A stretch of 64,000 bases of DNA. Origin: Minisyncoccia bacterium. GTDB taxonomy: Bacteria > Patescibacteriota > Minisyncoccia > Phycocordibacterales > UBA9973. Shown here piece by piece: positions 1 to 64,000 of this stretch. The notes beneath the pieces were generated by a model, which was given only the letters and a program-made list of their open reading frames with translations, was not told the origin of the DNA and ran no database searches. Positions within the stretch are counted from its first letter, which is position 1; every line of letters begins with the position of its first letter. Both the position numbers and the translations under genes were made by a program. Location of the stretch: assembly GCA_049287305.1 (NCBI GenBank), contig JBAQFO010000014.1, positions 64,453 through 128,452 on the forward strand, given 5' to 3'.

Positions 1-1697
1 TTAACTTTTATGAAAAAATAAAAGTTCCTCCGCCCACATTTTGCCATTTATGCAGAGCCGAAAGGCGTTTTAGTTATAGAAATGAAAGAAAACTTTTCAA
101 GGTAAAAGACGCTTTCACGGGAAAAGAAATTCTATCTACTTACCCAACTGAAAGTGGCAGAAATATAATCACCAGAGACACATGGCTTGGCGACAGCTGG
201 GACGCGATGGATTACGGCATGGATGTGGATTTTTCCAGACCATTTTGGGAGCAAATACATGAGCTTGAAATGAAAGTCCCGATGTATAACTATAATGTTA
301 TAAAAATGATAAACAGTCCTTATGCTTTTAATGCCACAGGGTTGAAGAACAGCTATCTCGTAGTAAATTCTAGTTACTCCGAAGATTGCATGTTCGGCAA
401 CGCAATTGACTATTGTAAGGATTGTGTAGACAACTCTCATATCCAGGAAACCGAAAGATGTTATGAATGTTTCTGGCTGCGCAAATGCTATCAATGTTAT
501 TTTACGATAATGTCATGGGACTCAAGGAATTTATGGTTTTCTAGAGATTGCGGAGGTTGCAGTGATTGTTTCGGGTGTGTTAATTTGCGCCAATCATCCT
601 ATTGTATTTTCAACAAGCAATATACGAAAGAAGAATATGAGAAAGAGATAGAAAAGATGAAACTTGATACCTCTTCAGGCATTAAAGAGGCGCGAGAAAA
701 AGTCAGAGCTTTTTGGCAAACTCAAATAACAAGGCATCAGCAAGGTGTAAGAAATTTAAACTCAACCGGTTCTTATGTAACGGACAGCAAGAATGTAAAA
801 GATAGCTATCTAGTGAGAGAAAGTGAAAATTTAAAATATTGCCAGTACTTACAAGTTCCCAGCAGTAAGGACAATTACGATGTTGCTAACTGGGGCCAGA
901 ATATTGAATTATGCTACGAAACGATAGAGTGCGGAGAAAATTCTTATAATAATAAATTTTCTAGAAATTGCTGGCCATCATGCCGAAACATAGAGTACGG
1001 CGTCCACCTTTTTAGCTCCTCTGATTGTTTTGGCTGCGTAGGTCTGAAGAAGAAACAATATTGTATCTTGAATAAGCAGTATACCAAAGAAGAATATGAG
1101 GAGTTGGTGTCAAAAATAAGAAAGCACATGGAAGATATGCCTTATATTGATTCGCGGGGAATTATTTATAAATATGGGGAATTTTTTCCTATTGAGCTTT
1201 CGCCTTTTGGGTATAACAATACTCTCTCTATTCAGCATTTTGACCTTACAAAAGAAGAAGCAGAAGGTAAGGGATATACTTGGATCGAGTCAGAGAAAGG
1301 GGAATATGTTATTACCATGAAAGCCGACGAGTTGCCTGATGCGATAGAAGATATTGCCGATTCTATTGTAAAAGAAGTTATAGAATGTGAAAAATGCCAG
1401 CGAGCTTATCGTATACTAGAAAACGAATTTATTTTCTTGAAAAAAGAAAATTTACCTCTTCCACGATTATGCAGCGAATGCAGACATGAGCGTCGTATAA
1501 GTGATAGACTAAAGTTGTTTTTATACGAGCGAACCTGCATGTGTGCCGGGGTTACGGACGAAACTGGCAAATATCAAAATACTGTCCAGCATGCGCACAG
1601 AAGCTCCGCCTGTTCGGAAAAATTTAAAACCGGATATTCGGGTGAGCGCCCCGAAATAGTTTATTGCGAAAAGTGCTATCAGCAGGAAGTGTATTAA
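1..1697 (+). CDS. Cysteine-rich multi-zinc-ribbon paralog family member 1 (5' end truncated by window edge; about 20 aa missing)
   Basis: Continuous reading frame from position 3 (NFYEKIKVPPPTFCHLCR...). Shares internal repeats C..C..CFGCV.L+.K.YCI.NKQYTKEEYE (x2), MPYIDSRG..YKYGEFFP..SPFGYN, and the C-terminal C..C..YxI..NE..F.K...LPLPR.C..CRH ... EFETSYAP.RPEIVYCEKCYQQEVY with ORFs at 2759, 4498, 34967, 37574 and 63426(-). Confidence 0.8.
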   Translation, partial: NFYEKIKVPPPTFCHLCRAERRFSYRNERKLFKVKDAFTGKEILSTYPTESGRNIITRDTWLGDSWDAMDYGMDVDFSRPFWEQIHELEMKVPMYNYNVIKMINSPYAFNATGLKNSYLVVNSSYSEDCMFGNAIDYCKDCVDNSHIQETERCYECFWLRKCYQCYFTIMSWDSRNLWFSRDCGGCSDCFGCVNLRQSSYCIFNKQYTKEEYEKEIEKMKLDTSSGIKEAREKVRAFWQTQITRHQQGVRNLNSTGSYVTDSKNVKDSYLVRESENLKYCQYLQVPSSKDNYDVANWGQNIELCYETIECGENSYNNKFSRNCWPSCRNIEYGVHLFSSSDCFGCVGLKKKQYCILNKQYTKEEYEELVSKIRKHMEDMPYIDSRGIIYKYGEFFPIELSPFGYNNTLSIQHFDLTKEEAEGKGYTWIESEKGEYVITMKADELPDAIEDIADSIVKEVIECEKCQRAYRILENEFIFLKKENLPLPRLCSECRHERRISDRLKLFLYERTCMCAGVTDETGKYQNTVQHAHRSSACSEKFKTGYSGERPEIVYCEKCYQQEVY

Positions 1698-2386
1698 ATT
1701 CTATTAACCGCGCGGTAAGTAGCCACTATGGCGGCGGTTTCTCCTCGTAGGGTTAGGGAACCAAGAGAGGCGACTCGGTAGCCTGCTTTTTTTGCAAGTG
1801 CTACTTCTGCTTCAGTAAATCCGCCTTCTGGTCCTATAAAGATATTTACAGTTTTCACATTTTTATTTTGCGAATATGATTCGCCACCGAGGTGGAAGAT
1901 AGTCTTTTCTTCTGCTTCCGGATTATTCTTTAGCGCGTCTTCAAATTTTAAAATAGGGGACAGGGTAGGGACTACGCTTCTTCCTGATTGTTCGCTCGCT
2001 TCCCGGATAATTTTTATGAGGCGTTCGGTATTTAATCCGGTTTTGACAGTCCGCTCGGTAATTATTGGAGTAATGTTTGAAACTCCCGTTTCAACCGCTT
2101 TTTGAACAGCCAGTTCAAAATTTTCTTTCTTTAATATCGCTAAATATAAACTTACTTTTGTTTCGGTTTCTTCCAAGTGTATAATTTTCTCCATACCTAC
2201 AGAAATACTCTTCGGAGACATGTCTAAAATTGTAGCTTCTGCTACACCGCCTTTACCATCTCCCAAAATTATTCTATTTCCAATTTCCAGCCTCAAAACA
2301 CCCTTTATTTGCTTGATATTTTCTGGGTTGGTAATTTTCAGCTCTTTTTTTGACAAATTAAAATCTCCAATAAATCTATGTAATCT
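1694..2386 (-). CDS. rsmE: 16S rRNA (uracil1498-N3)-methyltransferase RsmE (SPOUT family)
   Basis: N-terminal MRLHRF..., C-terminal IFIGPEGGFTEAE...SLG..TLR.ETAA motif typical of RsmE. The ORF track extends to 2404; the internal MRLHRF start at 2386 is more likely. Confidence 0.7.
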   Translation of the reverse strand, partial: RLHRFIGDFNLSKKELKITNPENIKQIKGVLRLEIGNRIILGDGKGGVAEATILDMSPKSISVGMEKIIHLEETETKVSLYLAILKKENFELAVQKAVETGVSNITPIITERTVKTGLNTERLIKIIREASEQSGRSVVPTLSPILKFEDALKNNPEAEEKTIFHLGGESYSQNKNVKTVNIFIGPEGGFTEAEVALAKKAGYRVASLGSLTLRGETAAIVATYRAVNRI

Positions 2387-2447
2387 CATGTTTACATAAT
2401 ACACCCGAAATGTTAAAATAAAAAGTAGTAAATAGTTTCAGATATCA

Positions 2448-2465
2448 TTCTAAAGTTCGTTAGAA
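2448..2465. promoter_or_regulatory. Palindromic operator-like site 1, TTCTAAagttcgTTAGAA (6-6-6 inverted repeat), 17 nt upstream of the ArsR-type gene start
   Basis: Perfect 6-bp inverted arms seen directly. A near-identical copy occurs at 2726-2743. Both are followed by (t/c)at(t)AGAATA. Confidence 0.4.
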
Positions 2466-2481
2466 TTATAGAATATATAAT

Positions 2482-2754
2482 ATGAAAAAATCAAACCGAG
2501 CATTAGAAAGAATTATAAAAGGTTTTGCCAGCTATAGGAGATTACAAATACTAGAACTTTTGAAAAAAGAGCCGGAATTATCCTTGCAGGAAATTTCTGA
2601 AAGGGTTAATTCTGATTTCAAAAATATCTCCTCTCATATTGGTAAAATGGCAATTGCTGGTTTGTTGATGAAGCGCAGTGATGCACATTCAGTAAGACAC
2701 AAATTAACTAAAAGAGGAATTAATGTTCTTAAGTTCGTTAGAACATTAGAATAA
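2482..2754 (+). CDS. ArsR/SmtB-family winged-helix transcriptional regulator
   Basis: 90 aa. SYRRLQILELLKKEPELSLQEISERVNSDFKNISSHIGKMAIAGLL matches the ArsR HTH pattern (L..RL.IL..L...ELS..EI......S.HL..L..AGL). No canonical metal-sensing ELCVCD motif seen. Confidence 0.7.
   Translation: MKKSNRALERIIKGFASYRRLQILELLKKEPELSLQEISERVNSDFKNISSHIGKMAIAGLLMKRSDAHSVRHKLTKRGINVLKFVRTLE
2726..2743. promoter_or_regulatory. Palindromic operator-like site 2, TTCTTAagttcgTTAGAA, overlapping the 3' end of the ArsR-type gene and 16 nt upstream of the Cys-rich paralog 2 start
   Basis: Second copy of the 18-bp motif (17/18 identical to the site at 2448-2465) with the same downstream AGAATA. Confidence 0.4.
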
Positions 2755-2758
2755 AAAA

Positions 2759-4495
2759 ATGGAACAAGAAACAAAAAACTGTCAAAATTGCAAAAAAGAT
2801 TTCATTATAGAGTTCGAGGACTTTAACTTTTACGAGAAAATAAAGGTGCCTCCGCCTACTTTTTGTCCGGAATGCAGAATGACCTCAAGAATGATCTGGA
2901 GAAATGAGCGCTCGCTATACAAACGAGACTGCGATTTCTGTAAAAAGAGTATTATTTCAGTATATTCAAAGGACGCAAATTTTCCTGTTTATTGTTATGA
3001 ATGCTGGTGGGGTGATAATTGGGATCCCAGAGAATATGGACAAGATTACAATTTTTCTAAAGTTTTTTTTGAGCAATTACTTGAGTTATCTACGAAAGTA
3101 CCGCGTCAAGCTCTCGGCGTTATTAGTAATTTTAATAGTCCATATTTAAATTATGCTTGGCATAGCAAGAACAGCTATATGTGTTTTGATCTCGGTTACG
3201 GGGAAAATGTTCTATATTCAAATGCTTGTCATTACCTGAAAGATTCTTCAGATAATAGCTACTGTAAAAAACTTGACCTCTGTTATGAGTGTGCAGATAG
3301 TCAGGAATCAAGTATGTCAGATACCCTTGAAAAATGTAAAAATTGCCTAGATTCTTCTTTTCTTTTTAATTGCAAAAGCTGCTCCTCTTGTATTCTTTGT
3401 TCTAATTTAACTAGCAAGCAGTATTGTATTTTAAATAAACAGTATACAAAAGAAGAATATGAAAAGATAAAAAAAGATTATATCGATGGCAGTTTTGCAA
3501 AGAGGGAAAGCACTGCTAAGTTATTTAAACAATTAAAAATAGAATCAATTCAGAGAGAAAACAATAATGTTCAGGTAAAAAACTGTACAGGAGATAATAT
3601 TTGGAGTAGCGATAATTGTAAAAAATCTTTTAATGTTTTCAAATCTCAAAATTGTAAATTCGTGAATGACATTGATAGCAGTTTAAAGGATAGTATGGAT
3701 TTAAGTAATGCAGCAGAAGGAGAACTTATGTATTACAGCACTTCAGCTAGCGGTAGAAGCCTATTTTTTAATGTTTTTATCTCGTCCTCCTTCAATATAT
3801 TTTATTCAATCTTATGTCCTAACAATAACAACAATTTGTTTGCATGCATTGGCTTGCGAAACAAAAGTTATTGCATATTAAACAAACAGTACACAAAAGA
3901 AGAATACGAAGAGCTTATACCTAAAATTAAAAAACATATGGACGAAATGCCATATATTGATTCTAGGGGTCTTGTATATAAATATGGGGAATTTTTCCCA
4001 AGAGAATTCTCACCATTTTCTTACAACGAAACAGTAGCTCAAGAAAACTTTCCGCTCAACAGAGACGAAGCCATAAATCAAGGTTATAAATGGAAAGATA
4101 AGGATGCCCGAAATTATGCCGTAGAAATCATGAATGAAAATATCCCTGATAATATTAAAGATGCAACTGATGACGTTATAGGTAAAGTTATAGAATGTAA
4201 AAACAAAGGAGAAAACAGCGAACAATGCACAGAAGCGTTCAAAATTATCGAGCAGGAGTTTTATTTTTATAAGAGAATGAATTTACCTTTACCTCGTTTT
4301 TGCCCCAATTGTAGACACCACGAAAGGTTAGGAAAAAGAAACCCCATGAAACTCTGGAAAAGAGGATGCATGTGCGAAAAAGAAAATCATATGCACGGCT
4401 CAATTAAATGTGAAATCGAATTTGAGACAAGTTATGCTCCCGACCGACCAGAGATAATTTACTGTGAAAAGTGCTATCAGCAGGAAGTTTACTAA
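2759..4495 (+). CDS. Cysteine-rich multi-zinc-ribbon paralog family member 2
   Basis: 578 aa. N-terminal C.NC..F.IE.EDFNFYEKIKVPPPTFCPECR...RNE..LY.R.C.FCKK zinc-ribbon module; two internal C..C..C..C..L..K.YCILNKQYTKEEYE repeats; C-terminal module ending EFETSYAPDRPEIIYCEKCYQQEVY. Starts 5 nt after the ArsR stop. Confidence 0.85.
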   Translation: MEQETKNCQNCKKDFIIEFEDFNFYEKIKVPPPTFCPECRMTSRMIWRNERSLYKRDCDFCKKSIISVYSKDANFPVYCYECWWGDNWDPREYGQDYNFSKVFFEQLLELSTKVPRQALGVISNFNSPYLNYAWHSKNSYMCFDLGYGENVLYSNACHYLKDSSDNSYCKKLDLCYECADSQESSMSDTLEKCKNCLDSSFLFNCKSCSSCILCSNLTSKQYCILNKQYTKEEYEKIKKDYIDGSFAKRESTAKLFKQLKIESIQRENNNVQVKNCTGDNIWSSDNCKKSFNVFKSQNCKFVNDIDSSLKDSMDLSNAAEGELMYYSTSASGRSLFFNVFISSSFNIFYSILCPNNNNNLFACIGLRNKSYCILNKQYTKEEYEELIPKIKKHMDEMPYIDSRGLVYKYGEFFPREFSPFSYNETVAQENFPLNRDEAINQGYKWKDKDARNYAVEIMNENIPDNIKDATDDVIGKVIECKNKGENSEQCTEAFKIIEQEFYFYKRMNLPLPRFCPNCRHHERLGKRNPMKLWKRGCMCEKENHMHGSIKCEIEFETSYAPDRPEIIYCEKCYQQEVY

Positions 4496-4497
4496 AT

Positions 4498-6216
4498 ATG
4501 AAAACCGAAACAAAAAATTGTCAAAATTGTAAAAAAGACTTCACTATAGAGCCGGAAGATTTTAACTTTTATGAAAAAATAAAAGTTCCCCCACCAACAT
4601 TTTGTCCGGAATGCAGACTTATGCGTCGTATGACCTGGCGCAATGAACGTACTTTACATAGAAATAAATGTGCTAAAACTGGCAAAAGTTTAATAAGTTG
4701 TTTTTCTGCAGAATCTCCATTTACCGTTTACGAGAGAGATATTTGGTGGGGAGATGAATGGGATCCGACAGGATATGGAATAGAATATGATTTTGAAAAA
4801 CCATTTTTTGCTCAAATTCGCGAATTATTAGAAAAAGTGCCTCACCCAAATCTGTTCATTGGAAAGTGTGTAAATACTTCTTACGGTAATCATATTGGTG
4901 AATTTAGAAATTCATATCTTATATCTGCATCTTGGGGAGGAGATAATATAGCATATGGGTCTCGTTGCAATTACTGCAAAGATTCGATGGATATGTATAT
5001 AACTACTAACTCTGAATTTTGTTATGGTGATATTTCTTCAAATAAATGTTACGAAACTTTCTTCTCTCAGAACGCAGATTCTTGTACGAGCTCATATTTT
5101 CTTTATGATTGTAAAAACTGTATAAATTGCTTCGGTTGCACATCACTTCGCGATAAGTCTAATTGTATGTGGAATGTTCAATATACGAGAGAAGAATATA
5201 ATGAAAAATTAAAAGAATTAGATATTGGTGATTTTGAAAAGTTTAAAAAGATAAAAGAGAAGTTCGAAAAATTTAAATTAAATGCTGTCAGAAGATTTGC
5301 AAATATCACGAACTCAACTAATGTTTCTGGGGATGATATTTCTCATGCAGATAATTCTCAATCTTGCTTTGGTGTCTTTGAAGAAATAAAAAATAATAAA
5401 TTCTTAATGAATGCTTTTCGTATCAAGGATAGTTATGATGGCTATGGTGTTGGCATTGGAGAATTGATATATGAAGCTTTAGATTCTGGTCTTAATGCAT
5501 ATCGGCAACTTTTTGCATTTATAAATTGGGAATGTCTCAATGCTGAATATTCTTTCAACTGTCATGGATGTAACAATATTTTCGGTTGTGTCGGTCTTCG
5601 CAAGAAGAATTACTGCATTTTTAATAAACAATATTCTAAAGAAGAATTTTTAAAACTTCGTGAACAAATTATTGAGCACATGGATAAGATGCCATACATT
5701 GATAAAAAGAAGCGAGAGTATAAATATGGAGAATTTTTCCCGACAGAAATTTCTCCGTTTGGATACAATGAGACTATTGCACAGGATTATTTTCCTCTTT
5801 CTAAAGAAGAAATTTCTAATAATGGTTATAATTGGATAGAACGAGAAAAACCTGAATACCAAGCAACTTCTTTATCTAAAGATTTACCTAATCACATAAA
5901 ATATGCTACAGAAGATATATTAAACCTAAGTATAGAATGTGAATTTTGTAAAAGGCCTTATAAAATAATCCAAAATGAATATATATTTTTAAAAAGGTTT
6001 GGTCTGCCATTGCCGAGAGCTTGTTTCGAATGTAGGCACCAAGAACGATTTAAGAAAGTTAATCCTCCAGAGCTTTGGCACAGATCTTGTATGTGCAATA
6101 AAGAAGGTCATATACACGAATTAACTAAATGCGAAGTTGAATTCGAAACCTCGTATGCTCCCGACAGACCCGAGATTGTCTACTGCGAAAAGTGTTATCA
6201 GCAGGAAGTTTACTGA
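4498..6216 (+). CDS. Cysteine-rich multi-zinc-ribbon paralog family member 3
   Basis: Same family. N-terminal region is about 80% nucleotide-identical to paralog 2, then diverges; C-terminal ...EFETSYAPDRPEIVYCEKCYQQEVY. ATG at 4498 (3 nt after the paralog 2 stop) preferred over the ORF-track start 4471, which overlaps the upstream gene. Confidence 0.85.
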   Translation: MKTETKNCQNCKKDFTIEPEDFNFYEKIKVPPPTFCPECRLMRRMTWRNERTLHRNKCAKTGKSLISCFSAESPFTVYERDIWWGDEWDPTGYGIEYDFEKPFFAQIRELLEKVPHPNLFIGKCVNTSYGNHIGEFRNSYLISASWGGDNIAYGSRCNYCKDSMDMYITTNSEFCYGDISSNKCYETFFSQNADSCTSSYFLYDCKNCINCFGCTSLRDKSNCMWNVQYTREEYNEKLKELDIGDFEKFKKIKEKFEKFKLNAVRRFANITNSTNVSGDDISHADNSQSCFGVFEEIKNNKFLMNAFRIKDSYDGYGVGIGELIYEALDSGLNAYRQLFAFINWECLNAEYSFNCHGCNNIFGCVGLRKKNYCIFNKQYSKEEFLKLREQIIEHMDKMPYIDKKKREYKYGEFFPTEISPFGYNETIAQDYFPLSKEEISNNGYNWIEREKPEYQATSLSKDLPNHIKYATEDILNLSIECEFCKRPYKIIQNEYIFLKRFGLPLPRACFECRHQERFKKVNPPELWHRSCMCNKEGHIHELTKCEVEFETSYAPDRPEIVYCEKCYQQEVY

Positions 6217-6240
6217 TTTTTATGGTAAAATAACCTATAT

Positions 6241-7737
6241 ATGCCCAAGCCGAATCGAGTGCAAATAATAAAATATGGGCCACCACCGCCAGAGCTGCCT
6301 GTTTTCGGCAAAGTTAAGCCCGAAGAATGCTCTTTCATTGGACGCACGAATTATGTGGCTTCTCTTGAAGAAAAAAAGTTCGTTTTCGGAATCAAAAGAG
6401 TAGACCGCCGCAGGCACCTATATATCATTGGAAAGTCGGGTGTAGGTAAGACCAAACTTCTCGAGCTCATGATTCGACAAGACGTGTCCTACGGGCATGG
6501 ACTATGTTTAATTGACCCGCACGGAGACGTGATAGACGCAATGCTGGATTATATACCGAAGGAGCGAATTGAGGATGTTTGTATTATCGACCCATCCGAT
6601 ATTGATTTTCCGGCGTCCTTCAATCCTTTGGCGAACGTTGACCCCATGTTTAAATTCCAGTTAACGCAAGGGTTGATAGAAGTTTTTCAAAAACAGTTCG
6701 GAGCCAACTGGACGCCCCGCCTGGAGCACGTTTTTCGTTTTACTTGTCTCGCGCTCTTGGACTACCCGCATGCGACCATGCGTGGGATGATATCCATGCT
6801 AACCGACCGAAACTACAGACAGAAAGTTGTGGAATACATTACTGATGACATGGTTAAAAGATTCTTTGCCATAGAATTTGCCGACTGGTCCGAGAAATTT
6901 GATACAGATGCGATTATTCCGTTGGTGAACAAACTCGGGCAATTCCTATCAGACCCGCTTCTTAGAAACATTTTCGGACAGAAACAAAACAAAATTGATA
7001 TCAGTAAATTAATGAATGAGAGAAAAATTATTTTCATTAATCTTTCCAAGGGACGCCTTGGAGAAGAGAATTCCTCATTTCTTGGTTCCATATTTTTAAC
7101 AAAGATAAAACAGGCGGGTATGGAGCGGGCGGCTATCCCGGAAGCTGAACGTAAAGATTTTTATCTTTACGTGGATGAGTTCCAAAACGTCGTGACTCAG
7201 ACTTTTGAGAACATCCTCTCTGAGGCTCGCAAATACGGACTTAATCTTACAATGGCGCATCAATATGTAGGACAGATAATACCTAAAGTTCACCAGGCGG
7301 TGCTAGGTAACTGCGGAAGCATCATTACTTTTCGAATCGGAGGTGAAGATGCAGTGAAAATGAAGCCGGAATTTGCGCCATTGTTTGACGTTAAAGATAT
7401 GATAAATCTAGCCGTGGGAGAGATTTATATAAAGATGACTATTGATGGCGAATCTTACGATCCATTTTCAGCAGAAACTCTGATGGTTCTTCCGGCTACG
7501 CATCCATCTTACAGACAGGAAATAATTGATGCTTCGCATAGAAAATACTCCATACCGAAAGGAGACGCGGCCAAGCTTATTGCCGAAGAAGAAGCAACCA
7601 TAATCAGAAGCTCCGAAGAGAAAGCCATAATAGAAGGAAGGAATAAAACAAAACCCCAAGGACCAGAAGGAGACACAAATTCTTCGGAAGAAAATTCCAA
7701 ATCTCGGACTTCACAAGAGGCGGAGCCTATGATATAA
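6241..7737 (+). CDS. Soluble TraD/VirD4/TrwB-like (type IV coupling protein-like) P-loop ATPase
   Basis: Walker A HLYIIGKSGVGKTKLL, CLIDPHGD, Walker B YLYVDEFQNV, no N-terminal TM segments. Acidic/Ser-rich C-terminal tail. Confidence 0.7.
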   Translation: MPKPNRVQIIKYGPPPPELPVFGKVKPEECSFIGRTNYVASLEEKKFVFGIKRVDRRRHLYIIGKSGVGKTKLLELMIRQDVSYGHGLCLIDPHGDVIDAMLDYIPKERIEDVCIIDPSDIDFPASFNPLANVDPMFKFQLTQGLIEVFQKQFGANWTPRLEHVFRFTCLALLDYPHATMRGMISMLTDRNYRQKVVEYITDDMVKRFFAIEFADWSEKFDTDAIIPLVNKLGQFLSDPLLRNIFGQKQNKIDISKLMNERKIIFINLSKGRLGEENSSFLGSIFLTKIKQAGMERAAIPEAERKDFYLYVDEFQNVVTQTFENILSEARKYGLNLTMAHQYVGQIIPKVHQAVLGNCGSIITFRIGGEDAVKMKPEFAPLFDVKDMINLAVGEIYIKMTIDGESYDPFSAETLMVLPATHPSYRQEIIDASHRKYSIPKGDAAKLIAEEEATIIRSSEEKAIIEGRNKTKPQGPEGDTNSSEENSKSRTSQEAEPMI

Positions 7738-7784
7738 ATAGCCGGGAGAGTCGGAGTTTTTGGCATTAACTACAATTTAAATAT

Positions 7785-8879
7785 ATGAAACAAGACTACT
7801 ACGAAATTCTAGGCATAAATAAAGGCGCATCTAAGGATGAAATCAAAAAAGCCTTTTATAAATTGGCTCATAAATATCACCCTGATAAAAAAGGAGGGGA
7901 TGAGACCAAGTTCAAGCAGGTAAACGAAGCTTATCAAGTGCTCTCTGACGATTCTAAACGCTCTAAATATGACCAATTCGGAGCGGGGTTTGAGAACATG
8001 GGACAGCAAGGAGGATACGGACGGGGACAAGGAGGAGGCTTTGAAGGATTTGACTTCAGTAATTTTTCTGGAGGCTTTCAAAATGGGGGAGCGGATTTTG
8101 ACCTTAATGACATATTTAGTGACTTTTTTGGTGGTGGAATGGGGAGAGCGCAAGCTCGTCGGGGCCGGGATATTTCCACGGAGATTCAAATTTCTTTTGC
8201 GGACTCTGTCTTTGGAACTACCAGAAAAATTTTAATCACAAAAACTTCCAAGTGTATTACTTGCAATGCTACGGGGGCGAAAGCAGGCTCCAAGATGGAA
8301 ACTTGCAAGCACTGCAACGGACAAGGAAAAATTCACGAACAAAAAAGAACTATCTTCGGCACAATAGCCAATACCAAGCTTTGCGAAGTTTGCCTGGGTT
8401 CCGGGGAAGTTCCAAAAGAGCCTTGTGAAAAATGTAAAGGCAAAGGAGTATTGCGCCGAGAGGAAGAAGTTTCTATCGTTATACCAGGAGGAATTCGAGA
8501 CGGAGAGATGGTGCGCATGTCTGGGCTCGGGGAAGCAATTTCAAAAGGAACATCCGGAGACTTGTATATAAAAATAAACGTCGCTTCCCACCCGGTCTTT
8601 AAGCGTGACGGTAATGATTTGGTTATGAATTTAAATTTAAAACTTTCCGATGCGCTTCTGGGGACCAAGTACCCAATACAAACCTTAGACGGAGAAATAG
8701 AAGTTACTATTCCCGAAGGAGTAACCATTAATGAAGTTCTCCGCGTGCGGGGCAAGGGCGTGCCAATAAGTAAATCAAAAAGAGGGGATTTGCTTATTAA
8801 ACTTAATATCAAGCTTCCGGAAAAATTAAACCGCAAATCTAGAGAAATGATAGAAGAGCTCAAAAAAGAAGGAATATAA
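7785..8879 (+). CDS. dnaJ: Chaperone DnaJ
   Basis: J-domain [31 protein letters not shown], Gly/Phe-rich linker, four C..C.G.G zinc-finger repeats, C-terminal substrate-binding domains. Confidence 0.9.
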
Positions 8880-8880
8880 A

Positions 8881-9492
8881 ATGATTCCGGAACAATTCAT
8901 ATTTCTTGGAATACTTCTTCATTCTATCGGACAGCTAGCTTATATTATTAGTATTGCAAGAGGGCATGCAAAGCCAAATTTGGTATCTTGGACGATTTGG
9001 GCAGTAGCACCCATGATCGGAGCCTTTTTCCAATTCAGAGCAGGAGCAGGCTTGTCTGCATTGCCGGTATTTTGGGCAGGATTCGGTCCATTTATCGTTA
9101 TTCTTTTTTGTTTATATAAAAGAAATGCATATTGGAAACTTACTACTTTTGATATACACTGCGGAATCCTATCCATTCTTGCTTTAATTTTTTATTTTTT
9201 CACAAAAAATTTAGGGATATCTCTTCTTTTTGCAATGTTGAGTGATGCTTTGGCTAGTTTGCCAACAATAGTTAAGGCTTGGAAATTCCCAGAAACAGAA
9301 ATTAGCCTGAATTATTTTTTAGCTATGATATCAAACATAATTGGCCTTCTTATAATTAAAAGCTGGTCTTTTTCAGTATCAGCTTTTGGTATTTCCTTAG
9401 TTTTGCAATCAGCCATAATCATATTCTGCATTAATCGCAAAAAGATTTTATTTTGGTATAATGAACAGCATGTCAAAAAACCAACCCAATAA
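8881..9492 (+). CDS. Integral membrane protein, unknown function
   Basis: 203 aa with several hydrophobic helices; no recognisable motif. Confidence 0.45.
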   Translation: MIPEQFIFLGILLHSIGQLAYIISIARGHAKPNLVSWTIWAVAPMIGAFFQFRAGAGLSALPVFWAGFGPFIVILFCLYKRNAYWKLTTFDIHCGILSILALIFYFFTKNLGISLLFAMLSDALASLPTIVKAWKFPETEISLNYFLAMISNIIGLLIIKSWSFSVSAFGISLVLQSAIIIFCINRKKILFWYNEQHVKKPTQ

Positions 9493-10318
9493 CTTTTTAG
9501 GAATAGAAAATATCACTCCAGAGGAAGCTGACGTTTTAATTTTGCCTATTCCGTTTGAAAAGACGGTAAGTTACGGAAAGGGAACGGGGAATGGCCCAAA
9601 AGGCATAATAGAAGCTTCCGAGCAAGTGGAACTCTACGACCATGAGCATGGGTATGAGGTTAACGAAAAAGTTAAGATTGCCACTTTGCCATATGTTCCC
9701 GTGGAGCCGGAAGAAAATTTGGAAAAAATTCAAGAAATGATAAACACCGCTGCCAAACCTTGGACGGACAAGTTTCTTTTAAGTTTGGGAGGAGAGCATT
9801 CGTTGACGCCAGCTATAGTAAAAGCATACCAAGAAAAGTATCCAGACTTATCTATTCTTTATTTTGACGCGCATACTGACATGCGAGAAGAGTGGGGAGG
9901 CACTAAGTGGTCTCATGCTTGCGCGGCGCGAAGATGCCAGGAACAGGGAATAAAAAACATTGTTTGGGTGGGCACCAGAAATACGGCACTTTCAGAACAG
10001 CAATACATAAATCACGAGCAAGTAAACTACGGCAACACCTATGACCTGCCTAAAATTTTAAGCCAGCTTGGAGAGAATGTATACATATCCTTTGACGTAG
10101 ATGTATTTGATTCATCCGTCATGCCTGCTACGGGAACACCTGAACCTGGAGGCATCACTTGGTATCAGGCTATGGAGATATTTGAAGCGGTCACTCGAGA
10201 GAAAAATGTAGTCGGTGCCGACTTTGCCGAATGCGCACCAATACCAAGATTTCACGCATATGATTTTCTTGTAGCTAAACTTGCTTTTAAGCTTATCGGG
10301 TATAAGTTTAGAAAATAA
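9461..10318 (+). CDS. speB: Agmatinase/arginase (ureohydrolase) family protein
   Basis: GGEHSLT, DAHTDM, SFDVDVFDSS metal-binding motifs of the arginase/agmatinase fold. Start is ambiguous (overlaps upstream gene; MSKNQ at about 9470 is possible). Confidence 0.75.
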   Translation: MNSMSKNQPNNFLGIENITPEEADVLILPIPFEKTVSYGKGTGNGPKGIIEASEQVELYDHEHGYEVNEKVKIATLPYVPVEPEENLEKIQEMINTAAKPWTDKFLLSLGGEHSLTPAIVKAYQEKYPDLSILYFDAHTDMREEWGGTKWSHACAARRCQEQGIKNIVWVGTRNTALSEQQYINHEQVNYGNTYDLPKILSQLGENVYISFDVDVFDSSVMPATGTPEPGGITWYQAMEIFEAVTREKNVVGADFAECAPIPRFHAYDFLVAKLAFKLIGYKFRK

Positions 10319-10321
10319 AAA

Positions 10322-11671
10322 TTAAAGTTTATAGGGTCTTGGACCAGATGTAGTATCATCAATTCCATAACCAGCACTACCAGTTACTCCACGGATTTCG
10401 TCAGCTTTTTTAAAATCTCCGATAAGTCGTGCCTGCTCACGTGCTTCCACGAGTTTTTCTATTTCTTCAGGTACTTTTTCTTTTTTTAAATTTTCAAACC
10501 CAAGCCCGAGCACTTTATCAAAATCCAAAATTGTAGCCTTTTTGTCTTCATTTAACATATTTTCATCTTTTGCCACGTCCCAGAGAAGAGCAAGAGCGCG
10601 AGGAGTATCCAGGTCATCTTCCACGAATTCCTTGAATTTATTTCTGTATTCTTCGTGCACGTTTCCTACAGCTTCCCCAAGGCCTAAATATAGCCCCTGG
10701 AGCCTTTTTAGGGCGGTTTCGGCTCCTTCTAGAGCGTCCCAAACAAAGTTAACCCTGGTCCTGTAATTGGCCATTAAAAGCCAGAATCTGTAAGCGAGCG
10801 GGTTTATGCCTTTATCCATGAGGTCGCGAAGAGTGTAGAAATTATTAAAAGACTTCGCCATCTTTTTCTGGTCCACAAGCACCCATTCGTTGTGCATCCA
10901 ATATTTTACGAATTCTTTGCCGGTAGCGCCTTCGGATTGGGCAATTTCGTTTTCGTGATGGGGGAAGATGTTATCCACTCCGCCGGTGTGTAAATCTATC
11001 TGTTCTCCCAGATTGCTCATTGACATCGCGGAACATTCTATATGCCAGCCAGGTCTGCCTTTTCCCAAATCCGTTTCCCAAAAAACATCTCCGTCTTTTT
11101 CGTCCCACGATTTCCAAAGAGCGAAGTCTTGAGCGTTTTCTTTTTCGTATTCATCTGTTTTTATTCTGCCCGAAGCGTTTTCTTTTTGCTCTTCCAGAAC
11201 CAGGTGTGAAAGTTTCCCGTAATTTTTAAATTTTTTAATATCAAAGTAAACAGAACCATCTTCGCTTTTATATGCCAGCTCTTTAGCTAGAAGTTTTTTT
11301 ACGATTTCAACCATTTCGTCCACATAGTCGGTGGCTTTCGTGAATTTTTCCGGAGGCAATATATTGAGAATTTTTACGTCTTTGTAGAATTCTTCGGTGT
11401 AAAATTCAGTGAACTCTTTTAATGTTTTGCCTTCCGCCTGAGAGTTTCTAATAGTCTTGTCGTCTATGTCCGTGAGGTTCATTATATGCTTAACTTTATA
11501 TCCGCCATATGTCAAAACTCTTTTTAAAGTGTCCGCGAAAACATATGCCCGATAATTTCCGATATGCGGGTAATTGTAGACCGTTGGTCCGCAAGAATAA
11601 AAAGTAACGTTCGGAGGATTTATCGGGGTAAAGGTTTCTTTTTTACGGGTTAGTGTATTATAAAATTGCAT
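10322..11671 (-). CDS. cysS: Cysteinyl-tRNA synthetase
   Basis: FYSCGPTVYNYPHIGNYR (HIGH region), KMAKSFNNF (KMSKS), class I aaRS length of 449 aa. Confidence 0.9.
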   Translation of the reverse strand: MQFYNTLTRKKETFTPINPPNVTFYSCGPTVYNYPHIGNYRAYVFADTLKRVLTYGGYKVKHIMNLTDIDDKTIRNSQAEGKTLKEFTEFYTEEFYKDVKILNILPPEKFTKATDYVDEMVEIVKKLLAKELAYKSEDGSVYFDIKKFKNYGKLSHLVLEEQKENASGRIKTDEYEKENAQDFALWKSWDEKDGDVFWETDLGKGRPGWHIECSAMSMSNLGEQIDLHTGGVDNIFPHHENEIAQSEGATGKEFVKYWMHNEWVLVDQKKMAKSFNNFYTLRDLMDKGINPLAYRFWLLMANYRTRVNFVWDALEGAETALKRLQGLYLGLGEAVGNVHEEYRNKFKEFVEDDLDTPRALALLWDVAKDENMLNEDKKATILDFDKVLGLGFENLKKEKVPEEIEKLVEAREQARLIGDFKKADEIRGVTGSAGYGIDDTTSGPRPYKL

Positions 11672-12701
11672 TTTGTTTGAAGAATTCGTTTCTGTAAATT
11701 GAGATGAGGGTGTAAAGCAGGCTTATGGTCAAAGGACCGATGATAAGGCCAACTGGCCCTAAAAGCGAAATTCCTCCGAGCACGGAGAATAATATCATCA
11801 GAGATGGCATCTGTATTTTCTTGCCAACTATAAGCGGGCTTAAAAAATTATCAACCAATCCCACCGCAACTACTGCCCAAATCAAAAGTCCGATAGCGGA
11901 GCCTGTGCTTCCGGAATAAAGCAGGAATAGAATGGCCGGAGCTGATACCAGGGCGGTTCCAATCATTGGCAGAAAGGCAGCAACTGCGGCAACTACCCCC
12001 CATAAGGCGGGGTTGGGAACATTAAAAATCCAAAGACCTATTCCCATTATAATACCCTGCACCAAGGCAACGAACATGGAGCCTTTTATGACAGCATTTA
12101 CTGACAAGGCAAGTCTAGAAATTATTTTTTCATCATCCTTGTCTCCTAGTGGGGAAATTAAAACCAAGGCTCTTTTCCATTCTGCGCCGTCCTTTAAGAA
12201 ATAAAACATTATAAGGAGGACCAGCAAGAATGAGAAAAATCCGGTAAGAGTGGCGCTGAATATACTTGCGATATTATCCGATACGTAGGAAACAAAGGCG
12301 GAAGTTTTTTCATTGATATCAAAATTTACAACATCCGGCAAAACATTATTAATTTTTGTTTCAATCGTGTCTAGAAATGGTCTTGCGCTACCTTCGCTTA
12401 CAACAGTGCGATAAACATCTTGGCTTTGGTTAAAAACAATTGCCCCAATACCAAGAAGAGGTCCGCAGAGAACAAAAATAAAAAGAAGAACAGTTAAAAA
12501 CGAGGCCAGCCAATTTGGAGTCTTTTTACTTACTAGCCAGGCGTATATGGGATGAAGGACTATGGCAAAAGATATACCCAGGATGAGAACTATCCAAAAC
12601 GGGCGGAATATCATGAAAGTGAAAATAAGAGTAGCCAATAATAGCCCAAAGAAAAATAATCTTTCTATAGTTTTTGTTTGCATAGGCCTATATTGTAGCA
12701 A
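11658..12701 (-). CDS. AI-2E family transporter (UPF0118/PerM-like permease)
   Basis: 347 aa polytopic membrane protein with AI-2E-like topology and conserved Gly-rich C-terminal helices. Confidence 0.65.
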   Translation of the reverse strand: MLQYRPMQTKTIERLFFFGLLLATLIFTFMIFRPFWIVLILGISFAIVLHPIYAWLVSKKTPNWLASFLTVLLFIFVLCGPLLGIGAIVFNQSQDVYRTVVSEGSARPFLDTIETKINNVLPDVVNFDINEKTSAFVSYVSDNIASIFSATLTGFFSFLLVLLIMFYFLKDGAEWKRALVLISPLGDKDDEKIISRLALSVNAVIKGSMFVALVQGIIMGIGLWIFNVPNPALWGVVAAVAAFLPMIGTALVSAPAILFLLYSGSTGSAIGLLIWAVVAVGLVDNFLSPLIVGKKIQMPSLMILFSVLGGISLLGPVGLIIGPLTISLLYTLISIYRNEFFKQNAIL

Positions 12702-12743
12702 AAACTTGCCTTTTTGTGAAATATCCTATAATATAAGCCGAGT

Positions 12744-13091
12744 ATGATTAAAACGAAGAAAGATGAATTTGCGGTAATATTTACAGGTGGCAAACAATAC
12801 AAGGCATCCGTTGGGAGCGTCCTTTCTATTGAGAAAATAAAGGCTACCGGCAAAGAAGACTATAAGAAGGGGGACAAGCTCTCTTTTGAGCAGGTTCTTC
12901 TCGTTGATGACGGCAAAGACACAACCATTGGAACTCCATATATTGACGGGGCAAAAGTAGACGCAGAAATCGTAGAAATAGGCAGAGCTCGAAAAATTCT
13001 AGTTGTAAAATACAAGCAGAAATCCCGATACCTCCGCAGAAACGGCCACCGCCAGCCATTCTTTAGAGTAAAGATTACTTCTATAAAATAA
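12744..13091 (+). CDS. rplU: 50S ribosomal protein L21
   Basis: FAVIFTGGKQYKASVGSVLSIEKI...ILVVKYKQKSRYLRRNGHRQPFFRVKI typical of L21. rpmA (L27) is not adjacent here. Confidence 0.85.
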   Translation: MIKTKKDEFAVIFTGGKQYKASVGSVLSIEKIKATGKEDYKKGDKLSFEQVLLVDDGKDTTIGTPYIDGAKVDAEIVEIGRARKILVVKYKQKSRYLRRNGHRQPFFRVKITSIK

Positions 13092-13111
13092 TTTAATCAA
13101 CTTATAACTAC

Positions 13112-13588
13112 ATGGGAGAACCAACAGGTCTAGAACACCCTTCCCGTAAAGCAGAGACGGAAACTCAAGTAGAGCTTGGTAACAGGCAATCATTAGCTCT
13201 ATCAGAAGCTAGGGGTTTTTTTGTGACAGCAAATTTAGAACATTTAACTTCAGAGCAAATTATAAAAGGTTTAGACGATATCAAGATTTTACAAAAAGAA
13301 GCAAAATTCCGTTTAGTTGAGCAAATAACCCGTAGAGCTGTTGCATATATGAAAAAAGAACTCGGATTAAATGTAACAAAAGTCGCAAGAACGCCAATGC
13401 ATGAAACTGGTCACACTGTTTTTTTTGAAAAAAATATTGACGGGGATACTCCAAAGGAGTCTAAAGAAACAACCAACAAAAGGATTGCAAAACAAGTTGA
13501 ATTAAATTTAAAATCGGAATTTTATAAAATTCAAGTATTTGGTTCAGATCGTTACGGTTTGGAAATAACCATTGATTGGCGGGACTAG
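13112..13588 (+). CDS. Hypothetical protein
   Basis: 158 aa ORF without a recognisable motif, downstream of rplU; true start uncertain. Confidence 0.3.
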   Translation: MGEPTGLEHPSRKAETETQVELGNRQSLALSEARGFFVTANLEHLTSEQIIKGLDDIKILQKEAKFRLVEQITRRAVAYMKKELGLNVTKVARTPMHETGHTVFFEKNIDGDTPKESKETTNKRIAKQVELNLKSEFYKIQVFGSDRYGLEITIDWRD

Positions 13589-13591
13589 TTT

Positions 13592-14203
13592 CTACTGCCT
13601 ATTTTTTAACGCATTTTTTAGAGTATCGTTGTCCGAGTATTCCAGCTCGGTGCCGGTGGAAAGGCCTTTGCCTAGTGAGGAGATTTTTATATTATTCTTT
13701 TCACATGTTTCCTTCAATTGTTCCCGGACATATTGGTCTGTATGCTCGCCTTGTGGACTGATGGAAAAAGCCAGAATAATTTCTTTTAGCTCTGAGCTTC
13801 CTAAAATTTTCTTTTTTAATTCTTCAATGCGCACCCGGCTTTTCGTGTTTTTTTCCACTATAGGAACGAGTCCGCCCAAGATGAAATATTTTCCGCCATA
13901 TACGCGGCTTTTCCTTATGCTTTCCAAGTCGGAATCTTTCTCTACTACCAGAAGGGTAGAAGGGTCAGTGTGCGAGTTTCCGCAGATATCGCACAACTTT
14001 TCTTTAGTGGAACTTTGGATGAAAAATTTAAAACACTCTTTGCATTGAGCAATCTCTTTTTTTAATTCAAGAATAAGTCGAGACAGGTTTTCCGAGTAAG
14101 CTGGGTTGCGAGACATCAGAAAATAAACAAAGCGTTTTGCTTGTCTTTCTCCGATGCCGGGAAATTCTTTAAAGATTTCGGTTAATTTATCAATGATATC
14201 CAT
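13592..14203 (-). CDS. recR: Recombination protein RecR
   Basis: C4 zinc finger CKEC...CDIC, Toprim region, about 200 aa. Confidence 0.85.
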   Translation of the reverse strand: MDIIDKLTEIFKEFPGIGERQAKRFVYFLMSRNPAYSENLSRLILELKKEIAQCKECFKFFIQSSTKEKLCDICGNSHTDPSTLLVVEKDSDLESIRKSRVYGGKYFILGGLVPIVEKNTKSRVRIEELKKKILGSSELKEIILAFSISPQGEHTDQYVREQLKETCEKNNIKISSLGKGLSTGTELEYSDNDTLKNALKNRQ

Positions 14204-14311
14204 GTCTTGTGATTTTAAGATAGCTTCTCTCGAAAAGCAATCTATCTGGTAAAGCTTTACCAGCGAACTGCTCGCACCGTCGTGCTGCGCAAGGCTTTTC
14301 TTAAGAACTAT

Positions 14312-15709
14312 CTAAAAATCATCGAGTTCTCCGCTAATTTTCGACGGAGCAAATTCACTCAAACTGCTTTTTTCAAGATTTAAGAAAGTGGTGGTTTTTT
14401 CGTCGAAATAAAGGTCAACTTTGCCGACCGGGCCATTTCTGTGTTTCTCAATCAATATCTCGGCGATATTTGTTTTTTCAGATTCGTCTCTGCCTTTATC
14501 TTCCCGATGAATAAACATCACCACATCGGCGTCTTGCTCTATGGAACCGGAGTCCCTGAGATCGGAGAGTCTAGGTTTGCCTCCGCGGGATTCCACAGCA
14601 CGAGAAAGCTGAGAAAGAGCCAAAACGGGAACATTCAGTTCCTTTGCCAAGCTCTTTAAGGAGCGGGAAATTTCCGTAACTTGGTTGACCATAGAGTCAT
14701 AATTTTTAGAAGTGGTCATGAGCTGGAGGTAGTCCACAACTATAAGGTCCAGTCCTTTTTCTGCTTTCAATCTACGGCAGAGGGCTTTCATGCGAACAAT
14801 GGAGTTACCCGCTTGGTCATCAATGTAAATTTTTGCCTTGGCTAGTTTGTCCAGAGAATCTCTAAGAAGTGAAAAATCTCTGTCCGAAGAAAGATTTCCG
14901 GTGCGCAAGTTCCAGGCATTCACCCTCGATTGCGCCGAGAGCATCCTGTCCACCAATTGCTGAGAAGACATTTCAAGTGAAAATATCACCACTGACTTGT
15001 CATGATTTACCGCGGACATACGGGCGATGTCAAGCGCGAGTGTAGTCTTACCCATGGAAGGCCTTGCTGCCAAAATTATCAAGTCGGAATCTTGCAAGCC
15101 CGAGAGCATGTTGTCTAAGTCTTTGAAGCCGGTAGGTAGTCCTCGAAGCATACCTTTTGTCTCATGAAGTTTTTCCAGTCGTTCATATGCTTCAGGAAGA
15201 GCGTCTTTCAAGTTTACATATTTTTGATTTTTAGGAGAAGACACCACGCTAAACATTTTCTTCTCCGCCATATCCAATATGTCATCCATATGGTCATCGC
15301 CTTCTTCAAACGCAAGTTCAGCGACATAGTCTGCCGCTTCAATTAAGCTTCGTAACACATATTTCTTTTGGACGATATCCGCGTAGTGTTTGACGTTTAA
15401 AGAAGAAGGCACGAGGTTGACCATTTCTGCCAAATATTGATTGCCTCCAACGGCCTCTAGAAGTTTCTGTTCCGTGAGTTTAGTTGAAAGAGAAAGCATA
15501 TCAATGGGCTCATTTTTAGAAGCTAAGTCAAGCATTGCTCGAAAAATCATTTTATGTTTTTCAACGTAAAAAGAATCCGGGCTTACCATGTCTTCCACTT
15601 CTTGCACCGCGTCTTTCCGAAGCATAAGAGAACCGAGCACTGCTTGCTCGGATGGTATGCTTTGCGGTGGGATTCGCAAGGCGTTATTTCTAGAGTTGTT
15701 TTTTGCCAT
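14312..15709 (-). CDS. dnaB: Replicative DNA helicase DnaB
   Basis: GLPTGFKDLDNMLSGLQDSDLIILAARPSMGKTTLALDIA Walker A, plus the remaining DnaB helicase motifs. Confidence 0.9.
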   Translation of the reverse strand: MAKNNSRNNALRIPPQSIPSEQAVLGSLMLRKDAVQEVEDMVSPDSFYVEKHKMIFRAMLDLASKNEPIDMLSLSTKLTEQKLLEAVGGNQYLAEMVNLVPSSLNVKHYADIVQKKYVLRSLIEAADYVAELAFEEGDDHMDDILDMAEKKMFSVVSSPKNQKYVNLKDALPEAYERLEKLHETKGMLRGLPTGFKDLDNMLSGLQDSDLIILAARPSMGKTTLALDIARMSAVNHDKSVVIFSLEMSSQQLVDRMLSAQSRVNAWNLRTGNLSSDRDFSLLRDSLDKLAKAKIYIDDQAGNSIVRMKALCRRLKAEKGLDLIVVDYLQLMTTSKNYDSMVNQVTEISRSLKSLAKELNVPVLALSQLSRAVESRGGKPRLSDLRDSGSIEQDADVVMFIHREDKGRDESEKTNIAEILIEKHRNGPVGKVDLYFDEKTTTFLNLEKSSLSEFAPSKISGELDDF

Positions 15710-15811
15710 GAAGTTATTCTATCACGGGCGAATTTTTATGAAAGGGGCGCAAAAAGGCAAAAGTTGGTAAGGGTGTTATTAAAATGTGGAGAATCATGAT
15801 AATATATTTAT

Positions 15812-16762
15812 ATGGCTAAAAAGGTATTTTTATCGGGTATTCAGCCTTCGGGCAGGCCTCATTTGGGGAATTATTTCGGCATGATGCGGCAGCTTTTGGC
15901 GCAACAGGAGGATTATGACGTCTATGTCCTAATAGTGGATTATCATGCAATGAAATCAGTCCGAAATCCAAAGGAAATGAAAGACAATATTATCGGTGTG
16001 GTGCTGGATTATTTGGCTCTCGGCTTGGACCCTAATAAAGTAACTTTTTTCAAACAAAGCGATGTTTCTGAACACACTGAGCTGTGCTGGATATTTGACA
16101 CGATTACATCTATGCCATATCTGATGCGGGCTCACGCATTTAAAGACGCCGAGGCAAAAAATAAAGGAATAGACGTGGGCACCTTTAATTACCCGATGCT
16201 TATGGCCGCGGATATCCTTCTTTATGAGCCGGACATTGTGCCGGTGGGAGCCGACCAAAAACAGCATATAGAAATTGCGCGTGATACCGCGGAGAAATTT
16301 AACCGGACATTTGGCGACACTTTTAAGCTTCCCGACGTTATGACTGTTGAGGAAGTGGCTATAGTTCCGGGAACCGACGGACGCAAGATGAGCAAAAGTT
16401 ACGGCAATACGATTCCGCTTTTTGCCGAACACGAAGAAATCAAAAAATCGGTAATGAGTATAGTCACCGATTCTAGCGGTGAACTCCCTCAGAATGTATA
16501 CGCCATACATAAACTGGTTCGTTCGGAAAATGAACTAAAGAAAATATATGAAGAAAAAGCAGGGAAATACAAAGAGCTTAAAGAGTTGCTCATAGAAGAT
16601 ATCGAGAAATTTATAGCGCCACTGCGGGAGAAAAGGAAAGAATTTGAAAAAGATATTCCGAAAGCGCTCGCAATCCTAAAATCTGGTGGAGAAAAGGCTA
16701 AAAAAGTGGCTTCTGCCAAAATGGATGAAGTGCGTGAAAAGATAGGCGTGAAGGTTTATTAA
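15812..16762 (+). CDS. trpS: Tryptophanyl-tRNA synthetase
   Basis: SGIQPSGRPHLGNYFG (HIGH-type), KMSKSYGN, about 316 aa class Ic aaRS. Confidence 0.9.
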   Translation: MAKKVFLSGIQPSGRPHLGNYFGMMRQLLAQQEDYDVYVLIVDYHAMKSVRNPKEMKDNIIGVVLDYLALGLDPNKVTFFKQSDVSEHTELCWIFDTITSMPYLMRAHAFKDAEAKNKGIDVGTFNYPMLMAADILLYEPDIVPVGADQKQHIEIARDTAEKFNRTFGDTFKLPDVMTVEEVAIVPGTDGRKMSKSYGNTIPLFAEHEEIKKSVMSIVTDSSGELPQNVYAIHKLVRSENELKKIYEEKAGKYKELKELLIEDIEKFIAPLREKRKEFEKDIPKALAILKSGGEKAKKVASAKMDEVREKIGVKVY

Positions 16763-16828
16763 GTTTTTTACTCATTAAACTTTAGTGTTTTAGTATACTG
16801 ACGAGGAGCGGGTAAAAACGTAAACAAA

Positions 16829-17116
16829 ATGAAAAACAATCACGAGTTGTATAAAAAAGAGGTTGTGGAAGTTATTCACCAAATTGCCAAAGACAAAAAT
16901 CTTTTAGCAGATTTTATAAAAGAAATACTTACTCCTAGGGAATTTGAAAATATTAGCGTCCGCTGGCAAATAGTGAAGCGCCTGGAAAGAGGGGAGCACC
17001 ATCAGGCCATAGCGGAAGACTTGCATTTAGGTGTAGCAACCGTTACTCGCGGGTCTCGTGAAATGCGCAAGAAAGATGGAGGCTTCCGCCGGGCCTTAAA
17101 AGTTATCCACAGGTAG
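16829..17116 (+). CDS. TrpR-like YerC/YecD family DNA-binding protein
   Basis: LTPREFENISVRWQIVKRLERGEHHQAIAEDLHLGVATVTRGSREMRK matches the TrpR-related YerC/YecD HTH. Lies immediately downstream of trpS. Confidence 0.7.
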   Translation: MKNNHELYKKEVVEVIHQIAKDKNLLADFIKEILTPREFENISVRWQIVKRLERGEHHQAIAEDLHLGVATVTRGSREMRKKDGGFRRALKVIHR

Positions 17117-17148
17117 GCATACTACAGCCTTGCTTTTACTTTTTATAA

Positions 17149-17167
17149 ATACTAGCATACTAGTATG
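17149..17167. promoter_or_regulatory. Perfect 12-bp palindrome CATACTAGTATG embedded in tandem ATACTAG-C-ATACTAG
   Basis: Seen directly; lies about 35 nt downstream of the TrpR-like gene stop. Confidence 0.3.
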
Positions 17168-17387
17168 AGGATATATAGAAATTCCAAATTAAAAAAGTTA
17201 TTAACTGAATCCTGGTGGAGCGGAAAGCTTTCAGCTTTTGCGCTATTCTGTTGATTTCTTTGCCTCACTAAATCTTTACAAAGAATCCATTAAATGGCGC
17301 AAGAGCGCCATTTGTTCTTTGACAGGCCTATGTGGTAGTAGAGGCGTTAGTCAATTTAGTAAACCCTTAACTTCATGAGGAGAGAAA

Positions 17388-18497
17388 ATGAAATACCTTG
17401 AATCGCTTGTTCCCAGGGGTCACTCTTTCAGGCTTAGCGATGAGCTGTTTATGATAAGCAAGTCCGAGCTGGATGTCTTGATTAGCCTCGGACCTGCCGT
17501 AAGTAAATTCATGACGGCTTCTCAAGCCATTATTCAAATGGCATTGCTCGACCTGGATTTATCGGCAAGATGGAAAAGAGTCCGGGAGCTCCTTTTTACC
17601 GACATCAACGCTCAATACAAAAAAACTCTTCATCTTCATCCGCAGCGAAACTCGCGAGTCACCAGGGTGGATTTCATGGTGGACCAAAAAGGGGAATTCA
17701 AAATTGCTGAAATTGACCCCCTAAATAAGCATGGTCTCGGGTTCGCGCTTGCGTGCAGAAACGAGAGCGGCAACGGTGATAGGCAGAAAATCCTGTCATA
17801 TTTTGGGGAGCTTATGCACAACTACGACGAGATGTGCATTATTCTTTCCCCAAAAGATAAATTCTTTACCCTGGAGCAGACTTACTTCGCCGCCAAGCTA
17901 AGCGAAAGCACGGGCAAGCCGGTTTCTGTGATTTCAGGCGAAGACCTCGAAGAATTGAAGAGAAAGGCTCTCAGCGAGAGATGCTGTTTCCTCGATTGTC
18001 CCGTGTTGGATAACGAGACAGCAAACGAGGCACTAATCAAGGTGTTCGTGTCCTCTCCAAAAAGGTTCATTATCCCTCCCAAGCACTGGATGGGTAATAA
18101 GTCTTTAATGGCTTTTGTTCACGACAACGAATCCGGGGTCTCTGGACTTCTAGAGCTTCTACTCGATACTGCTGCTCTCAAAAAGATGAAGTTCCATACG
18201 CCGCCTACTTTCGTAGGCGAACCCTGGGATGACGACGCCCTTGTCATGAAAAAGGTGATGTCGTCGGGGGCAAAAGGTGTTTTCTTTGAAGGGAGAGTTT
18301 CTGATCGAGACGTTATCTATCAGAGATTCGTGCCTCAAAGAACGTATTTGCTGGATGGTAAGAATCAATTCATCCGGCTGGCGGCGCACTATGTAGGGTC
18401 CCGTCTGGCGGAGCTTACGGTTACTGCCTCGGAAAAAATTCCCGTACACGGCAACTCTTCATCAATTAACTACCACGTAGGGCTGAAAACAGACTAA
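17388..18497 (+). CDS. Hypothetical protein (369 aa), moderately GC-enriched
   Basis: Long ORF with an RBS-like aggagag 6 nt upstream of the ATG. No motif I can name with confidence. Confidence 0.45.
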   Translation: MKYLESLVPRGHSFRLSDELFMISKSELDVLISLGPAVSKFMTASQAIIQMALLDLDLSARWKRVRELLFTDINAQYKKTLHLHPQRNSRVTRVDFMVDQKGEFKIAEIDPLNKHGLGFALACRNESGNGDRQKILSYFGELMHNYDEMCIILSPKDKFFTLEQTYFAAKLSESTGKPVSVISGEDLEELKRKALSERCCFLDCPVLDNETANEALIKVFVSSPKRFIIPPKHWMGNKSLMAFVHDNESGVSGLLELLLDTAALKKMKFHTPPTFVGEPWDDDALVMKKVMSSGAKGVFFEGRVSDRDVIYQRFVPQRTYLLDGKNQFIRLAAHYVGSRLAELTVTASEKIPVHGNSSSINYHVGLKTD

Positions 18498-18599
18498 GGG
18501 GGCATCATACCTAAGGGGTGGACTCGTTTTTATACGACCCATCCCTTACTATTTCAATTCAGATTTTTAAAAATTTATTAAATGTAATAATATTAAATT

Positions 18600-19142
18600 A
18601 TGAAAATATATTTTTTACGGCACGGGAAAACACAGCTTAATAAGGAAAAGCGCACAAGCGGACATTTAGATGTGCCTCTGCTAAGCGAAGGCAGAGAGGA
18701 AGCAAGGAAGGTATTTAAATTGGAACAAGAAAAGTTTGATATCATATACTCATCTGACCTTATCCGTTGTCAGGAAACTTCCGAAATTATAAATGAAAAA
18801 CTAAAATTACAAATTATATATGATATTCGTCTGAGAGAAAGAGATTTTGGCACACTCGCCGGAAAACTAATAGACGAATTGGGCTCAGAGCTGATGGAGA
18901 GAGAAAAGAACCAGCAATACGATTATCGTCCTTTTGGTGGCGAATCGGTCGAAGATGTTAGAGTCCGTGTTCTAACATGCATTCGTAGTATTATTGGGAA
19001 TAATAAAAATAAAAGAGTTTTAGTTGTTACTCACGGCGGGGTCATTCGATTATTGCACAATCTTGTAAACAGTGAAGTAAAGGAAAATATAATAAACGGC
19101 TTTTTATACGAATTTGATTTCCCAGATTACAACAAGAACTAA
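18600..19142 (+). CDS. Histidine phosphatase family protein (phosphoglycerate-mutase-like)
   Basis: N-terminal YFLRHGKT (RHG catalytic motif), THGGVIR near the C-terminus. Confidence 0.7.
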   Translation: MKIYFLRHGKTQLNKEKRTSGHLDVPLLSEGREEARKVFKLEQEKFDIIYSSDLIRCQETSEIINEKLKLQIIYDIRLRERDFGTLAGKLIDELGSELMEREKNQQYDYRPFGGESVEDVRVRVLTCIRSIIGNNKNKRVLVVTHGGVIRLLHNLVNSEVKENIINGFLYEFDFPDYNKN

Positions 19143-19327
19143 CTTCGTGTTTTCCACAGGCGGTTGCACTTGCTTACATTTGTGCTATAATACAAAGGTA
19201 ATGAAAAATTTACAGCCAAAAGCCAATATTTCCGCCAATAGCTATTTCTTCTTTTTTAGCTTTAGCCCTAACCTTAGAGGCCGGATATTTGCGCTGTAAA
19301 AAAGAATCCAACTAACTTACAACTCAA

Positions 19328-19358
19328 ACACCCGCTCTCTAAGGCGGGTGTTTTCGTT
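19328..19358 (+). terminator. Rho-independent terminator (ACACCCGC-tctctaag-GCGGGTGT then T-run)
   Basis: 8-bp GC-rich stem plus TTTTCGTTT downstream of the histidine phosphatase gene. Confidence 0.55.
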
Positions 19359-19425
19359 TAACGAAAACAAAACGTGTTCTTTGTCAAAAAAATAACAACT
19401 ATCTTAAGAAGAAGGAGTAAACTTA

Positions 19426-19695
19426 TGGCAAGACGTCTTCCGAAGGTCATTGCACAAGCGATTCGTTCTGAACTCGGCATTGCAAAGAATGCTTTGCCGG
19501 AGAACATTCCCTGGGAAAAATCTGAGGGAGGCTGGTGCTGGACTTTTCGATTTCCAGATCCACACTTCCACAACAGGGCTGAATCCGAAGTCACGATCCG
19601 GGTATTCAACGGGTCCTCTGAGGTTCATATCAGGGACAGCAACAAGCGCTCGTGGTCGGGGTGGCTTCCGAGTCATCTTTGCCCTACCTCGTAGG
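19426..19695 (+). other. GC-rich (about 52%) small transcription unit: AAGGAG RBS plus an 89-codon ORF (MARRLPKVIAQAIRSELG...); could instead be a structured ncRNA
   Basis: AAGGAG sits 7 nt before the ATG. The region is markedly more GC-rich than its flanks and open in several frames. It is bounded by terminators at 19328-19358 and 19764-19800. Confidence 0.3.
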
Positions 19696-19763
19696 GGAGC
19701 GGTTTCTGAACCGTAAAACCAGACGCCGATCTTTGTCGGGCGAAAATAGACAGAGGAAATAAG

Positions 19764-19800
19764 GGGGCAGTCTTCGGACATAAGACCCCTTTTTCTTTTT
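19764..19800 (+). terminator. Terminator-like hairpin GGGGGCAGTCTT...AAGACCCC followed by TTTTTCTTTTT
   Basis: Seen directly, at the end of the GC-rich unit. Confidence 0.45.
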
Positions 19801-19839
19801 GCATTTGATTTTACAAATAAATATGTTACTATATAAATA

Positions 19840-20020
19840 TAGCCTTTGAACCAGATGACACTGGGGAGGCAAGGGAAGAAAACCTTTGGTTATTAGACCC
19901 CTTCGTTTAACCACGTTACGGTTATAATTAAGTAAAAAGTAGGGTGGCACCGCGAGCAAAATCGCCCCTGCAAATTTATCAATAAAGATAAGTTTGGAGA
20001 GGCGATTTTGTTTTTTGTGC
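19840..20020 (+). promoter_or_regulatory. T-box riboswitch leader, probably Asp-specific, with a reduced Stem I
   Basis: Exact T-box core AGGGTGGCACCGCG at 19941-19954. TGGC implies N=C, pairing with a G73 discriminator as in tRNA-Asp. Candidate specifier hairpin CCAG-atGACa-CTGG at 19851-19864 (GAC = Asp codon). Terminator 19956-20017 (GCAAAATCGCC...GGCGATTTTG plus TTTTTTGT) whose 5' arm abuts the T-box core. Upstream TTGATT/TATATA promoter-like elements at about 19805/19830. Downstream operon contains aspS. Confidence 0.7.
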
Positions 20021-20046
20021 TATTATTAAACTAATTAGAAATAAAA

Positions 20047-20430
20047 ATGAACCAAGAAATTAAATTAGAATACATACATTTATGCGACTTCGCATCCCCA
20101 GCCCCTAGCGGAAAAGTTAATCTTTTGGGAATTTTCGATTCCTTTTTAGCCACAAAAGCTCCTGATTTTTATGTGGTAGTTAAAATTATTAACGCGGAGC
20201 CTCAAAAAGAGTACAAGATTTCGTTTGAAGTTGTTTCAGTAAATGATAATAAAAGAATTTATGTAGATCAGAACCCTATTCAAATTCCTTCAACTAACAC
20301 CAACTCAACTTTTAATATTCTACAATTAATTAAAAATTTAGATTTTCTAAGCTTCGGAACCTACAAAATTACAGCTTTAGTGGACGGCAACCCTATAGGA
20401 TATAAACAACTAGAAGTTAAAAAATCCTAA
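20047..20430 (+). CDS. Hypothetical small protein (127 aa), first gene of the T-box-controlled aspS operon
   Basis: ORF begins 27 nt after the terminator T-run; aspS follows 9 nt after its stop. Confidence 0.5.
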   Translation: MNQEIKLEYIHLCDFASPAPSGKVNLLGIFDSFLATKAPDFYVVVKIINAEPQKEYKISFEVVSVNDNKRIYVDQNPIQIPSTNTNSTFNILQLIKNLDFLSFGTYKITALVDGNPIGYKQLEVKKS

Positions 20431-20439
20431 ATTAAATAT

Positions 20440-21951
20440 ATGGAAAATTCACGCGACGAAAGCTTAAAAACATTTTCTATAGGCTACTTAACAGAGTCCT
20501 CCTCCTCTGTTTACAGTTCTTCTTATCCTAAAATAAAAGTTCTTGGAAGAATTCTGATTAATGATTTACGAAACCATATTGATACGGAAGTAACAATCAA
20601 AGGGTGGATAAACATACGACGCGACCAAGGTAAAATGGTTTTTTTCGATTTTCGCGATAGTTCTGGATTTATTCAAGGCGTTGTTTTGCCTAATAGTGGT
20701 GCTTTGGAAGTTGCAAAAATAGCTAGACCTGAATGGGTGGTAGAAATTACTGGAAAAGTTAGCAACCGAATAGGAAAGACGATAAACACCAACATTCAAA
20801 ATGGGGATATTGAACTACAAGTTTCCTACATCAAAGTGTTAAATGAAGCTAACACGCCATATTTTGAAATCAACACAGAAGGCTACGAGATAGGGGAAGA
20901 GCATAGGCTGAAATACAGGTATCTGGACTTACGCAGGTCGCGGATGCAGAAAAATATCCGCCACAGGCATAAAGTCGTTAAATTTATCCGGGATTACCTG
21001 GACAAAGAAAATTTTATTGAAGTTGAAACTCCGATATTAACCAAGTCTACTCCCGAGGGCGCGCGTGACTACATAGTGCCTTCCAGGCTTTGGCAGGGGA
21101 CGTTTTACGCCCTTCCGCAATCACCGCAGCAGTACAAACAGCTTTTGATGGCTTCCGGCGCCGAAAAATATTTCCAAATCGCACGCTGTATGCGGGACGA
21201 AGACACTCGGGGGGACAGGCAGCCGGAGTTTACTCAGCTGGATATGGAAATGAGTTTCGTGGATAGAGAAGACGTAATGTCTCTGAACGAAGCGCTTTTG
21301 ATAAACATAGTGCAGACTCTTTACCCCGAGAAAAAAATCCAGGAAATTCCTTTTCCGAGGATTACCTACAAGGAGGCGATAGAAAAATACGGGACCGACA
21401 GGCCGGACTTCAGGAAAGACAAGGATGACAAAAACCTTCTGGCTTTTTGCTGGGTTATCGATTTTCCTTTTTTCGAACGCACGGACAAGTCGGATAACGC
21501 GCAGACGGAAGGCGAGTGGACCTTCACCCACAATCCTTTTTCCCGCCCGCAAAACGAACATATGGAAATGCTGATGGGCAAAAAAGACATCGGGGACATT
21601 TTAACCACTCAATACGACGTGGTTCTAAACGGCTCGGAGATAGGGGGAGGCAGTATCAGAAACCACGAACCGGAGGCTCTCAGAAAAGTTTTTGAGATTA
21701 TGGGCTATTCATCCGAACGCATTGAAAAAAACTTCAGCCACATGCTGGAAGCCTTGGGTTCTGGCTGCCCGCCACACGGAGGCATCGCCTGGGGGTTTGA
21801 CCGGCTGATGATGCTTCTCGAGAACGAGCTAAACATACGGGAAGTGATAGCCTTTCCAAAAACCGGCGAAGGCAAAGACCTGATGATGAATTCACCGTCT
21901 GAAGTTTCCGAAAAACAGCTCAAGGAGCTTGGCATCAAACTTGGTAAGTAA
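20440..21951 (+). CDS. aspS: Aspartyl-tRNA synthetase (compact form, no GAD insertion; possibly non-discriminating)
   Basis: N-terminal OB-fold anticodon-binding domain. Class II motif 2 region FYALPQSPQQYKQLLMASGAEKYFQIARCMRDEDTRGDRQPEFTQLDMEMSF, and motif 3 GSEIGGGSIR. Confidence 0.85.
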   Translation: MENSRDESLKTFSIGYLTESSSSVYSSSYPKIKVLGRILINDLRNHIDTEVTIKGWINIRRDQGKMVFFDFRDSSGFIQGVVLPNSGALEVAKIARPEWVVEITGKVSNRIGKTINTNIQNGDIELQVSYIKVLNEANTPYFEINTEGYEIGEEHRLKYRYLDLRRSRMQKNIRHRHKVVKFIRDYLDKENFIEVETPILTKSTPEGARDYIVPSRLWQGTFYALPQSPQQYKQLLMASGAEKYFQIARCMRDEDTRGDRQPEFTQLDMEMSFVDREDVMSLNEALLINIVQTLYPEKKIQEIPFPRITYKEAIEKYGTDRPDFRKDKDDKNLLAFCWVIDFPFFERTDKSDNAQTEGEWTFTHNPFSRPQNEHMEMLMGKKDIGDILTTQYDVVLNGSEIGGGSIRNHEPEALRKVFEIMGYSSERIEKNFSHMLEALGSGCPPHGGIAWGFDRLMMLLENELNIREVIAFPKTGEGKDLMMNSPSEVSEKQLKELGIKLGK

Positions 21952-21962
21952 AGTATTACGTA

Positions 21963-22292
21963 ATGCATTACATATTATCAGGTAAGGTGATAAGAGGGGA
22001 TGGATACGGCAGAAAGATAGGATTCCCTACGGCTAATTTGGAAGTTATAGACCAAGAACTTCCACCCGAGGGAGTTTACTCGGGAGAGGCAATGTTGGAA
22101 AATAAAAAATATAAGGCGGGCATAGTGATAGGGCCGGGTGATAAGGTTGAGGCGCATCTGATAGGGTATAATGGAGATGCTTATGGTAAAAATGTTACTT
22201 TGGAAATAAATAAATTCCTGAGAAATTATATAAAATTTGAAACGGAAGAGGCGCTTATTTTACAAATTAAAAAAGATATAAGTCTATGCTAA
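21963..22292 (+). CDS. Riboflavin kinase (stand-alone RFK domain)
   Basis: GKVIRGDGYGRKIGFPTANL...GVYSGE...HLIGYNGDAYGK matches the RibF C-terminal kinase domain. Confidence 0.7.
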   Translation: MHYILSGKVIRGDGYGRKIGFPTANLEVIDQELPPEGVYSGEAMLENKKYKAGIVIGPGDKVEAHLIGYNGDAYGKNVTLEINKFLRNYIKFETEEALILQIKKDISLC

Positions 22293-23212
22293 AAATTTAT
22301 CAAGGTCCTGTGTTTATTATCATCGCGGCGTTACTTTGGGCTTTTGACGGACTCATTCGCCAGCACTTGTATTCGCTGCCGCCAATCACAATAATTTTCT
22401 TCGAACACCTAATAGGACTCCTTATTTTGTCTCCGTTCGTATTTAAATATATTTTTAAGACAAAATTATCTGGGCGCGATTGGGGGCTTGTCATTTTGAT
22501 AGCAATTCTAAGCGGTCTTTTCGGCACGCTCTGGTTTACTACCGCGCTAGGAAAGGTGCATTTCATTACTATCTCTGTGGTGTTCCTCCTCCAGAAGTTA
22601 CAGCCGATTTTTGCCATAACCACTGCGAGAATTTTCTTGAAAGAAAAACTGGACAGCAGATATATAAAATGGGCGGTTCTGGCAATCGTTTCAGCTTACT
22701 TCGTTACGTTCCCAAATGGAGTCGTTAACCTGGAAACCGGGGAAGGCACCGCCATAGCCGCGCTTTACGCCCTCGGAGCGGCTTTCGCCTGGGGGTCTTC
22801 TACCACTTTTTCCAAAATGCTTTTAGGCAAAATTGATTTCAAGGTGAGCACCTTTTACAGATTTCTGGTAACCGTGGTTGTGGCATTACCTGTTTTGTAT
22901 TTATTTGGGAGAGGAGGGGAAGCGGGTTCTCCAAGTATTTTAGTTCCATCCATCTCACAGTTTGGATTCTTGGCGATTATTGCTTTGTCTACCGGCATGG
23001 TGGCGCTTCTTATATATTACAAAGGCCTCGCGAAAACTCCGGTGCATATTTCAACCATTCTGGAACTAACTTTTCCTTTCATCGCGATATTTTTAGATAT
23101 GATAGTAAACGGCACGGCGCTTTCCTTGTCACAGTGGGTTGCCGCCGTAATCCTGGTATTTAGCATCTATAAAATTTCTCGTTTACGGGAAAGCTTCTCT
23201 GTTGTAATCTAG
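22286..23212 (+). CDS. EamA/DMT-superfamily transporter
   Basis: 308 aa with about 10 TM helices and duplicated EamA-like halves. Confidence 0.6.
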   Translation: MLKIYQGPVFIIIAALLWAFDGLIRQHLYSLPPITIIFFEHLIGLLILSPFVFKYIFKTKLSGRDWGLVILIAILSGLFGTLWFTTALGKVHFITISVVFLLQKLQPIFAITTARIFLKEKLDSRYIKWAVLAIVSAYFVTFPNGVVNLETGEGTAIAALYALGAAFAWGSSTTFSKMLLGKIDFKVSTFYRFLVTVVVALPVLYLFGRGGEAGSPSILVPSISQFGFLAIIALSTGMVALLIYYKGLAKTPVHISTILELTFPFIAIFLDMIVNGTALSLSQWVAAVILVFSIYKISRLRESFSVVI

Positions 23213-23218
23213 TAATTT

Positions 23219-24079
23219 TTAATTCTTTGGAAGGCTTAGAACTTTTACTAAGCCTGCGTCTACTCCGCCTAAAATCGCATTGGTGGTAAAAATCTCATTA
23301 CACTTGCTTCCGAGCAACTTTTCTGGGATTTTCTCCCCGCAAAATACTCCATGCGTGGCGCCCACGATTATTTTCTTGGCGCCCTTAGCCTTTAGGTGTT
23401 CTGATGCCCGCATAATTGTTCCGCCGGTAGCTATTATGTCGTCTAGGATACAGACATTTTTTCCTTTCACATCCAAAAGCTCATTTAATTTGTTTTCCAT
23501 GTTTACTTTCGTTTCCACTTCGCCCTTTTTTATACGCACACGTTTCTTGTGAAGAGAATATCCTTCGGCATTTTCAGTGAAATAAGAAGAACCTTGGTCA
23601 GGAGAAATAACGATAAATTTTTCCTTGCCGAAATATTTCCTGGCGTAGCCCATTAGCTGTTTGCCCGCGGAACAGTTCTCAATTTTAAGTCCGCTTCTGG
23701 TGAAATTCCCCGGCTTTGGCAGAAAGTGGCAGTCGTAAGTAATTAATTTTTTAACGCCTCGAGATTTCAGAAGTTCGCATATAACATTTGCGCTTATAAC
23801 GTCGCCCACCTCGTGTTCCTTGTCTTGGCGGGCGTAGGGGAGGTAAGGCACAAATAATTCAATTTGGCTTGTTTCTTTTTTAACCCGAGACAAGATAAGT
23901 AATAGCTCAAAAAGCCTCTTATCCGGTTCTGGGAACATTCTGTGATAGATAGTTACTTTTTTATTTTTTAGAGATTTTACTTTCGGGATAAATACATAAG
24001 ATTCGGTGTCGGGAAAATGCTTGATGATAATGTTGGGTTTGCCGAAGGAAGCTGCGTAAGGAGTTATTAATTTATGCAT
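23219..24079 (-). CDS. prs: Ribose-phosphate pyrophosphokinase (PRPP synthetase)
   Basis: PRPP-binding loop VCILDDIIATGGTIMRASEHLKAKGAKKIIVGATHGVF. Internal start MHKLIT at 24079 preferred over the ORF-track start at 24169. Confidence 0.8.
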   Translation of the reverse strand: MHKLITPYAASFGKPNIIIKHFPDTESYVFIPKVKSLKNKKVTIYHRMFPEPDKRLFELLLILSRVKKETSQIELFVPYLPYARQDKEHEVGDVISANVICELLKSRGVKKLITYDCHFLPKPGNFTRSGLKIENCSAGKQLMGYARKYFGKEKFIVISPDQGSSYFTENAEGYSLHKKRVRIKKGEVETKVNMENKLNELLDVKGKNVCILDDIIATGGTIMRASEHLKAKGAKKIIVGATHGVFCGEKIPEKLLGSKCNEIFTTNAILGGVDAGLVKVLSLPKN

Positions 24080-24295
24080 ATACGGGTATTGTATAAAACC
24101 CCACCGAAATACACAAATTGACGTCTCGGTAGCTGTCTGGTAATATATGTTTGTGAGTAAATTATTCAAAAATTTCGGAAACTATTATATCTGCCCAGCG
24201 GGACGGAACTTTTTGCGTTAATATTTTAAAATACGCAAAAAACCGCCCTGCTGGGCGGTTTTTTGTTTCTAAATTATCATATTAATTTGTAAAAA

Positions 24296-25012
24296 ATGAA
24301 ATTAAAAAATAGGAAGAATAAAAGTATTTTCAGGAAGTTTTCTAAAAAAGAACATGAAGTTTGGGGTATCTTATCGGAAAGGCGACTAAAAAGCTTAAAA
24401 GATAATGCTCACCCGATGCACAAGAAAGGGTGGAGAGTATTAAACTTAAATACAAAAAGGATTCCGGACTTTCGAGAGATAAACAAAAAACTAAAAAAAC
24501 TTACCGGCTGGCAAGTGGCTAGCACGGGGGTGCAATACGAAGAAGACGGGCCTTGGATTTCCAGTCTGGCCGAAAAGAAAATTAGAGTCACCGAATACAT
24601 CAGAGACAAGAAAGATTTGGATTACACACCCCTACCGGATGTTTTTCACGACGCCTTTGGTCATTTGCCGTTCTTGGCGGACGCGCAATACGCTCGCATT
24701 GCGCATAAATTTGGTTTGGCATACATACAAGCTGAAACAAAAGAAGACAAACTAAAAATTGCAAACAATTGGTGGTATGGGATTGAGTTCTCTTTCATAA
24801 AAGTGCGAGGTAAGGTGAAGGCTCTGGGAACCGGCCTGATATCTTCGGAGGGGGAGTTGAAGAATGCTTTGTCCGACAAGGTGGAAAAATTGCCTTACGA
24901 TGCGGAAATGGTAGGGAAGATAGACAGAAGCGCTCACAAATTTCACGACAAGCTTTTCATGTTGGAAAGTTTGAATCAACTAGAAGACATTGTTGATTCC
25001 TGGTTAAAGTAG
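24296..25012 (+). CDS. phhA: Phenylalanine-4-hydroxylase (short bacterial type)
   Basis: PDVFHDAFGHLPFLADAQYA (iron-binding His pair), WWYGIEFSFI and GTGLISSEGE align with the Chromobacterium-type PhhA core. Confidence 0.8.
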   Translation: MKLKNRKNKSIFRKFSKKEHEVWGILSERRLKSLKDNAHPMHKKGWRVLNLNTKRIPDFREINKKLKKLTGWQVASTGVQYEEDGPWISSLAEKKIRVTEYIRDKKDLDYTPLPDVFHDAFGHLPFLADAQYARIAHKFGLAYIQAETKEDKLKIANNWWYGIEFSFIKVRGKVKALGTGLISSEGELKNALSDKVEKLPYDAEMVGKIDRSAHKFHDKLFMLESLNQLEDIVDSWLK

Positions 25013-25024
25013 TATCATAAATTT

Positions 25025-25354
25025 ATGGATGACCTATTAAATCAAAAATGTGTTCCGTGTGAAGGGGGGATTATGCCTTTTGACAAAGGAACGGCGGAAA
25101 AATATCTATCCCGTATTTCGGGGTGGATGCTTGATGAAAAAGCGCAAAAGATATCCAAAGAATATAAATTCCAGGATTTTATTGGTGCGGTAAATTTCGT
25201 GAACCATGTGGCGGAAATAGCCGAATCCGAAGGGCATCATCCAGATATCAAAATTAATTACAACAAAGTTCTGCTTGAGCTATCCACTCACGCCATTGGC
25301 GGATTGTCGGAAAATGATTTCATATTGGCCGCGAAAGTGGATGCAAGTAAATAA
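25025..25354 (+). CDS. phhB: Pterin-4a-carbinolamine dehydratase
   Basis: EGHHPDIKINYNKVLLELSTHAIGGLSENDFILAAKVD, the canonical PCD/DCoH motif. Confidence 0.8.
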   Translation: MDDLLNQKCVPCEGGIMPFDKGTAEKYLSRISGWMLDEKAQKISKEYKFQDFIGAVNFVNHVAEIAESEGHHPDIKINYNKVLLELSTHAIGGLSENDFILAAKVDASK

Positions 25355-25369
25355 GAAAAAATAAAAAAA

Positions 25370-25409
25370 GGGCGTAGTAGTTGTGTTCCAAACTTGCTAC
25401 GTCCTTTTT
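25370..25409. terminator. Bidirectional terminator hairpin GGGCGTAG...CTACGTCC plus TTTTTG between convergent genes
   Basis: Seen directly between the phhB stop and the stop of the minus-strand small ORF. Confidence 0.4.
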
Positions 25410-25430
25410 GCGTGATGGTCCGTGGAGTGA

Positions 25431-25694
25431 TCAAAAGTCGATGTTTTCCTCGAAACAATTCTCACACCACGGAAGAGGCCGTTGTCCTTCGGCGTCGATG
25501 CTGTCCTCGAACCGGGGGAGTCTCCATTTGTGCTTGCCTGTGAGCGATTTTTCACACAGGAGACGCGCCCGCCTTTCTTTCTCCACTTCCAGGGCTTGGA
25601 GCATGATCATGCCCCAGCAATGATTGTGGTCCTGAAAAGGTTCGATGACCGCTAAAGTCTCTTTACGAGTAAGGAACAAATCCGATGCTTTCAT
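25431..25694 (-). CDS. Small Cys/His-containing hypothetical protein (87 aa) in the GC-rich island
   Basis: ATGA start/stop overlap with the upstream VanX-like gene. Contains HCWG and C-terminal WCENCF. Confidence 0.4.
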   Translation of the reverse strand: MKASDLFLTRKETLAVIEPFQDHNHCWGMIMLQALEVEKERRARLLCEKSLTGKHKWRLPRFEDSIDAEGQRPLPWCENCFEENIDF

Positions 25695-26380
25695 GCTTTC
25701 TCCTTTTGGGTTCGGAAAAGAACTGGGTTATATTTAGCATTTTGGCGTTTTTCCCAAAATGCCCATTCTTTATCTCCGTGAGAAAAGTGCCACCATTCTC
25801 CGTTGAAGGGGACAAAGCCACTTTCCATCATTGCCATCCTGAGATAGAGGCGATTTTTCCGTTGAAGTTCCGTGAGCTGAGTGGAAAAAGTGGTAATCTT
25901 TTCAGGGTCGCGAAAATCCGAAATTTTCGTACCCATGTCCAGCTCTTGGCCTTCTGCGTTAACCAGCGTGAGGTCTACTGCGCCCCCAGTCAGGTGTCCA
26001 GCAACTTCTGGAACTGCGATGAAGTTGTGTGTTAGGGAATACAGGTCCTCTTCCGACATACCCGCGTTTTCTTCGTCCCTCCGCAGCTTCTCCAACATTT
26101 CGTAGAACCGGCTTTCCTGCACCCGCGGATGGCGGTAGCCGTACACCACCAGCAGGAACATCGAGAGAAGTCTTAACTGGCCTGAGGCCATTATCAGTCG
26201 CTCAGCCACGTTTTGGCGGACAAAAATTTCGCTACCCGTGTATTCCTGCATCTCGGGGCGAGGCCTTGTTTGGAACAGGTCGTTTAAGGACACCATACTT
26301 TCCTTGGCTGTGAAGCTGTCGGCGTCTTTGATTGAGCGAACGTCTTTCCAAGTAACAATTCTTTTTTCCAGCATGTCCAT
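25691..26380 (-). CDS. ddpX: D-Ala-D-Ala dipeptidase, VanX/DdpX-like (peptidase M15D)
   Basis: HLTGGAVDLTL and GEWWHFSHGD are the VanX zinc-ligand and catalytic signatures. The gene is GC-rich (about 50%) against the AT-rich background. Confidence 0.8.
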   Translation of the reverse strand: MDMLEKRIVTWKDVRSIKDADSFTAKESMVSLNDLFQTRPRPEMQEYTGSEIFVRQNVAERLIMASGQLRLLSMFLLVVYGYRHPRVQESRFYEMLEKLRRDEENAGMSEEDLYSLTHNFIAVPEVAGHLTGGAVDLTLVNAEGQELDMGTKISDFRDPEKITTFSTQLTELQRKNRLYLRMAMMESGFVPFNGEWWHFSHGDKEWAFWEKRQNAKYNPVLFRTQKEKA

Positions 26381-26465
26381 ATTCTCCTCCTTGTCGAAGA
26401 ACTGTCAGGTGTTGCAAAACGCAAAACCCCTTCCGCTGGGAAGGGGTTAGCTTCAAAATTTATTT

Positions 26466-26834
26466 TTAAGCGTGGATACGCGAAGACAACCCTTTCCCAA
26501 CCGAAGTTTTGGATAGGGGATGGTGAGTTGAAAGTCTGGAAAGAACCAAGCGATATCCGCCTAGCGAGCCCTTGAGCCATTTGGAAATACGAGCGATGGT
26601 AGTGGAAGATAGGCCTGTAGACTCACTAATAGCATTGTATTGAACGTCTTCCGCAAGCAAGCGTGCAGTTTCCAGGCGACTGGAGAATTCTTTTATTTCG
26701 GCCGGAGTCAAAAGGTCGCGCATAAAACGCTTGGTTTCATCGGAATTTTTTAAAGCCAAAATAGCTTCCACCAGCTGTCTGTTGCTTTTGGTGGTCCAAT
26801 CCAAGTTTTTGTTTTTCTTAGCTGCTTTTTTCAT
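26466..26834 (-). CDS. TrpR-like YerC/YecD family DNA-binding protein (second paralog)
   Basis: LTPAEIKEFSSRLETARLL...YNAISESTGLSSTTIARISKWLK, same fold as the gene at 16829. Confidence 0.7.
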   Translation of the reverse strand: MKKAAKKNKNLDWTTKSNRQLVEAILALKNSDETKRFMRDLLTPAEIKEFSSRLETARLLAEDVQYNAISESTGLSSTTIARISKWLKGSLGGYRLVLSRLSTHHPLSKTSVGKGLSSRIHA

Positions 26835-26841
26835 ATATACT

Positions 26842-26920
26842 CCACTTTACTAAACTAAAGTGTTTTAATCAAGTAAAGTGGAAGGGTAGGGTGTGGATAA
26901 CTTTACTTAACTAAAGTGGT
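26842..26920. promoter_or_regulatory. Two copies of the quasi-palindrome CACTTTACTAAACTAAAGTG / ACTTTACTTAACTAAAGT directly upstream of the TrpR-like gene (candidate operators)
   Basis: Seen directly at 26842-26862 and 26899-26920. The 18-nt core recurs at 36652-36669. Confidence 0.35.
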
Positions 26921-26957
26921 GGGGGAATTGTCTAGCTAGTGTAGCATATTCGAATTC

Positions 26958-27707
26958 TTGAAATTTTTAAACTGCGTAAAAACGCCATACTTGAGGTATA
27001 ATGAAAATATGAGCGTCCCAGCTTCTAGCCAACAAGGAATTTCCAAAGAGCAAATTGAATATTTTATAACTTGGGCTAAGCGCTTGGTGGATGACGATGC
27101 CGTTGTGGAGAAAACTCCTCATGGGGATGAAGCACTGGTATATAAGGTGGATAGTAAAAAAGGAAATTACTTTCTTAAAATAAAACCCGGTTCAAAATCT
27201 ACAAAGGAGCTAGATCGACTAAAGTGGTTTAAGGAGAAGCTGCCGGTTCCAGAGGTTGTGGGTGCGGTGGAAAAAGATGGTTCACGAGCTATGCTCACGA
27301 CGGCGCTTCTAGGGAAAGACCTTAAGGAGCTTGCCCAAGAGTGGCCTGCGGAGAAAGTTGTTGAAAAACTGGTAGAAATTTTGCACACATTCCATAGTGT
27401 GGATGCAAAGAGTTGGCCGTTTGATGAGCCGGCATTCGGCAAGATTATTATTCACGGGGATGCATGCTTGCCCAATTTTATATTTAACAAAGATAATTTT
27501 TCAGGATACATTGATTTAGGGGGCGCGGAATTGGGGGATAGAGATGTTGATTTAGCTACCGCCATTTGGAGCTTGGAATACAACTTGGGTAAGGGTTACG
27601 GACTTCAGTTTTTACAAAAATACGGATATGAAAATCCCACCGAAGAAATTGTAGAAAAACTTTGCCTGTCAGAAGAAGCCCGCCAGCGTGAACTAGGATT
27701 TTTATGA
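26958..27707 (+). CDS. Aminoglycoside 3'-phosphotransferase-like kinase (APH family)
   Basis: IIHGDACLPNFIF...SGYIDLGGAELGDRDVDLA closely resembles the APH(3') catalytic loop and DFG-like motif. Start ambiguous (internal Met at 27009 possible). Confidence 0.7.
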   Translation: MKFLNCVKTPYLRYNENMSVPASSQQGISKEQIEYFITWAKRLVDDDAVVEKTPHGDEALVYKVDSKKGNYFLKIKPGSKSTKELDRLKWFKEKLPVPEVVGAVEKDGSRAMLTTALLGKDLKELAQEWPAEKVVEKLVEILHTFHSVDAKSWPFDEPAFGKIIIHGDACLPNFIFNKDNFSGYIDLGGAELGDRDVDLATAIWSLEYNLGKGYGLQFLQKYGYENPTEEIVEKLCLSEEARQRELGFL

Positions 27708-27745
27708 AAAATGTAAAACTTTTATCTAGATGATATACTAATAAT

Positions 27746-28426
27746 ATGGACAAAGAGCGTAGAATAGTAGACCTCACTCATGAGCTTTCCCCCGAAATTC
27801 CTTTTTGGAGCGGAAAAAGCGCTTTTGAATTGGAAATTAAAACTGACTACAAAGACTGCACCCCTCCAGATACTTTTCGAACGAATAAAATAAATTGTGC
27901 AGCAGGCATAGGTACTCATATTGATTCCCCTGCGCATGCAATCGAAAATGGGCGGACTACTGACAAATTAACCCTGGAAGAATTGGTAGTGGACTGTGTT
28001 GTTGTTAATGTTAGCAACGAGGCAAGTGAAGATTATATGATTATGCCATCAGCGGTAGAGAAATTCGAAAAAGACTACGGACAAATACCATCTGATTCGT
28101 TCGTGATTTTTTATACCGGCCGGGATAATCTTTGGGAAATCCCCGAAAAATATAATAATAATTATAAATTTCCGGCTGTCCATATTTCTACGGCGGAACT
28201 GCTTTTAAAGAGGGATGTTGTAGGTATAGGAACTGATACTTTGTCTTGCGATAGGGGAGACGCAGGCTTTCCGGTACATAGAGCTATCCTGGGCGCCGAC
28301 AAATACTTGGTTGAGAATATTGCTAATGCCAAAATGCTTCCAGCCACAGGGGCAAAAATTTTCGCTTTGCCTATGAAGATCAAAGATGCCACAGAATCAC
28401 CTTTAAGATTAATAGCTTTAATATGA
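27746..28426 (+). CDS. Cyclase-family protein (kynurenine/aryl-formamidase-like)
   Basis: VDLTHEL, GIGTHIDSPAHAIE and VVGIGTDTLSCD motifs of the cyclase family. Confidence 0.75.
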   Translation: MDKERRIVDLTHELSPEIPFWSGKSAFELEIKTDYKDCTPPDTFRTNKINCAAGIGTHIDSPAHAIENGRTTDKLTLEELVVDCVVVNVSNEASEDYMIMPSAVEKFEKDYGQIPSDSFVIFYTGRDNLWEIPEKYNNNYKFPAVHISTAELLLKRDVVGIGTDTLSCDRGDAGFPVHRAILGADKYLVENIANAKMLPATGAKIFALPMKIKDATESPLRLIALI

Positions 28427-28430
28427 AAAC

Positions 28431-29132
28431 ATGAAAGTTCACATCATAATGCATGAAAGTTTTGAAGCTTCGGCGGCTATTGAAACATGGGCGGAAGGCA
28501 GGGGACACGGCGTTACTTATACTAGGCTATATGCCGGGGACTCTTTCCCCGCAGAATGTGATTTTGATTTTTTGGTTGTTATGGGCGGACCGCAATCTCC
28601 GGCGACCACACTGGAAGAATGTCCACATTTTGATGCTCAAAAGGAAATTGCATTTATTAAAAAAGCTGTGGAACAAAAAAAGATATTGCTTGGGGTGTGC
28701 CTGGGCGCGCAACTTATTGGCGAGGCTCTAGGGGCACACTTTGACCACAGCCCGAATAAAGAAATTGGTGTTTTCCCGATTACTCTTACCGAAGACGGCA
28801 AGCAAGATCCGATATTTTCCACTTTTCCTGAAAAATTCTTGGTTGGTCATTGGCATGGAGATATGCCGGGGCTTACGTCTGAATCAAAGATTCTCGCAAC
28901 GAGCGAGGGCTGTCCAAGGCAGATTGTTCGCTACGCACCTAATATTTACGGATTTCAATGCCATTTTGAATTTACGCCGGAAGCAATTGAGGGAATGATA
29001 CAAAATAGCACAAGCGAACTTGAGCAACTGAAGGGTTTACCTTACGTCCAAACTCCAGAGCAATTAAGGGTAAATGATTACTCTGAGATGAATAAGTTTC
29101 TTTTTAATTTTTTAGATAAAATAGTTAAATAA
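28431..29132 (+). CDS. Class I glutamine amidotransferase-like protein
   Basis: LGVCLGAQLIG (catalytic Cys) and a C-terminal HFE motif. Confidence 0.7.
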   Translation: MKVHIIMHESFEASAAIETWAEGRGHGVTYTRLYAGDSFPAECDFDFLVVMGGPQSPATTLEECPHFDAQKEIAFIKKAVEQKKILLGVCLGAQLIGEALGAHFDHSPNKEIGVFPITLTEDGKQDPIFSTFPEKFLVGHWHGDMPGLTSESKILATSEGCPRQIVRYAPNIYGFQCHFEFTPEAIEGMIQNSTSELEQLKGLPYVQTPEQLRVNDYSEMNKFLFNFLDKIVK

Positions 29133-29136
29133 AATT

Positions 29137-30414
29137 ATGTCAACAGACTATAATTCAAAATTAATAGCTAGTTTATATGAAGAGACGGAGGAAGAGAAAG
29201 CCTCAGAAATAGCTGACGAAATGCTCGAAATTGGAGATGCTATTTTTATACAACCTTTATACTCGGCTTATAAAAAATTCTTCCAAACTAGCATGTCTCA
29301 CTATTTCGTGCAGGATATATCCAATTTTAAAAACCCGGAAGCCACAGAGATATTGAAGAGTATTGCTCGGGAAGGAAAAGAATCAGGGTTTAGTTATTGC
29401 TTGAGTCACTTCATAAAAATTGAATTATATGAACTATGGTTAATAGAAAAAACTTACAGTCTTGTTTTTTCTGAGATAGGTTCAAAATACCCAAATGTTT
29501 ATTCTCTTGAGACTTATTTAGAATATTTACGTAAAGCAAAGTCACAATTGCCCTTAACAGATATGCTCAGGGTATATTTTGAAGATAGTACTAAAAGAAT
29601 TGACCTAAAAACTGTGATTTTAAAATTTTTATTAAAAGAAAATCCGGCAGATAACCTTACGTACTACCTTGAAAACTTCGAAAAGATTAAGGGGGATAAG
29701 TCAGAAATTATTTTAGCAAAAGAAATAGTTGGGTGGAAAGGTTCAATAATAAAAGCTTTGAAAGAAAAAATAATGAAAATTGGATCTCCCTACGCAAAAG
29801 AAATAATCGAAGATGAAATAAAAAAAGAAAAAAAAGAGCAAGAACAAGAGCAAGAAAAAAAGGTTGAATCAAATACGATGGTTTATTCTAATGCAGATAT
29901 TGTAAGTGAAATTTACGATCTAAGAAATTTGATTAACGTCCTCTCTTTAGATAATAAGGATTTTGCATTTGCTCTTTTTCCTGACTCTGAAATTTTATTT
30001 TCTCAAATAAAAACTGCACAAACTAAAGCCGACTTAGATTCATATTGCATCGAACTTAGATCTTTCCTAACTTTGTTTAACAAAAATATAAATAACCACG
30101 GGCTAGATTATGTAGCAGCGTCTAAGTTGATTGCTAACACGACTGAAGATCAGATGAGGACCCCCTTAAACCAACTAGAGTTATATATGACTACAAAAAA
30201 TAAAACTATTTCGGAAAAACTATTTGGGCTTAGAAACCTTATTTTTATTGTTAATAAATTTGCTCATCCCGATGACCAAGAAGGTTTAGTAGATTCTTTA
30301 CAAAAAATTGGCCTTATTGATTTTTATAAAAATAACGATTGGTCAGGTCTTCATAGAAAAATATTAGAAGTCTACAGAGATTCGTTAGTAAAAATTAGGG
30401 AATCTCTCTCATAG
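29137..30414 (+). CDS. Hypothetical protein (425 aa), very AT-rich, with a KKEKKEQEQEQEKK low-complexity linker
   Basis: Long ORF with no recognisable motif. Confidence 0.45.
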   Translation: MSTDYNSKLIASLYEETEEEKASEIADEMLEIGDAIFIQPLYSAYKKFFQTSMSHYFVQDISNFKNPEATEILKSIAREGKESGFSYCLSHFIKIELYELWLIEKTYSLVFSEIGSKYPNVYSLETYLEYLRKAKSQLPLTDMLRVYFEDSTKRIDLKTVILKFLLKENPADNLTYYLENFEKIKGDKSEIILAKEIVGWKGSIIKALKEKIMKIGSPYAKEIIEDEIKKEKKEQEQEQEKKVESNTMVYSNADIVSEIYDLRNLINVLSLDNKDFAFALFPDSEILFSQIKTAQTKADLDSYCIELRSFLTLFNKNINNHGLDYVAASKLIANTTEDQMRTPLNQLELYMTTKNKTISEKLFGLRNLIFIVNKFAHPDDQEGLVDSLQKIGLIDFYKNNDWSGLHRKILEVYRDSLVKIRESLS

Positions 30415-30421
30415 CCACATA

Positions 30422-32938
30422 TTAATTTTTTGCTTTTAGAAATTTCTCAATTATTTTTCCGTCTCTTTTGAGCCAGGCGATGTTGCCTTCAAGGCGTTCA
30501 AGGACTTGGTCTATGGCGCGTTTGGCGCCGGGGGCTTTGTGGGTCTGGAAGAATTGCTTGAAGGATTTCAAGTGTTTGGTTTCAGCGCTTCCGCCTATAG
30601 CTTTCACGGCGCTTGATAGGGTGAGTCCACCTTCACCGTAGCGAGAGACAAAAGTTTTCCAATTCTTTTTCATAAAATTCCACCAAATGTCTCGTCCTAT
30701 AGGATTGGCACCCACATTAGACAGGATGCCGATGCTGTCTTGCTGGCGGACGTGGGGAGACATGGCAAATTCACAGGCAAGCTGTAATATTTTTGGATTT
30801 TGGAAATCTCCCAAATTACCCCCTATGCGGTTCTTCTCTTCGTGGAGAGTTTCCTTTTTATACATCTTTACCAGCGTTTCGTATTCTTTCATATCTCCCC
30901 AGGTGGCGATAATGGAATATATTGCTCCCCGAATGTCTGGAGAAATGTGCCCGCCTTTTTGCAAAGATAAAAATTTCTTTCTGGCTTCTGAAATTACTTT
31001 CTTATCTCCCGCACGTCCCGCCCGAGAAATCGCCAAAGAGCGGAGGAGGATGTCCGAATGAGCCTCACCATCCTTGCTCTGCCAACCCAATTTCTCTACA
31101 AGAGGGGAGAACAATTGTCGAGAAAGAGCGTCCAGCTTATTCACCGCATTCTGCGGGACCCCGCCTGAGGCGGTGGCTTTGGATTTAGAATGAGCCAATA
31201 GTTGTTCAAAGCGAGCCAGACCGGAAGCAATTTCTACCCATACGGTATAATTATCCTCGTTTTCATACGCAGTTAAAAATTTAAGCGCATCCACCGAAGG
31301 CCGGTCACCGGATTCGGCGAGCGCAAATAAGTCGCGGATGATGCCCAGCCTGTCCCGAGCCGGAAGCTCTTTAGTTGAAACAGGTGACACCAACCTTTGA
31401 AGCAACGGCTCATCATAGGCGGTGCGGTAGAATCCAACTTCACCGAAATTCATTTTTAAAAAATCTTCGGAAACGAAAGCGAGCGGAACTTGCCAAACAG
31501 TTCTCATCTTATTTTTCCTTTTGGAAACAGGGCTGGCGAAAAATCTCTCTTGCGAAATTATTAAGTCTTTGCTTATTTTTATTACGGGATAGCCTGGCTT
31601 CTTAGTCCAATCATCCATCATTTTCGCAACCGATTTTCCCGAAACTTTCTCAAACGCTTGCCAAAGGTGCGTAGTCTCCGCATTTTTATAGCTATATTTT
31701 TTTAAATAATACCTGAGTCCGTTTCTGAAATTTTCTTCACCTAAATATTCGGCGAGCATGCGAATAACCGAAGCGCCCTTAGAATAGGAAACTGCGTCAA
31801 AAATTTCACCTATTTCGTCTGGATGATGGACTTCTACTTCAATGGGATGGGTGCTTTCTAGTGCGTCTAAGCGCAGGGCCCGGCCGAGGTCATCGGTGGC
31901 AAAGTGCGTCCAGATATCCCACTTCGGGAAAAGTTTGTCTACCGCAAGGTATTCAATAAACGAAGCAAAGCCTTCGTTTAGCCACAGGTGAGTCCACCAT
32001 TCCATTGTTACCAGGTTGCCGAACCATTGGTGAGCGAGTTCGTGAGCAACGACAAGCGCTACCCATTGCTTATTGGAAGTCGAGGAGTGTTCTTCATCCA
32101 CAAGCAAGGCGCTTTCTCTATAAGTTATTGCTCCCCAGTTTTCCATTGCCCCAGACGCGAAGTCTGGGATAGCTATCATGTCCAGCTCAGGAAGAGGGAA
32201 AGGGATGTTAAAATATTTTTCGTAAAATTCCAGTGTTTTCACGGCGCATTCTAGGGCAAATTTTGCCTGATGTTTTTTGCCGGCGGTGGTAAACACCCGG
32301 ACGATGGTGCCGTTCTTAGATTTTCTTTCCAAAAATTCGAAATCTCCGACAATGAATGCGAGAAGGTAGGTAGACATTTTCGGCGTGGGAGAAAACTTAA
32401 TAATTTCATATCCTGCCTCATGCTCCGCCACGGATATGGGTAGGGTATTTGAAATTGCGGTTTTGCCTTTAGGCACCACCAGAGAAACATTAAAGATAGC
32501 TTTTTGCGCCGGTTCGTCAATGCAAGGGAAAGCGCGACGGGCGTCGGTGGCTTCAAATTGGGTTGTGGCCATCACACACTCTTTACCGTCCACGTTGTAA
32601 CAGCTTCTATAAAAACCACGCATCTTGTCGTTTAAAATTCCGCGGAAAAATATTTTAAGTTTAACTTTACCGGCGGGGAGAAATTCTGGAAATGAAAAGG
32701 TAGCTGTCTCGCTTTTTTTGTCATAGGAAATTTTGGCAAATTTTTTTGCTATGTCTGCTGTCTGAATTTCAATTTCCTTGGAGTGAAGAGTTAGGGTTTT
32801 TGTTTTTTCTAAAATAGATAGGGTTATGGTCTCAAAACCGGAAAAAGTGAAATTCTCCAAATCGGGTTTCAGCTGTATGTCGTAGTCCATAGGAATGATA
32901 TTTTTGGACAGGCGGACGCTGTTTCGCTTTATTTTCAT
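30422..32938 (-). CDS. pepN: Aminopeptidase N (M1 family)
   Basis: GAMENWG, HELAHQWFGNLVTMEWWTHLWLNEGFA (HEXXH-E zinc site), 838 aa. Confidence 0.9.
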   Translation of the reverse strand: MKIKRNSVRLSKNIIPMDYDIQLKPDLENFTFSGFETITLSILEKTKTLTLHSKEIEIQTADIAKKFAKISYDKKSETATFSFPEFLPAGKVKLKIFFRGILNDKMRGFYRSCYNVDGKECVMATTQFEATDARRAFPCIDEPAQKAIFNVSLVVPKGKTAISNTLPISVAEHEAGYEIIKFSPTPKMSTYLLAFIVGDFEFLERKSKNGTIVRVFTTAGKKHQAKFALECAVKTLEFYEKYFNIPFPLPELDMIAIPDFASGAMENWGAITYRESALLVDEEHSSTSNKQWVALVVAHELAHQWFGNLVTMEWWTHLWLNEGFASFIEYLAVDKLFPKWDIWTHFATDDLGRALRLDALESTHPIEVEVHHPDEIGEIFDAVSYSKGASVIRMLAEYLGEENFRNGLRYYLKKYSYKNAETTHLWQAFEKVSGKSVAKMMDDWTKKPGYPVIKISKDLIISQERFFASPVSKRKNKMRTVWQVPLAFVSEDFLKMNFGEVGFYRTAYDEPLLQRLVSPVSTKELPARDRLGIIRDLFALAESGDRPSVDALKFLTAYENEDNYTVWVEIASGLARFEQLLAHSKSKATASGGVPQNAVNKLDALSRQLFSPLVEKLGWQSKDGEAHSDILLRSLAISRAGRAGDKKVISEARKKFLSLQKGGHISPDIRGAIYSIIATWGDMKEYETLVKMYKKETLHEEKNRIGGNLGDFQNPKILQLACEFAMSPHVRQQDSIGILSNVGANPIGRDIWWNFMKKNWKTFVSRYGEGGLTLSSAVKAIGGSAETKHLKSFKQFFQTHKAPGAKRAIDQVLERLEGNIAWLKRDGKIIEKFLKAKN

Positions 32939-32983
32939 AAATACATCTTAGCATAAAGTAAAAAAACGCATAAAAATACAAAG

Positions 32984-33015
32984 CCCCGTAGAGAGCAACA
33001 GGGCTCTGTACGGGG
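32984..33015 (-). terminator. Terminator hairpin CCCCGTAGAGAGC...GCTCTGTACGGGG downstream of the GC-rich gene on the minus strand
   Basis: 13-bp stem with one mismatch, T-rich tract on the minus strand. Confidence 0.4.
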
Positions 33016-33029
33016 CAGGGTGTGATGTC

Positions 33030-33557
33030 TTACGAACGGAACCTGCTCCTGGAGAGTTTCTGACCGGTTCGTCTGTCGAGCGAGCCGTTCTGCACCAGCA
33101 CTTTTGGAGCGTGACTGCAGAATGGACCTGCAGTGATTTCCAACGTGTGCTGGTAGCGCCCTTTGCCGTTACGGACCTTTACTCCGGCCCGTTTGTGGGT
33201 CAAGACCACCCCAATCAAGTAGTCCTTGATGGGATGGTCGTGGGAGTGCTGATTGACGGCGAAGATTGCCGCCAACACTTCTCTCCCCGACATGTCGGCT
33301 GTCAGGAGTCCCTGGTTCCCCAGGGCGATAATCCTGCTGCCGACTTGCTTGACCCAGGTGTAGTCCTTGCCAGTCCGCTTGGCTCTCTCCAAGCCAGACC
33401 GGTGCTTCTTGATGTACTTAGTGAGCGCGCCACGCTCACTCGGTACCGGTGAGTGTTTCTTTGGTGTTCTTCTGCCGAGGGCGATGCCCACGACAAGGAC
33501 TACCACCCCGATGAATGCAATTACTCCCCAAACCTCAGCAGGCATAGAGCCCTCCAA
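33030..33557 (-). CDS. Hypothetical membrane-anchored protein (175 aa), GC-rich (about 55%)
   Basis: N-terminal TM helix VWGVIAFIGVVVLVVGIALG followed by a basic region. Composition is strongly atypical for this genome. Confidence 0.45.
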   Translation of the reverse strand: MEGSMPAEVWGVIAFIGVVVLVVGIALGRRTPKKHSPVPSERGALTKYIKKHRSGLERAKRTGKDYTWVKQVGSRIIALGNQGLLTADMSGREVLAAIFAVNQHSHDHPIKDYLIGVVLTHKRAGVKVRNGKGRYQHTLEITAGPFCSHAPKVLVQNGSLDRRTGQKLSRSRFRS

Positions 33558-33683
33558 GTGATTAATTCCATTAATTGTGAAGCCAATTCCCAGGAAAGGG
33601 CATGGCGAACGTTTGCAGAATTATAGCATAATAATAGCTCAAAGTCAAGACGACGATGTAACGAAAAATGCTAGTATATAAAG

Positions 33684-34427
33684 GTGGAAAACCAAACTTA
33701 CCAAATAAAAATGACCGGCTTTGAGGGTCCGTTCGGACTACTTTTAGACCTAATAGAAAAACGCAAACTTCACATCAACGATGTTTCTTTGGCTGAAGTA
33801 ACAGAAGATTACTTGAAACATTTGAACACACTAGGCGGGCTTCCTCCTGCCGAGATTTCAAGCTTCGTTCTGGTTGCTTCCACTCTCCTTTTAATAAAGT
33901 CCAAATCTTTGTTACCGAATTTAGACCTGACAACAGAAGAAGAAGGGGATATTAAAAACCTTGAAGAGAGACTTCGCCTATATGAACTTTTCACCAAGCT
34001 TGGAGGAAATATAAAAAGTGATTTTGGTCAAAACATAATCTTTGCGCCGCAAGAGCGTAAAAATAATCTTCTAGTGTTTTTGCCCGATGAGCAAACCACA
34101 CCCGACTCCATGATGACCTTCGCTCAAAATGTGCTGGGTGCTATGCCGAAAAAAGTGTTTTTGCCTGAAGTTGAAGTCCGAAAAGTTATAAGCATAGAGG
34201 AAATGATAAATAGCCTTACGGAGAGAATAACTAAATCTTTGAAAATGAATTTTAAAGAGTTCAGCGGCAAGGCCGTAACTCGGGAAGAGAAAGTCTTTGT
34301 AATCGTGGGGTTTCTTGCTATGCTGGAACTTGTAAGAAACGGGATAATAGACGCTATACAGTCTTCGCACGGGGAAGATATTTTTATAGAAAAGACAGAA
34401 GTTGTGGTTGAAGCTACTTATGAATAA
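33684..34427 (+). CDS. scpA: Segregation and condensation protein A
   Basis: MTGFEGPFGLLLDLIEKRKLHINDVSLAEVTEDYL, the canonical ScpA N-terminus. Confidence 0.8.
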   Translation: MENQTYQIKMTGFEGPFGLLLDLIEKRKLHINDVSLAEVTEDYLKHLNTLGGLPPAEISSFVLVASTLLLIKSKSLLPNLDLTTEEEGDIKNLEERLRLYELFTKLGGNIKSDFGQNIIFAPQERKNNLLVFLPDEQTTPDSMMTFAQNVLGAMPKKVFLPEVEVRKVISIEEMINSLTERITKSLKMNFKEFSGKAVTREEKVFVIVGFLAMLELVRNGIIDAIQSSHGEDIFIEKTEVVVEATYE

Positions 34428-34983
34428 TGACTTAGAAAAAAAAATAGAAGCCATCCTTTTTTGGAAAGGGGAGCCGGTCGCACTGAAAAAACTCGGTGAA
34501 ATATTGAAAGTTTCGCCGGGGGAAGTGCTGGAAGCTATTTCGCATTTGAAAGTAACTCTGGAGAGCCGGGGAATAGCGCTTCAGGAAAATAACGAAGAAT
34601 TTACATTGGGCACGGCGCCCGAGTTTTCTGACCTTTTTGAGAATTTACAAAAAGAAGAACTGAACAAAGACCTTTCCAAGGCGGCGCTTGAAACATTGTC
34701 CGTCGTGCTTTATAAAAACGGCGCAAGCCGAGCGGAGATTGATTATATTCGAGGAGTAAACTCAAGCTTCTCTTTACGAGCTCTGTCTATCCGAGGGCTG
34801 GTGGAAAAAACCCTGGATCCGAAAGACAGCAGAAGATTTATCTACAAACCAAGCTTTGACCTCTTGTCGTTTATGGGCGTGAAATCGGTGCAAGAGCTAC
34901 CGGGATGGGAAGAAGTTAATGCTTCCGTAGAAATTGCCGCGAAAAACTTAGAAGAAGAAACTAATAATGAAAGTTCAGGTTAA
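34402..34983 (+). CDS. scpB: Segregation and condensation protein B
   Basis: IEAILFWKGEPVALKKLGEIL...tandem winged-helix, overlaps scpA. Confidence 0.8.
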   Translation: MWLKLLMNNDLEKKIEAILFWKGEPVALKKLGEILKVSPGEVLEAISHLKVTLESRGIALQENNEEFTLGTAPEFSDLFENLQKEELNKDLSKAALETLSVVLYKNGASRAEIDYIRGVNSSFSLRALSIRGLVEKTLDPKDSRRFIYKPSFDLLSFMGVKSVQELPGWEEVNASVEIAAKNLEEETNNESSG

Positions 34984-36646
34984 AACTTGTGTTAACTGCC
35001 AACTAGACTTTACGATAGAGCCGGATGATTTCGGATTTTACGAAAAAATAAATGTGCCTGCACCTACATCCTGCCCAGATTGTAGACTGCAAAGACGTCT
35101 GGCGTGGAGAAATGATCTTACTTTTTATAATCGCAAATGCGATGTGTGTAAAAAAGAGATAATTTCACTTTATCACCAAGATAAACCACTGACTGTTTAT
35201 TGCAATAAGTGCTGGTGGAGCGACAAGTGGGACCCGAAAAGTTACGGCCAAGAGATAGATTTTTCAAGGCCATTTTTTGAGCAGTTTAGAGAATTGCAGG
35301 ACCGAGTGCCGTTGCTCGCAATGTTCAATGATGATGGAGTAGGAAGCGTAAACTGTGAATATACGCAAAATACCACCTTTGCAAAAAATTGCTACATGGG
35401 AGCAATGACCTGGAAAAGCGAGGACGTTATGTATTACTATCATATTGCCGGACCAGAAACGAGAGATGTTGTGGATCCTTTAGATATATTCAACTATTCT
35501 CAAATTATTTATGATTCAATCTTTCTGGAACACTGCTACAATTGCAAGAATTGTTATTACTCAACTGGTCTTACTGATTGTAATTTTTGCTATGACTGCA
35601 AAGGTTGCTCCGATTGTTTTATGTCGGTAAATCTGAGACAGAAAAAATATTGTATTTTAAATAAACAATACACAAAAGAAGAATACAAAAAAATAATAAA
35701 AAGCTACCGGTTGGATACTTTTTCGGGTGTGGCGCGGGCTAAAAAAGAGTTTGCTGATTTTCTTTCTATGCAGATAAGAAGATTTGCAAATATTCGAAAT
35801 TCTGTTAGTTGTACTGGTGATGGAATATTTAATTGTAAGAATGTAAAAAATTCGATATTCGCTAGAGCCTGTGAAAATGTGCGATTTTTTTGGAGAGGCA
35901 ATGATGTTAAAGATAGTTACGACTTAACTCCGGCTGGGGAAACATCGGAGTGCTACGAAGGCCTAACTCCCGACCATGATTATCGCGTCCTATTCTCAAT
36001 CTACTCTTTAAAAAGCCAGGAATTGAGCTATGTAGAAAATTGCCATTCTTCCAAGCACCTATTTGGATGTGCGGGCATCAGGCATGGGCAGTATTCTATT
36101 TTAAATAAAGAGTATTCTAAAGAAGAATATTTCCAACTACGAGATAAGCTTATTAAACACATGAAAACTACGGGGGAGTATGGGGAATTTTTCCCAGGCT
36201 CAATGTCAAATTTTGGCTACAATGAAACAATGGCCCAAGATTATTTTCCTCTAACGAAAGAACAAGCTCTAGCTCGTGGCTTTAAATGGTGGGATAAGAT
36301 CCAAAAAACTCATGGGAAGGAAACGCTTTCCCACGATCAGATACCAGATTCAATTAACAATATTACTGATGCTATACTTGGAGAAGTGTTCGCGTGTCTT
36401 GAGTGTAAAAGAAATTACAAAATTATTAAAAATGAGTTCTTGTTCTACAAAAAACATTTAATACCTATACCTAGAAAATGTTTCTTTTGCAGGCATAGCG
36501 ATCGTATGAAGTTTGAGAATCCCTGTAAACTCTGGCACCGAAAATGTATGAACGAAGGGTGCATAAACGAATTTGAAACCAGCTATGCGCCAGAGCGGCC
36601 GGAAATAATTTACTGCGAAAGTTGTTATAACAAAGAAGTTTATTAG
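34967..36646 (+). CDS. Cysteine-rich multi-zinc-ribbon paralog family member 4
   Basis: 559 aa. TCVNCQLDFTIEPDDFGFYEKINVPAPTSCPDCRLQRRLAWRND..., internal CKGCSDCFMSVNLRQKKYCILNKQYTKEEY, C-terminal FETSYAPERPEIIYCESCYNKEVY. Overlaps the scpB stop by 17 nt. Confidence 0.85.
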   Translation: MKVQVKTCVNCQLDFTIEPDDFGFYEKINVPAPTSCPDCRLQRRLAWRNDLTFYNRKCDVCKKEIISLYHQDKPLTVYCNKCWWSDKWDPKSYGQEIDFSRPFFEQFRELQDRVPLLAMFNDDGVGSVNCEYTQNTTFAKNCYMGAMTWKSEDVMYYYHIAGPETRDVVDPLDIFNYSQIIYDSIFLEHCYNCKNCYYSTGLTDCNFCYDCKGCSDCFMSVNLRQKKYCILNKQYTKEEYKKIIKSYRLDTFSGVARAKKEFADFLSMQIRRFANIRNSVSCTGDGIFNCKNVKNSIFARACENVRFFWRGNDVKDSYDLTPAGETSECYEGLTPDHDYRVLFSIYSLKSQELSYVENCHSSKHLFGCAGIRHGQYSILNKEYSKEEYFQLRDKLIKHMKTTGEYGEFFPGSMSNFGYNETMAQDYFPLTKEQALARGFKWWDKIQKTHGKETLSHDQIPDSINNITDAILGEVFACLECKRNYKIIKNEFLFYKKHLIPIPRKCFFCRHSDRMKFENPCKLWHRKCMNEGCINEFETSYAPERPEIIYCESCYNKEVY

Positions 36647-36649
36647 CTA

Positions 36650-36675
36650 CTTTACTTAACTAAAGTAGCTAGAGG
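36650..36675. repeat. Perfect 10-bp-arm palindrome AGCTACTTTA-cttaac-TAAAGTAGCT between convergent gene ends; its core ACTTTACTTAACTAAAGT is identical to the site at 26899-26918
   Basis: Seen directly. Confidence 0.45.
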
Positions 36676-36678
36676 AGA

Positions 36679-37515
36679 TTACAGACACTCAGTATTTATG
36701 CCGAGGACGTAATTGTTTATCAGATTCAAGTTTTTTACATTTTCTTCTCCCGCAAAACCTTGTAGGTCGATATCGGTAATCAAAGTTTTATATCTTTCCG
36801 TAAAATTTTTCGCGAGCGGAAGATAAGACCAATGCCACTTTTCTTCATTGTAGCCAGAAGGGCGAACGAGACTTTTCTCATTGTAGGGCTGGCAAAATCC
36901 ATAAGTTGAAGCATTTTTAACTAGCCATTCATAAACTCTTTTCCCGTCTTCGGTTTGAAAATAATAGGGGACTGTCATGTTTACGTCTATGTCAGTGCCC
37001 CAGTGGTGGCGAGAAGTGCCGGGGACCGAACTGTATTCCAGAATTTTTTCAAATCTTGCTAATCCGTCAGGGATAGAAATGTTTAATTTTTTTCCATCTA
37101 CCAAGGTAATCCCATTCCACTTGTCGTCCCAAATTTTTTTCTGGGAATCAAAATTTCTGGCAGCTGAAACTATTTGCAAATTTACGCCTTCCTTGCTGGC
37201 TGCTTCCGCCATCGCGATAAATGCCCCCAAGGCCTCTTTCCTTAAGTGGGTGTTGTATCCGCTCATGTTATATTTTGCCGGCACAGGTAGAAATTCAACC
37301 ACTTGGCTAGGAATAAATTTACCAAGCAGGTAAACCTTCTCTGCTTCTTCTTTGGCTTTTCTGCCGGCTTCCTTTTGAGCCAGCTCTTCTTGCAGGGCTT
37401 TTTGCGCAAGCAGTTTTTGTTCTTTAATCGTCGAAAGGGAAAAATTAACTATTATTGCTCCTACAACAGCCAATATAATTAAAGAAATTAGGATTTTTGT
37501 TGAATTTTTTTTCAC
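36679..37515 (-). CDS. Membrane-anchored M15-family D-Ala-D-Ala carboxypeptidase (VanY-like)
   Basis: N-terminal TM helix, then SAARNFDSQKKIW and GTSRHHWGTDIDVN (LAS-type zinc site). Confidence 0.7.
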   Translation of the reverse strand: MKKNSTKILISLIILAVVGAIIVNFSLSTIKEQKLLAQKALQEELAQKEAGRKAKEEAEKVYLLGKFIPSQVVEFLPVPAKYNMSGYNTHLRKEALGAFIAMAEAASKEGVNLQIVSAARNFDSQKKIWDDKWNGITLVDGKKLNISIPDGLARFEKILEYSSVPGTSRHHWGTDIDVNMTVPYYFQTEDGKRVYEWLVKNASTYGFCQPYNEKSLVRPSGYNEEKWHWSYLPLAKNFTERYKTLITDIDLQGFAGEENVKNLNLINNYVLGINTECL

Positions 37516-37573
37516 TTCCGAACAATAACATATGGATGCATTTTAATCAAAAAAGTCCTATATTATAAGGACA

Positions 37574-39313
37574 ATGAAGGCAGAGACGAAACAATGCCAG
37601 AACTGCAAATCGGACTTTACTATTGAGCCGGACGATTTCGGGTTTTATGAGAAAATAAAAGTTCCTCTGCCTACATTCTGTCCGGATTGCAGAAGACAAA
37701 GGCGCTGGGCGTGGAGAAACAACATGTCCCTTTACAACCGCCAATGTGAATTATGCGGGAAGGGAGTCGTCTCTCTTTATCATCCAGATTCAGACCTTGT
37801 AGTTTATTGCAATAAATGCTGGTGGAGTGACAAATGGGATCCTAAAAGATATGGAGTAAATTATGATTTTTCCAGAACATTCTTTGCTCAATTCCGCGAG
37901 CTTGTAAGTAAGGTTCCCCATATGGCTATCGTAAATGATGATGGCATAGCCAGTTTAAATTGTGAATATACGCACGACTGGTGGTTCTCAAAAAATTGCT
38001 ATATGTGTTTTTCGGGGTGGTATGTGGAAAATGTGATATATAGTTTTTTCGTATTGAAGGGCAAGGATATTATGGATTGTATGAATATACGTTCGGAAAG
38101 CAATTGGATATACGACTGCACCCTGACAAGCTTGTCTTATAATTCAAAGTATTTAAATTACTGCCTCTCTTGCATTGATTCTCAATTTTTATATAACTGC
38201 ATTAATTGCAATAGTTGTTTCATGTGCGTAAATTTAACCAATAAAAAATATTATTTTAAAAACCGACAATACTCAAAAGAGGAGTATGAAAAAATTTTAG
38301 AAAGTTACCGGCTGGATACGTTTTCCGGAGTAGAAAAAGCCCGAAGAGAGTTTGATACATTTCGCCTGCCTTATCCCCGCCGATTCTTACATCTTTTTCG
38401 CACAGTAAATAGTGTCGGTGACATACTTTCCGATTCTAAAAATACAAAATACTGTTTTGTTACAAAAAATTCCGAGAATTGCAGATACAGCGAATACGCG
38501 GGAGACAAAAATAATCCGAACAAAGACTGCTATGACCTCACTCTGTGCGGAGGTGTGTCGGAGTGCTATGAAGGAGTTGTGTTGGACCATTCCCAATTGA
38601 ATCTTTTCGGACTCTTTTCGGTTAAAAGCCAGGACATACAATATAACCAGCATTGTCACAACTGCAAGCATGTTTTTGGGTGTGTCGGCCTTAGAAACGC
38701 GAGCTATTGTATTTTCAACAAGCAATACACAAAAGAAGAATATGAAAAACTTGTGCCACAAATAATAAAACACATGAATGAGATGCCTTACATGGACAAG
38801 GTCGGCAACGAATATCGCTACGGAGAATATTTTCCGGCTGAGCTTTCTTATTTTGGCTACAATGAATCTTCGGCAATGGAGCAATATCCGCTTACGAAAA
38901 CAGAAGCTATGGAAAAAGGTTTCAGGTGGCAGGATGAAACGCAGCGCACCATTGGGAAGGAAACTTTAAAACCGGAGAATATCCCGGAAGGTATCGAAGA
39001 AATAACAGATTCTGTCTTAAATGAGATATTGGCCTGCGTTGACTGCAAGAGAAACTACAAAATCATTCCCAACGAGCTTATATTTTATAAAAAAATGAAA
39101 ATTCCAATTCCGAGGAGGTGTTTTTATTGTCGTCACGAAGCAAGAGTTAAGAGGTGGAATCCTTTCAAGCTTTGGCACAGAGAATGCATGTGCGGTAAAG
39201 ACAATCATTTCCACGGAGAAGAGAACTGCACAGTGGAGTTTGAAACATCTTACGCGCCGGGCAGGCCGGAAATAGTGTATTGTGAAAAATGTTATCAGGC
39301 AGAGATGTATTAA
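37574..39313 (+). CDS. Cysteine-rich multi-zinc-ribbon paralog family member 5
   Basis: 579 aa. KQCQNCKSDFTIEPDDFGFYEKIKVPLPTFCPDCRRQRRWAWRNN..., C-terminal EFETSYAPGRPEIVYCEKCYQAEMY. Confidence 0.85.
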   Translation: MKAETKQCQNCKSDFTIEPDDFGFYEKIKVPLPTFCPDCRRQRRWAWRNNMSLYNRQCELCGKGVVSLYHPDSDLVVYCNKCWWSDKWDPKRYGVNYDFSRTFFAQFRELVSKVPHMAIVNDDGIASLNCEYTHDWWFSKNCYMCFSGWYVENVIYSFFVLKGKDIMDCMNIRSESNWIYDCTLTSLSYNSKYLNYCLSCIDSQFLYNCINCNSCFMCVNLTNKKYYFKNRQYSKEEYEKILESYRLDTFSGVEKARREFDTFRLPYPRRFLHLFRTVNSVGDILSDSKNTKYCFVTKNSENCRYSEYAGDKNNPNKDCYDLTLCGGVSECYEGVVLDHSQLNLFGLFSVKSQDIQYNQHCHNCKHVFGCVGLRNASYCIFNKQYTKEEYEKLVPQIIKHMNEMPYMDKVGNEYRYGEYFPAELSYFGYNESSAMEQYPLTKTEAMEKGFRWQDETQRTIGKETLKPENIPEGIEEITDSVLNEILACVDCKRNYKIIPNELIFYKKMKIPIPRRCFYCRHEARVKRWNPFKLWHRECMCGKDNHFHGEENCTVEFETSYAPGRPEIVYCEKCYQAEMY

Positions 39314-39315
39314 TT

Positions 39316-39822
39316 ATGAAAAATGAAATTTTAGAATTTGGAATAAAAAGAGAAAACGAAGAGCGCCGTGATGGGGGGTGTGGAGTAGTTTTTGACCCAA
39401 AAACTCAAAAGTATGCCGCAGGGATAAAACCGAATGGTCTGCTCATACTTTTTGCTGGAGGGGTTGATAAAGAAGAGGATGTGCAAGAAGGAACCATGAG
39501 AGAGGTTACAGAAGAAAGCGGATTATATGACTTTCTTTATATTGAAAAAATAGGGGAGGGATTGTCGCATTTTTATAACAGCGCAAAAAACGTAAACCGA
39601 GTCGCGCATTTTACCTGTTTTTTGGCGGTCCTTAAGAGCGCTAATTTGGTCCCCACAAAACTCGAGGAGCATGAAAACTTTACGCTTACTTGGGTGAGCG
39701 CGCAAGAATTTATATCCAACTGGGAAGAAAGAAATCAAAATAAAGACTACGAACATTGGATTTATTTTTTCAAAAAGGCCGTAAATCGAGCGAAAGAACT
39801 GGGTTACGATGCAGTTAGTTAA
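39316..39822 (+). CDS. NUDIX hydrolase
   Basis: Nudix box GGVDKEEDVQEGTMREVTEESGL. Start taken at MKNEILEF (39316) just after the paralog 5 stop. Confidence 0.75.
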   Translation: MKNEILEFGIKRENEERRDGGCGVVFDPKTQKYAAGIKPNGLLILFAGGVDKEEDVQEGTMREVTEESGLYDFLYIEKIGEGLSHFYNSAKNVNRVAHFTCFLAVLKSANLVPTKLEEHENFTLTWVSAQEFISNWEERNQNKDYEHWIYFFKKAVNRAKELGYDAVS

Positions 39823-39854
39823 GTATTTTATAAAAAACACCCAAAATGCTATTA
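39819..39854. repeat. About 36-nt promoter-like direct repeat, copy 1 (TTAAGTATTTTATAAAAAACA(c/t)C(c/t)AAAATGCTAT)
   Basis: Near-identical to the copy at 40462-40498. Both lie immediately upstream of a gene start and contain TATAAT-like boxes. Confidence 0.4.
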
Positions 39855-39870
39855 TCTATATAAATAAAAT

Positions 39871-40455
39871 ATGAAAGAAAAAATTATAATTATTGAAGGG
39901 GCAAGTTATTTAAGGTCGGACATAAAGTTGGTGCAAAAACTCATAGTGTTGTTTTATAAAATATTTAACGTAGTTCCATTTTATGATAAAGAACATGAAA
40001 AATGGCTCAAATTGATAGAAAACGGTAATAGGGAAATGATTTATTTTGATTGGTCTGGTCAAGTGTGGCCTCATGTGGTAAATAAAGCCGCACGTAAACT
40101 TGCCTTGTTGGTGGAGAAGGAAGGGCCGGTTAAAATTATATCAACTAGTCTGGGAACCCAAATCGCCATCAAAGCCAGTAAGCACACACAAAACATTAAA
40201 AAAATCGTATCCCTCTCCGGTGTGTATACTCCTCGTCCAATATCAATAGAGTTTATAGATATATATTCTACAAGTGATCGCTTTGCAAATGTATTTAGAT
40301 GCCTGTTGAAATTTATAGCTATACACAGAAGAATCAAGCGCCGAGAGGTAATATTGCATAATATTCGCCACGACCAGTTTCGCGACGATCTGCGATTTAC
40401 AGAAGGTGAATTTAAAGGTTTTACTATGTCTGAATTGTTAAATCATTTTTTATAG
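39871..40455 (+). CDS. Hypothetical protein (194 aa)
   Basis: ORF bracketed by the two repeat copies; no recognisable motif. Confidence 0.4.
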   Translation: MKEKIIIIEGASYLRSDIKLVQKLIVLFYKIFNVVPFYDKEHEKWLKLIENGNREMIYFDWSGQVWPHVVNKAARKLALLVEKEGPVKIISTSLGTQIAIKASKHTQNIKKIVSLSGVYTPRPISIEFIDIYSTSDRFANVFRCLLKFIAIHRRIKRREVILHNIRHDQFRDDLRFTEGEFKGFTMSELLNHFL

Positions 40456-40461
40456 AACTTT

Positions 40462-40498
40462 TTAAGTATTTTATAAAAAACATCTAAAATGCTATAAT
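40462..40498. repeat. Promoter-like direct repeat, copy 2
   Basis: See copy 1; this one lies upstream of the MFS transporter gene. Confidence 0.4.
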
Positions 40499-40504
40499 TT
40501 TGAA

Positions 40505-41737
40505 ATGAAAAACCCGGTAAGGCTTTGGTATCTTTATGATTTTGCCAATTCTTTCGCGTCTGTTGTTTTGATTTTTTATTACCCTCTTTTGCTTTCGGAA
40601 AAAGGCGCAAGCGATACTTGGATTGGAGTATCTGCTTCCATTGCTACCGCACTTTTACTCATAATCTTACCGGTTTTGGGCCGATACTCTGACAGAACCG
40701 GGAAAAGAATATATTTCATAAAAATTGCGTCGTGGCTTATGGTTTTATCCCTTGTCGCCATCGCCTTCCTGTCTCAAAAAACAGAAGTTTTTACCGAAGC
40801 AACATTGTTTACACTTTCAGTATTATATATTTTATTTTTTACATGTTTCCAGGGGTCTTATGTTTTCTACTCTTCGATGTTGCGAGAAATTACGGATAGC
40901 GACAACAGTGCGCGGGTGTCGGGGATAGGGTTGGGCTTTGGGCAGTTGGGTAATACCATGGCTCTCTCTTTAATCGGTCCTATTATGGGTTCTTCTTTTA
41001 TTTTTTTAGGATTTCACGACAAACCCTTGGCGTTTTTATTGGGCGCGGTCCTTTTTGCTTTAGTTTCTCTGCCATTTTTGAGACAAAAAGAAGCGCAAAC
41101 TAATTTCCCCAAAATAAATTTTTCTTATAAAGAATTTCTTAAAAAAATATTTGCTGTTAGAAAAGTTTATCTATTCATAATCGGCTATGCTCTTTTGTCC
41201 GACGCCATTCTTACTTTCCAGCTTTATATATCTCTATACATGAGGAATGTTTTTGATTTTTCAGACAAATTGGTTACATATGTGGCGGTGATAGGATTGG
41301 TTGGAACAGTATTAGGGGGATTTTTTGCCAGCAAATTTTCTGTCAAAATCAAAAACGAGGAAAGAGCTTTAAGAATAGCAAGTTTGATGTATGCTGTCTG
41401 CTTTGGATTGTGCGCGCTAATGCCCAAAATAACCGTTCTTGTTTTTGCTGTCTTGTTCATGAGCGGGGTATCATATGGCCTGGTTTTTTCACTTGCCCGC
41501 GCCGTTTATTCTAAGATTTCTCCTCCGGAAAGCCAGGGTGAATTCTTCAGTGTCTTCACCGTATTTGAAAGAGCTGCGTCTGTGATTGGTCCTTTGGTTT
41601 GGATTGGGACTTTTTATTTGTTTCAAAAATTCGGAGAGAGCATTCAATACAGGGGGTCGATTCTTGTTCTGGCAGTAGTATGTCTATTGGGATTTTCTTT
41701 TTTAAGAAAAAGCGGTAAACTGCCAAATAGTGTATAA
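40505..41737 (+). CDS. MFS transporter
   Basis: 410 aa, 12 predicted TM helices, GRYSDRTGKR loop motif between TM2 and TM3. Confidence 0.7.
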   Translation: MKNPVRLWYLYDFANSFASVVLIFYYPLLLSEKGASDTWIGVSASIATALLLIILPVLGRYSDRTGKRIYFIKIASWLMVLSLVAIAFLSQKTEVFTEATLFTLSVLYILFFTCFQGSYVFYSSMLREITDSDNSARVSGIGLGFGQLGNTMALSLIGPIMGSSFIFLGFHDKPLAFLLGAVLFALVSLPFLRQKEAQTNFPKINFSYKEFLKKIFAVRKVYLFIIGYALLSDAILTFQLYISLYMRNVFDFSDKLVTYVAVIGLVGTVLGGFFASKFSVKIKNEERALRIASLMYAVCFGLCALMPKITVLVFAVLFMSGVSYGLVFSLARAVYSKISPPESQGEFFSVFTVFERAASVIGPLVWIGTFYLFQKFGESIQYRGSILVLAVVCLLGFSFLRKSGKLPNSV

Positions 41738-42800
41738 TTTTCATATGCTTTTAAATTTGGTCAAAATTTCCATACCGACGGCAGCAGCATTCTTTATTGC
41801 CCTTATTTTAACTCCAATTGCCACCCATTTTTTCTATAAATATAAAATGTGGAAGAAGTATTCGCGCAATTTGGACGCGCACGCGGTAGAATTCCATGCT
41901 ATCCACAACGAAGCCGAAGAATTGAAGACTCCGCGAGTCGGGGGAATAATTATCTGGGTCTCGGCGCTTTTTACCACTATAATTTTTTATTTAGCCGAAA
42001 TATTATTTCCTTCTGCCGGCACGGAAAAAATGAATTTCTTAAGTCGCAATCAAACTTTGATACCGTTCTTTACGCTCCTCCTGGGCTCGCTTATCGGGCT
42101 ATGGGATGACCTTATACAAATATACGGGAATGGTCGATTTGCTAGAGATGACACATCTTGGCGGAAATGGAAGGCAGTAATGGTCTCTGCAGTGGCACTT
42201 TTAATAGGAATGTGGTTTTACTATAAACTCGGAATGACATCTCTCCATATTCCGTTCGGGGGCGAGATGTTCCTTGGCATATTGATTATTCCATTTTTTA
42301 TAATTGTAGCCTTGGCGACTTTTTCGGGCGGAGTCATAGACGGGATAGACGGCTTGTCGGGCGGAGTCTTGGCATCCATGTTCGGTGCTTTTTCCATAAT
42401 CGCTTTTGCTAATAATCAAATAGACCTTGCCGCTTTTTCAGGAGTGCTTATGGGGGTGACCTTGGCGTTTTTGTGGTTTAATATCCCGCCAGCCAGATTC
42501 TACATGGGGGAGACGGGGATAATGGGACTTACTATTACGCTTGCCACCTTGGCGTTTCTAACTGACTCTGTTTTTGTTCTTCCCGTGGTCGCTATGCCAT
42601 TGGTTGTGACTTCGGGGTCCGTAATTTTGCAGTTACTTTCAAAAAAATTCAGGAACGGGAAAAGACTATTTCAGCTTGCGCCGATACATCACCATTTTGA
42701 AGCTATTGGCTGGTCTTCTTATAAAGTCACCATGCGTTTTTGGATTCTATCCGTAATTTTTGCGATTATCGGAGTAATTTTAGCGGTTATTAGTCGGTAA
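41730..42800 (+). CDS. mraY: Phospho-N-acetylmuramoyl-pentapeptide transferase
   Basis: IGLWDDL, GVIDGIDGL, APIHHHFE motifs. Confidence 0.8.
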   Translation: MYNFHMLLNLVKISIPTAAAFFIALILTPIATHFFYKYKMWKKYSRNLDAHAVEFHAIHNEAEELKTPRVGGIIIWVSALFTTIIFYLAEILFPSAGTEKMNFLSRNQTLIPFFTLLLGSLIGLWDDLIQIYGNGRFARDDTSWRKWKAVMVSAVALLIGMWFYYKLGMTSLHIPFGGEMFLGILIIPFFIIVALATFSGGVIDGIDGLSGGVLASMFGAFSIIAFANNQIDLAAFSGVLMGVTLAFLWFNIPPARFYMGETGIMGLTITLATLAFLTDSVFVLPVVAMPLVVTSGSVILQLLSKKFRNGKRLFQLAPIHHHFEAIGWSSYKVTMRFWILSVIFAIIGVILAVISR

Positions 42801-42802
42801 AT

Positions 42803-43906
42803 ATGAAAGAGAAAAAAGTAGACAAATTTTTTTTGGTAATAATATTTTTGCTTCTCTCTGTGGGGGTAGCTATTTTTGTTTCGGCGTCCTTGGGGATTCT
42901 GGCGAAAAATCAACAGACTTTTTTTTCCGTCCTATTTAGCCAGCTTGTGCTGGGCTTAGGCTTGGGACTTGTCGGCATGTATTTATCTCTTAAAGTAAAT
43001 TATAAATTTTGGCGCAACTATTCTTTCCTTATTTTTCTCGGGTCAATTATCCTCACGGCCCTGGTTTTTGTGCCGTCTTTAGGGTGGAGTCATGGAGGCG
43101 CTACCAGGTGGCTGGATTTGGGATTTACCCGTCTTCAGCCGGTAGAATTTTTGAAATTCGGATTTGTTATTTATTTTGCGGCGTGGCTGTCCTGGGTAAA
43201 AAACAGAGTGCAAGATTTCAGGTTTGGGATTTTACCTTTCTCGATAATGATTGCGATAATCGCCTTGGTTTTATTTAAACAGCCTGATACTAAAAGTTTT
43301 ATTTTGATTACCGTTACCGGAGTTTCCATGCTCTTTATTTCCGGAGTTCCGCTTAAATGGGTTTTAGGCGCTGGGCTTGGCTTTACCATACTCCTTGCGG
43401 GCTTGGTTTATTTTACGCCCTACCTTCAGGCGCGAGTAAAAACTTTCATCAACCCGGCCCAAGATGCCAAAGGTTCGTCATATCAAATACAGCAGTCTCT
43501 CATAGCTCTGGGGTCGGGAGGAGTGTTCGGAAGAGGTTTTGGACAAAGTGTGCAGAAATTTAGCTATCTACCTGAGCCCCAAGGGGACTCAATTTATGCC
43601 GTGCTGGGGGAAGAACTCGGATTTGTCGGGGCATTTGCCACCTTGTTTTTATACGTGCTATTTCTCCTGCGAGGCCTGCGTATTGCCAATAGAGCCCCAG
43701 ACCTTTTCAGTGGACTAATGGTGTCAGGAATTGTTATACTCATCACAGTGCAGTCTTTTATGCACATAGCTTCTATCACCGGGGTTTTCCCGCTGACCGG
43801 AGTGCCGCTCGTGTTTATGAGTCACGGAGGGACTTCGCTTATGATATATCTTATCGCCATCGGCATCGTGCTTAACATATCTAAATTTCAAAAAAAATCA
43901 TTATGA
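42803..43906 (+). CDS. ftsW: SEDS-family peptidoglycan glycosyltransferase (FtsW/RodA)
   Basis: 10-TM SEDS architecture with the conserved extracellular-loop motif PEPQGDSIYAVLGEELGF and LPLTGVPLVFMSHGGTS. Confidence 0.8.
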   Translation: MKEKKVDKFFLVIIFLLLSVGVAIFVSASLGILAKNQQTFFSVLFSQLVLGLGLGLVGMYLSLKVNYKFWRNYSFLIFLGSIILTALVFVPSLGWSHGGATRWLDLGFTRLQPVEFLKFGFVIYFAAWLSWVKNRVQDFRFGILPFSIMIAIIALVLFKQPDTKSFILITVTGVSMLFISGVPLKWVLGAGLGFTILLAGLVYFTPYLQARVKTFINPAQDAKGSSYQIQQSLIALGSGGVFGRGFGQSVQKFSYLPEPQGDSIYAVLGEELGFVGAFATLFLYVLFLLRGLRIANRAPDLFSGLMVSGIVILITVQSFMHIASITGVFPLTGVPLVFMSHGGTSLMIYLIAIGIVLNISKFQKKSL

Positions 43907-45033
43907 AAATAGTTTTTACAGGGGGCGGAACAGGCGGGCATTTTTATCCGATTATTGCCGTAGTTCAAAGAGTTAACAAAATAATAGCGGAGGAACATAT
44001 AATAGGAGCGAAGCTTTATTATTTTTCAGACAGCCCATACGACAAAGCGCTACTCAAAGAAAACGAGCTTGAATACGAAGAAGTAGGCTCCGGCAAGATG
44101 CGCATGTATTTTTCCTTTAAGAATTTTTCCGATGTTTTTAAAATTTTATTCGGCAGCATTAACGCAAGTTTTAAATTGTTCTCTATTTATCCAGATGTTG
44201 TTTTCGGCAAAGGAGGATACGCTTCGTTCCCGACAATTTTCGCAGCGAGGATTTTGCGAATTCCCGTTGTGATACACGAGTCCGATTGCGCGCCCGGACG
44301 AGTAAATAAATGGGCTGGACGTTTTGCTAAAAGAGTTGCCGTATCGTTCCCGGAGGCTGCGGAATATTTTGCAAAAGAAAAAACCGCCTGGACCGGACAG
44401 CCGATACGGAGCGAAATAGAAAAAGGCGTTCCTCGAGCCGAAGCTCTTTCGTATTACAAACTTGAATCCGACGTTCCGACTGTCGTCATTCTGGGAGGGT
44501 CTCAGGGGGCGGAGCTCATCAATAACGCAATCCTGGATGCCTTGCCTCGGCTGGTGCAAAATTATCAGGTTATCCATCAGACCGGCGTCAAAAATTTCAA
44601 AACAGTTTCGGGGCAAGCCGAGGTTGTTCTTGCCGACAACAAAAACAAATCCCGATACCAACCAATAGATTTTTTAAATTCTCTCCAGCTTAAAATGGCG
44701 GCCGGAGCCGCTTCTATTATCGTGTCCCGGGCGGGTTCAACACTTTTTGAAATTGCTTCTTGGGGAGTGCCGTCAATTCTTGTTCCTTTTACGAAATCCA
44801 ACGCTAACCACTCAAAGAAAAATGCTTTTAGCTACGCCAGGGCGGGAGGGTGTAGTGTTATAGAAGAGCCTAACATGACAGCCAACATTCTAAGTTCCGA
44901 AATAGAAAGAATCCTGGGTGATAAAACTACATCCGAGCTCATGAAGCAAGGAGCTCAAGCGTTCAGTAAATCCGGTGCCGCGGAAAAAATAGCCCGCCAG
45001 CTCGTAGATATTGCCTTAAGTCACGAAAAATAA
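43903..45033 (+). CDS. murG: UDP-GlcNAc:undecaprenyl-PP-MurNAc-pentapeptide GlcNAc transferase
   Basis: KIVFTGGGTGGHFYP N-terminal G-loop and GT-B fold; overlaps ftsW by 4 nt. Confidence 0.85.
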   Translation: MKIVFTGGGTGGHFYPIIAVVQRVNKIIAEEHIIGAKLYYFSDSPYDKALLKENELEYEEVGSGKMRMYFSFKNFSDVFKILFGSINASFKLFSIYPDVVFGKGGYASFPTIFAARILRIPVVIHESDCAPGRVNKWAGRFAKRVAVSFPEAAEYFAKEKTAWTGQPIRSEIEKGVPRAEALSYYKLESDVPTVVILGGSQGAELINNAILDALPRLVQNYQVIHQTGVKNFKTVSGQAEVVLADNKNKSRYQPIDFLNSLQLKMAAGAASIIVSRAGSTLFEIASWGVPSILVPFTKSNANHSKKNAFSYARAGGCSVIEEPNMTANILSSEIERILGDKTTSELMKQGAQAFSKSGAAEKIARQLVDIALSHEK

Positions 45034-45054
45034 AAAATATGTTAATATAGAAGG

Positions 45055-46482
45055 ATGCAGGATAAAACAGTCGTAACCAGATTTGCTCCTTCACCCACGG
45101 GCTTTATGCATGTGGGTAATTTACGCACCGGTCTTTTTGCGTGGCTTTGGGCTCGAAAAAATAAAGGAATTTTCATACTAAGAATAGAAGACACTGATAA
45201 AAAACGAGAAGTAGAAGGCTCAATTGAGCATATAAAAGAATCCCTAAGGTGGATAGGAATAGATTGGGATCAGGGACCAGATATCGGCGGACCACATGCG
45301 CCTTATGTTCAATCACAAAGATTAGATTTATATAAATCATACGGAGAAAAATTAATTGAAAAGGGCTTGGCATATGCCGACCCATATACCGAAGAAGAAC
45401 TGAATGCTTTCAGAAAACAGGCTGAGGCAGACAAAAAGCCTTTTTTGTATCGCGAGCGTCGGCCCGAAAACCCCCCCGCATGGGACGGTAGCATGCCGCT
45501 TCGTTTTAAGGTGCCTGAAATTAAAAAATATTCTTGGACAGATGCGGTGTGGGGAAATCTTTCTGCCGGACCTGAGGCACTGGATGATTTTATTTTGATA
45601 AAAAGTGATGGATATCCTACATATAACTTTGCGCATTTAGTGGATGATATAGAAATGGGGGTTACGCATGTGATGCGTGGGCAGGAGTTTATATCTTCAA
45701 CCCCCAAATATCTCTCCGTTTATGAAGCGTTAGGAGTTAATCCTCCTGTTTTTGCTACTACTCCGCCAGTTATGTCAGATGAAGGAAAAAAGAAGTTGGG
45801 AAAAAGAGACGGCGCAAAAGACGTTTTGGAATATGCCAAGGAAGGATATTTGCCCCAGGCCATGCTCAATTTTCTTGCTCTATTGGGTTGGAATCCCGGA
45901 GGAGAGAAAGAAGTTTTTACCAAAGAGGAGCTGATAAAACTTTTTAGTTTAGACAAGATTCAACACTCCGGAGGACAATTTGGCGACGAAAAATTAGATT
46001 GGCTGAACAAGGAACATATAAAACTTTTACCAAAAGAAGAGGTTGAAAAAAATATTTTAGAAAGATTGCCGGAGAATTTGCGTCATCCTAAGCTGGTACC
46101 ATTAATTTCTGAAAGAATTTCCAAGTGGGGAGAAGTAGGGGAGATGGCAGAAAGAGGGGAGTTGGACTTGTTTGTTAAAGCCCCCGACATGACCGATGTC
46201 CAAAAAACAAAATTAATATTCAAAAATACTTCTGCCGAAAAAATATCCGCGAACTTAAAGGTGGCCATAGAAGTGCTTGAGCAAATTCCAGAGAACGATT
46301 TTTCCCTTGAACACATTAAAAGTTCGTTAATGTCAATAGCTGACGGGATGGAGAGCAGGGGAGAGCTTCTGCACCCTGTGCGATTTGCGCTTTCGGGCAT
46401 GGAGAAGTCGCCGGACCCATTTACCATAGCGTCTATAATTGGAAAAAATGAAACGATTTCAAGATTACAAAAAGCAGTTTAG
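45055..46482 (+). CDS. gltX: Glutamyl-tRNA synthetase
   Basis: RFAPSPTGFMHVGNLRTGLF (HIGH-type) and a KLGKRDG KMSKS-like motif. Confidence 0.9.
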   Translation: MQDKTVVTRFAPSPTGFMHVGNLRTGLFAWLWARKNKGIFILRIEDTDKKREVEGSIEHIKESLRWIGIDWDQGPDIGGPHAPYVQSQRLDLYKSYGEKLIEKGLAYADPYTEEELNAFRKQAEADKKPFLYRERRPENPPAWDGSMPLRFKVPEIKKYSWTDAVWGNLSAGPEALDDFILIKSDGYPTYNFAHLVDDIEMGVTHVMRGQEFISSTPKYLSVYEALGVNPPVFATTPPVMSDEGKKKLGKRDGAKDVLEYAKEGYLPQAMLNFLALLGWNPGGEKEVFTKEELIKLFSLDKIQHSGGQFGDEKLDWLNKEHIKLLPKEEVEKNILERLPENLRHPKLVPLISERISKWGEVGEMAERGELDLFVKAPDMTDVQKTKLIFKNTSAEKISANLKVAIEVLEQIPENDFSLEHIKSSLMSIADGMESRGELLHPVRFALSGMEKSPDPFTIASIIGKNETISRLQKAV

Positions 46483-47716
46483 TTTTTTATTTTTAGCGGT
46501 TTTACTTTTGGGCATGACTCCTTTTCTTTTTTCCTATGCGGAAACCGCTGATGAAATCAGAGATAAGATAAACCAAAGAAGCGCTGACATTGCGGAGGTA
46601 GAGAAACAGATAAAGGCGTATCAGGCGGAGCTGAACTCTCTAGGCAAGCAGAAAGACTCATTAAGTGTTTCTATAAAAGAACTGGACATTACCAAGAAAA
46701 AACTGGGCGCGGATATTTCGCTTACTCAAAACAAAATAGCAAAGACTAACCTCCAAATTCAAAATTTATCCAGCGATATAGGTGATAAAGAAAGTTCCAT
46801 TAAGACGAATACGGATTCCATTAAGCTTGAAATTAGAAAAATAAACGAGTTAGAAGATAATACGTTTTTAGAGACCATGCTTTCCAACGATGATTTTACG
46901 GTTATTTGGAATGATGTAGATAATATTATGACTGTGCGCGAGGTCATGAGAGACCATATATCTGACCTCAAGGAAACCAAAACAGTTCTGGAAGACACTC
47001 GTCAAGTGACCATAGAAGCCAAAAATGAGCTTACCAGGCTCAAGAACCAACTTTCCGACCAGCAAAAAATAGTTGTCCAGAATGCGAACGAAAAAAACAA
47101 ACTTTTGGCCCAAACTAAAAACAGCGAAGCTAACTATCAGAAACTGGTGCAGGCTCAACTGGCAAAAAAAATAGCTTTTGAAAAAGAGCTGGAAGGCTTT
47201 GAGTCGCAATTGAAATTTATATTAGACCCATCCAAAATACCTTCAGGCAGAGTGTTGAGCTGGCCGCTGGACAGCATATTGGTAACTTCGCCTTATGCCC
47301 CGAGATGGGGAGGATTCCACCGCGGAACGGACTTCCGAGCGCCTGTCGGAACCCAGGTTAAATCGGTCGCGGATGGTGTAGTGAAAGGGGTTGGAGATAC
47401 GGATATTTGCTGCCCAGGAGCATCGTTCGGCAAATGGGTGTTCATAGAACACACCAACGGCTTGTCCACTACCTATGCCCATCTCTCCCTGATTAAAGCC
47501 ACGACAGGGCAAAAGGTGTCCAGGGGGACGGTGATAGGCTATAGCGGTAACACGGGGTCTTCTACGGGCCCGCACTTGCATTTATCATTATACGTATCAA
47601 GCGGGGTTAAGGTGGATTCTTTTGCCAGTAAGTCCTATCCGGGCAAAACTCTGACTCAACCAATATCCGCCACAACCGCTTATCTTGACCCAATGAAATA
47701 TTTACCCGCGCAATAA
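46439..47716 (+). CDS. M23-family peptidase with N-terminal coiled-coil (EnvC/NlpD-like)
   Basis: Signal-anchor, long coiled-coil region, C-terminal HRGTDF...GNTGSSTGPHLHLSLY LytM motifs. Start overlaps the gltX end and is uncertain. Confidence 0.75.
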   Translation: MEKMKRFQDYKKQFSFLFLAVLLLGMTPFLFSYAETADEIRDKINQRSADIAEVEKQIKAYQAELNSLGKQKDSLSVSIKELDITKKKLGADISLTQNKIAKTNLQIQNLSSDIGDKESSIKTNTDSIKLEIRKINELEDNTFLETMLSNDDFTVIWNDVDNIMTVREVMRDHISDLKETKTVLEDTRQVTIEAKNELTRLKNQLSDQQKIVVQNANEKNKLLAQTKNSEANYQKLVQAQLAKKIAFEKELEGFESQLKFILDPSKIPSGRVLSWPLDSILVTSPYAPRWGGFHRGTDFRAPVGTQVKSVADGVVKGVGDTDICCPGASFGKWVFIEHTNGLSTTYAHLSLIKATTGQKVSRGTVIGYSGNTGSSTGPHLHLSLYVSSGVKVDSFASKSYPGKTLTQPISATTAYLDPMKYLPAQ

Positions 47717-47766
47717 AACTTATTTATCTTGCCTGGTTTGGTAATTATGGTAAAATATATCTACAA

Positions 47767-47910
47767 TGAAAAATAAATCAAACAGCCAACAGGGAGGGTT
47801 CCTTCAAATAATTATCGGTATTATAATAGTGCTCATTATCATGAAGCTTTTAGGGATAACGCTTTCAGGGTTTTTTGGCTGGTTCTCGTCTTTTTTTAGT
47901 GACGTTTTAA
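47767..47910 (+). CDS. Unannotated 47-aa hydrophobic peptide (MKNKSNSQQGGFLQIIIGIIIVLIIMKLLGITLSGFFGWFSSFFSDVLR)
   Basis: Translated by hand from the intergenic region; single TM helix; below the ORF-track size cut-off. Confidence 0.25.
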
Positions 47911-47923
47911 GATAAACAACACA

Positions 47924-48250
47924 ATGAAAAATTTAAAAGCAACTAGAGGGATAAGCATACTCGGGTTACTGTTTTTGGGTTTTATTATAATCTTGGTGCT
48001 TAGCTACTTCAGAGTAAGTGTTAAAGACGTCGTGGAGAGCCCTACAGGCCAAGAGAACATAAACTACATAAAAGGGGAGACAGAGAGCTTTTGGGACGCC
48101 TATTTAGCCGAACCTGCCTCTTATCTATGGAACGATGTTTGGATAAATATTTTTTGGAAAGGTTTTATAAACAATATGGAGCGTATTCGCGATGGCAAAC
48201 CTACTGACTATGACGAAGCCTCTACCAACCTTATGGTTACGCCGCAATAA
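47924..48250 (+). CDS. Small membrane-anchored hypothetical protein
   Basis: 108 aa with N-terminal TM helix. Confidence 0.4.
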   Translation: MKNLKATRGISILGLLFLGFIIILVLSYFRVSVKDVVESPTGQENINYIKGETESFWDAYLAEPASYLWNDVWINIFWKGFINNMERIRDGKPTDYDEASTNLMVTPQ

Positions 48251-48375
48251 ACTCGAGGGGGCTCTATAAGGCCTTAGTCAATATAAGTAATACCCCAAAC
48301 ATATATTGTGCGACACGGCCATATAATAAAGATATCAATAAATAAGCCCTGCCCTATCTAATCATCTGTGATAGA

Positions 48376-48753
48376 TTACCTGCTTGTGTCAAAATAAGAA
48401 TTACGTCCGCCAGAAGAATTATTTCTTGATGCTCTCCTGCTGTGTCTTGAGCTATCGTAATATACGTTGCTTCCGGAATTGTCAGAGTTATTGAACCTAG
48501 GCTGGGTCCTTCTAGGCCTATTAGTGCCATATTGGGCGTTGTTGCCGTAGTCTGAGCTAGTGTTATATGTCCTTTCAACCCCCCTTGAGCCATATACGTC
48601 GTTTTGCCCGTAATGTTCATTGCTTCCTCTTATACCCCGGCGAGAAGCCGCATTGGCATGCGTAGCGTCAAAAGCCAGAAAAGTAAAAACAAAAACAAAA
48701 ACAAAAAGTAGAACTGAAAAATTTTTCATGAAAGTAATTCTAAAAGTTAACAA
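48376..48753 (-). CDS. Secreted low-complexity (Ser/Asn/Arg/Tyr-rich) small protein
   Basis: Signal peptide MKNFSVLLFVFVFVFTFLAFDATHA followed by a compositionally biased region. Confidence 0.4.
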   Translation of the reverse strand: MLTFRITFMKNFSVLLFVFVFVFTFLAFDATHANAASRRGIRGSNEHYGQNDVYGSRGVERTYNTSSDYGNNAQYGTNRPRRTQPRFNNSDNSGSNVYYDSSRHSRRASRNNSSGGRNSYFDTSR

Positions 48754-48827
48754 TAATTTAACAGTTTACTTCTTTAAGCGCCGGCAAGCAATATTTACGT
48801 TTTTGAGCTTGTGTGTTCTAATACACA

Positions 48828-49160
48828 CTATGGATACATCTCCCCTTTTATCTTTTGAAGCGCAGTTATGACTTTTTCGTCGGTAATTTTTTGAAATCTT
48901 GGAAAAGTTTTATTTTCTTTTGTAGTATTTTCCATAAACATTTCAAGCGGTCGGGCGTCCAAGAATTTCCCGGCTCTATAGGCTCCGCTTTCGTAAATAG
49001 GCAGATATATGGCAAGGTTGGCGTCTTCTGGCCTACAATCCGCCTCTGTGTGCATAGCTACACCGATGAGTTCGTAGGCGTAATTGTTTACCGTGCCCGC
49101 GGGGTTGTGCTTGTAGTGGTAGTAGAATCCTTTTCCTGGAATTTTTGCTGGTATTTTCAT
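48828..49160 (-). CDS. DUF1653-like small protein
   Basis: YYHYKHNP...YAYELIGVAMHTE...LAIYLPIYE...RPLEMF resembles the DUF1653 family pattern, recalled from memory without a database check. Confidence 0.4.
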   Translation of the reverse strand: MKIPAKIPGKGFYYHYKHNPAGTVNNYAYELIGVAMHTEADCRPEDANLAIYLPIYESGAYRAGKFLDARPLEMFMENTTKENKTFPRFQKITDEKVITALQKIKGEMYP

Positions 49161-49163
49161 AAA

Positions 49164-49982
49164 TTAATTCTGATCTTCTTTAATTAATTCAAAAATAAAA
49201 TCTACAGGAACTACAACGGCATAGCCTGAGTTCTCCCAAGATATATTTTTATATTTATATTGATAATGAAGGCTGGTAGTTTCAGTTATTTCAAGAAAAG
49301 GAACCATTTGAGTGACTAGTCCAATAAGCCTTATCTCAAAGCCTGAATCTGTATTTTCTTTTTCAAATACTGGTCCGCCACTATTCCCTTGGTACACAGG
49401 AGAGTCAATTATTATTGTTTTTTTGAGTTTATTTTTTCCTGCCACAATTCCCTTTCTTAATAAAGGTCTGAGCACATCAATTTCACCATTACTTTTTAAA
49501 GAAGATGGATATCCGAGTAAAAAAATATCATTAGCTATCATTACTTCTTTAAATTGCTTTGTGCCTACTACGCATACCATAGATCCATTTTCTATCTTCA
49601 TTTGTATTGCAGTAGAAGAAAAGTCCATATGTCCCTCTTTGCTTTGAGGGGCTTTTTCGTCTTTTCCTATTTTAATAATTACAACATCAGCACTTTTGTG
49701 AACCAAGATAAGGTGTTCCTTTTCTAAATTAAGTAAATTCAACTCCATTTCATTTGCTAGGTCTGTATTTTTCCCGTAGTAAGTTAAGGAAATTATAGAA
49801 TAATTCAGCAACCCTTTTTCGTTATACAAAACATGTTTTGCTGTTGCAAAATAAAAACTTTTGTCGGATAGAAAAAACACACCACTCCCCATTAAGTGAG
49901 TAATGTCTTCCCCTTTATCGTTTTTTATAAGAGTTCTAACTAGAACTGGGTATTTTAAATTATCGTCTGGAATTTGTCTCAT
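49164..49982 (-). CDS. Trypsin-like (S1/chymotrypsin-fold) serine peptidase, no signal peptide
   Basis: FATAKHV (His), DVVIIKI (Asp), GNSGGPVF (Ser) catalytic triad context. Confidence 0.6.
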   Translation of the reverse strand: MRQIPDDNLKYPVLVRTLIKNDKGEDITHLMGSGVFFLSDKSFYFATAKHVLYNEKGLLNYSIISLTYYGKNTDLANEMELNLLNLEKEHLILVHKSADVVIIKIGKDEKAPQSKEGHMDFSSTAIQMKIENGSMVCVVGTKQFKEVMIANDIFLLGYPSSLKSNGEIDVLRPLLRKGIVAGKNKLKKTIIIDSPVYQGNSGGPVFEKENTDSGFEIRLIGLVTQMVPFLEITETTSLHYQYKYKNISWENSGYAVVVPVDFIFELIKEDQN

Positions 49983-49988
49983 TTTATT

Positions 49989-50384
49989 TTAATTGCATGA
50001 TGTTGATAATGTATATCCTGCCTTTTCGGCTTCTTCCGCTGTGGCGAAATAAATTCTGTTTTCTTGCTTAATGGTCTTACCTCCGGAACAGCCCAAGGAG
50101 TAATATTTGCTTCCCCTGTTGGAGGCGAAAAAATTTTTGCCTGAACTATTCAAGGTTGAGAACGGCTCCGGGTCGGCGTATTGGATGGCTTGAATCGCAT
50201 TTCCGGTCTGGTTCACTGCTTCCGCTCCTTCTGGGTTTAAGTATTCAATCTGAATTCCTGAAGACGAGCTTCCTTTGGACAATCTTCCCAATTCAAAAGA
50301 ACCCATACCCACGAGGATAACAATCATAACGACCAGGATATCCTTACCCTTGTCGCTGTCCAGGAATTGCTTGATTTTTCCCAT
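49989..50384 (-). CDS. Membrane-anchored hypothetical protein with a C-terminal Ada-metal-binding-like segment
   Basis: TM helix ILVVMIVILVGMG; C-terminal ...RIYFATAEEAEKAGYTLSTSC weakly resembles the Ada zinc-binding-like fold. Confidence 0.35.
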   Translation of the reverse strand: MGKIKQFLDSDKGKDILVVMIVILVGMGSFELGRLSKGSSSSGIQIEYLNPEGAEAVNQTGNAIQAIQYADPEPFSTLNSSGKNFFASNRGSKYYSLGCSGGKTIKQENRIYFATAEEAEKAGYTLSTSCN

Positions 50385-50433
50385 ATAATCGTTTATACTC
50401 TCTTTACCTATTAAATAATATCATAAAAACAAT

Positions 50434-50706
50434 ATGGCACATAGAAAAGCTGGCGGAACCGCCAAAAACTTAAGAGACTCACAGCCAAAATACCTCGGTA
50501 TTAAGCTTGCTGACGGTCAAAAGGCTCAAGCAGGCTCTATTATCGTCCGACAGCGTGGAACGGCCATTTTAGCCGGAACAAACGTGTCCACAGGCAAGGA
50601 CCACACACTTTTTGCTCTCAAGCCCGGAACAGTCAAGTTCGGCTCTAAGCGAAAAACTTCTTTCCATGGCAAGACCGCTGTAAAGAAAACCGTAAACGTA
50701 ATATAA
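50434..50706 (+). CDS. rpmA: 50S ribosomal protein L27
   Basis: [24 protein letters not shown]...[10 protein letters not shown]...[15 protein letters not shown]. Confidence 0.9.
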
Positions 50707-50710
50707 AAAA

Positions 50711-50735
50711 AGTCCCCTTGTGGGGACTTTTTTTA
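50711..50735. terminator. Bidirectional rho-independent terminator AGTCCCC-ttgt-GGGGACT plus T7
   Basis: Seen directly after rpmA, abutting the minus-strand gene end. Confidence 0.55.
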
Positions 50736-51248
50736 TTCCTCTTGGAGGACAAAAAGAAATCTTTCTACTTCCCTGTCGTTTTTTAGCACGATAACATTTT
50801 TTGTATTTTTATGCCGTTCCAATCTTGCCAGCATTTTTTTCTTTGGGTAAAAAAGTATTTTCTTAACCAAGTGCCAGGATATTTTATGGAAATTTCCCGG
50901 AGCTTTGTCCGAAGGCTGGGTCCTGTTAAATATCCGCAGGAAAGCTCTATATAAACACAGGGCTTTGTTAAAGTTCAAGAAAATTATTGTATTCGAAGCC
51001 TCTATTCTTCTTTCCAGCGAACTCGGATATGTGCCGTCCATTATCCATTTGTCTTTTGAAATTATATTTTTAATAACTTCAGACCATTCGTCTTTGGATA
51101 CGGCTTCCCACTTCTGTTTAAAATAATGCTTATCTAAATGAATAACCTCCAATTTTAAAATTTTACCCAATTTTTTGGCAAGAGTTGATTTACCAGAGCC
51201 ATTTAGGCCTATAATCAATATTTTATTATTGGTGCTATTGTTTTTCAA
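50733..51248 (-). CDS. P-loop NTPase, topology-modulation-protein (FlaR)/adenylate-kinase-like
   Basis: ILIIGLNGSGKSTLAKKLGKILKLEVIHLDKHYFKQKW pattern. Confidence 0.55.
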   Translation of the reverse strand: MKNNSTNNKILIIGLNGSGKSTLAKKLGKILKLEVIHLDKHYFKQKWEAVSKDEWSEVIKNIISKDKWIMDGTYPSSLERRIEASNTIIFLNFNKALCLYRAFLRIFNRTQPSDKAPGNFHKISWHLVKKILFYPKKKMLARLERHKNTKNVIVLKNDREVERFLFVLQEE

Positions 51249-51678
51249 TTATCAGTTTAAACCAGGATTTTTTGCCTTTTATTTCAATCGGGATGGTAAA
51301 TTCTCCCACTTCTTTTATTGGTTTTTCCAGAACTATAAATTCCGCGCTAATGTCGGCGTGGTGCTGTTTCTTCATTTCGTCTACAAGCTCTTTGCTGTGG
51401 ATTCCTTTAAACAGATGACCCTTCTCGTCGGTTTTCGCGCCAATTGTAAGCACCTTTCCTTTCATTTCTTCCAGGTTTTTATCCAGCAAGTCTTCCTGAA
51501 TTCTGTTCTCTATTTCCAAGTTCTTTTTTCTTTTTTCAAGTTCAGCTACGGCTTGAGGCGTAGCGGCTTCGGCTAGTTTCCGAGGCATAAGAAAATTCAT
51601 AGCATATCCGTCATTTACTTCTTTTATGTCGTGTCTCTTCCCTACCCTTGGAACATCTTGTAAAAAAATTACTTTCAT
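51235..51678 (-). CDS. rplI: 50S ribosomal protein L9
   Basis: MKVIFLQDVPRVGKRHDIKEVNDGYAMNFLMPRKLA. Confidence 0.85.
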   Translation of the reverse strand: MKVIFLQDVPRVGKRHDIKEVNDGYAMNFLMPRKLAEAATPQAVAELEKRKKNLEIENRIQEDLLDKNLEEMKGKVLTIGAKTDEKGHLFKGIHSKELVDEMKKQHHADISAEFIVLEKPIKEVGEFTIPIEIKGKKSWFKLIIEKQ

Positions 51679-51685
51679 TTTTTGG

Positions 51686-52900
51686 TTATTTCAATAATAA
51701 TAGTTCAACTGCTTTATCCATCTGCGGGTCAAGTGATGCTTCCAAGTCTTTAGCGGTTATTTCCACCGGGTAATCAGGCGTAAGTCCTTTTTCTGAAATG
51801 GAGTTGCCGTTTGGTGTGAGCCACTTGGCTACCGTTACTTTCAACAGGGTGTCAGGGGTAATTTTTACGACTTCCTGAACCGAACCTTTTCCGAAGCTCT
51901 GGGCGCCCACCAGTTTTGCTCTTCCGTAATCCTGCATCGCGCCTGCCAATATTTCAGACGCAGAAGCCGAACCGCCATCTATGAGAATTACAAATTTTAG
52001 TTTGTCGTTGAAAACATCATACCCCTTACTTCTGAATACTTCCGGAGGCTGGTTGTTCCCATAATCTTCAGTGACGACGACTTTCCCGCCTTTCAAGAAC
52101 CAGCTGGACATGTCAACTGCCGCGTTTAAATATCCCCCCGGATTTCCTCTCAAGTCTAAAATTAATTTATCGGTTTTAGATTCGGCAAATTTCTTTATTG
52201 CGTTTCTAAAAAGTCCGGTGGAATTCGCGGAGAAACTATATAATTTGATTACAAAAATTCCATCCTTGCGTAGCTCCGTATCAAGGGTAGGGATGTTGAT
52301 AGTATCCCTGACTATTTTTACTTCTATCGGGAGCTTAGAATCTTCACGTGTGACAGTAAGGGTTACCGAGGTCCCCTTTTCTCCCCGAATCAACTTGATG
52401 GCTTCTTCTATGGATAGTCCGGCAGTTACCACATCGTCAATCTTAATGATTTTATCCCCTGCTTTTATATCGGCCCTGTAGGCGGGGGTGTCTTTGAGGG
52501 GGGCTATCACCGTAAGCACTTTGTTTTTTAATCCTACTTCCATTCCAATTCCGGTGAAATTTCCGGAAATTTCCTCTTCAAATTCTTTTGCCTCTTCGGG
52601 CGAAAAGAATACGGTGTATGGGTCATTTAATGAGTCTACTAATCCCGAAATGGCGCCGTAAATTCGTTCTTGGTCGGTAGTCTTTGAAGCGCTTGGGTAT
52701 TTTTCGTTTATTTTATTCCAAACTTCCCAGAAAATAGAAAAATCCGCTTCGGTGGTAATTGCGGTTTCTTTTCCTGCCACTCCTGTTATTTTTTCTATGG
52801 CTGGGCGATTATTCGCGCCGACATGAATTCCGAAAAGAAAAAATGAAATTATAAACAGGAAGATTATTCCGTAGTGTTTTATTTTTGAATATTTTTCCAT
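51686..52900 (-). CDS. ctpA: Carboxy-terminal processing protease (S41, with PDZ)
   Basis: PDZ region plus ILDLRGNPGGYL and DGGSASASEILAGAMQD catalytic motifs; N-terminal signal anchor. Confidence 0.8.
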   Translation of the reverse strand: MEKYSKIKHYGIIFLFIISFFLFGIHVGANNRPAIEKITGVAGKETAITTEADFSIFWEVWNKINEKYPSASKTTDQERIYGAISGLVDSLNDPYTVFFSPEEAKEFEEEISGNFTGIGMEVGLKNKVLTVIAPLKDTPAYRADIKAGDKIIKIDDVVTAGLSIEEAIKLIRGEKGTSVTLTVTREDSKLPIEVKIVRDTINIPTLDTELRKDGIFVIKLYSFSANSTGLFRNAIKKFAESKTDKLILDLRGNPGGYLNAAVDMSSWFLKGGKVVVTEDYGNNQPPEVFRSKGYDVFNDKLKFVILIDGGSASASEILAGAMQDYGRAKLVGAQSFGKGSVQEVVKITPDTLLKVTVAKWLTPNGNSISEKGLTPDYPVEITAKDLEASLDPQMDKAVELLLLK

Positions 52901-52908
52901 AAAAATGT

Positions 52909-53151
52909 TTAGTTAAGAGATGTGCCCGGAGAACTTTCTGTTTTGTCGAAGTTGTCGTTCTCCCTAAAATTATCAAATGTTTTTTGGTTACCCTCCTTTT
53001 CTCTGATTTCCTTATACAAAACATAGCTGAGGCAGATGAGAGCGATTCCGGTAATCGTGAACAAAATATCTTTCCATGAGTAAGGGAAACCCAGATAAGG
53101 TAAAATCGCCACCCAAACACCCAAAATTAAAAATATTCTTGCTTTTTGCAT
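52909..53151 (-). CDS. Small membrane protein (80 aa)
   Basis: Two hydrophobic helices. Confidence 0.3.
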   Translation of the reverse strand: MQKARIFLILGVWVAILPYLGFPYSWKDILFTITGIALICLSYVLYKEIREKEGNQKTFDNFRENDNFDKTESSPGTSLN

Positions 53152-53204
53152 AGGCGTATTATATCAACAAAAGAGGAGCATGCGCAACCTTGACTTGCTC
53201 CATA

Positions 53205-54902
53205 TTAGTTGAAATATTCGGGAGTGTTAGTAGACATCCAATCCAGAAGCTCTCTCATTATTGAGGAAGCTCCCACGCTATTAGTGGATGGCCCCGCTTC
53301 CATCATTACAGTAAAAGCATATTTTGGATTTTCATACGGGAAGAACCCTACCACCCATGAGTTTACCTTATTTTTAGCTATTCCGAGCTGGGCAGTTCCT
53401 GTCTTGGCGGCAACATCCACATAAGGCACATTTAAAGATACTGCCGTTCCATACGTCACAGCTTGCCTCATTCCGTCATGGATAAAATCATATTGTTCTC
53501 TGGTAAAACCTTCCAGCTTAACTGGATTTTCTTTCTCGGGAGAACTTAATATAAAATGCGGAGTAAATAATGTCCCATTGTTGGCGATAGCACCAGTTCC
53601 TCTCACGATTTCCATTGGCGTAACCTGGAACCCGTATTGACCGATGGCCGTGTGGTAAGTGTTTCCTATGCGCCAGGGGTCGTTTTTAAAGTTCTTTGCT
53701 TTCCACTCGGGGCTAGGAATTACTCCCTGTTTTTCATCCGGCAGGTCTACTCCAGTCTTGGTGTCAAAACCAAAAAGCTTGGAATATTTTTCAATATTAG
53801 CTATTCCCAATCCTTTTTGAGATTCGTATCCGCCTCCCACGGCGTAAAAATAAATGTCAGACGATACGGCAATCGCCTCCATCATATTTGTCCATCCGTT
53901 TACCCGCCAGTCCTTGAAAACGGTTTCTTGTCCAGGGAAATACGGGTTAGGTATGGAGATAGAGCCAGTAGAAAGAATTTCTTTGTGCGGGTCAATAATG
54001 CCTTCCGCTAAGGCTCCCAGCGCGAAAAAAGGCTTTACTATGGAGCCTGGAGTGTAAAGACCCGAGATGTTTCTGTCTAGAAATACTTTCCGCTCGTCTT
54101 TAAAATAATTGCTGATTATCGCCCTGTCTTTACCAATGGATAGGATTTCCGAATCGTATTCGGGATAGCTTGTGGATACCAAAATTTCTCCGTTAGTGGA
54201 ATCCATGATTACTCCCGCTCCTCCCGTGAAAGATCTGTTTTCCGAGGCTTTTTTGATGAGGTTAAATAACTCTTGTTGTATTCGCGAATCCACTGTCGTA
54301 ATCAAATCGGCTCCCTGCTTAGGAGAGTTTACGATATTTTCCGAATATACTTGCCCTCGGGCATCGGTTTCAATGATTTTTGCCCCGTTCTCCCCTTTTA
54401 AAATATCATGATATTGTTTTTCCAGTCCGTCTTTCCCAATAAATTCTCCTTGCCAGTATTTACCCGATTTGTCTTGGGTGGGATAGCTGACATACCCTAA
54501 AATATGAGAAAACCCGGGAGAAAGATATGTCCTTGTAGGAACCGACGTTTCTTCCGTTTCTCTTTTGTTCCAAGCCAACTCTTTTTTATTGCGGTCGTAT
54601 ATGATTCCCCTTCCGGTGAACAATATGACTTTTTCAAGAACGTTGTTTTGGCTTCTGTTGAAATAAGCCTCCCCTTTTTGCACTTGCAGGTAAAAAAGCC
54701 GTGAACCGAAAACTCCCGTAAAAAATAAAAATAAAAATCCGAGCAGGATAATTGTTTTTTTCGGGATTGGTTTTTCTATGCGCCCCTCAAACTGCTGGCG
54801 GTCAAAGTTTTGCAGGTTGGAAGAATCAATAAAAATTTCGTCGGGCTCCACGAATGAATTCTTGCTTCTTATATTATTTTTTTTAAATATTCTTCTTATC
54901 AT
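53205..54902 (-). CDS. mrdA: Penicillin-binding protein 2-type transpeptidase
   Basis: N-terminal TM anchor, SxxK as PGSIVKPF, SSD (SxN variant), KTGTAQ. Confidence 0.8.
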   Translation of the reverse strand: MIRRIFKKNNIRSKNSFVEPDEIFIDSSNLQNFDRQQFEGRIEKPIPKKTIILLGFLFLFFTGVFGSRLFYLQVQKGEAYFNRSQNNVLEKVILFTGRGIIYDRNKKELAWNKRETEETSVPTRTYLSPGFSHILGYVSYPTQDKSGKYWQGEFIGKDGLEKQYHDILKGENGAKIIETDARGQVYSENIVNSPKQGADLITTVDSRIQQELFNLIKKASENRSFTGGAGVIMDSTNGEILVSTSYPEYDSEILSIGKDRAIISNYFKDERKVFLDRNISGLYTPGSIVKPFFALGALAEGIIDPHKEILSTGSISIPNPYFPGQETVFKDWRVNGWTNMMEAIAVSSDIYFYAVGGGYESQKGLGIANIEKYSKLFGFDTKTGVDLPDEKQGVIPSPEWKAKNFKNDPWRIGNTYHTAIGQYGFQVTPMEIVRGTGAIANNGTLFTPHFILSSPEKENPVKLEGFTREQYDFIHDGMRQAVTYGTAVSLNVPYVDVAAKTGTAQLGIAKNKVNSWVVGFFPYENPKYAFTVMMEAGPSTNSVGASSIMRELLDWMSTNTPEYFN

Positions 54903-55165
54903 TTATAAAACTTCAGTTTCTTTTTTAAAAGCTCAACCAATACCAACGCCGCAAGAAATGTAAAAAAAGATATAAAAACTATTCCGTTGAATTTCATTTC
55001 ACTTACTCCGTAAAGCACATCCGAAACGAGGAACAATGCTGTTGCTTCCCAAAATATCGGGAAATACACCATTCCCGCAAATGCTAGTATAACAGATACC
55101 CATAAAGGCATAAAAAGTATGGAAAATAACAGAATTACGGAAAGCGAAATGCGAAGTATTATCAT
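54899..55165 (-). CDS. Small polytopic membrane protein immediately upstream of the PBP2 gene (possibly MreD-like)
   Basis: 88 aa, three hydrophobic helices, 4-nt overlap with the PBP2 start. Position is analogous to mreD in mreCD-mrdA operons. Confidence 0.3.
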   Translation of the reverse strand: MIILRISLSVILLFSILFMPLWVSVILAFAGMVYFPIFWEATALFLVSDVLYGVSEMKFNGIVFISFFTFLAALVLVELLKKKLKFYK

Positions 55166-55176
55166 TACTTCTTATA

Positions 55177-56559
55177 TTACTTTGAAGCGAGTTTTCCCGC
55201 AAGACCGACATAATTCAGCGGAGTAAAGGAAAGCAGTTCCTTTTTAATTTTTTCACTAACTTCCAACTTTGTTATAAATTCGTGAATATCCGAAAGCTCT
55301 ATTTTTTTACCTCGGGTTAAAGCCTTCAGTTTTTCATAAGGCATTTCCACTCCTTCCCGTCTTAGAATAGTCTGGATTGCTTCCGCCACAACTTCAGGGT
55401 GTTTTGCCAAGTCTTCTTTAATTTTTATTTCATTCACACTTATTTTCTCCAGTCCTTTCAGTAGATATTCGTAAGCAATCAAAGAGTGGGCAAAAGCTGT
55501 TCCAAAATTTCTTTGCACCGTGGAATCCGAAAGGTCTCGCTGAAGTCGGGAAATTGGCAGTTTGCGTCCAAAGAATTCAAACAAAGAGTTTGCAATTCCA
55601 AGGTTGCCCTCGCTGTTTTCAAACTTTATCGGGTTTACTTTGTGAGGCATGGTGGAAGAGCCTACGGCGCCCTCTGTGGGCTTTTGAACAACCCATTCAT
55701 CGCTTATGTATCGCCACATGTCCTGGTTTAACCCCATTAGGATTGTGTTGATTTTCCTCAAATTATCAAAGAGATCTATATAAGAATCATGGGGTTCAAT
55801 TTGAGTAGTATGCATATTGGCTTCCAGCTTTACGCCAAATTTTTTGTTCAAGCCGGAAATGAAATCTTTGCTGAATTTTATCCAATTTATATTCGGATAT
55901 GCCGCTACATGAGCGTTAAAGTTTCCGGTTGCTCCGTTTAATTTTGCGGATATTCCAACATTCTCAAGAATATTGGAATATCGTTTTAGACGTTCGGCAA
56001 ATACTTTCATCTCTTTGCCGAAAGTGGTAGGGCTTGCGCTCTGGCCATGGGTGCGGGCCAACATCGGAGTATTTTTGTGTTTTGCGGCCAGGGTATTCAG
56101 TTCTAAAATTATTTTATTTATTTTAGGTAAAACAACATCTTCCAAAGACTGAGAGAGCATTAAAGCATAAGATAAGTTGTTGGTATCTTCACTGGTTAAT
56201 CCGAAATGGATCCATTCCAAGGTATCCTTAAGTGACGTGCTTCCCAGTTTTTCTTTCATAAAATATTCCACTGCCTTCACGTCGTGGTCAGTCGCTTTTA
56301 TATTTTTATATCCCTTGGTTTCTATGTCGCTGATTATTTTTGCGTCGGTGTCTGACAGGGCATAAAGAGACCGGACAATTTTCTTTTCATTTTCGGATAA
56401 TTTTCGTAATTTTAGCTTCAGTTCGGATAAAGCGATAAAGTATTCCCCTTCTACTATAATCCTGTAACGCATTAACCCCTGCTCACTCATAAATGGTGAG
56501 AGAGCCGAAGCAGATTTTTCGTAGCGTCCATCTATGGGAGAAATTGAATTTAATGACAT
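55177..56559 (-). CDS. purB: Adenylosuccinate lyase
   Basis: SPIDGRYEK..., TSEDTNN, fumarate-lyase signature GSSTMPHKVNP. Confidence 0.85.
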   Translation of the reverse strand: MSLNSISPIDGRYEKSASALSPFMSEQGLMRYRIIVEGEYFIALSELKLKLRKLSENEKKIVRSLYALSDTDAKIISDIETKGYKNIKATDHDVKAVEYFMKEKLGSTSLKDTLEWIHFGLTSEDTNNLSYALMLSQSLEDVVLPKINKIILELNTLAAKHKNTPMLARTHGQSASPTTFGKEMKVFAERLKRYSNILENVGISAKLNGATGNFNAHVAAYPNINWIKFSKDFISGLNKKFGVKLEANMHTTQIEPHDSYIDLFDNLRKINTILMGLNQDMWRYISDEWVVQKPTEGAVGSSTMPHKVNPIKFENSEGNLGIANSLFEFFGRKLPISRLQRDLSDSTVQRNFGTAFAHSLIAYEYLLKGLEKISVNEIKIKEDLAKHPEVVAEAIQTILRREGVEMPYEKLKALTRGKKIELSDIHEFITKLEVSEKIKKELLSFTPLNYVGLAGKLASK

Positions 56560-57518
56560 TATATCTTAGTTAAATTATTGGTAATTCTCTCCACCATGGT
56601 GCGCGAAAAGTCGTGATTAAAACTTTTGCCTGTAATTATTTCGTAAATTTCAATATATCGGCGGGAGAGTTCAGCCACGAGTTCTGGCGGAGCCTGCGGA
56701 AGCACTTCGTCTTTATATGGGTCGCAATTTTCTTTAAACCACAAGCGTAAAAATTCCTTATCAAAAAATTCCGGGTCTAATCCTTGGCTGAAGCGCTCTT
56801 CGTATGTATTTGCTTTCCAGTAGCGGGAAGAGTCTGGGGTGTGGATTTCATCTATAAGCATCAGTTTGCCGTTTTCATCCAAACCGAATTCGTATTTGGT
56901 GTCCACGAGAATAAGCCCCTTACTTAAAGCTATTTCTTGTCCGCGAGTAAATATTTTTATCGCCTTATCCGCCATTTCGTTCCACAGCTTCTCGGGCACC
57001 ATCCCCTCTTCCACGATTTCTTTGGGAGTTATCGGCCTGTCGTGTTTTTCGGATTTAGTTGTCGGCGTTAGAACAGACTTGTCTAATTTTTGGTTTTTTT
57101 TCATTCCGTCAGGCAAAATGAAATTTCCAAAGTCTCTTTGTCCGTTTTTGTATATTGTCCACAGGGAAGTATTGGTGGAGCCCGTTATGTATCCTCGGAC
57201 AACCATTTCTATTGGAATGACCTTACATTTTTTGGCGACGACGATGTTGGGGTCGGGGGTGCTTATTACGTGGTTTGGAACTATGTCCTTAGTGTTTTCA
57301 AACCAAAAAAGACTGATTTGATTTAATACTTCTCCCTTGAAAGGGATGGATGCGATATTTCGGTCAAAAGAAGAGTGCCTATCGGTAGAGATTAGAGTAA
57401 TGTGGTCAGTGGCTGTGTAAATGTCTCTAACCTTTCCCACCTTCTTTTCTCCCAATGCCGGAAAATTTGTTTCAACTAAAACGTCATCTATGTGTTCTTT
57501 TATTTTTTCTATATCCAT
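56559..57518 (-). CDS. purC: SAICAR synthetase
   Basis: KVGKVRDIY...LISTDRHSSFD. Confidence 0.85.
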   Translation of the reverse strand: MDIEKIKEHIDDVLVETNFPALGEKKVGKVRDIYTATDHITLISTDRHSSFDRNIASIPFKGEVLNQISLFWFENTKDIVPNHVISTPDPNIVVAKKCKVIPIEMVVRGYITGSTNTSLWTIYKNGQRDFGNFILPDGMKKNQKLDKSVLTPTTKSEKHDRPITPKEIVEEGMVPEKLWNEMADKAIKIFTRGQEIALSKGLILVDTKYEFGLDENGKLMLIDEIHTPDSSRYWKANTYEERFSQGLDPEFFDKEFLRLWFKENCDPYKDEVLPQAPPELVAELSRRYIEIYEIITGKSFNHDFSRTMVERITNNLTKI

Positions 57519-57523
57519 AAAAT

Positions 57524-58681
57524 TTACATGTAGCTTATAACTTTACCTTTGGTTAATTTTGAATTTATTAAAACTTTCGGTTCAACGCTTCTCGTGATTT
57601 TCCCCGCCACCCTAGCTTTTATTCCGAAATCCTCCGCTCTTTTTATGCAGTAATCCGCATCCTTTTCCTCTATTATTAGTAGCATGCCTTGCCCTCCGTT
57701 CCAAACCTCATAAAACTCTTCGTCGGAAATTTTTCTCCATTCTGCGCAATTCTTCATAATTAAAGGAGGTTCCCATAAATCAAAAAGTTCTGCTGAAAGA
57801 TTCTTTGGGAAAAGAATATCTTTTGCCAGTTTTTCTTTCAGCGCTCCTCCGGAAAGGTGGACGATAGACTTAATATCTATTTCCGGCTTGAAATTTTCAT
57901 CAAACCATCCGTGTAAGGTATTAACAAACATATCGTATAAAATGGAAGGGTGAGCAGCCTGTTTAATACTTTCTTTGGCCTCTGGATTATTCCACCACTC
58001 TCCGCCGAATTTTTCCCTTAAAGCCTTTCGCACGGAACTTATGCCATTACAACGAAACCCTTCTTCCTTGAGAGCAATAATAACCTGCCCTTCCATAAGA
58101 CTATCTCCTGTTATCATTTTGTCGGGGTGGTAAGCGCCGATCATTACCCCCGACCAGTTTAATTTTGTTTTGGAATCGGTAATTTCGGAGCCTAAGGCAT
58201 CCCCCATCTGAGCAGTCTCACCTTTTAAAACTACAACTTTGCCCTCTTTCGCGACCTCTCCCAAACCCGTAATCGCGCTTTTGTAAGTTTCGTTCACCTC
58301 GTCGCCCTTATTCCCAACAGAAGTGGTGTCAAAAATGTTTATGAAAACAAGCGGGACTCCTCCGAACCTAGTAATGTCGCTTGCCGTCATAGCAATAATG
58401 TCATACGCAGCTAATTTGTGGGTTTTGGCGGCGTCTATTAATATCCCTTTGGTGCCTATTCCGTCCGCGGATGCCTCGGTAAAATATCCGTTAGGAAGAT
58501 TTTTAAAAACAAAAGGCCTGGGGCCGCGAAAATTGCCCTGAGATAAGTCTTTTACCTCCACGAACGGAGAATTATTGTAGCTTGCTTTGCAAACAGACCC
58601 TGCAAAACTACTGAACAAGGCTTCTTCTTCTATGTCTACTCCGTCTTTGGAAGAATTTTTTTTCTTGGTCAGTTCGCTCAT
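57524..58681 (-). CDS. purM: AIR synthetase
   Basis: Aligns with the E. coli PurM N-terminus (DGVDIEEE, SADGIGTKGILID, DIIAMTASDI, GETAQMGD). Confidence 0.75.
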   Translation of the reverse strand: MSELTKKKNSSKDGVDIEEEALFSSFAGSVCKASYNNSPFVEVKDLSQGNFRGPRPFVFKNLPNGYFTEASADGIGTKGILIDAAKTHKLAAYDIIAMTASDITRFGGVPLVFINIFDTTSVGNKGDEVNETYKSAITGLGEVAKEGKVVVLKGETAQMGDALGSEITDSKTKLNWSGVMIGAYHPDKMITGDSLMEGQVIIALKEEGFRCNGISSVRKALREKFGGEWWNNPEAKESIKQAAHPSILYDMFVNTLHGWFDENFKPEIDIKSIVHLSGGALKEKLAKDILFPKNLSAELFDLWEPPLIMKNCAEWRKISDEEFYEVWNGGQGMLLIIEEKDADYCIKRAEDFGIKARVAGKITRSVEPKVLINSKLTKGKVISYM

Positions 58682-58684
58682 GAT

Positions 58685-59200
58685 TTATTTTTCAAGATAT
58701 TTTTTATACCCAATCTCAGAAAGCTTATTGCCTTTTGCTTCTACTTCATCCGCCATCTTCTTTTTATAGGTTATGAGCTTGTCCTCTAAAGTTTTATCTC
58801 CCGTTGCCAGTATTTGCACCGCCGCAAGACCTGCATTTTTTCCGGAGTTAATACCTACGGTGATGACTGGAATTCCCGGAGGCATTTGCACCGTGGAGAG
58901 CAAAGAATCCAACCCGTCCAAGCTCTTGGCTTTAACAGGAAGTCCGATGACCGGCAGAGTTGTATGCGCGGCAATAACTCCGGCAAGGTGAGCCGCGCCG
59001 CCCGCCCCCGCAATTAAAACTTTTATTCCCCTGTCGGCTGCGCCTGCAGAATATTTCTGTGCCCGTTCTGGAGAACGGTGCGCAGAACCCACGGTTATAT
59101 CATAAGATACGTCAAAATCTTCCAGAACTTTGGCCGCCTCAGCCATTACTTCCAGGTCCGAATCGGAGCCCATAATTATTCCAACTTTTGGATTATTCAT
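58685..59200 (-). CDS. purE: N5-CAIR mutase
   Basis: [11 protein letters not shown]...SAHRSPE...[14 protein letters not shown]. Confidence 0.85.
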
Positions 59201-59236
59201 ATGAAGCTATTTTAGCATTTTGTGAATAAAAAACAA

Positions 59237-60535
59237 TCAGAGAGAAGGAGGAAGAGAAAGCGCTTTTTGCCCGATATCTTTGCGGTATTGCATTCCTTCA
59301 AACGATATACTTTCTATCGCTTTGTAAGCTTTTGTCAGAGCTTCTTTTAGTTTGTCTCCCGTTGCGGAGACTCCTAAGACTCTTCCTCCGTTTGTGACTA
59401 TATTGCTTCTATCAAATTTTGTTCCGGCGTGGAATACGACAATGTCTGGGTTTGTTTCTGCTTCGTTAATGCCAGAAATAACTTTTCCTTTTTCGTAGTT
59501 ACCGGGATAGCCACCCGAAGCTAGGACAATATTGCAGGCAAATCCGGATTTCCATTTTATATCCACCTTGTCCAATGTGCCGTCTATGCACGCATTAAAT
59601 ATATCCAAAATGTCAGTGTCCAGAAGTCGCATGTAAGTTTGGGTTTCGGGGTCTCCGAAGCGGGCGTTGTATTCCAAGATTTTCGGGCCGTCTTTTGTGA
59701 GCATGAGCCCGGGATATAAAAGCCCGGAAAAAGGCGTCCCCTCTTGTTCCATGGCTTTAATGCTTTGGGCTACAATTTGTTCTTCAATTTCTTTGATTAG
59801 CTTGCTCCCAATAAAAGGCAGAGGGGCTATTGTTCCCATTCCGCCAGTGTTGGGGCCGGAGTCGTTTTCTCCTATCTTCTTATGGTCCTGTGAAGGCGGA
59901 ATAATTTTATAATTTACGCCGTCTGAAAAGACGTGGATGGAAATTTCGGGCCCGGCCAAGAATTTTTCTATTACAATTTCCTTGCCAGCATCGCCAAAAA
60001 TTTTATTTATGAAAATGTCTTCAAGGGTTTTGTGGGCGTCTTCTCGAGTTTCGCAAATAATTACACCTTTACCTAGAGCGAGTCCGCTGGCTTTGATGAC
60101 AATAGGTAAAATCTGTTCATCAGCGTATTTTTTTGCACTATCAATATTGTTAAAAATTTCAAATTTGGCTGTGGGCAAGAAATGCTTCTTCATAAAATCT
60201 TTGGAAAAGGCCTTGGACCACTCCAGTCTGGACGCTGCTTTGGTTGGGCCCCAAATACGGAGATTTTCCTTTTTAAATTCGTCAACTATTCCAAGCGCCA
60301 ACGGGTCGTCAGGAAGCGCCAAAGTCAAACTAATATTTTCTTTTTTGGCAAACTCCAAAAGTTTCGGAATGTCGGTGGCTTGGATATCCATGTTTGTCCC
60401 TATTTTACTTGTTCCAGCATTGCCCGGGGCGAAATATATTTCGCCGGCGCGCATAGATTGTCTTACTTTCCAGCCTATCGCGTGTTCCCTCCCTCCTCCC
60501 CCTATGATTAAAATTTTAAGCCTGTTGTTATCCAT
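59237..60535 (-). CDS. purD: GAR synthetase
   Basis: KILIIGGGGREHAIGWK plus the ATP-grasp body. Confidence 0.85.
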   Translation of the reverse strand: MDNNRLKILIIGGGGREHAIGWKVRQSMRAGEIYFAPGNAGTSKIGTNMDIQATDIPKLLEFAKKENISLTLALPDDPLALGIVDEFKKENLRIWGPTKAASRLEWSKAFSKDFMKKHFLPTAKFEIFNNIDSAKKYADEQILPIVIKASGLALGKGVIICETREDAHKTLEDIFINKIFGDAGKEIVIEKFLAGPEISIHVFSDGVNYKIIPPSQDHKKIGENDSGPNTGGMGTIAPLPFIGSKLIKEIEEQIVAQSIKAMEQEGTPFSGLLYPGLMLTKDGPKILEYNARFGDPETQTYMRLLDTDILDIFNACIDGTLDKVDIKWKSGFACNIVLASGGYPGNYEKGKVISGINEAETNPDIVVFHAGTKFDRSNIVTNGGRVLGVSATGDKLKEALTKAYKAIESISFEGMQYRKDIGQKALSLPPSL

Positions 60536-61268
60536 TGGGATATAATTTTTTTGCGTTTTCTTTGCATTCGTTAAGCATTACCTCTTCTCCGGGCAGAATA
60601 AGCGGAGTTTTTCGGTGGAATTCTTCCACGGTGCCGTTTATGAAATCTTGCAAAAGTTCTATTTGGACTTCATGCTCAATTGGTAATACTCTCATTGAGA
60701 GCGTTTCAGCCGTGTCGTATGGCAAAATGGGAACTTGCTTGTTTTTTAAAACAATACCTTCGTCAAATTTTTCCGTAACTCTATGCGCTGTGGCTTCCGT
60801 CCAGAAATCCGTATTTGTTTTATTCACGAATTCTAGACGTGCTTGGTGCACCCGCATACCGAACATTCCCGCGCCACCGAAATCCGGTCTGCCATTGTCG
60901 AGAGGTCCGGGATGCTGGTTTATAACTCGGTCTTTGTATTTTTTAATAACATTTAGCGGTGTTTTCCAAAGCCAGCCGTATTGACCGATAAAATTCACGT
61001 CTCTTTTTTCGCACTCCTCTATTATTTTTTGTCCGAACTCTTCTCGGCTGGTAAAGTCTTTCGGGTTTATTATTAAAATATCCTCGTCCTTTATTTTTAA
61101 CGCCCGCGCCTTGGCAATACCCCCGGCCTCCGCACTACTTGAAATGACGAGAACTGGTTCGCAATTTGTTAATTTTCCGCTTCGGCAAGCCTTAATAATG
61201 GCTTCCATTGTCGTGCCGCTGCCGGAAATAAGCAGCGCGATTTTTAAGTTATTCTTTTGGTACGTCAT
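60528..61268 (-). CDS. purN: GAR formyltransferase
   Basis: KIALLISGSGTTMEAII, HPGPLD catalytic region. Confidence 0.8.
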   Translation of the reverse strand: MTYQKNNLKIALLISGSGTTMEAIIKACRSGKLTNCEPVLVISSSAEAGGIAKARALKIKDEDILIINPKDFTSREEFGQKIIEECEKRDVNFIGQYGWLWKTPLNVIKKYKDRVINQHPGPLDNGRPDFGGAGMFGMRVHQARLEFVNKTNTDFWTEATAHRVTEKFDEGIVLKNKQVPILPYDTAETLSMRVLPIEHEVQIELLQDFINGTVEEFHRKTPLILPGEEVMLNECKENAKKLYPNG

Positions 61269-62649
61269 GATTTACTTCAATGTTTCTTTCCTTTAAATCA
61301 ATAGGATATTCCCCGGTAAAAAAAGAGGTGGACAAATGGTTGGCCGGAAGACCTATGGATTTTATCAAATTAGGGAGGGATAAATAATGAAGACTGGTGG
61401 CTCCCAAGAATTTTCGGATTTCCTCCACTGTTTTGTTCGAAGCAATCAAATCTTTCTGCTCCGGGGTGTCTATACCATAAAAATCAGGGAATCGCACAGG
61501 GGGCGAAGATACCAAGAAGTGAACTTCTTTTGCTCCTGCCTTAAAAAGCGTTTGCACAAGCTTTCTGCTGGTAGTGCCCCGCACAATAGAGTCGTCTATT
61601 ACCGCTATTTTCTTACCTTTTAGCACTTGTTTAAGTGGAATAAGCTTTAATGCTACGCTGTGTTCTCGGGATTTTTGGTCGGGTTCAATAAATGTTCGGT
61701 GCACGTATCGGTTTTTTACCAAAGCCATTTCTATTGGAATTCCCGAAACTTCGGAATATCCCAAGGCTACGGGAGTTGCGGTGTCGGGCACAGGCACGAT
61801 CGCGTCAACCTTTAATTTGTGTTCATGAGCAAGAGCTTTGCCGAAATTTTTTCTCACGTCATAAATCAATTTTCCCGCCAGCACGCTGTCGGGACGGGAA
61901 AAATACACATATTCAAAAATATCATGCTTTGGCGTAGCTTTTGCCAGCTTAACGCTTTTTAATCCTTTTTTGTTTATTACCACCATTTCTCCCGGCACAA
62001 TTTCTCTGACAAATGAAGCACCAATGGTTTCCAGGGCGCAGGTTTCCGAAGCAACCACATAGCCTTTATCTATTTTACCCAACACTAGCGGACGCATGCC
62101 GAATGAATCTCGAACTGCCACCAGTGTGTCTTTGTTCATCATTACCAAAGAAAAAGCTCCGGTAATGAGCGGGAAAACTTTTTTTATCGCAACCGGAAGA
62201 GTATTCTTTTCTTTTAAATAAAAATTTATAGCGTCAGTTATGAGCTCGGAGTCCATGCGATTTTTTTGCAGTGTTTTTTTTGACAAAAGAAATTTTTCCA
62301 GCGCTTTTACACTAGGTAAATTCCCGTTATGAGCAAGCGCAAAAGTGTGCTCAAAATTTATTACAGGCTGGGCATGGTCAAGCGCCCCGCCACCCGAAGT
62401 TGAATATCTGTTGTGTCCAATTCCAATATATCCTTTTAAATTTTCAATATCTTTCTCTTTGTAAACTTGAGCTACCAAACCAGCGCCCTTATGGGAATGA
62501 AATTTCTTGCCGTCGCTCGTGGTAATGCCGGAAGCTTCCTGCCCCCTGTGCTGTAGGGCAAAGAGCGCGAAAAAAGCCAATCGAGAGACGGGTAATCCTT
62601 GACCGAACATTCCTACGATTCCGCATTTTTCGTTTAACTCCTCAATCAT
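61249..62649 (-). CDS. purF: Amidophosphoribosyltransferase
   Basis: Short propeptide MIEELNEK then catalytic CGIVGMFG; PRTase motif KKIAVIDDSIVRGTT. Start moved to 62649 (the ORF-track extension to 62907 would run through purQ). Confidence 0.85.
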   Translation of the reverse strand: MIEELNEKCGIVGMFGQGLPVSRLAFFALFALQHRGQEASGITTSDGKKFHSHKGAGLVAQVYKEKDIENLKGYIGIGHNRYSTSGGGALDHAQPVINFEHTFALAHNGNLPSVKALEKFLLSKKTLQKNRMDSELITDAINFYLKEKNTLPVAIKKVFPLITGAFSLVMMNKDTLVAVRDSFGMRPLVLGKIDKGYVVASETCALETIGASFVREIVPGEMVVINKKGLKSVKLAKATPKHDIFEYVYFSRPDSVLAGKLIYDVRKNFGKALAHEHKLKVDAIVPVPDTATPVALGYSEVSGIPIEMALVKNRYVHRTFIEPDQKSREHSVALKLIPLKQVLKGKKIAVIDDSIVRGTTSRKLVQTLFKAGAKEVHFLVSSPPVRFPDFYGIDTPEQKDLIASNKTVEEIRKFLGATSLHYLSLPNLIKSIGLPANHLSTSFFTGEYPIDLKERNIEVNHDVPKE

Positions 62650-63424
62650 TTTTATTAAAATACTTAATCGCGTTTTTAAAAATTTGCAATCCTGCGCCTT
62701 CTTTTTCCAGCTTTTTTTTCTCGTCAGAGGAACGGGCGAACATTTGCCACATTGGATTCTGGTGGGGAAACATCGCTCTCTCCGGATGAGGCATAAGACC
62801 CAACACTCTGCCATTATATGCCAAAACCCCGGCAATGTCATAATCGGAGCCGTTAGGATTCTTTTCCAGATTTTGATATTTGCAAATTTCTCCTTTTTCG
62901 TAAACAAAAGCTATCTCCCCATTCGCTTTCATTTTCTCATACTCTTTTGCGGAGACGACATAATGCCCTTCCCCGTGGGCAATTGGTATAGAAAGTTTTT
63001 TGATTCCCCCGAGCCAAGGGCTTTTGCCCACAACTTTCAAATCCACCCATCTGTCTATATATTTTCCGTTTTTATTGAAAGTAAGTCCTCCAGGCAGAAT
63101 TCCAAGATTGGTTATAATCTGAAATCCGTTACAAATTCCAATCACTAGAGTGTCCCGGGACAAAAATTCTTCCAGTTCTTTGCTTAAGTGGTTCTTGAAT
63201 TTGTTTGCGAAAGCTTTGCCACTGCCGGTGTCGTCGCCATAAGAAAATCCGCCAGGGAAAACAAGGACTTGGTATTGTGAAAGAATTTTTGGCTTGGCAA
63301 TAAGGTCGTTCAGATGCACTATGTTCGCCTCGCCGCCCGACCAATCAAAAGCGAATTTAGTTTCCTCTTCGCAATTAAGCCCGTAGCCCGACATTATTAT
63401 GATTTTTGGTTTTTTGTTTTTCAT
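62642..63424 (-). CDS. purQ: FGAM synthase glutamine amidotransferase subunit
   Basis: KIIIMSGYGLNCEEE..., GICNGFQII (catalytic Cys), HPERAMFP. Confidence 0.8.
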   Translation of the reverse strand: MKNKKPKIIIMSGYGLNCEEETKFAFDWSGGEANIVHLNDLIAKPKILSQYQVLVFPGGFSYGDDTGSGKAFANKFKNHLSKELEEFLSRDTLVIGICNGFQIITNLGILPGGLTFNKNGKYIDRWVDLKVVGKSPWLGGIKKLSIPIAHGEGHYVVSAKEYEKMKANGEIAFVYEKGEICKYQNLEKNPNGSDYDIAGVLAYNGRVLGLMPHPERAMFPHQNPMWQMFARSSDEKKKLEKEGAGLQIFKNAIKYFNKND

Positions 63425-63425
63425 A

Positions 63426-64000
63426 TTAATAAATCTCTTGCTGGTAACATTTTTCGCAATGTATAGGGTATTTTACCTGATCTTCTGGCTGATAAGAAGT
63501 GAGTATGTCAGTATCGCATTTAACGCATTTACCATTCCATAAATTTCTGATATTTCTTCTACTCATGCGAGCTGTGTGTCTGCAATTAAAACATTTTACT
63601 GGGATAGAAATTTTATTTCTTTTATAAAAATTTATTTCCCGACCAATCAACTTATAGTTTTTTTGGCAAGTTTCGCAGGTGAATATTTCATTTAAAAGGT
63701 CGTCACCAAACTCTTCCGGATTTTTAGGTATGTCCTTATTACTTATAGTTCCCTGTCCACTAGTGCTGGGTATGTTATCTTTCCATGAAAAGCCCTGAGC
63801 CAAGGCCTCTTCTTTAGTAAGAGGCATATATTCGTTGACTATAGCTTCATTATAACCAAGCGGGCTGAGTTCTTTTGGAAAAAAGTTGCCCCATTCCCCT
63901 GTTGCTTTTAAACTCTCAATTATTTTTTCTTTTAACTCCTCGTATTTGTCTTTACTGTATTGTTTGTTTAAAATACAAAAAGATTTTTTCCTTAAACCAT
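63426..64000 (-). CDS. Cysteine-rich multi-zinc-ribbon paralog family member 6 (5' end outside window)
   Basis: Frame continues open to the window edge: ...SFCILNKQYSKDKYEEL...GEWGNFFPKELSPLGYNEAIVNEYMPLTKEEALAQGFSWKD...CETCQKNYKLIGREINFYKRNKISIPVKCFNCRHTARM...HCEKCYQQEIY. Its stop is 1 nt before the purQ ATG (TAA-T-ATG). Confidence 0.8.
   Translation of the reverse strand, partial: GLRKKSFCILNKQYSKDKYEELKEKIIESLKATGEWGNFFPKELSPLGYNEAIVNEYMPLTKEEALAQGFSWKDNIPSTSGQGTISNKDIPKNPEEFGDDLLNEIFTCETCQKNYKLIGREINFYKRNKISIPVKCFNCRHTARMSRRNIRNLWNGKCVKCDTDILTSYQPEDQVKYPIHCEKCYQQEIY

Follow-up and report, generated by a model that had tools for sequence, protein, structure and literature searches.

A probable tRNA-Asp-responsive T-box leader with a truncated Stem I upstream of aspS in a Minisyncoccia genome

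Genes and features around aspS

The window, which is the whole stretch of DNA that was analysed (64 kb), comes from a Minisyncoccia/Patescibacteria MAG, and a promoter-like sequence, a structured leader, a gene for a 127-aa protein and aspS follow one another on its forward strand (Table 1). The first gene after the leader had been described in a preliminary account as uncharacterised and co-regulated with aspS. It proved to be a DUF6941 protein, without an assigned function; no match was returned from NCBIfam and only three relatives from a word-indexed protein search. The AlphaFold2 model (pLDDT 95.8) was an all-beta, Ig-like sandwich, and a structure search gave fold-level matches only (UNC119/PDE6D/RhoGDI and the Wzt carbohydrate-binding domain; TM about 0.5). 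Four genomes (that of the window, L100, L121 and L123) have the gene placed between the leader and aspS, whereas in most relatives the leader lies directly 5′ of aspS without it. DUF6941 is a subclade accessory and no general part of the regulon.

Translation of aspS starts 9 nt past the DUF6941 stop, and the AspS N-terminal extension is 33 aa. The protein scored 625 bits against NCBIfam NF001750 (cut-off 443), two stretches of the 590-position profile being matched, and its homologues are named aspartate--tRNA ligase and come from Nomurabacteria/Paceibacterota. The idea that an N-terminally extended AspS is always paired with DUF6941 was tried and dropped: in L122 and L124 the extension is an artefact of a gene call that runs across the leader, and the genuine cases of extended AspS with DUF6941 are L123, L100, L121 and the window. 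Such over-long aspS calls, in which gene callers take in the leader, are an annotation artefact.

Upstream of the leader, the GC-richer segment 19150-19800 was considered as a structured RNA and rejected, Rfam giving nothing credible and the sequence being that of an 89-aa ORF with a ribosome-binding site and terminator. A TGnTAyTAT motif recurs 8-10 nt 5′ of Stem I across the homologous leaders, and transcription in the window would start at about 19839-41. A generic promoter scan made no call at 19824-19832 because only 8 of 12 positions matched there. With the terminator of the upstream gene and a promoter abutting Stem I, no space is left for a canonical Stem I.

Table 1. Positions of genes, promoter elements and predicted RNA elements in the window
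Feature	Position	Strand	Remarks
89-aa ORF upstream	19426-19694		AAGGAG ribosome-binding site and own terminator
Terminator of upstream gene	19764-19800		
Possible -35	19805-10	+	TTGATT
Putative extended -10 promoter	19824..19832	+	TG 19824-25, one base, TACTAT 19827-32
Reduced Stem I	19842..19870	+	RF00230 alignment; same helices by unguided RNAalifold
Stem I base helix	19842-44 / 19868-70	+	GCC/GGC
K-turn-like element	19845-50 / 19865-67	+	UUUGAA opposite GGA
Stem I upper helix	19851-54 / 19861-64	+	CCAG/CUGG (4 bp)
Terminal 6-nt specifier loop	19855-60	+	AUGACA; specifier GAC 19857-59, then A19860
Stem II	19871..19903	+	Outer helix AAGGG 19871-75 / CCCUU 19899-903
Stem II S-turn strands	19876-82 / 19892-98	+	AAGAAAA / AUUAGAC
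Stem II small apical hairpin		+	AACC-UUU-GGUU
Stem IIA/B pseudoknot	19904..19924	+	IIA CGU 19904-06 / ACG 19913-15
Pseudoknot helix IIB	19908-12 / 19920-24	+	Loop UAACC with GGUUA
Purine-rich linker in place of Stem III	19925..19940	+	UAUAAUUAAGUAAAAAGU, 16 nt
T-box sequence and antiterminator	19941..19969	+	Helix A1 AGGG/CCCU; helix A2 GCGA/UCGC
7-nt antiterminator bulge	19945-51	+	UGGCACC; UGGC 19945-48 predicted to pair with tRNA 3′ end GCCA
Intrinsic terminator	19954..20018	+	Long hairpin of about 25 bp interrupted by small internal loops; apical loop AAUAAA; U-tract at its 3′ end
Terminator arms	19956-66 / 20001-10		GCAAAATCGCC / GGCGATTTTG, then TTTTTTGT
U-tract	20011-18	+	UUUUUUGU
DUF6941 gene	20047..20430	+	127 aa; first gene after leader; Pfam PF22091, E 1.2e-13
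aspS	20440..21951	+	Bacterial-type aspartyl-tRNA synthetase without GAD insertion; Pfam tRNA-synt_2 and anticodon OB domain

Structure of the leader

The leader consists of a K-turn, a 4-bp Stem I, Stem II with an S-turn, a Stem IIA/B pseudoknot, an antiterminator and a competing terminator. Its T-box core AGGGTGGCACCGCG was located exactly at 19941-19954, where it had first been reported, and so was the hairpin CCAG-ATGACA-CTGG at 19851-19864, whose loop presents the Asp codon GAC. The core GGGTGGNACCRCG occurs once in the 64 kb (0.08 expected) and the K-turn/hairpin pattern TGA-N7-GACA-N5-GAG once in the window (0.01 expected); chance is excluded. An identical leader, ORF and aspS were present in an independent Logan assembly (L001). 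No second T-box core or second model match was found in the 64-kb window, though cysS and gltX are present, and no T-box away from aspS was found in 1.33 Mb of related loci.

The preliminary description had Stems I, II and III all reduced. This held for Stem I, which is truncated to a terminal specifier loop, and for Stem III, which is absent, whereas Stem II and IIA/B are complete and supported by covariation. In the alignment to RF00230, 2 nt stand where the model has 72 further Stem I positions, with no specifier internal loop, AG bulge or distal loop; the window leader has no extended Stem I on which a double T-loop platform could receive the tRNA elbow. The Stem III positions of RF00230 are deleted in the cmscan alignment, and the consensus of the linker found in their place (AAUUAAG-NN-AAAAGUA) is conserved across the family, four relatives (L046, L086, L091 and L108) retaining a hairpin at this position.

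The T-box sequence AGGGUGGNACCGCG is exact at 19941-54, and helices A1 and A2 were predicted by both cmscan and RNAalifold. As had been proposed, a terminator rivals the antiterminator: its 5′ arm shares sequence with the antiterminator 3′ half, making the two structures mutually exclusive. The terminator was predicted at -32.8 to -34.7 kcal/mol (RNAfold; z = -6.0 vs shuffles); in the window, 19954-20013 together with the U-tract stands at -32.8 against -7.6 kcal/mol for the antiterminator alone, and the medians for 31 leaders are -28.6 and -6.2 kcal/mol, respectively.

A 401-nt sequence was searched with the RF00230 covariance model, giving an end-to-end alignment with all T-box landmarks (51.2 bits, E 1.8e-10). 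Since the family has a gathering score of 93, the leader is overlooked by standard annotation; the match was visible only in the E-value mode of the Rfam search, and a search of the whole 64-kb window at the gathering threshold gave no matches. The preliminary description took the lack of a significant Rfam T-box hit as refutation, which has to be read with care here, the E-value being significant and the score under the curated threshold. With a family-specific covariance model, the window scored 141.8 bits as one of the training sequences, and independent relatives scored 136-139 bits.

Homologous leaders and covariation

About 40 homologous leaders were collected from Patescibacteria genomes and metagenomes, and aspS lies downstream in all 32 with enough 3′ sequence. 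This gene is either bacterial-type aspS or its non-orthologous counterpart for a non-discriminating AspRS of archaeal type. Metagenomic relatives were picked by a pattern fixing GGGTGGCACCGCG and AATTTATCA, so the selection itself guarantees that these two elements are conserved in the metagenomic set; it placed no constraint on the upstream domains.

Pair counts were taken from alignments A1 and A5 and a direct parse, and alignment A2 (MAFFT) was not used for them because sequences with a 7-nt Stem I loop were misaligned there. Across 15 sequences, 94% of cells were paired and 12 pairs showed double changes (6.3 in shuffles; 0/500 reached 12). With 36 sequences, 97.4% were paired and double changes were seen in 17 of 22 pairs (9.2 in shuffles; 0/500), compared with 44-55% paired in a control in which the 3′ partner was slid by 1-3 columns. 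The structure of the leader was also recovered unguided by RNAalifold.

Compensatory changes were found in 7/7 Stem I pairs (36 sequences) and in 5/5 Stem II outer pairs. The K-turn assignment is a sequence-based one: residues G8, A9, A27 and G28 do not vary among 16 sequences, with UGA and GAG on opposite strands and covarying flanking helices. The S-turn consensus AGAAA / AGUAGAAC (or AUUAGAAC) is kept in 21 leaders. A per-sequence search clearly recovered the nested IIA/IIB arrangement in 13 of 19 leaders bearing Stem II, the IIB sequence differing from leader to leader, and caught other helices in L085, L100, L115 and three leaders bearing Stem III; double changes occur at 4/5 IIB pairs even in the unguided alignment.

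The family forms a deletion series, from leaders that keep Stem III, through those that have lost it and those that lack the pseudoknot, to those in which Stem II is missing altogether. Relatives of the last kind (type B) measure about 85 nt from Stem I up to and including the antiterminator and carry the specifier in a 7-nt, anticodon-loop-like hairpin (C-U-GAC-A-A). One of them, L002, scores 31.3 bits against RF00230, and a type B Stem I hairpin lies at L095:1468-1500. Specifier loops of 6 nt go with Stem II and loops of 7-9 nt with its absence, without exception.

tRNA specificity

The specifier register N-U-GAC-A is present in 30 of 34 leaders, and the other four, all with aspS-type genes, have AAC instead of GAC. 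Specificity for Asp had been proposed from the GAC codon and from a UGGC bulge suited to a G73 discriminator. Both points hold: GAC is followed by A, and the discriminator of the tRNA-Asp(GUC) genes that adjoin the L046, L091 and L108 leaders is G73, a match for the C of UGGC. The G73 match rests on these tRNA-Asp genes of relatives, the host's own lying outside the 64-kb window, in which no tRNA genes were found. In L122, whose AspS is 79% identical to that of the window, the loop has changed to AAC and the bulge to UGGU, a joint change as expected if both sites touch the tRNA. A tRNA-Asn gene was sought in order to test these AAC/UGGU variants, and none was found in any fetched locus.

On the basis of sequence and structural models, 19841-20018 is very probably a T-box riboswitch leader of the DUF6941-aspS operon that would sense uncharged tRNA-Asp via transcription attenuation. 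The window leader would accordingly be expected to bind tRNA, to discriminate against charged tRNA and to terminate transcription.

Alternative explanations

Control might act on translation or RNA stability instead of termination, the 3′ hairpin serving as a sequestrator as in the actinobacterial ultrashort ileS T-boxes. All earlier terminal-loop-specifier T-boxes are translational (bioRxiv 10.1101/2023.02.28.530422; PMC7583486), and a GGAGAGG motif does lie within the 3′ arm of the hairpin. This motif is, however, at least 36 nt from ATG 20047 and 25-30 nt from the aspS starts of relatives, too distant for a Shine-Dalgarno role, and is accounted for by complementarity to the conserved CGCCCCU. 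The start codon lies outside the helix, at least 29 nt downstream of the hairpin and U-tract platform; a U-tract directly follows the hairpin in every family member; and this genome has more intrinsic-terminator-like sites than its shuffles (32 vs 20.6 +/- 4.4). Taken against these features, translational control is improbable. Still less probable, to a degree that makes it hardly credible, is the reading that a canonical T-box has degenerated here into a remnant blind to tRNA, with aspS constitutive through leaky readthrough. A terminator of -33 kcal/mol 5′ of an essential gene would be harmful unless antitermination exists. About 40 leaders, drawn from various genomes and samples, keep the truncated architecture through compensatory changes; their specifier and its following purine, K-turn GA pairs, S-turn and UGGC bulge either do not vary or vary in step. 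Decay would fit the loss of the distal Stem I domain and Stem III, the failed Rfam threshold and the scarcity of T-boxes among related species-level genomes (8 of 80).

A refinement of the attenuation reading, in which the leader answers both tRNA-Asp and tRNA-Asn because AspRS is non-discriminating and makes Asp-tRNA-Asp as well as Asp-tRNA-Asn, is unlikely. GAC would then pair with GUU via a first-position G-U wobble. The AAC (Asn) codon occupies the same loop register in L012, L084 and L094, which have orthologous bacterial-type aspS, and in the close relative L122, and other members regulate an archaeal-type 'aspartate--tRNA(Asn) ligase' (NF003483 above cut-off). Against this, no tRNA-Asn gene was present in any locus examined, and the strict retention of GAC in most leaders suggests exact Watson-Crick reading.

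Comparison with known T-boxes

Ultrashort Stem I T-boxes of ileS, as in Mycobacterium, were reportedly treated by Sherwood, Grundy and Henkin in 2015. Structures of the Mycobacterium ileS form are 6UFG/6UFH. Ultrashort terminal-loop T-boxes have been described as confined to ileS, responsive to tRNA-Ile and translational (bioRxiv 10.1101/2023.02.28.530422). The likeness to this actinobacterial class noted in the preliminary description was borne out: both have a short Stem I with a terminal-loop specifier and no distal double-T-loop elbow platform, an adjacent Stem II with S-turn and IIA/B pseudoknot, and a UGGN bulge that reads the tRNA 3′ end. The ultrashort class has a Shine-Dalgarno sequestrator and belongs to ileS, tRNA-Ile and Actinobacteria, whereas the window leader has an intrinsic terminator with U-tract and belongs to aspS, GAC with UGGC, and Patescibacteria. 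Unlike the ileS class, it also has no Stem III, and some of its relatives have no Stem II either. The leader is a stripped-down T-box form so far known only for another gene, another control mechanism and another phylum.

With canonical transcriptional T-boxes (RF00230; Bacillus tyrS, glyQS) the leader shares the 14-nt T-box sequence, antiterminator/terminator competition, a K-turn at the Stem I base, a codon followed by a purine and a place 5′ of an aminoacyl-tRNA synthetase gene, and its Stem II and IIA/B pseudoknot are as in tyrS-type leaders. It differs from them in having neither the 72 Stem I model positions nor Stem III. Leaders of the glyQS type have a long Stem I and no Stem II; the window leader is the reverse, and type B relatives have lost both. 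In Clostridium acetobutylicum, an Asn-specific T-box controls the tRNA-dependent Asn pathway, its leaders being of the canonical long-Stem I kind of Firmicutes. There, too, genes for Asp/Asn-tRNA supply are tied to the charging of a G73 tRNA. The AAC-specifier variants of the present family sit 5′ of aspS, and the window leader reads GAC, unlike the C. acetobutylicum Asn T-box.

Proposed mechanism

Transcription would begin at the extended -10 promoter immediately 5′ of Stem I. The decoding module would comprise the K-turn with the 4-bp Stem I, whose hexaloop AUGACA would present GAC, the Stem II S-turn, which is expected to support the codon-anticodon helix, and the Stem IIA/B pseudoknot, with neither a distal Stem I platform for docking of the tRNA elbow nor a Stem III predicted. 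The GUC anticodon is expected to pair with the specifier GAC. When the tRNA is uncharged, its 3′ GCCA would pair with UGGC and stabilise the weak antiterminator (-7.6) against the stronger terminator (-33 kcal/mol), allowing RNA polymerase to go on to transcribe DUF6941 and aspS, and probably also the riboflavin-kinase gene that lies 11 nt beyond aspS. A charged tRNA would be unable to cap the bulge, so that the terminator would form and transcription would stop at the U-tract (20011-18). According to reviews, transcriptional T-boxes generally need an elbow-binding platform for fast co-transcriptional capture of tRNA (PMC7583486), so a platform-less, terminator-coupled leader runs against current expectation.

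Implications

The host lies outside the Firmicutes, as suggested at the outset, and T-box regulation would be extended to the Candidate Phyla Radiation; a full-text literature search for T-box together with CPR, Patescibacteria or Parcubacteria found no paper. Rfam thresholds overlook such Patescibacteria T-boxes. The leader breaks two links drawn in the literature, that of a terminal-loop ultrashort Stem I with ileS and translation (bioRxiv 10.1101/2023.02.28.530422) and that of transcriptional T-boxes with an elbow platform (PMC7583486).

There is about an even chance that the Patescibacteria carry a hitherto unrecognised T-box lineage in which tRNA is sensed co-transcriptionally without an elbow platform (type A, the window) and, in type B, also without Stem II, IIA/B and Stem III. 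If so, tRNA capture in type B would consist of an anticodon-anticodon-type loop-loop contact and NCCA-end pairing, and type B would be the minimal natural T-box; existing data on ultrashort Stem I forms lead one to expect next to no tRNA affinity once Stem II is missing. The family would then be a counter-example, with a distal Stem I platform not needed by transcriptional T-boxes and Stem II not essential where Stem I is truncated. A platform-less, terminator-coupled leader raises the kinetic question of how tRNA is captured fast enough during transcription, and the deletion series offers ready-made constructs to define the minimal tRNA-sensing module, as well as compact parts for synthetic biology.

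Related loci

Species-representative genomes were scanned with a protein guide, which yielded 80 aspS loci, nearly all from Patescibacteria, and the T-box core was found upstream of aspS in 8 of them. The pattern used for metagenomes comprised 3′ elements only (GGGTGGCACCGCG, 10–40 nt, AATTTATCA), with the upstream domains left out; it returned 39 loci, of which ~33 belong to the window's leader family. Loci L121–L124 were added through single-protein look-ups (L-numbers denote related genomic or metagenomic loci compared with the window). Judged by its AspS homologues and by the source record, the window belongs to Patescibacteria (Candidatus Nomurabacteria/Paceibacterota, "Minisyncoccia bacterium" MAG), and its leader and genes are identical in L001, an independent Logan assembly.

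Leader elements and Rfam match

All elements named in the preliminary description were found in place when the sequence was inspected. The T-box core occurs once in the 64 kb (0.08 expected), as does the pattern TGA-N7-GACA-N5-GAG (0.01 expected). The covariance check that had been suggested gave a divided result: an Rfam scan of the window at gathering threshold returned no match, but in E-value mode the T-box family RF00230 aligned at full length to 19837–19972 with 51.2 bits and E 1.8e-10, short of the family's gathering score, 93. The alignment has 2 nt in place of 72 Stem I positions, and Stem III is deleted from it. A longer Stem I is impossible in the RNA, because the extended −10 element lies so close to it.

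Features of the window leader, its neighbors and the leaders lacking Stem II
Feature	Location	Detail
89-aa ORF, preceding transcription unit	window 19426–19694	strong AAGGAG ribosome-binding site
Clean terminator of 89-aa ORF	window 19764–19800	GGGGCAGUCUU...AAGACCCC + U-run
Extended −10 element	window 19824–19832	TG-n-TACTAT; 8 nt 5′ of Stem I
Specifier hairpin	window 19851–19864	CCAG-ATGACA-CTGG; GAC at 19857–19859
T-box core	window 19941–19954	AGGGTGGCACCGCG; exact sequence match
Long hairpin starting just 3′ of core	ends at window 20011–20018	ends in TTTTTTGT
DUF6941 protein ORF	window 20047–20430	
Bacterial-type AspRS without GAD insertion	window 20440–21951	NF001750, 625 bits (cut-off 443), two matched stretches
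Leaders without Stem II	L002:9863–10002, L095:1468–1596, L113:684–820, L092:773–922, L103:3232–3372	also L051, L087, L098, L096, L094

Genes of the operon and its surroundings

The 127-aa ORF previously reported as uncharacterised and under shared control with aspS does lie between leader and aspS, but it has a family, DUF6941, and most relatives are without it. Since the gap before aspS is 9 nt, the two genes are probably co-transcribed. The order leader-DUF6941-aspS was found in the window, L100 (41% identity), L121 (64%) and L123; in most relatives, including L002 with the closest AspS (80% identity), aspS follows the leader directly. A low-complexity N-terminal AspS extension of 33–70 aa is present in all four DUF6941-aspS operons (window 20440–20538; from L100:1347, L121:963 and L123:946) and missing from AspS encoded directly after the leader. 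The DUF6941 model is an immunoglobulin-like beta sandwich (pLDDT 95.8), with structure matches, at fold level only, to UNC119/PDE6D/RhoGDI and the Wzt carbohydrate-binding domain.

A stand-alone riboflavin-kinase gene (PF01687, window 21963–22292) begins 11 nt past the aspS stop, and the same order is seen in L086 (L086:3496–3885); the T-box operon may therefore reach past aspS. A 308-aa ORF of membrane-protein-like appearance (22286–23212) overlaps this gene. No T-box was found for cysS or gltX, both in the window. Upstream, the 89-aa ORF had no match in a Pfam search, and it and its terminator are GC-rich relative to their surroundings. Three large ORFs without Pfam match (window 207–1697, 2759–4495 and 4471–6216) lie near a TrwB/VirD4-like coupling ATPase (6241–7737), which makes window 207–7737 a possible module of type IV secretion-like or pilus type.

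Structure and covariation

Every true member shares the reduced Stem I, although it was absent from the search pattern: a base helix, UGA/GAG K-turn strands, a 3–5 bp helix and the terminal loop N-U-GAC-A. Unguided RNAalifold on 16 window-like leaders recovered both helices of Stem I (base and upper), the outer helix of Stem II, Stem IIA and the antiterminator pair. In an alignment of 15 sequences, 94% of cells were paired and 12 pairs had double changes (shuffles 6.3; reached by 0/500); in one of 36 sequences fitted to the model, the values were 97.4% and 17/22 pairs (shuffles 9.2; 0/500). When 3′ partners were slid by 1–3 columns as a control, 44–55% of cells paired. A direct search found the IIA/IIB pseudoknot, with an IIB sequence that differs from leader to leader (UAACC/GGUUA in the window; UACUC/GAGUG, CUGCG/CGCAG and ACCGC/GCGGU elsewhere), and the Stem II internal loop retains the S-turn signature AGAAA facing AGUAGAAC or AUUAGAAC. 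Of the claim that Stems I, II and III are clearly reduced, the truncation of Stem I and loss of Stem III stand; covariation and the S-turn show Stem II and the pseudoknot to be intact.

tRNA specificity

The specifier GAC pairs with GUC and the bulge UGGC with GCCA. A tRNA gene search of the window found none; tRNA-Asp(GUC) genes adjoin the leaders in L046, L091 and L108, with G73 and CCA not encoded, which bears out the Asp specificity proposed from UGGC and G73. All 32 leaders with enough 3′ sequence precede aspS, either bacterial, as in the window, or the archaeal-type "aspartate--tRNA(Asn) ligase" (NF003483 above cut-off). That one leader family precedes two non-orthologous aspS genes is strong evidence for Asp specificity. 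The arrangement was noted from the AspRS genes downstream of the leader in L085, L086, L088, L089, L102 and L110 (e.g. L089:6008–7351, minus strand).

AAC replaces GAC in L012, L084, L094, L117 and L122. Both tRNA-contact sites are altered jointly in L122 (728–859; AspS 79% identical to that of the window), with loop CAAACA (AAC in register) and bulge UGGU, the latter implying a putative tRNA with A73; no tRNA-Asn genes for an A73 check were found in the fetched loci. L068 (9690–9814) also has UGGU, and unlike L122, L012 (9821–9976) joins AAC with UGGC. Public gene calls L122:813–2336 and L124:1492–3033 run aspS 35–40 codons through the leader and terminator; the actual starts lie near L122:925 and L124:1612, and the miscalled 5′ ends mask the leader.

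Terminator and mechanism

Competition between terminator and antiterminator, as originally proposed, agrees with structure prediction: −32.8 versus −7.6 kcal/mol (antiterminator alone) in the window, with medians of −28.6 and −6.2 kcal/mol over 31 leaders. The terminator folds far more stably than shuffles (z = −6.0), and every member has a U-tract after the hairpin. GGAGAGG in the terminator 3′ arm is accounted for by complementarity to CGCCCCU, and is too distant from start codons for a Shine-Dalgarno role. Terminator-like sites are modestly enriched in the genome (32 versus 20.6 ± 4.4). The strong terminator, the U-tracts, the position of GGAGAGG and this enrichment together favor transcription attenuation as the best-supported mechanism.

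In the upper part of the terminator 5′ arm (window 19967–19979, CUGCAAAUUUAUC), (A/G)AUUUAUCA is kept in 5/7 leaders unselected for that sequence (equivalent position in L002, L005, L007, L046 and L051); this conservation exceeds base-pairing need and is possibly a pause or binding site. Just past the U-tract in L002 (9985–10015), L092, L098, L113, L102 and L086, UCUCCAA complements UUGGAGA of the terminator 3′ arm, offering a further alternative hairpin; UCUCCAA is missing in the window.

Reduction series and relation to known T-boxes

The leader family forms a natural reduction series. Stem III is retained in four leaders (L046, L086, L091, L108) and absent from most window-like ones; L082 and L111 have Stem II without the pseudoknot; and 13 leaders are devoid of Stem II, the IIA/B pseudoknot and Stem III alike. 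The shortest have a sensor of ~85 nt, with only ~24 nt between the Stem I hairpin and the antiterminator. Among 34 tabulated leaders (window 19855–19860 included), the length of the specifier loop follows the presence of Stem II exactly: with Stem II the loop is 6 nt, yUGACA (20/21 by parse; L046, parsed as 5, was read by hand as 6 nt), and without it 7–9 nt (13/13), usually anticodon-loop-like CUGACAA. RF00230 gives L002 only 31 bits. As the two types are intermixed by AspS similarity, they are not simply two old clades. The more radical reading of the Stem II-less relatives, as a minimal T-box without Stem II, we hold at even chances.

The ultrashort (US) actinobacterial class, in which a short helix with terminal-loop specifier replaces Stem I, is described as translational, and all its members are said to regulate ileS and respond to tRNA-Ile (bioRxiv 10.1101/2023.02.28.530422). 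The likeness suggested earlier holds for the decoding module, which is the same in the window leader; the two differ in three contextual features (ileS, translational control, Actinobacteria). The window element departs from canonical RF00230 T-boxes in having neither Stem III nor the distal Stem I platform and in scoring below the Rfam threshold. The TBDB truncated-Stem I model was run only on Actinobacteria and sequences already matched by RF00230, and full-text literature searches for T-box in combination with CPR, Patescibacteria or Parcubacteria turned up no publication. In mechanism and most defining features the window element is a T-box. The leader very probably works as described, and it is a genuine conserved tRNA-Asp-type T-box of a new architecture: ultrashort in Stem I, terminator-coupled, aspS-specific and patescibacterial.

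Follow-up and report, generated by a model that had tools for sequence, protein, structure and literature searches.

The window, a 64-kb stretch of DNA with a G+C content of ~40%, carries on its minus strand a hisR-like gene (26466-26834) that encodes a YerC/YecD TrpR-related protein of 122 aa, as identified from its open reading frame and family profiles. The protein scored 69.4 bits against Pfam PF01371 (cut-off 27) and 69.5 bits against NCBIfam TIGR02531 (YerC/YecD; cut-off 42.2), which places it within that family, and its best solved relatives are 3FRW (E = 6.6e-14), 3G1C (E = 9.6e-13), and 3KOR (E = 3.3e-11), of which 3G1C is treated as HisR (PMC9413887). It is 100% identical to an NCBI-annotated protein of a Minisyncoccia bacterium MAG. 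The helix-turn-helix aligns gap-free with solved HisR-type structures (SSTTIARI in the window protein vs STATISRV in Firmicute homologues), and the Thr and Arg that match TrpR T81 and R84 in the alignment are retained, together with the conserved Tyr. In the effector helix, the Firmicute FFED corresponds to FMRD in the window protein and to FMRD or FLRD in CPR proteins, so that one acidic position is occupied by Arg. Roles of these residues were taken from a published study and the alignment was made here; the same study reports that the tryptophan-contacting residues of TrpR are not conserved in HisR-type proteins (PMC9413887). An E. coli-type TrpR identity was rejected based on the TIGR01321 score (21.6 bits vs a cut-off of 67.25) and a differing operator sequence. 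Just 3' of hisR lies a G+C-rich intrinsic-terminator-like hairpin with a T tail (26425-26448, minus strand, folding at -19.8 kcal/mol), an example of a canonical terminator in this genome. Divergent from hisR is an APH-family phosphotransferase gene (27009-27707, plus strand, profile match), where TATAAT at 26997-27002, 6 nt before the ATG, was read by eye as a putative promoter; a sigma-70 consensus scan of this promoter region gave no match.

The 18-mer ACTTTACTTAACTAAAGT occurs exactly at 26900-26917 and at 36649-36666, 9.7 kb apart, with identity ending at the box edges and unrelated flanks on either side. A third copy of its core, with one mismatch, lies at 26844-26861. The original prediction had noted the identical 18-mer at two distant sites, and these sites are real; the positions it gave (26899-26918 and 36652-36669) were off by 1-3 nt, and it missed a fourth, degenerate box at 26862-26879 that abuts the promoter-proximal copy. 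In their 20-bp form, the three window boxes (CACTTTACTAAACTAAAGTG, aACTTTACTTAACTAAAGTg, and tACTTTACTTAACTAAAGTa) conform to the palindrome cacTTTA-N6-TAAAgtg. The pattern ACTTTA-N{4,8}-TAAAGT had three matches where 0.07 were expected, and none of the shuffles attained this count, while the 18-mer with ≤3 mismatches allowed gave six strand-hits against 0.11 expected. In a position-weight scan of the entire window, no box other than these three scored ≥8 bits (~0.1 in shuffles). A motif search with enrichment statistics had been proposed genome-wide; run here on the 64-kb window, it found three good copies.

Three of the four boxes precede hisR. The promoter-proximal box, box B (26844-26861; 20-bp form CACTTTACTAAACTAAAGTG at 26843-26862), was the first copy in the original prediction. 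Its right arm, TAAAGT (26849-26844, minus strand), is a putative -10 element located 9 nt before the ATG at 26834. Box A, the degenerate box read from the sequence (ACTTTACTTGATTAAAAC on the minus strand, 26862-26879), abuts box B, and its centre contains a -35-like TTGATT (26872-26867) positioned 17 nt upstream of TAAAGT. The upstream auxiliary box is the exact 18-mer at 26900-26917, previously listed as the second copy, and lies 38 nt from box A start-to-start (26917 vs 26879, minus strand). Between the two, 12 nt upstream of box A and with one base in common with the upstream box, is a perfect match to the DnaA-box-like 9-mer TTATCCACA (26892-26900, minus strand).

To assess conservation of this arrangement, we compared 80 Paceibacteria species-representative loci of the regulator orthologue, considering boxes within 300 nt upstream. 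A box precedes the orthologue in 77/80 loci, as it precedes hisR in the window and as would be the case under HisR-type autoregulation, and an abutting tandem pair is present in 72/80. Box centres are nTTGAC (box A, 72/72 pairs) and nTTTG[C/A], the conserved TAAAGT-ACTTTA junction lies inside the promoter spacer, and the distance from box to ATG is 6-7 nt in 60 of the 77 box-carrying loci. Overall, the 839 kb of orthologous loci contain 167 boxes, compared with ~0.25 expected from a composition estimate. The 9-mer TTATCCACA (≤1 mismatch) was found ≤40 nt upstream of box A in 65/77 orthologous promoters, at 10-13 nt in 50/77, against a background expectation of ~0.026 such 9-mers per 70 nt. Loci L018, L020, L039, L061, L074, and L117 likewise have a third box, which abuts TTATCCACA at a distance of 37-38 nt upstream from box A. 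Abutting boxes with an embedded TTGAC -35 and a TAAAGT -10 so near the ATG suggest an autorepressed, leaderless promoter; the predicted architecture, TTGAC-17-TAAAGT followed by 6-7 nt to the ATG, implies leaderless transcripts.

The remaining exact copy, site 3 (36644-36671; box core 36649-36666), is situated between two converging genes. Cys-rich paralog 4 (34967-36646, plus strand, 559 aa with 34 Cys; open reading frame and homologue search) ends 2 nt before the box core, and a VanY-type M15 D-Ala-D-Ala carboxypeptidase gene (36679-37515, minus strand; Pfam PF02557, E = 1.3e-30) converges on it. The palindrome AGCTACTTTA-cttaac-TAAAGTAGCT at 36645-36670 starts within the TAG stop codon of paralog 4. 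It had been described as a 10-bp-arm palindrome in the 32-nt gap between the converging genes; the location was confirmed (stops at 36646 and 36679), while the perfect arms are in fact 11 bp long (T36644/A36671). With a position-weight score of 32.7, this box is the highest scoring in the window (training maximum 33.9). As RNA, the site folds into a hairpin of -12.8 to -14.1 kcal/mol on either strand (z = -2.5 and -3.9). Nonetheless, a terminator scan of 36300-37000 found no terminator-like site, and the plus-strand tail is GAGGAGA and the stem A+U-rich, hence an intrinsic terminator with a G+C-rich stem and direct U-tract was rejected for site 3. Because it lies between two 3' ends and faces the convergent VanY gene, site 3 controls no obvious promoter. 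Cys-rich paralog 5 (37574-39313, plus strand, 579 aa; open reading frame), the closest to paralog 4 in the tree, has no box upstream. The closest syntenic relative, L201, in which VanY is likewise convergent and the paralog 4 orthologue is 78% identical, lacks any box, so that the box is dispensable at the Cys-rich/VanY junction. In L203, the box begins 2 nt past the stop codon within TAGCTACTTTA, exactly as at site 3.

Cys-rich paralog 4 belongs to a large family of hypothetical proteins that is CPR-specific; a homologue search with it returned 7988 proteins at E ≤0.001, none with a functional name. Proteins of this family are ~570 residues long. The original prediction that the motif links the regulator to the Cys-rich locus was approached from two sides. 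Among 120 metagenome loci picked solely by the pattern ACTTTASTWAASTAAAGT, a hisR homologue was present in 19-22 (gene start 0-135 nt from the box), a Cys-rich family gene in 10-11 independent loci, with the box usually between tandem paralogs, and an SBP_bac_3 (hisX-type) gene in 8-10, all non-CPR. Between tandem Cys-rich paralogs of related Paceibacteria, the box lies 2-3 nt after the stop and 6-24 nt before the next start. Retrieval via paralog 4 orthologues yielded eight loci with DNA, of which four had a box directly upstream of a Cys-rich gene and two, L203 among them, had boxes beyond the final paralog, opposite a convergent gene. Both results support the link, for some members of the family: most paralogs carry no box, including 5/6 in the window. 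No -35 element was recognisable by eye in the single boxes of Cys-rich arrays, which makes promoter overlap there uncertain.

The window palindrome is identical to the published consensus of HisR (B. subtilis YerC), cacTTTAnnnnnnTAAAgtg (cacTTTA-N6-TAAAgtg), which has been validated in vitro, and R. gnavus HisR binds CAGTTTAGTATAGTAAAGT in a histidine-dependent manner (PMC9413887). That study covers Firmicutes, Actinobacteria, and Synergistetes, reports HisR autoregulation in 183 genomes (about half of those published), and describes boxes that precede histidine biosynthesis or transport genes (hisXYZ, yuiF) (PMC9413887). Here, boxes before such genes were found among the non-CPR metagenome matches only (SBP_bac_3). 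No histidine or transport gene lies beside a box in the window, where none was found among the ~45 genes scanned by profile, nor beside one in most CPR loci, in which hisR, Cys-rich genes, and others recur as neighbours; the sole box near hisG (L056) is 115 nt downstream of it. The name HisR may therefore not fit the effector of the regulator in these bacteria.

Taken as a whole, these results are best explained by the 18-mer being the operator of the regulator encoded at 26466-26834, a repressor of the HisR/YerC type within the TrpR family; we consider this reading very probable from family membership, box identity, and position. The earlier suggestion that the 18-mer is the recognition site of the TrpR-like protein is supported by the YerC/YecD family assignment, the HisR consensus, and the 77/80 conservation. 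It is quite improbable that the boxes instead serve another regulator, or represent a specialised promoter element (e.g., a TAAAGT -10 used by an alternative sigma factor) with the YerC/YecD gene merely as a target. Most orthologous promoters do place TAAAGT at -10 distance from the ATG and TTGAC at -35, and binding by the CPR YerC/YecD protein is predicted from sequence; yet the left arms ACTTTA and the conserved TAAAGT-ACTTTA spacer junction would be superfluous for a sigma factor, the orthologous Firmicute regulator has this palindrome as its validated box (PMC9413887), and pattern-picked boxes adjoin a hisR homologue in ~1/6 of loci. Less credible still is a short dispersed (REP- or MITE-like) repeat that landed in two places, as also proposed originally. 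Exact 18-nt identity at sites 9.7 kb apart, the palindromic shape, and the intergenic position of site 3 between convergent genes would suit such an element, but the identity stops at the box edges, neither terminal repeats nor target duplications occur outside the palindrome, and copies hold fixed positions relative to -35, -10, and ATG in 77 species. With three good copies in 64 kb rather than many, and unrelated rather than common flanks, a REP/MITE-like repeat was rejected. A chance likeness could draw on an A+T-rich motif in a window of ~40% G+C; given 0.07-0.11 expected vs 3-6 observed, no shuffle matching the observed count, and cross-species conservation, chance was refuted as well and its probability is negligible, in agreement with the original statement that an 18-nt match exceeds chance.

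An alternative confined to site 3 deserves more weight, even if we still regard it as unlikely: that the site is mainly an RNA element, an 11-bp-stem hairpin serving to terminate or stabilise transcripts of the converging Cys-rich and VanY genes, with its likeness to an operator being secondary or a dual-use "operator-terminator". The hairpin is stable on both strands and occupies the only 32 nt separating two stop codons, boxes with the same AGCT-extended arms in other genomes have T-runs after and A-runs before them (L018 6749, L026 8026, L055 8733, and L166 1790), and ~11/27 non-promoter boxes in yerC-centred loci are between convergent genes. Against this, the plus strand has no U-tract after the hairpin and the terminator scan was empty there, the A+U-rich stem is unlike the canonical terminator at 26425-26448, and L201 has the same gene junction without a hairpin. 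Moreover, the promoter box 9.7 kb away has exactly this loop (CTTAAC) and these arms, an identity that a hairpin role alone does not need.

Returning to the repressor box as the preferred reading, the order at the hisR promoter (upstream box at 26900-26917, TTATCCACA, box A with the -35, and box B with the TAAAGT -10) is such that a dimer sitting on boxes A and B would block access of RNA polymerase, and hisR, with its presumably leaderless or near-leaderless transcript, would thereby be autorepressed. Site 3 would be a high-affinity box of the kind placed between tandem Cys-rich paralogs in related Paceibacteria; here the next gene is the convergent VanY gene, which would leave the box without a promoter to control. 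Possible identities for it are a relic, a roadblock, and a terminator; most likely, it is either an orphan from rearrangement of the array, or a protein roadblock or hairpin that halts read-through at the converging ends. A broader proposal, which we find conceivable but put forward tentatively, is that a HisR-type repressor in Paceibacteria was rewired off histidine genes to the leaderless promoter of its own gene (perhaps together with DnaA via TTATCCACA) and to members of the Cys-rich family. Boxes at gene ends, whether between tandem paralogs or where genes converge, some of them built into hairpin-plus-T-run terminators, would then serve not as promoter operators but as conditional terminators or as roadblocks that depend on the effector.

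CPR bacteria, or Patescibacteria, are mostly uncultured and have very few regulators, and to our knowledge almost nothing is known about their transcriptional regulation. The results here offer a concrete regulator-operator pair that can be tested and that many Paceibacteria species conserve. They also open a first functional route into the very large Cys-rich family, whose members are hypothetical proteins and some of which are probably under an amino-acid-type repressor. The HisR/YerC motif itself was already known; here it occurs in an ultra-small CPR bacterium, at the regulator's own promoter and at Cys-rich genes instead of histidine genes. Should boxes at 3' ends indeed act as roadblocks, a TrpR-family repressor would be used in an unusual way; if not, the findings extend a published regulon to a new phylum, which is routine.

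Among known systems, E. coli TrpR has a palindromic operator of ~18-20 bp that overlaps the promoter, is autoregulated, and binds as tandem dimers (trpO, aroH, and trpR). The window regulator resembles it in fold family, in a promoter-overlapping palindromic operator, and in predicted autoregulation, while the E. coli operator (TGTACTnGTnnACnAGTACA) differs from the window box. DNA-bound repressors are known to act as roadblocks at B. subtilis CodY and CcpA sites inside operons and with E. coli LacI at O2. Similarity to these systems, a strong repressor site after or between coding regions as seen at site 3 and in the gaps of Cys-rich arrays, is a functional analogy only, and site 3 differs in lying at the meeting point of convergent genes, where an elongation block is hypothetical. 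Site 3 is also akin to REP elements and bidirectional terminators, being a palindrome between convergent genes with a stable hairpin, but it has a low copy number, no U-tract, and the sequence of a regulator's operator. The closest likeness is to HisR, which shares the TIGR02531/PF01371 protein family, the identical box consensus, and a box before the regulator's own gene, and whose hisX-type targets were reproduced by the non-CPR matches of our DNA scan. In contrast to published HisR, the host lineage is Patescibacteria/Paceibacteria, which is absent from that study (nor was a HisR-CPR connection found in the literature searched), and an acidic effector-helix residue of the Firmicute protein is replaced. 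Furthermore, the CPR boxes form an abutting pair in which both the -35 and the -10 element of a promoter that is probably leaderless are embedded, with a DnaA-box-like 9-mer upstream, many lie at gene 3' ends, and their apparent targets are Cys-rich hypothetical proteins rather than histidine genes.

An exact 18-nt sequence, ACTTTACTTAACTAAAGT, occurred at two positions in the window (26900–26917 and 36649–36666), and a third copy with one mismatch (26844–26861) was found within CACTTTACTAAACTAAAGTG at 26843–26862. This confirmed the repeated 18-mer of the original prediction, with a shift of 1–3 nt in its coordinates. Palindromes of the form ACTTTA-N{4,8}-TAAAGT were observed three times in the window; dinucleotide-preserving shuffles predicted 0.07 occurrences, and none contained as many as three. 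A position weight matrix (PWM) for the box, trained on related genomes (training maximum 33.9 bits), likewise identified three boxes only in the 64 kb, the highest-scoring of which was the distant copy at 36649–36666, here termed site 3 (32.7 bits). An Rfam search of 24000–40000 matched no families. The alternative that the 18-mer is a dispersed repeat was rejected.

Two of the boxes lie upstream of hisR (26466–26834, minus strand). The 122 aa product scores above the curated thresholds for both Pfam Trp_repressor and NCBIfam TIGR02531 ("YerC/YecD family TrpR-related protein"), fails the TrpR equivalog model, and has 3FRW, 3G1C, and 3KOR as its nearest solved relatives. It is identical to an NCBI-annotated protein of a Minisyncoccia bacterium MAG, and hundreds of relatives at 60%–75% identity are present in Paceibacteria/Nomurabacteria, among which the helix-turn-helix TGLSSTTIARISKWL is nearly invariant.

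Conservation of the promoter was assessed in 80 loci from species-representative genomes, retrieved through the hisR protein, where a box was called if it had ≤1 mismatch over the 12 arm positions and lay no more than 300 nt upstream of the orthologue. Results showed a box in 77 out of 80 loci (one of the three exceptions had no upstream DNA at all). Two abutting boxes were present in 72 loci, with the distal box centered on nTTGAC in every case (72/72) and the proximal box mostly on GTTTG[C/A], and the proximal box was followed at 6–7 nt by an in-frame ATG in 60 of the 77 loci with a box. The resulting layout (TTGACT, 17 nt, (TGn)TAAAGT, 6–7 nt, ATG) suggests a sigma-70-type promoter that would give rise to a leaderless mRNA. 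Both readings are based on cross-species conservation and not on a consensus scan, as the sigma-70 scan called no promoter at 26400–27300. The operator arms are also conserved at positions that a promoter alone does not require. The window promoter shares the layout of its orthologues and comprises, on the minus strand, an upstream box (26917–26900), the DnaA-box 9-mer TTATCCACA (26900–26892), a 12-nt gap, a degenerate box A (ACTTTACTTGATTAAAAC with TTGATT, 26879–26862), and box B (26861–26844), which is separated by 9 nt from the ATG at 26834. At the divergent APH-like gene, TATAAT (26997–27002) lies 6 nt ahead of an in-frame ATG at 27009, and the promoter-to-ATG spacing at this gene and at hisR suggests that both mRNAs are leaderless. 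The upstream box is located ~80 nt upstream of this TATAAT, and we therefore do not claim it as an operator of the APH gene.

The 9-mer at 26892–26900 (minus strand) is a perfect DnaA box, 12 nt upstream of box A. With ≤1 mismatch, the same 9-mer was found ≤40 nt upstream of box A in 65 out of 77 orthologous hisR promoters, including 50/77 with a distance of 10–13 nt and the same orientation, compared with a background expectation of ~0.026 per 70 nt. It may be a site for DnaA or another factor, at about -55 to -63. A replication origin was rejected, as the window contains only one other perfect copy (17103–17111), and hence two perfect boxes without a cluster.

Metagenome contigs were also scanned for the DNA pattern ACTTTASTWAASTAAAGT without any protein criterion, which yielded 120 loci. 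A hisR homologue began 0–135 nt from the box in 19–22 of these, and a Cys-rich family member adjoined it in 10–11. An SBP_bac_3 lipoprotein gene was located behind the box in 8–10 out of 120, at a G+C content (0.31–0.64) indicating that these loci are not CPR; in the published HisR regulon, this gene is the hisX-type target. That the pattern recovered the regulator together with its known targets argues strongly that it is the box of this hisR-type regulator. Seven loci (L103, L122, L134, L149, L150, L151, and L196; G+C 0.58–0.60, some from human gut) carry near-identical stretches of ~58 nt around ACTTTAGTTAAGTAAAGT, directly upstream of the SBP_bac_3 lipoprotein gene. These resemble the HisR-hisXYZ arrangement known from the published regulon, here in a gut bacterium of high G+C content, and the ACTTTAGTTAAGTAAAGT/SBP_bac_3 loci served as a positive control.

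Box-bearing Cys-rich loci usually share one layout, in which the stop codon of one paralog is followed by 2–3 nt, a box (sometimes a tandem pair), 6–24 nt, and the ATG of the next paralog (e.g., L086, L088, L094, L101, L104, L114, L148, L171, L177, and L194). Orthologues of the window's Cys-rich paralog 4 (66%–78% identical) led to eight further loci with DNA. A box was immediately upstream of a Cys-rich gene in four (L202, L203, L204, and L205), and in two of the eight (L202 and L203) tandem boxes followed the last paralog, with a convergent PaaX_M-like gene opposite. The L203 box begins 2 nt past the stop codon, in TAGCTACTTTA, as it does in the window. The other four loci had no box, including L201, which has a window-like convergent Cys4/VanY arrangement. 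Boxes were scattered over a neighbor-joining tree of the paralogs, and a dedicated regulated clade was therefore rejected. As the majority of Cys-rich paralogs also have no box (5/6 in the window), the association between box and Cys-rich genes is real, but partial and evolutionarily fluid. The sequence evidence thus supports the original prediction, in which the TrpR-like protein recognizes the 18-mer and is thereby tied to the Cys-rich locus: the motif matches the HisR consensus, is conserved at orthologues, and recurs at Cys-rich loci.

The Cys-rich family is CPR-specific and very large, with at least 7,988 matches (E ≤ 0.001) among 8,000 candidates, all "hypothetical protein" or unnamed. 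The window encodes six paralogs with 29–37 Cys each (207–6216, 34967–39313, and 63426–63827). Searches of Pfam and NCBIfam gave no matches to the family, and those of PDB sequences no significant ones. A confident AF2 model (pLDDT 84.4, pTM 0.81) predicts N- and C-terminal zinc-ribbon-like modules flanking a central beta-solenoid. Foldseek comparison of the model with PDB returned no neighbor at E ≤ 0.001; left-handed beta-helix proteins resembled its central beta-solenoid only weakly (best E = 3e-3). In the window (6241–7737) and in three related loci (L206 8668–9686, L207 5741–8224, and L208 5742–8234), Cys-rich arrays are directly followed by a gene resembling those for type-IV-secretion coupling proteins (TrwB_AAD_bind/T4SS-DNA_transf), which in the relatives encodes an additional zf_Tbcl_2 zinc finger. 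This recurrent adjacency might hint at the function of the family.

Site 3 is a top-quality box, yet has no gene start on either flank. It occupies the center of a perfect palindrome whose arms are 11 bp long (36644–36671). The palindrome starts in the TAG stop of paralog 4 (34967–36646), and its other end is 8 nt short of the stop of a convergent VanY-type gene (36679–37515). Site 3 might be a remnant of the paralog-box-paralog layout, orphaned by array rearrangement around VanY; paralogs 4 and 5 (37574–39313) are mutual closest relatives, and VanY now lies between them. Alternatively, bound protein might act as a roadblock that halts read-through between the converging genes, or the RNA of either strand might fold into a hairpin (-13 to -14 kcal/mol) serving as a weak terminator or stabilizer. 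Both of the latter are favored by the placement of boxes elsewhere. Approximately 11 out of 27 non-promoter boxes in the protein-centered loci lie between convergent genes, 8 of these ~11 just past a pterin-4a-carbinolamine dehydratase gene, and several have AGCT-extended arms and a T-run, resembling terminators built from operators. Nonetheless, the boxless L201 locus and the lack of a U-tract in the window copy argue against an essential role for site 3, and a consensus scan called no terminator there. Orphan, roadblock, and hairpin are not mutually exclusive.

The hisR gene is set among genes of amino-acid and peptide metabolism (23219–28426), namely those for a PRPP synthase-like protein (23219–24169), a phenylalanine-4-hydroxylase-like protein (24296–25012), a pterin dehydratase (25025–25354), a VanX-type M15 dipeptidase (25691–26380), and an arylformamidase-like cyclase (27746–28426, below cut-off), with aminopeptidase N at 30422–32938. 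In other species, hisR likewise has peptidase genes as neighbors (PepN in L033, L049, L054, and L074; a putative leucyl aminopeptidase, read from sequence, in L010, L039, and L117). The box that follows the pterin dehydratase gene in other genomes was not found downstream of the window copy, where a G+C-rich hairpin with flanking A- and T-runs (25355–25430) is likely a bidirectional terminator. An 87-aa ORF (25431–25694, minus strand) shares 4 nt (ATGA) with the VanX-type gene at the stop of the latter. An 8-bp palindrome, TTACGTAA, in ATTACGTAAT context, occurs in two to three copies just past the pterin-4a-carbinolamine dehydratase stop, beside HisR-type boxes (L033 7925–8000, L063 9220–9250, and L042 7030–7075). 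It constitutes a second palindromic element at this convergent junction, unrelated to the box. Cumulative GC skew in the window rises to ~47 kb and then falls (about 46000–50000), coinciding with a switch of genes from mostly plus to mostly minus strand. CPR-type hisR and boxes were also present on a 2.7-kb contig (L001, PLYI01000048.1) binned as a "Bathyarchaeota archaeon" MAG, with a second box upstream of a putative LysE-type transporter gene (read from sequence). The contig probably belongs to Patescibacteria and was mis-binned.

In a 2022 comparative-genomics study (PMC9413887), yerC of B. subtilis was identified as hisR, encoding a histidine repressor of the TrpR family. The study gave cacTTTAnnnnnnTAAAgtg as the box common to Firmicutes, Actinobacteria, and Synergistetes, showed by fluorescence polarization that the R. 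gnavus protein binds CAGTTTAGTATAGTAAAGT in a histidine-dependent manner, and reported hisR autoregulation in 183 genomes. The window boxes are instances of exactly the same consensus, although CPR bacteria were outside the taxa of that study, and our literature search found no paper pairing HisR with Patescibacteria. As the motif was already published for other phyla, the core of the finding is ordinary; what is new, all of it computational, is that the system extends to CPR, with a putative leaderless promoter carrying tandem boxes, a conserved DnaA-box-like element, Cys-rich targets, and boxes at gene 3′ ends. Protein family, box, and predicted autoregulation all recur in CPR, whereas a histidine regulon was not seen in the loci covered. 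No histidine genes adjoin a box among the ~45 window genes scanned (housekeeping, peptidase, cell-wall, and purine genes), and in the CPR loci, the single box near a hisG gene is downstream of it. Moreover, CPR proteins have Arg in place of one acidic residue in the effector helix of Firmicutes (FFED), and histidine may or may not have been kept as the effector. Given the differing regulon and the effector-helix Arg, we regard the system as a variant of HisR: regulator family and box are unchanged, but the phylum is new, the targets differ, and the placements are unusual.
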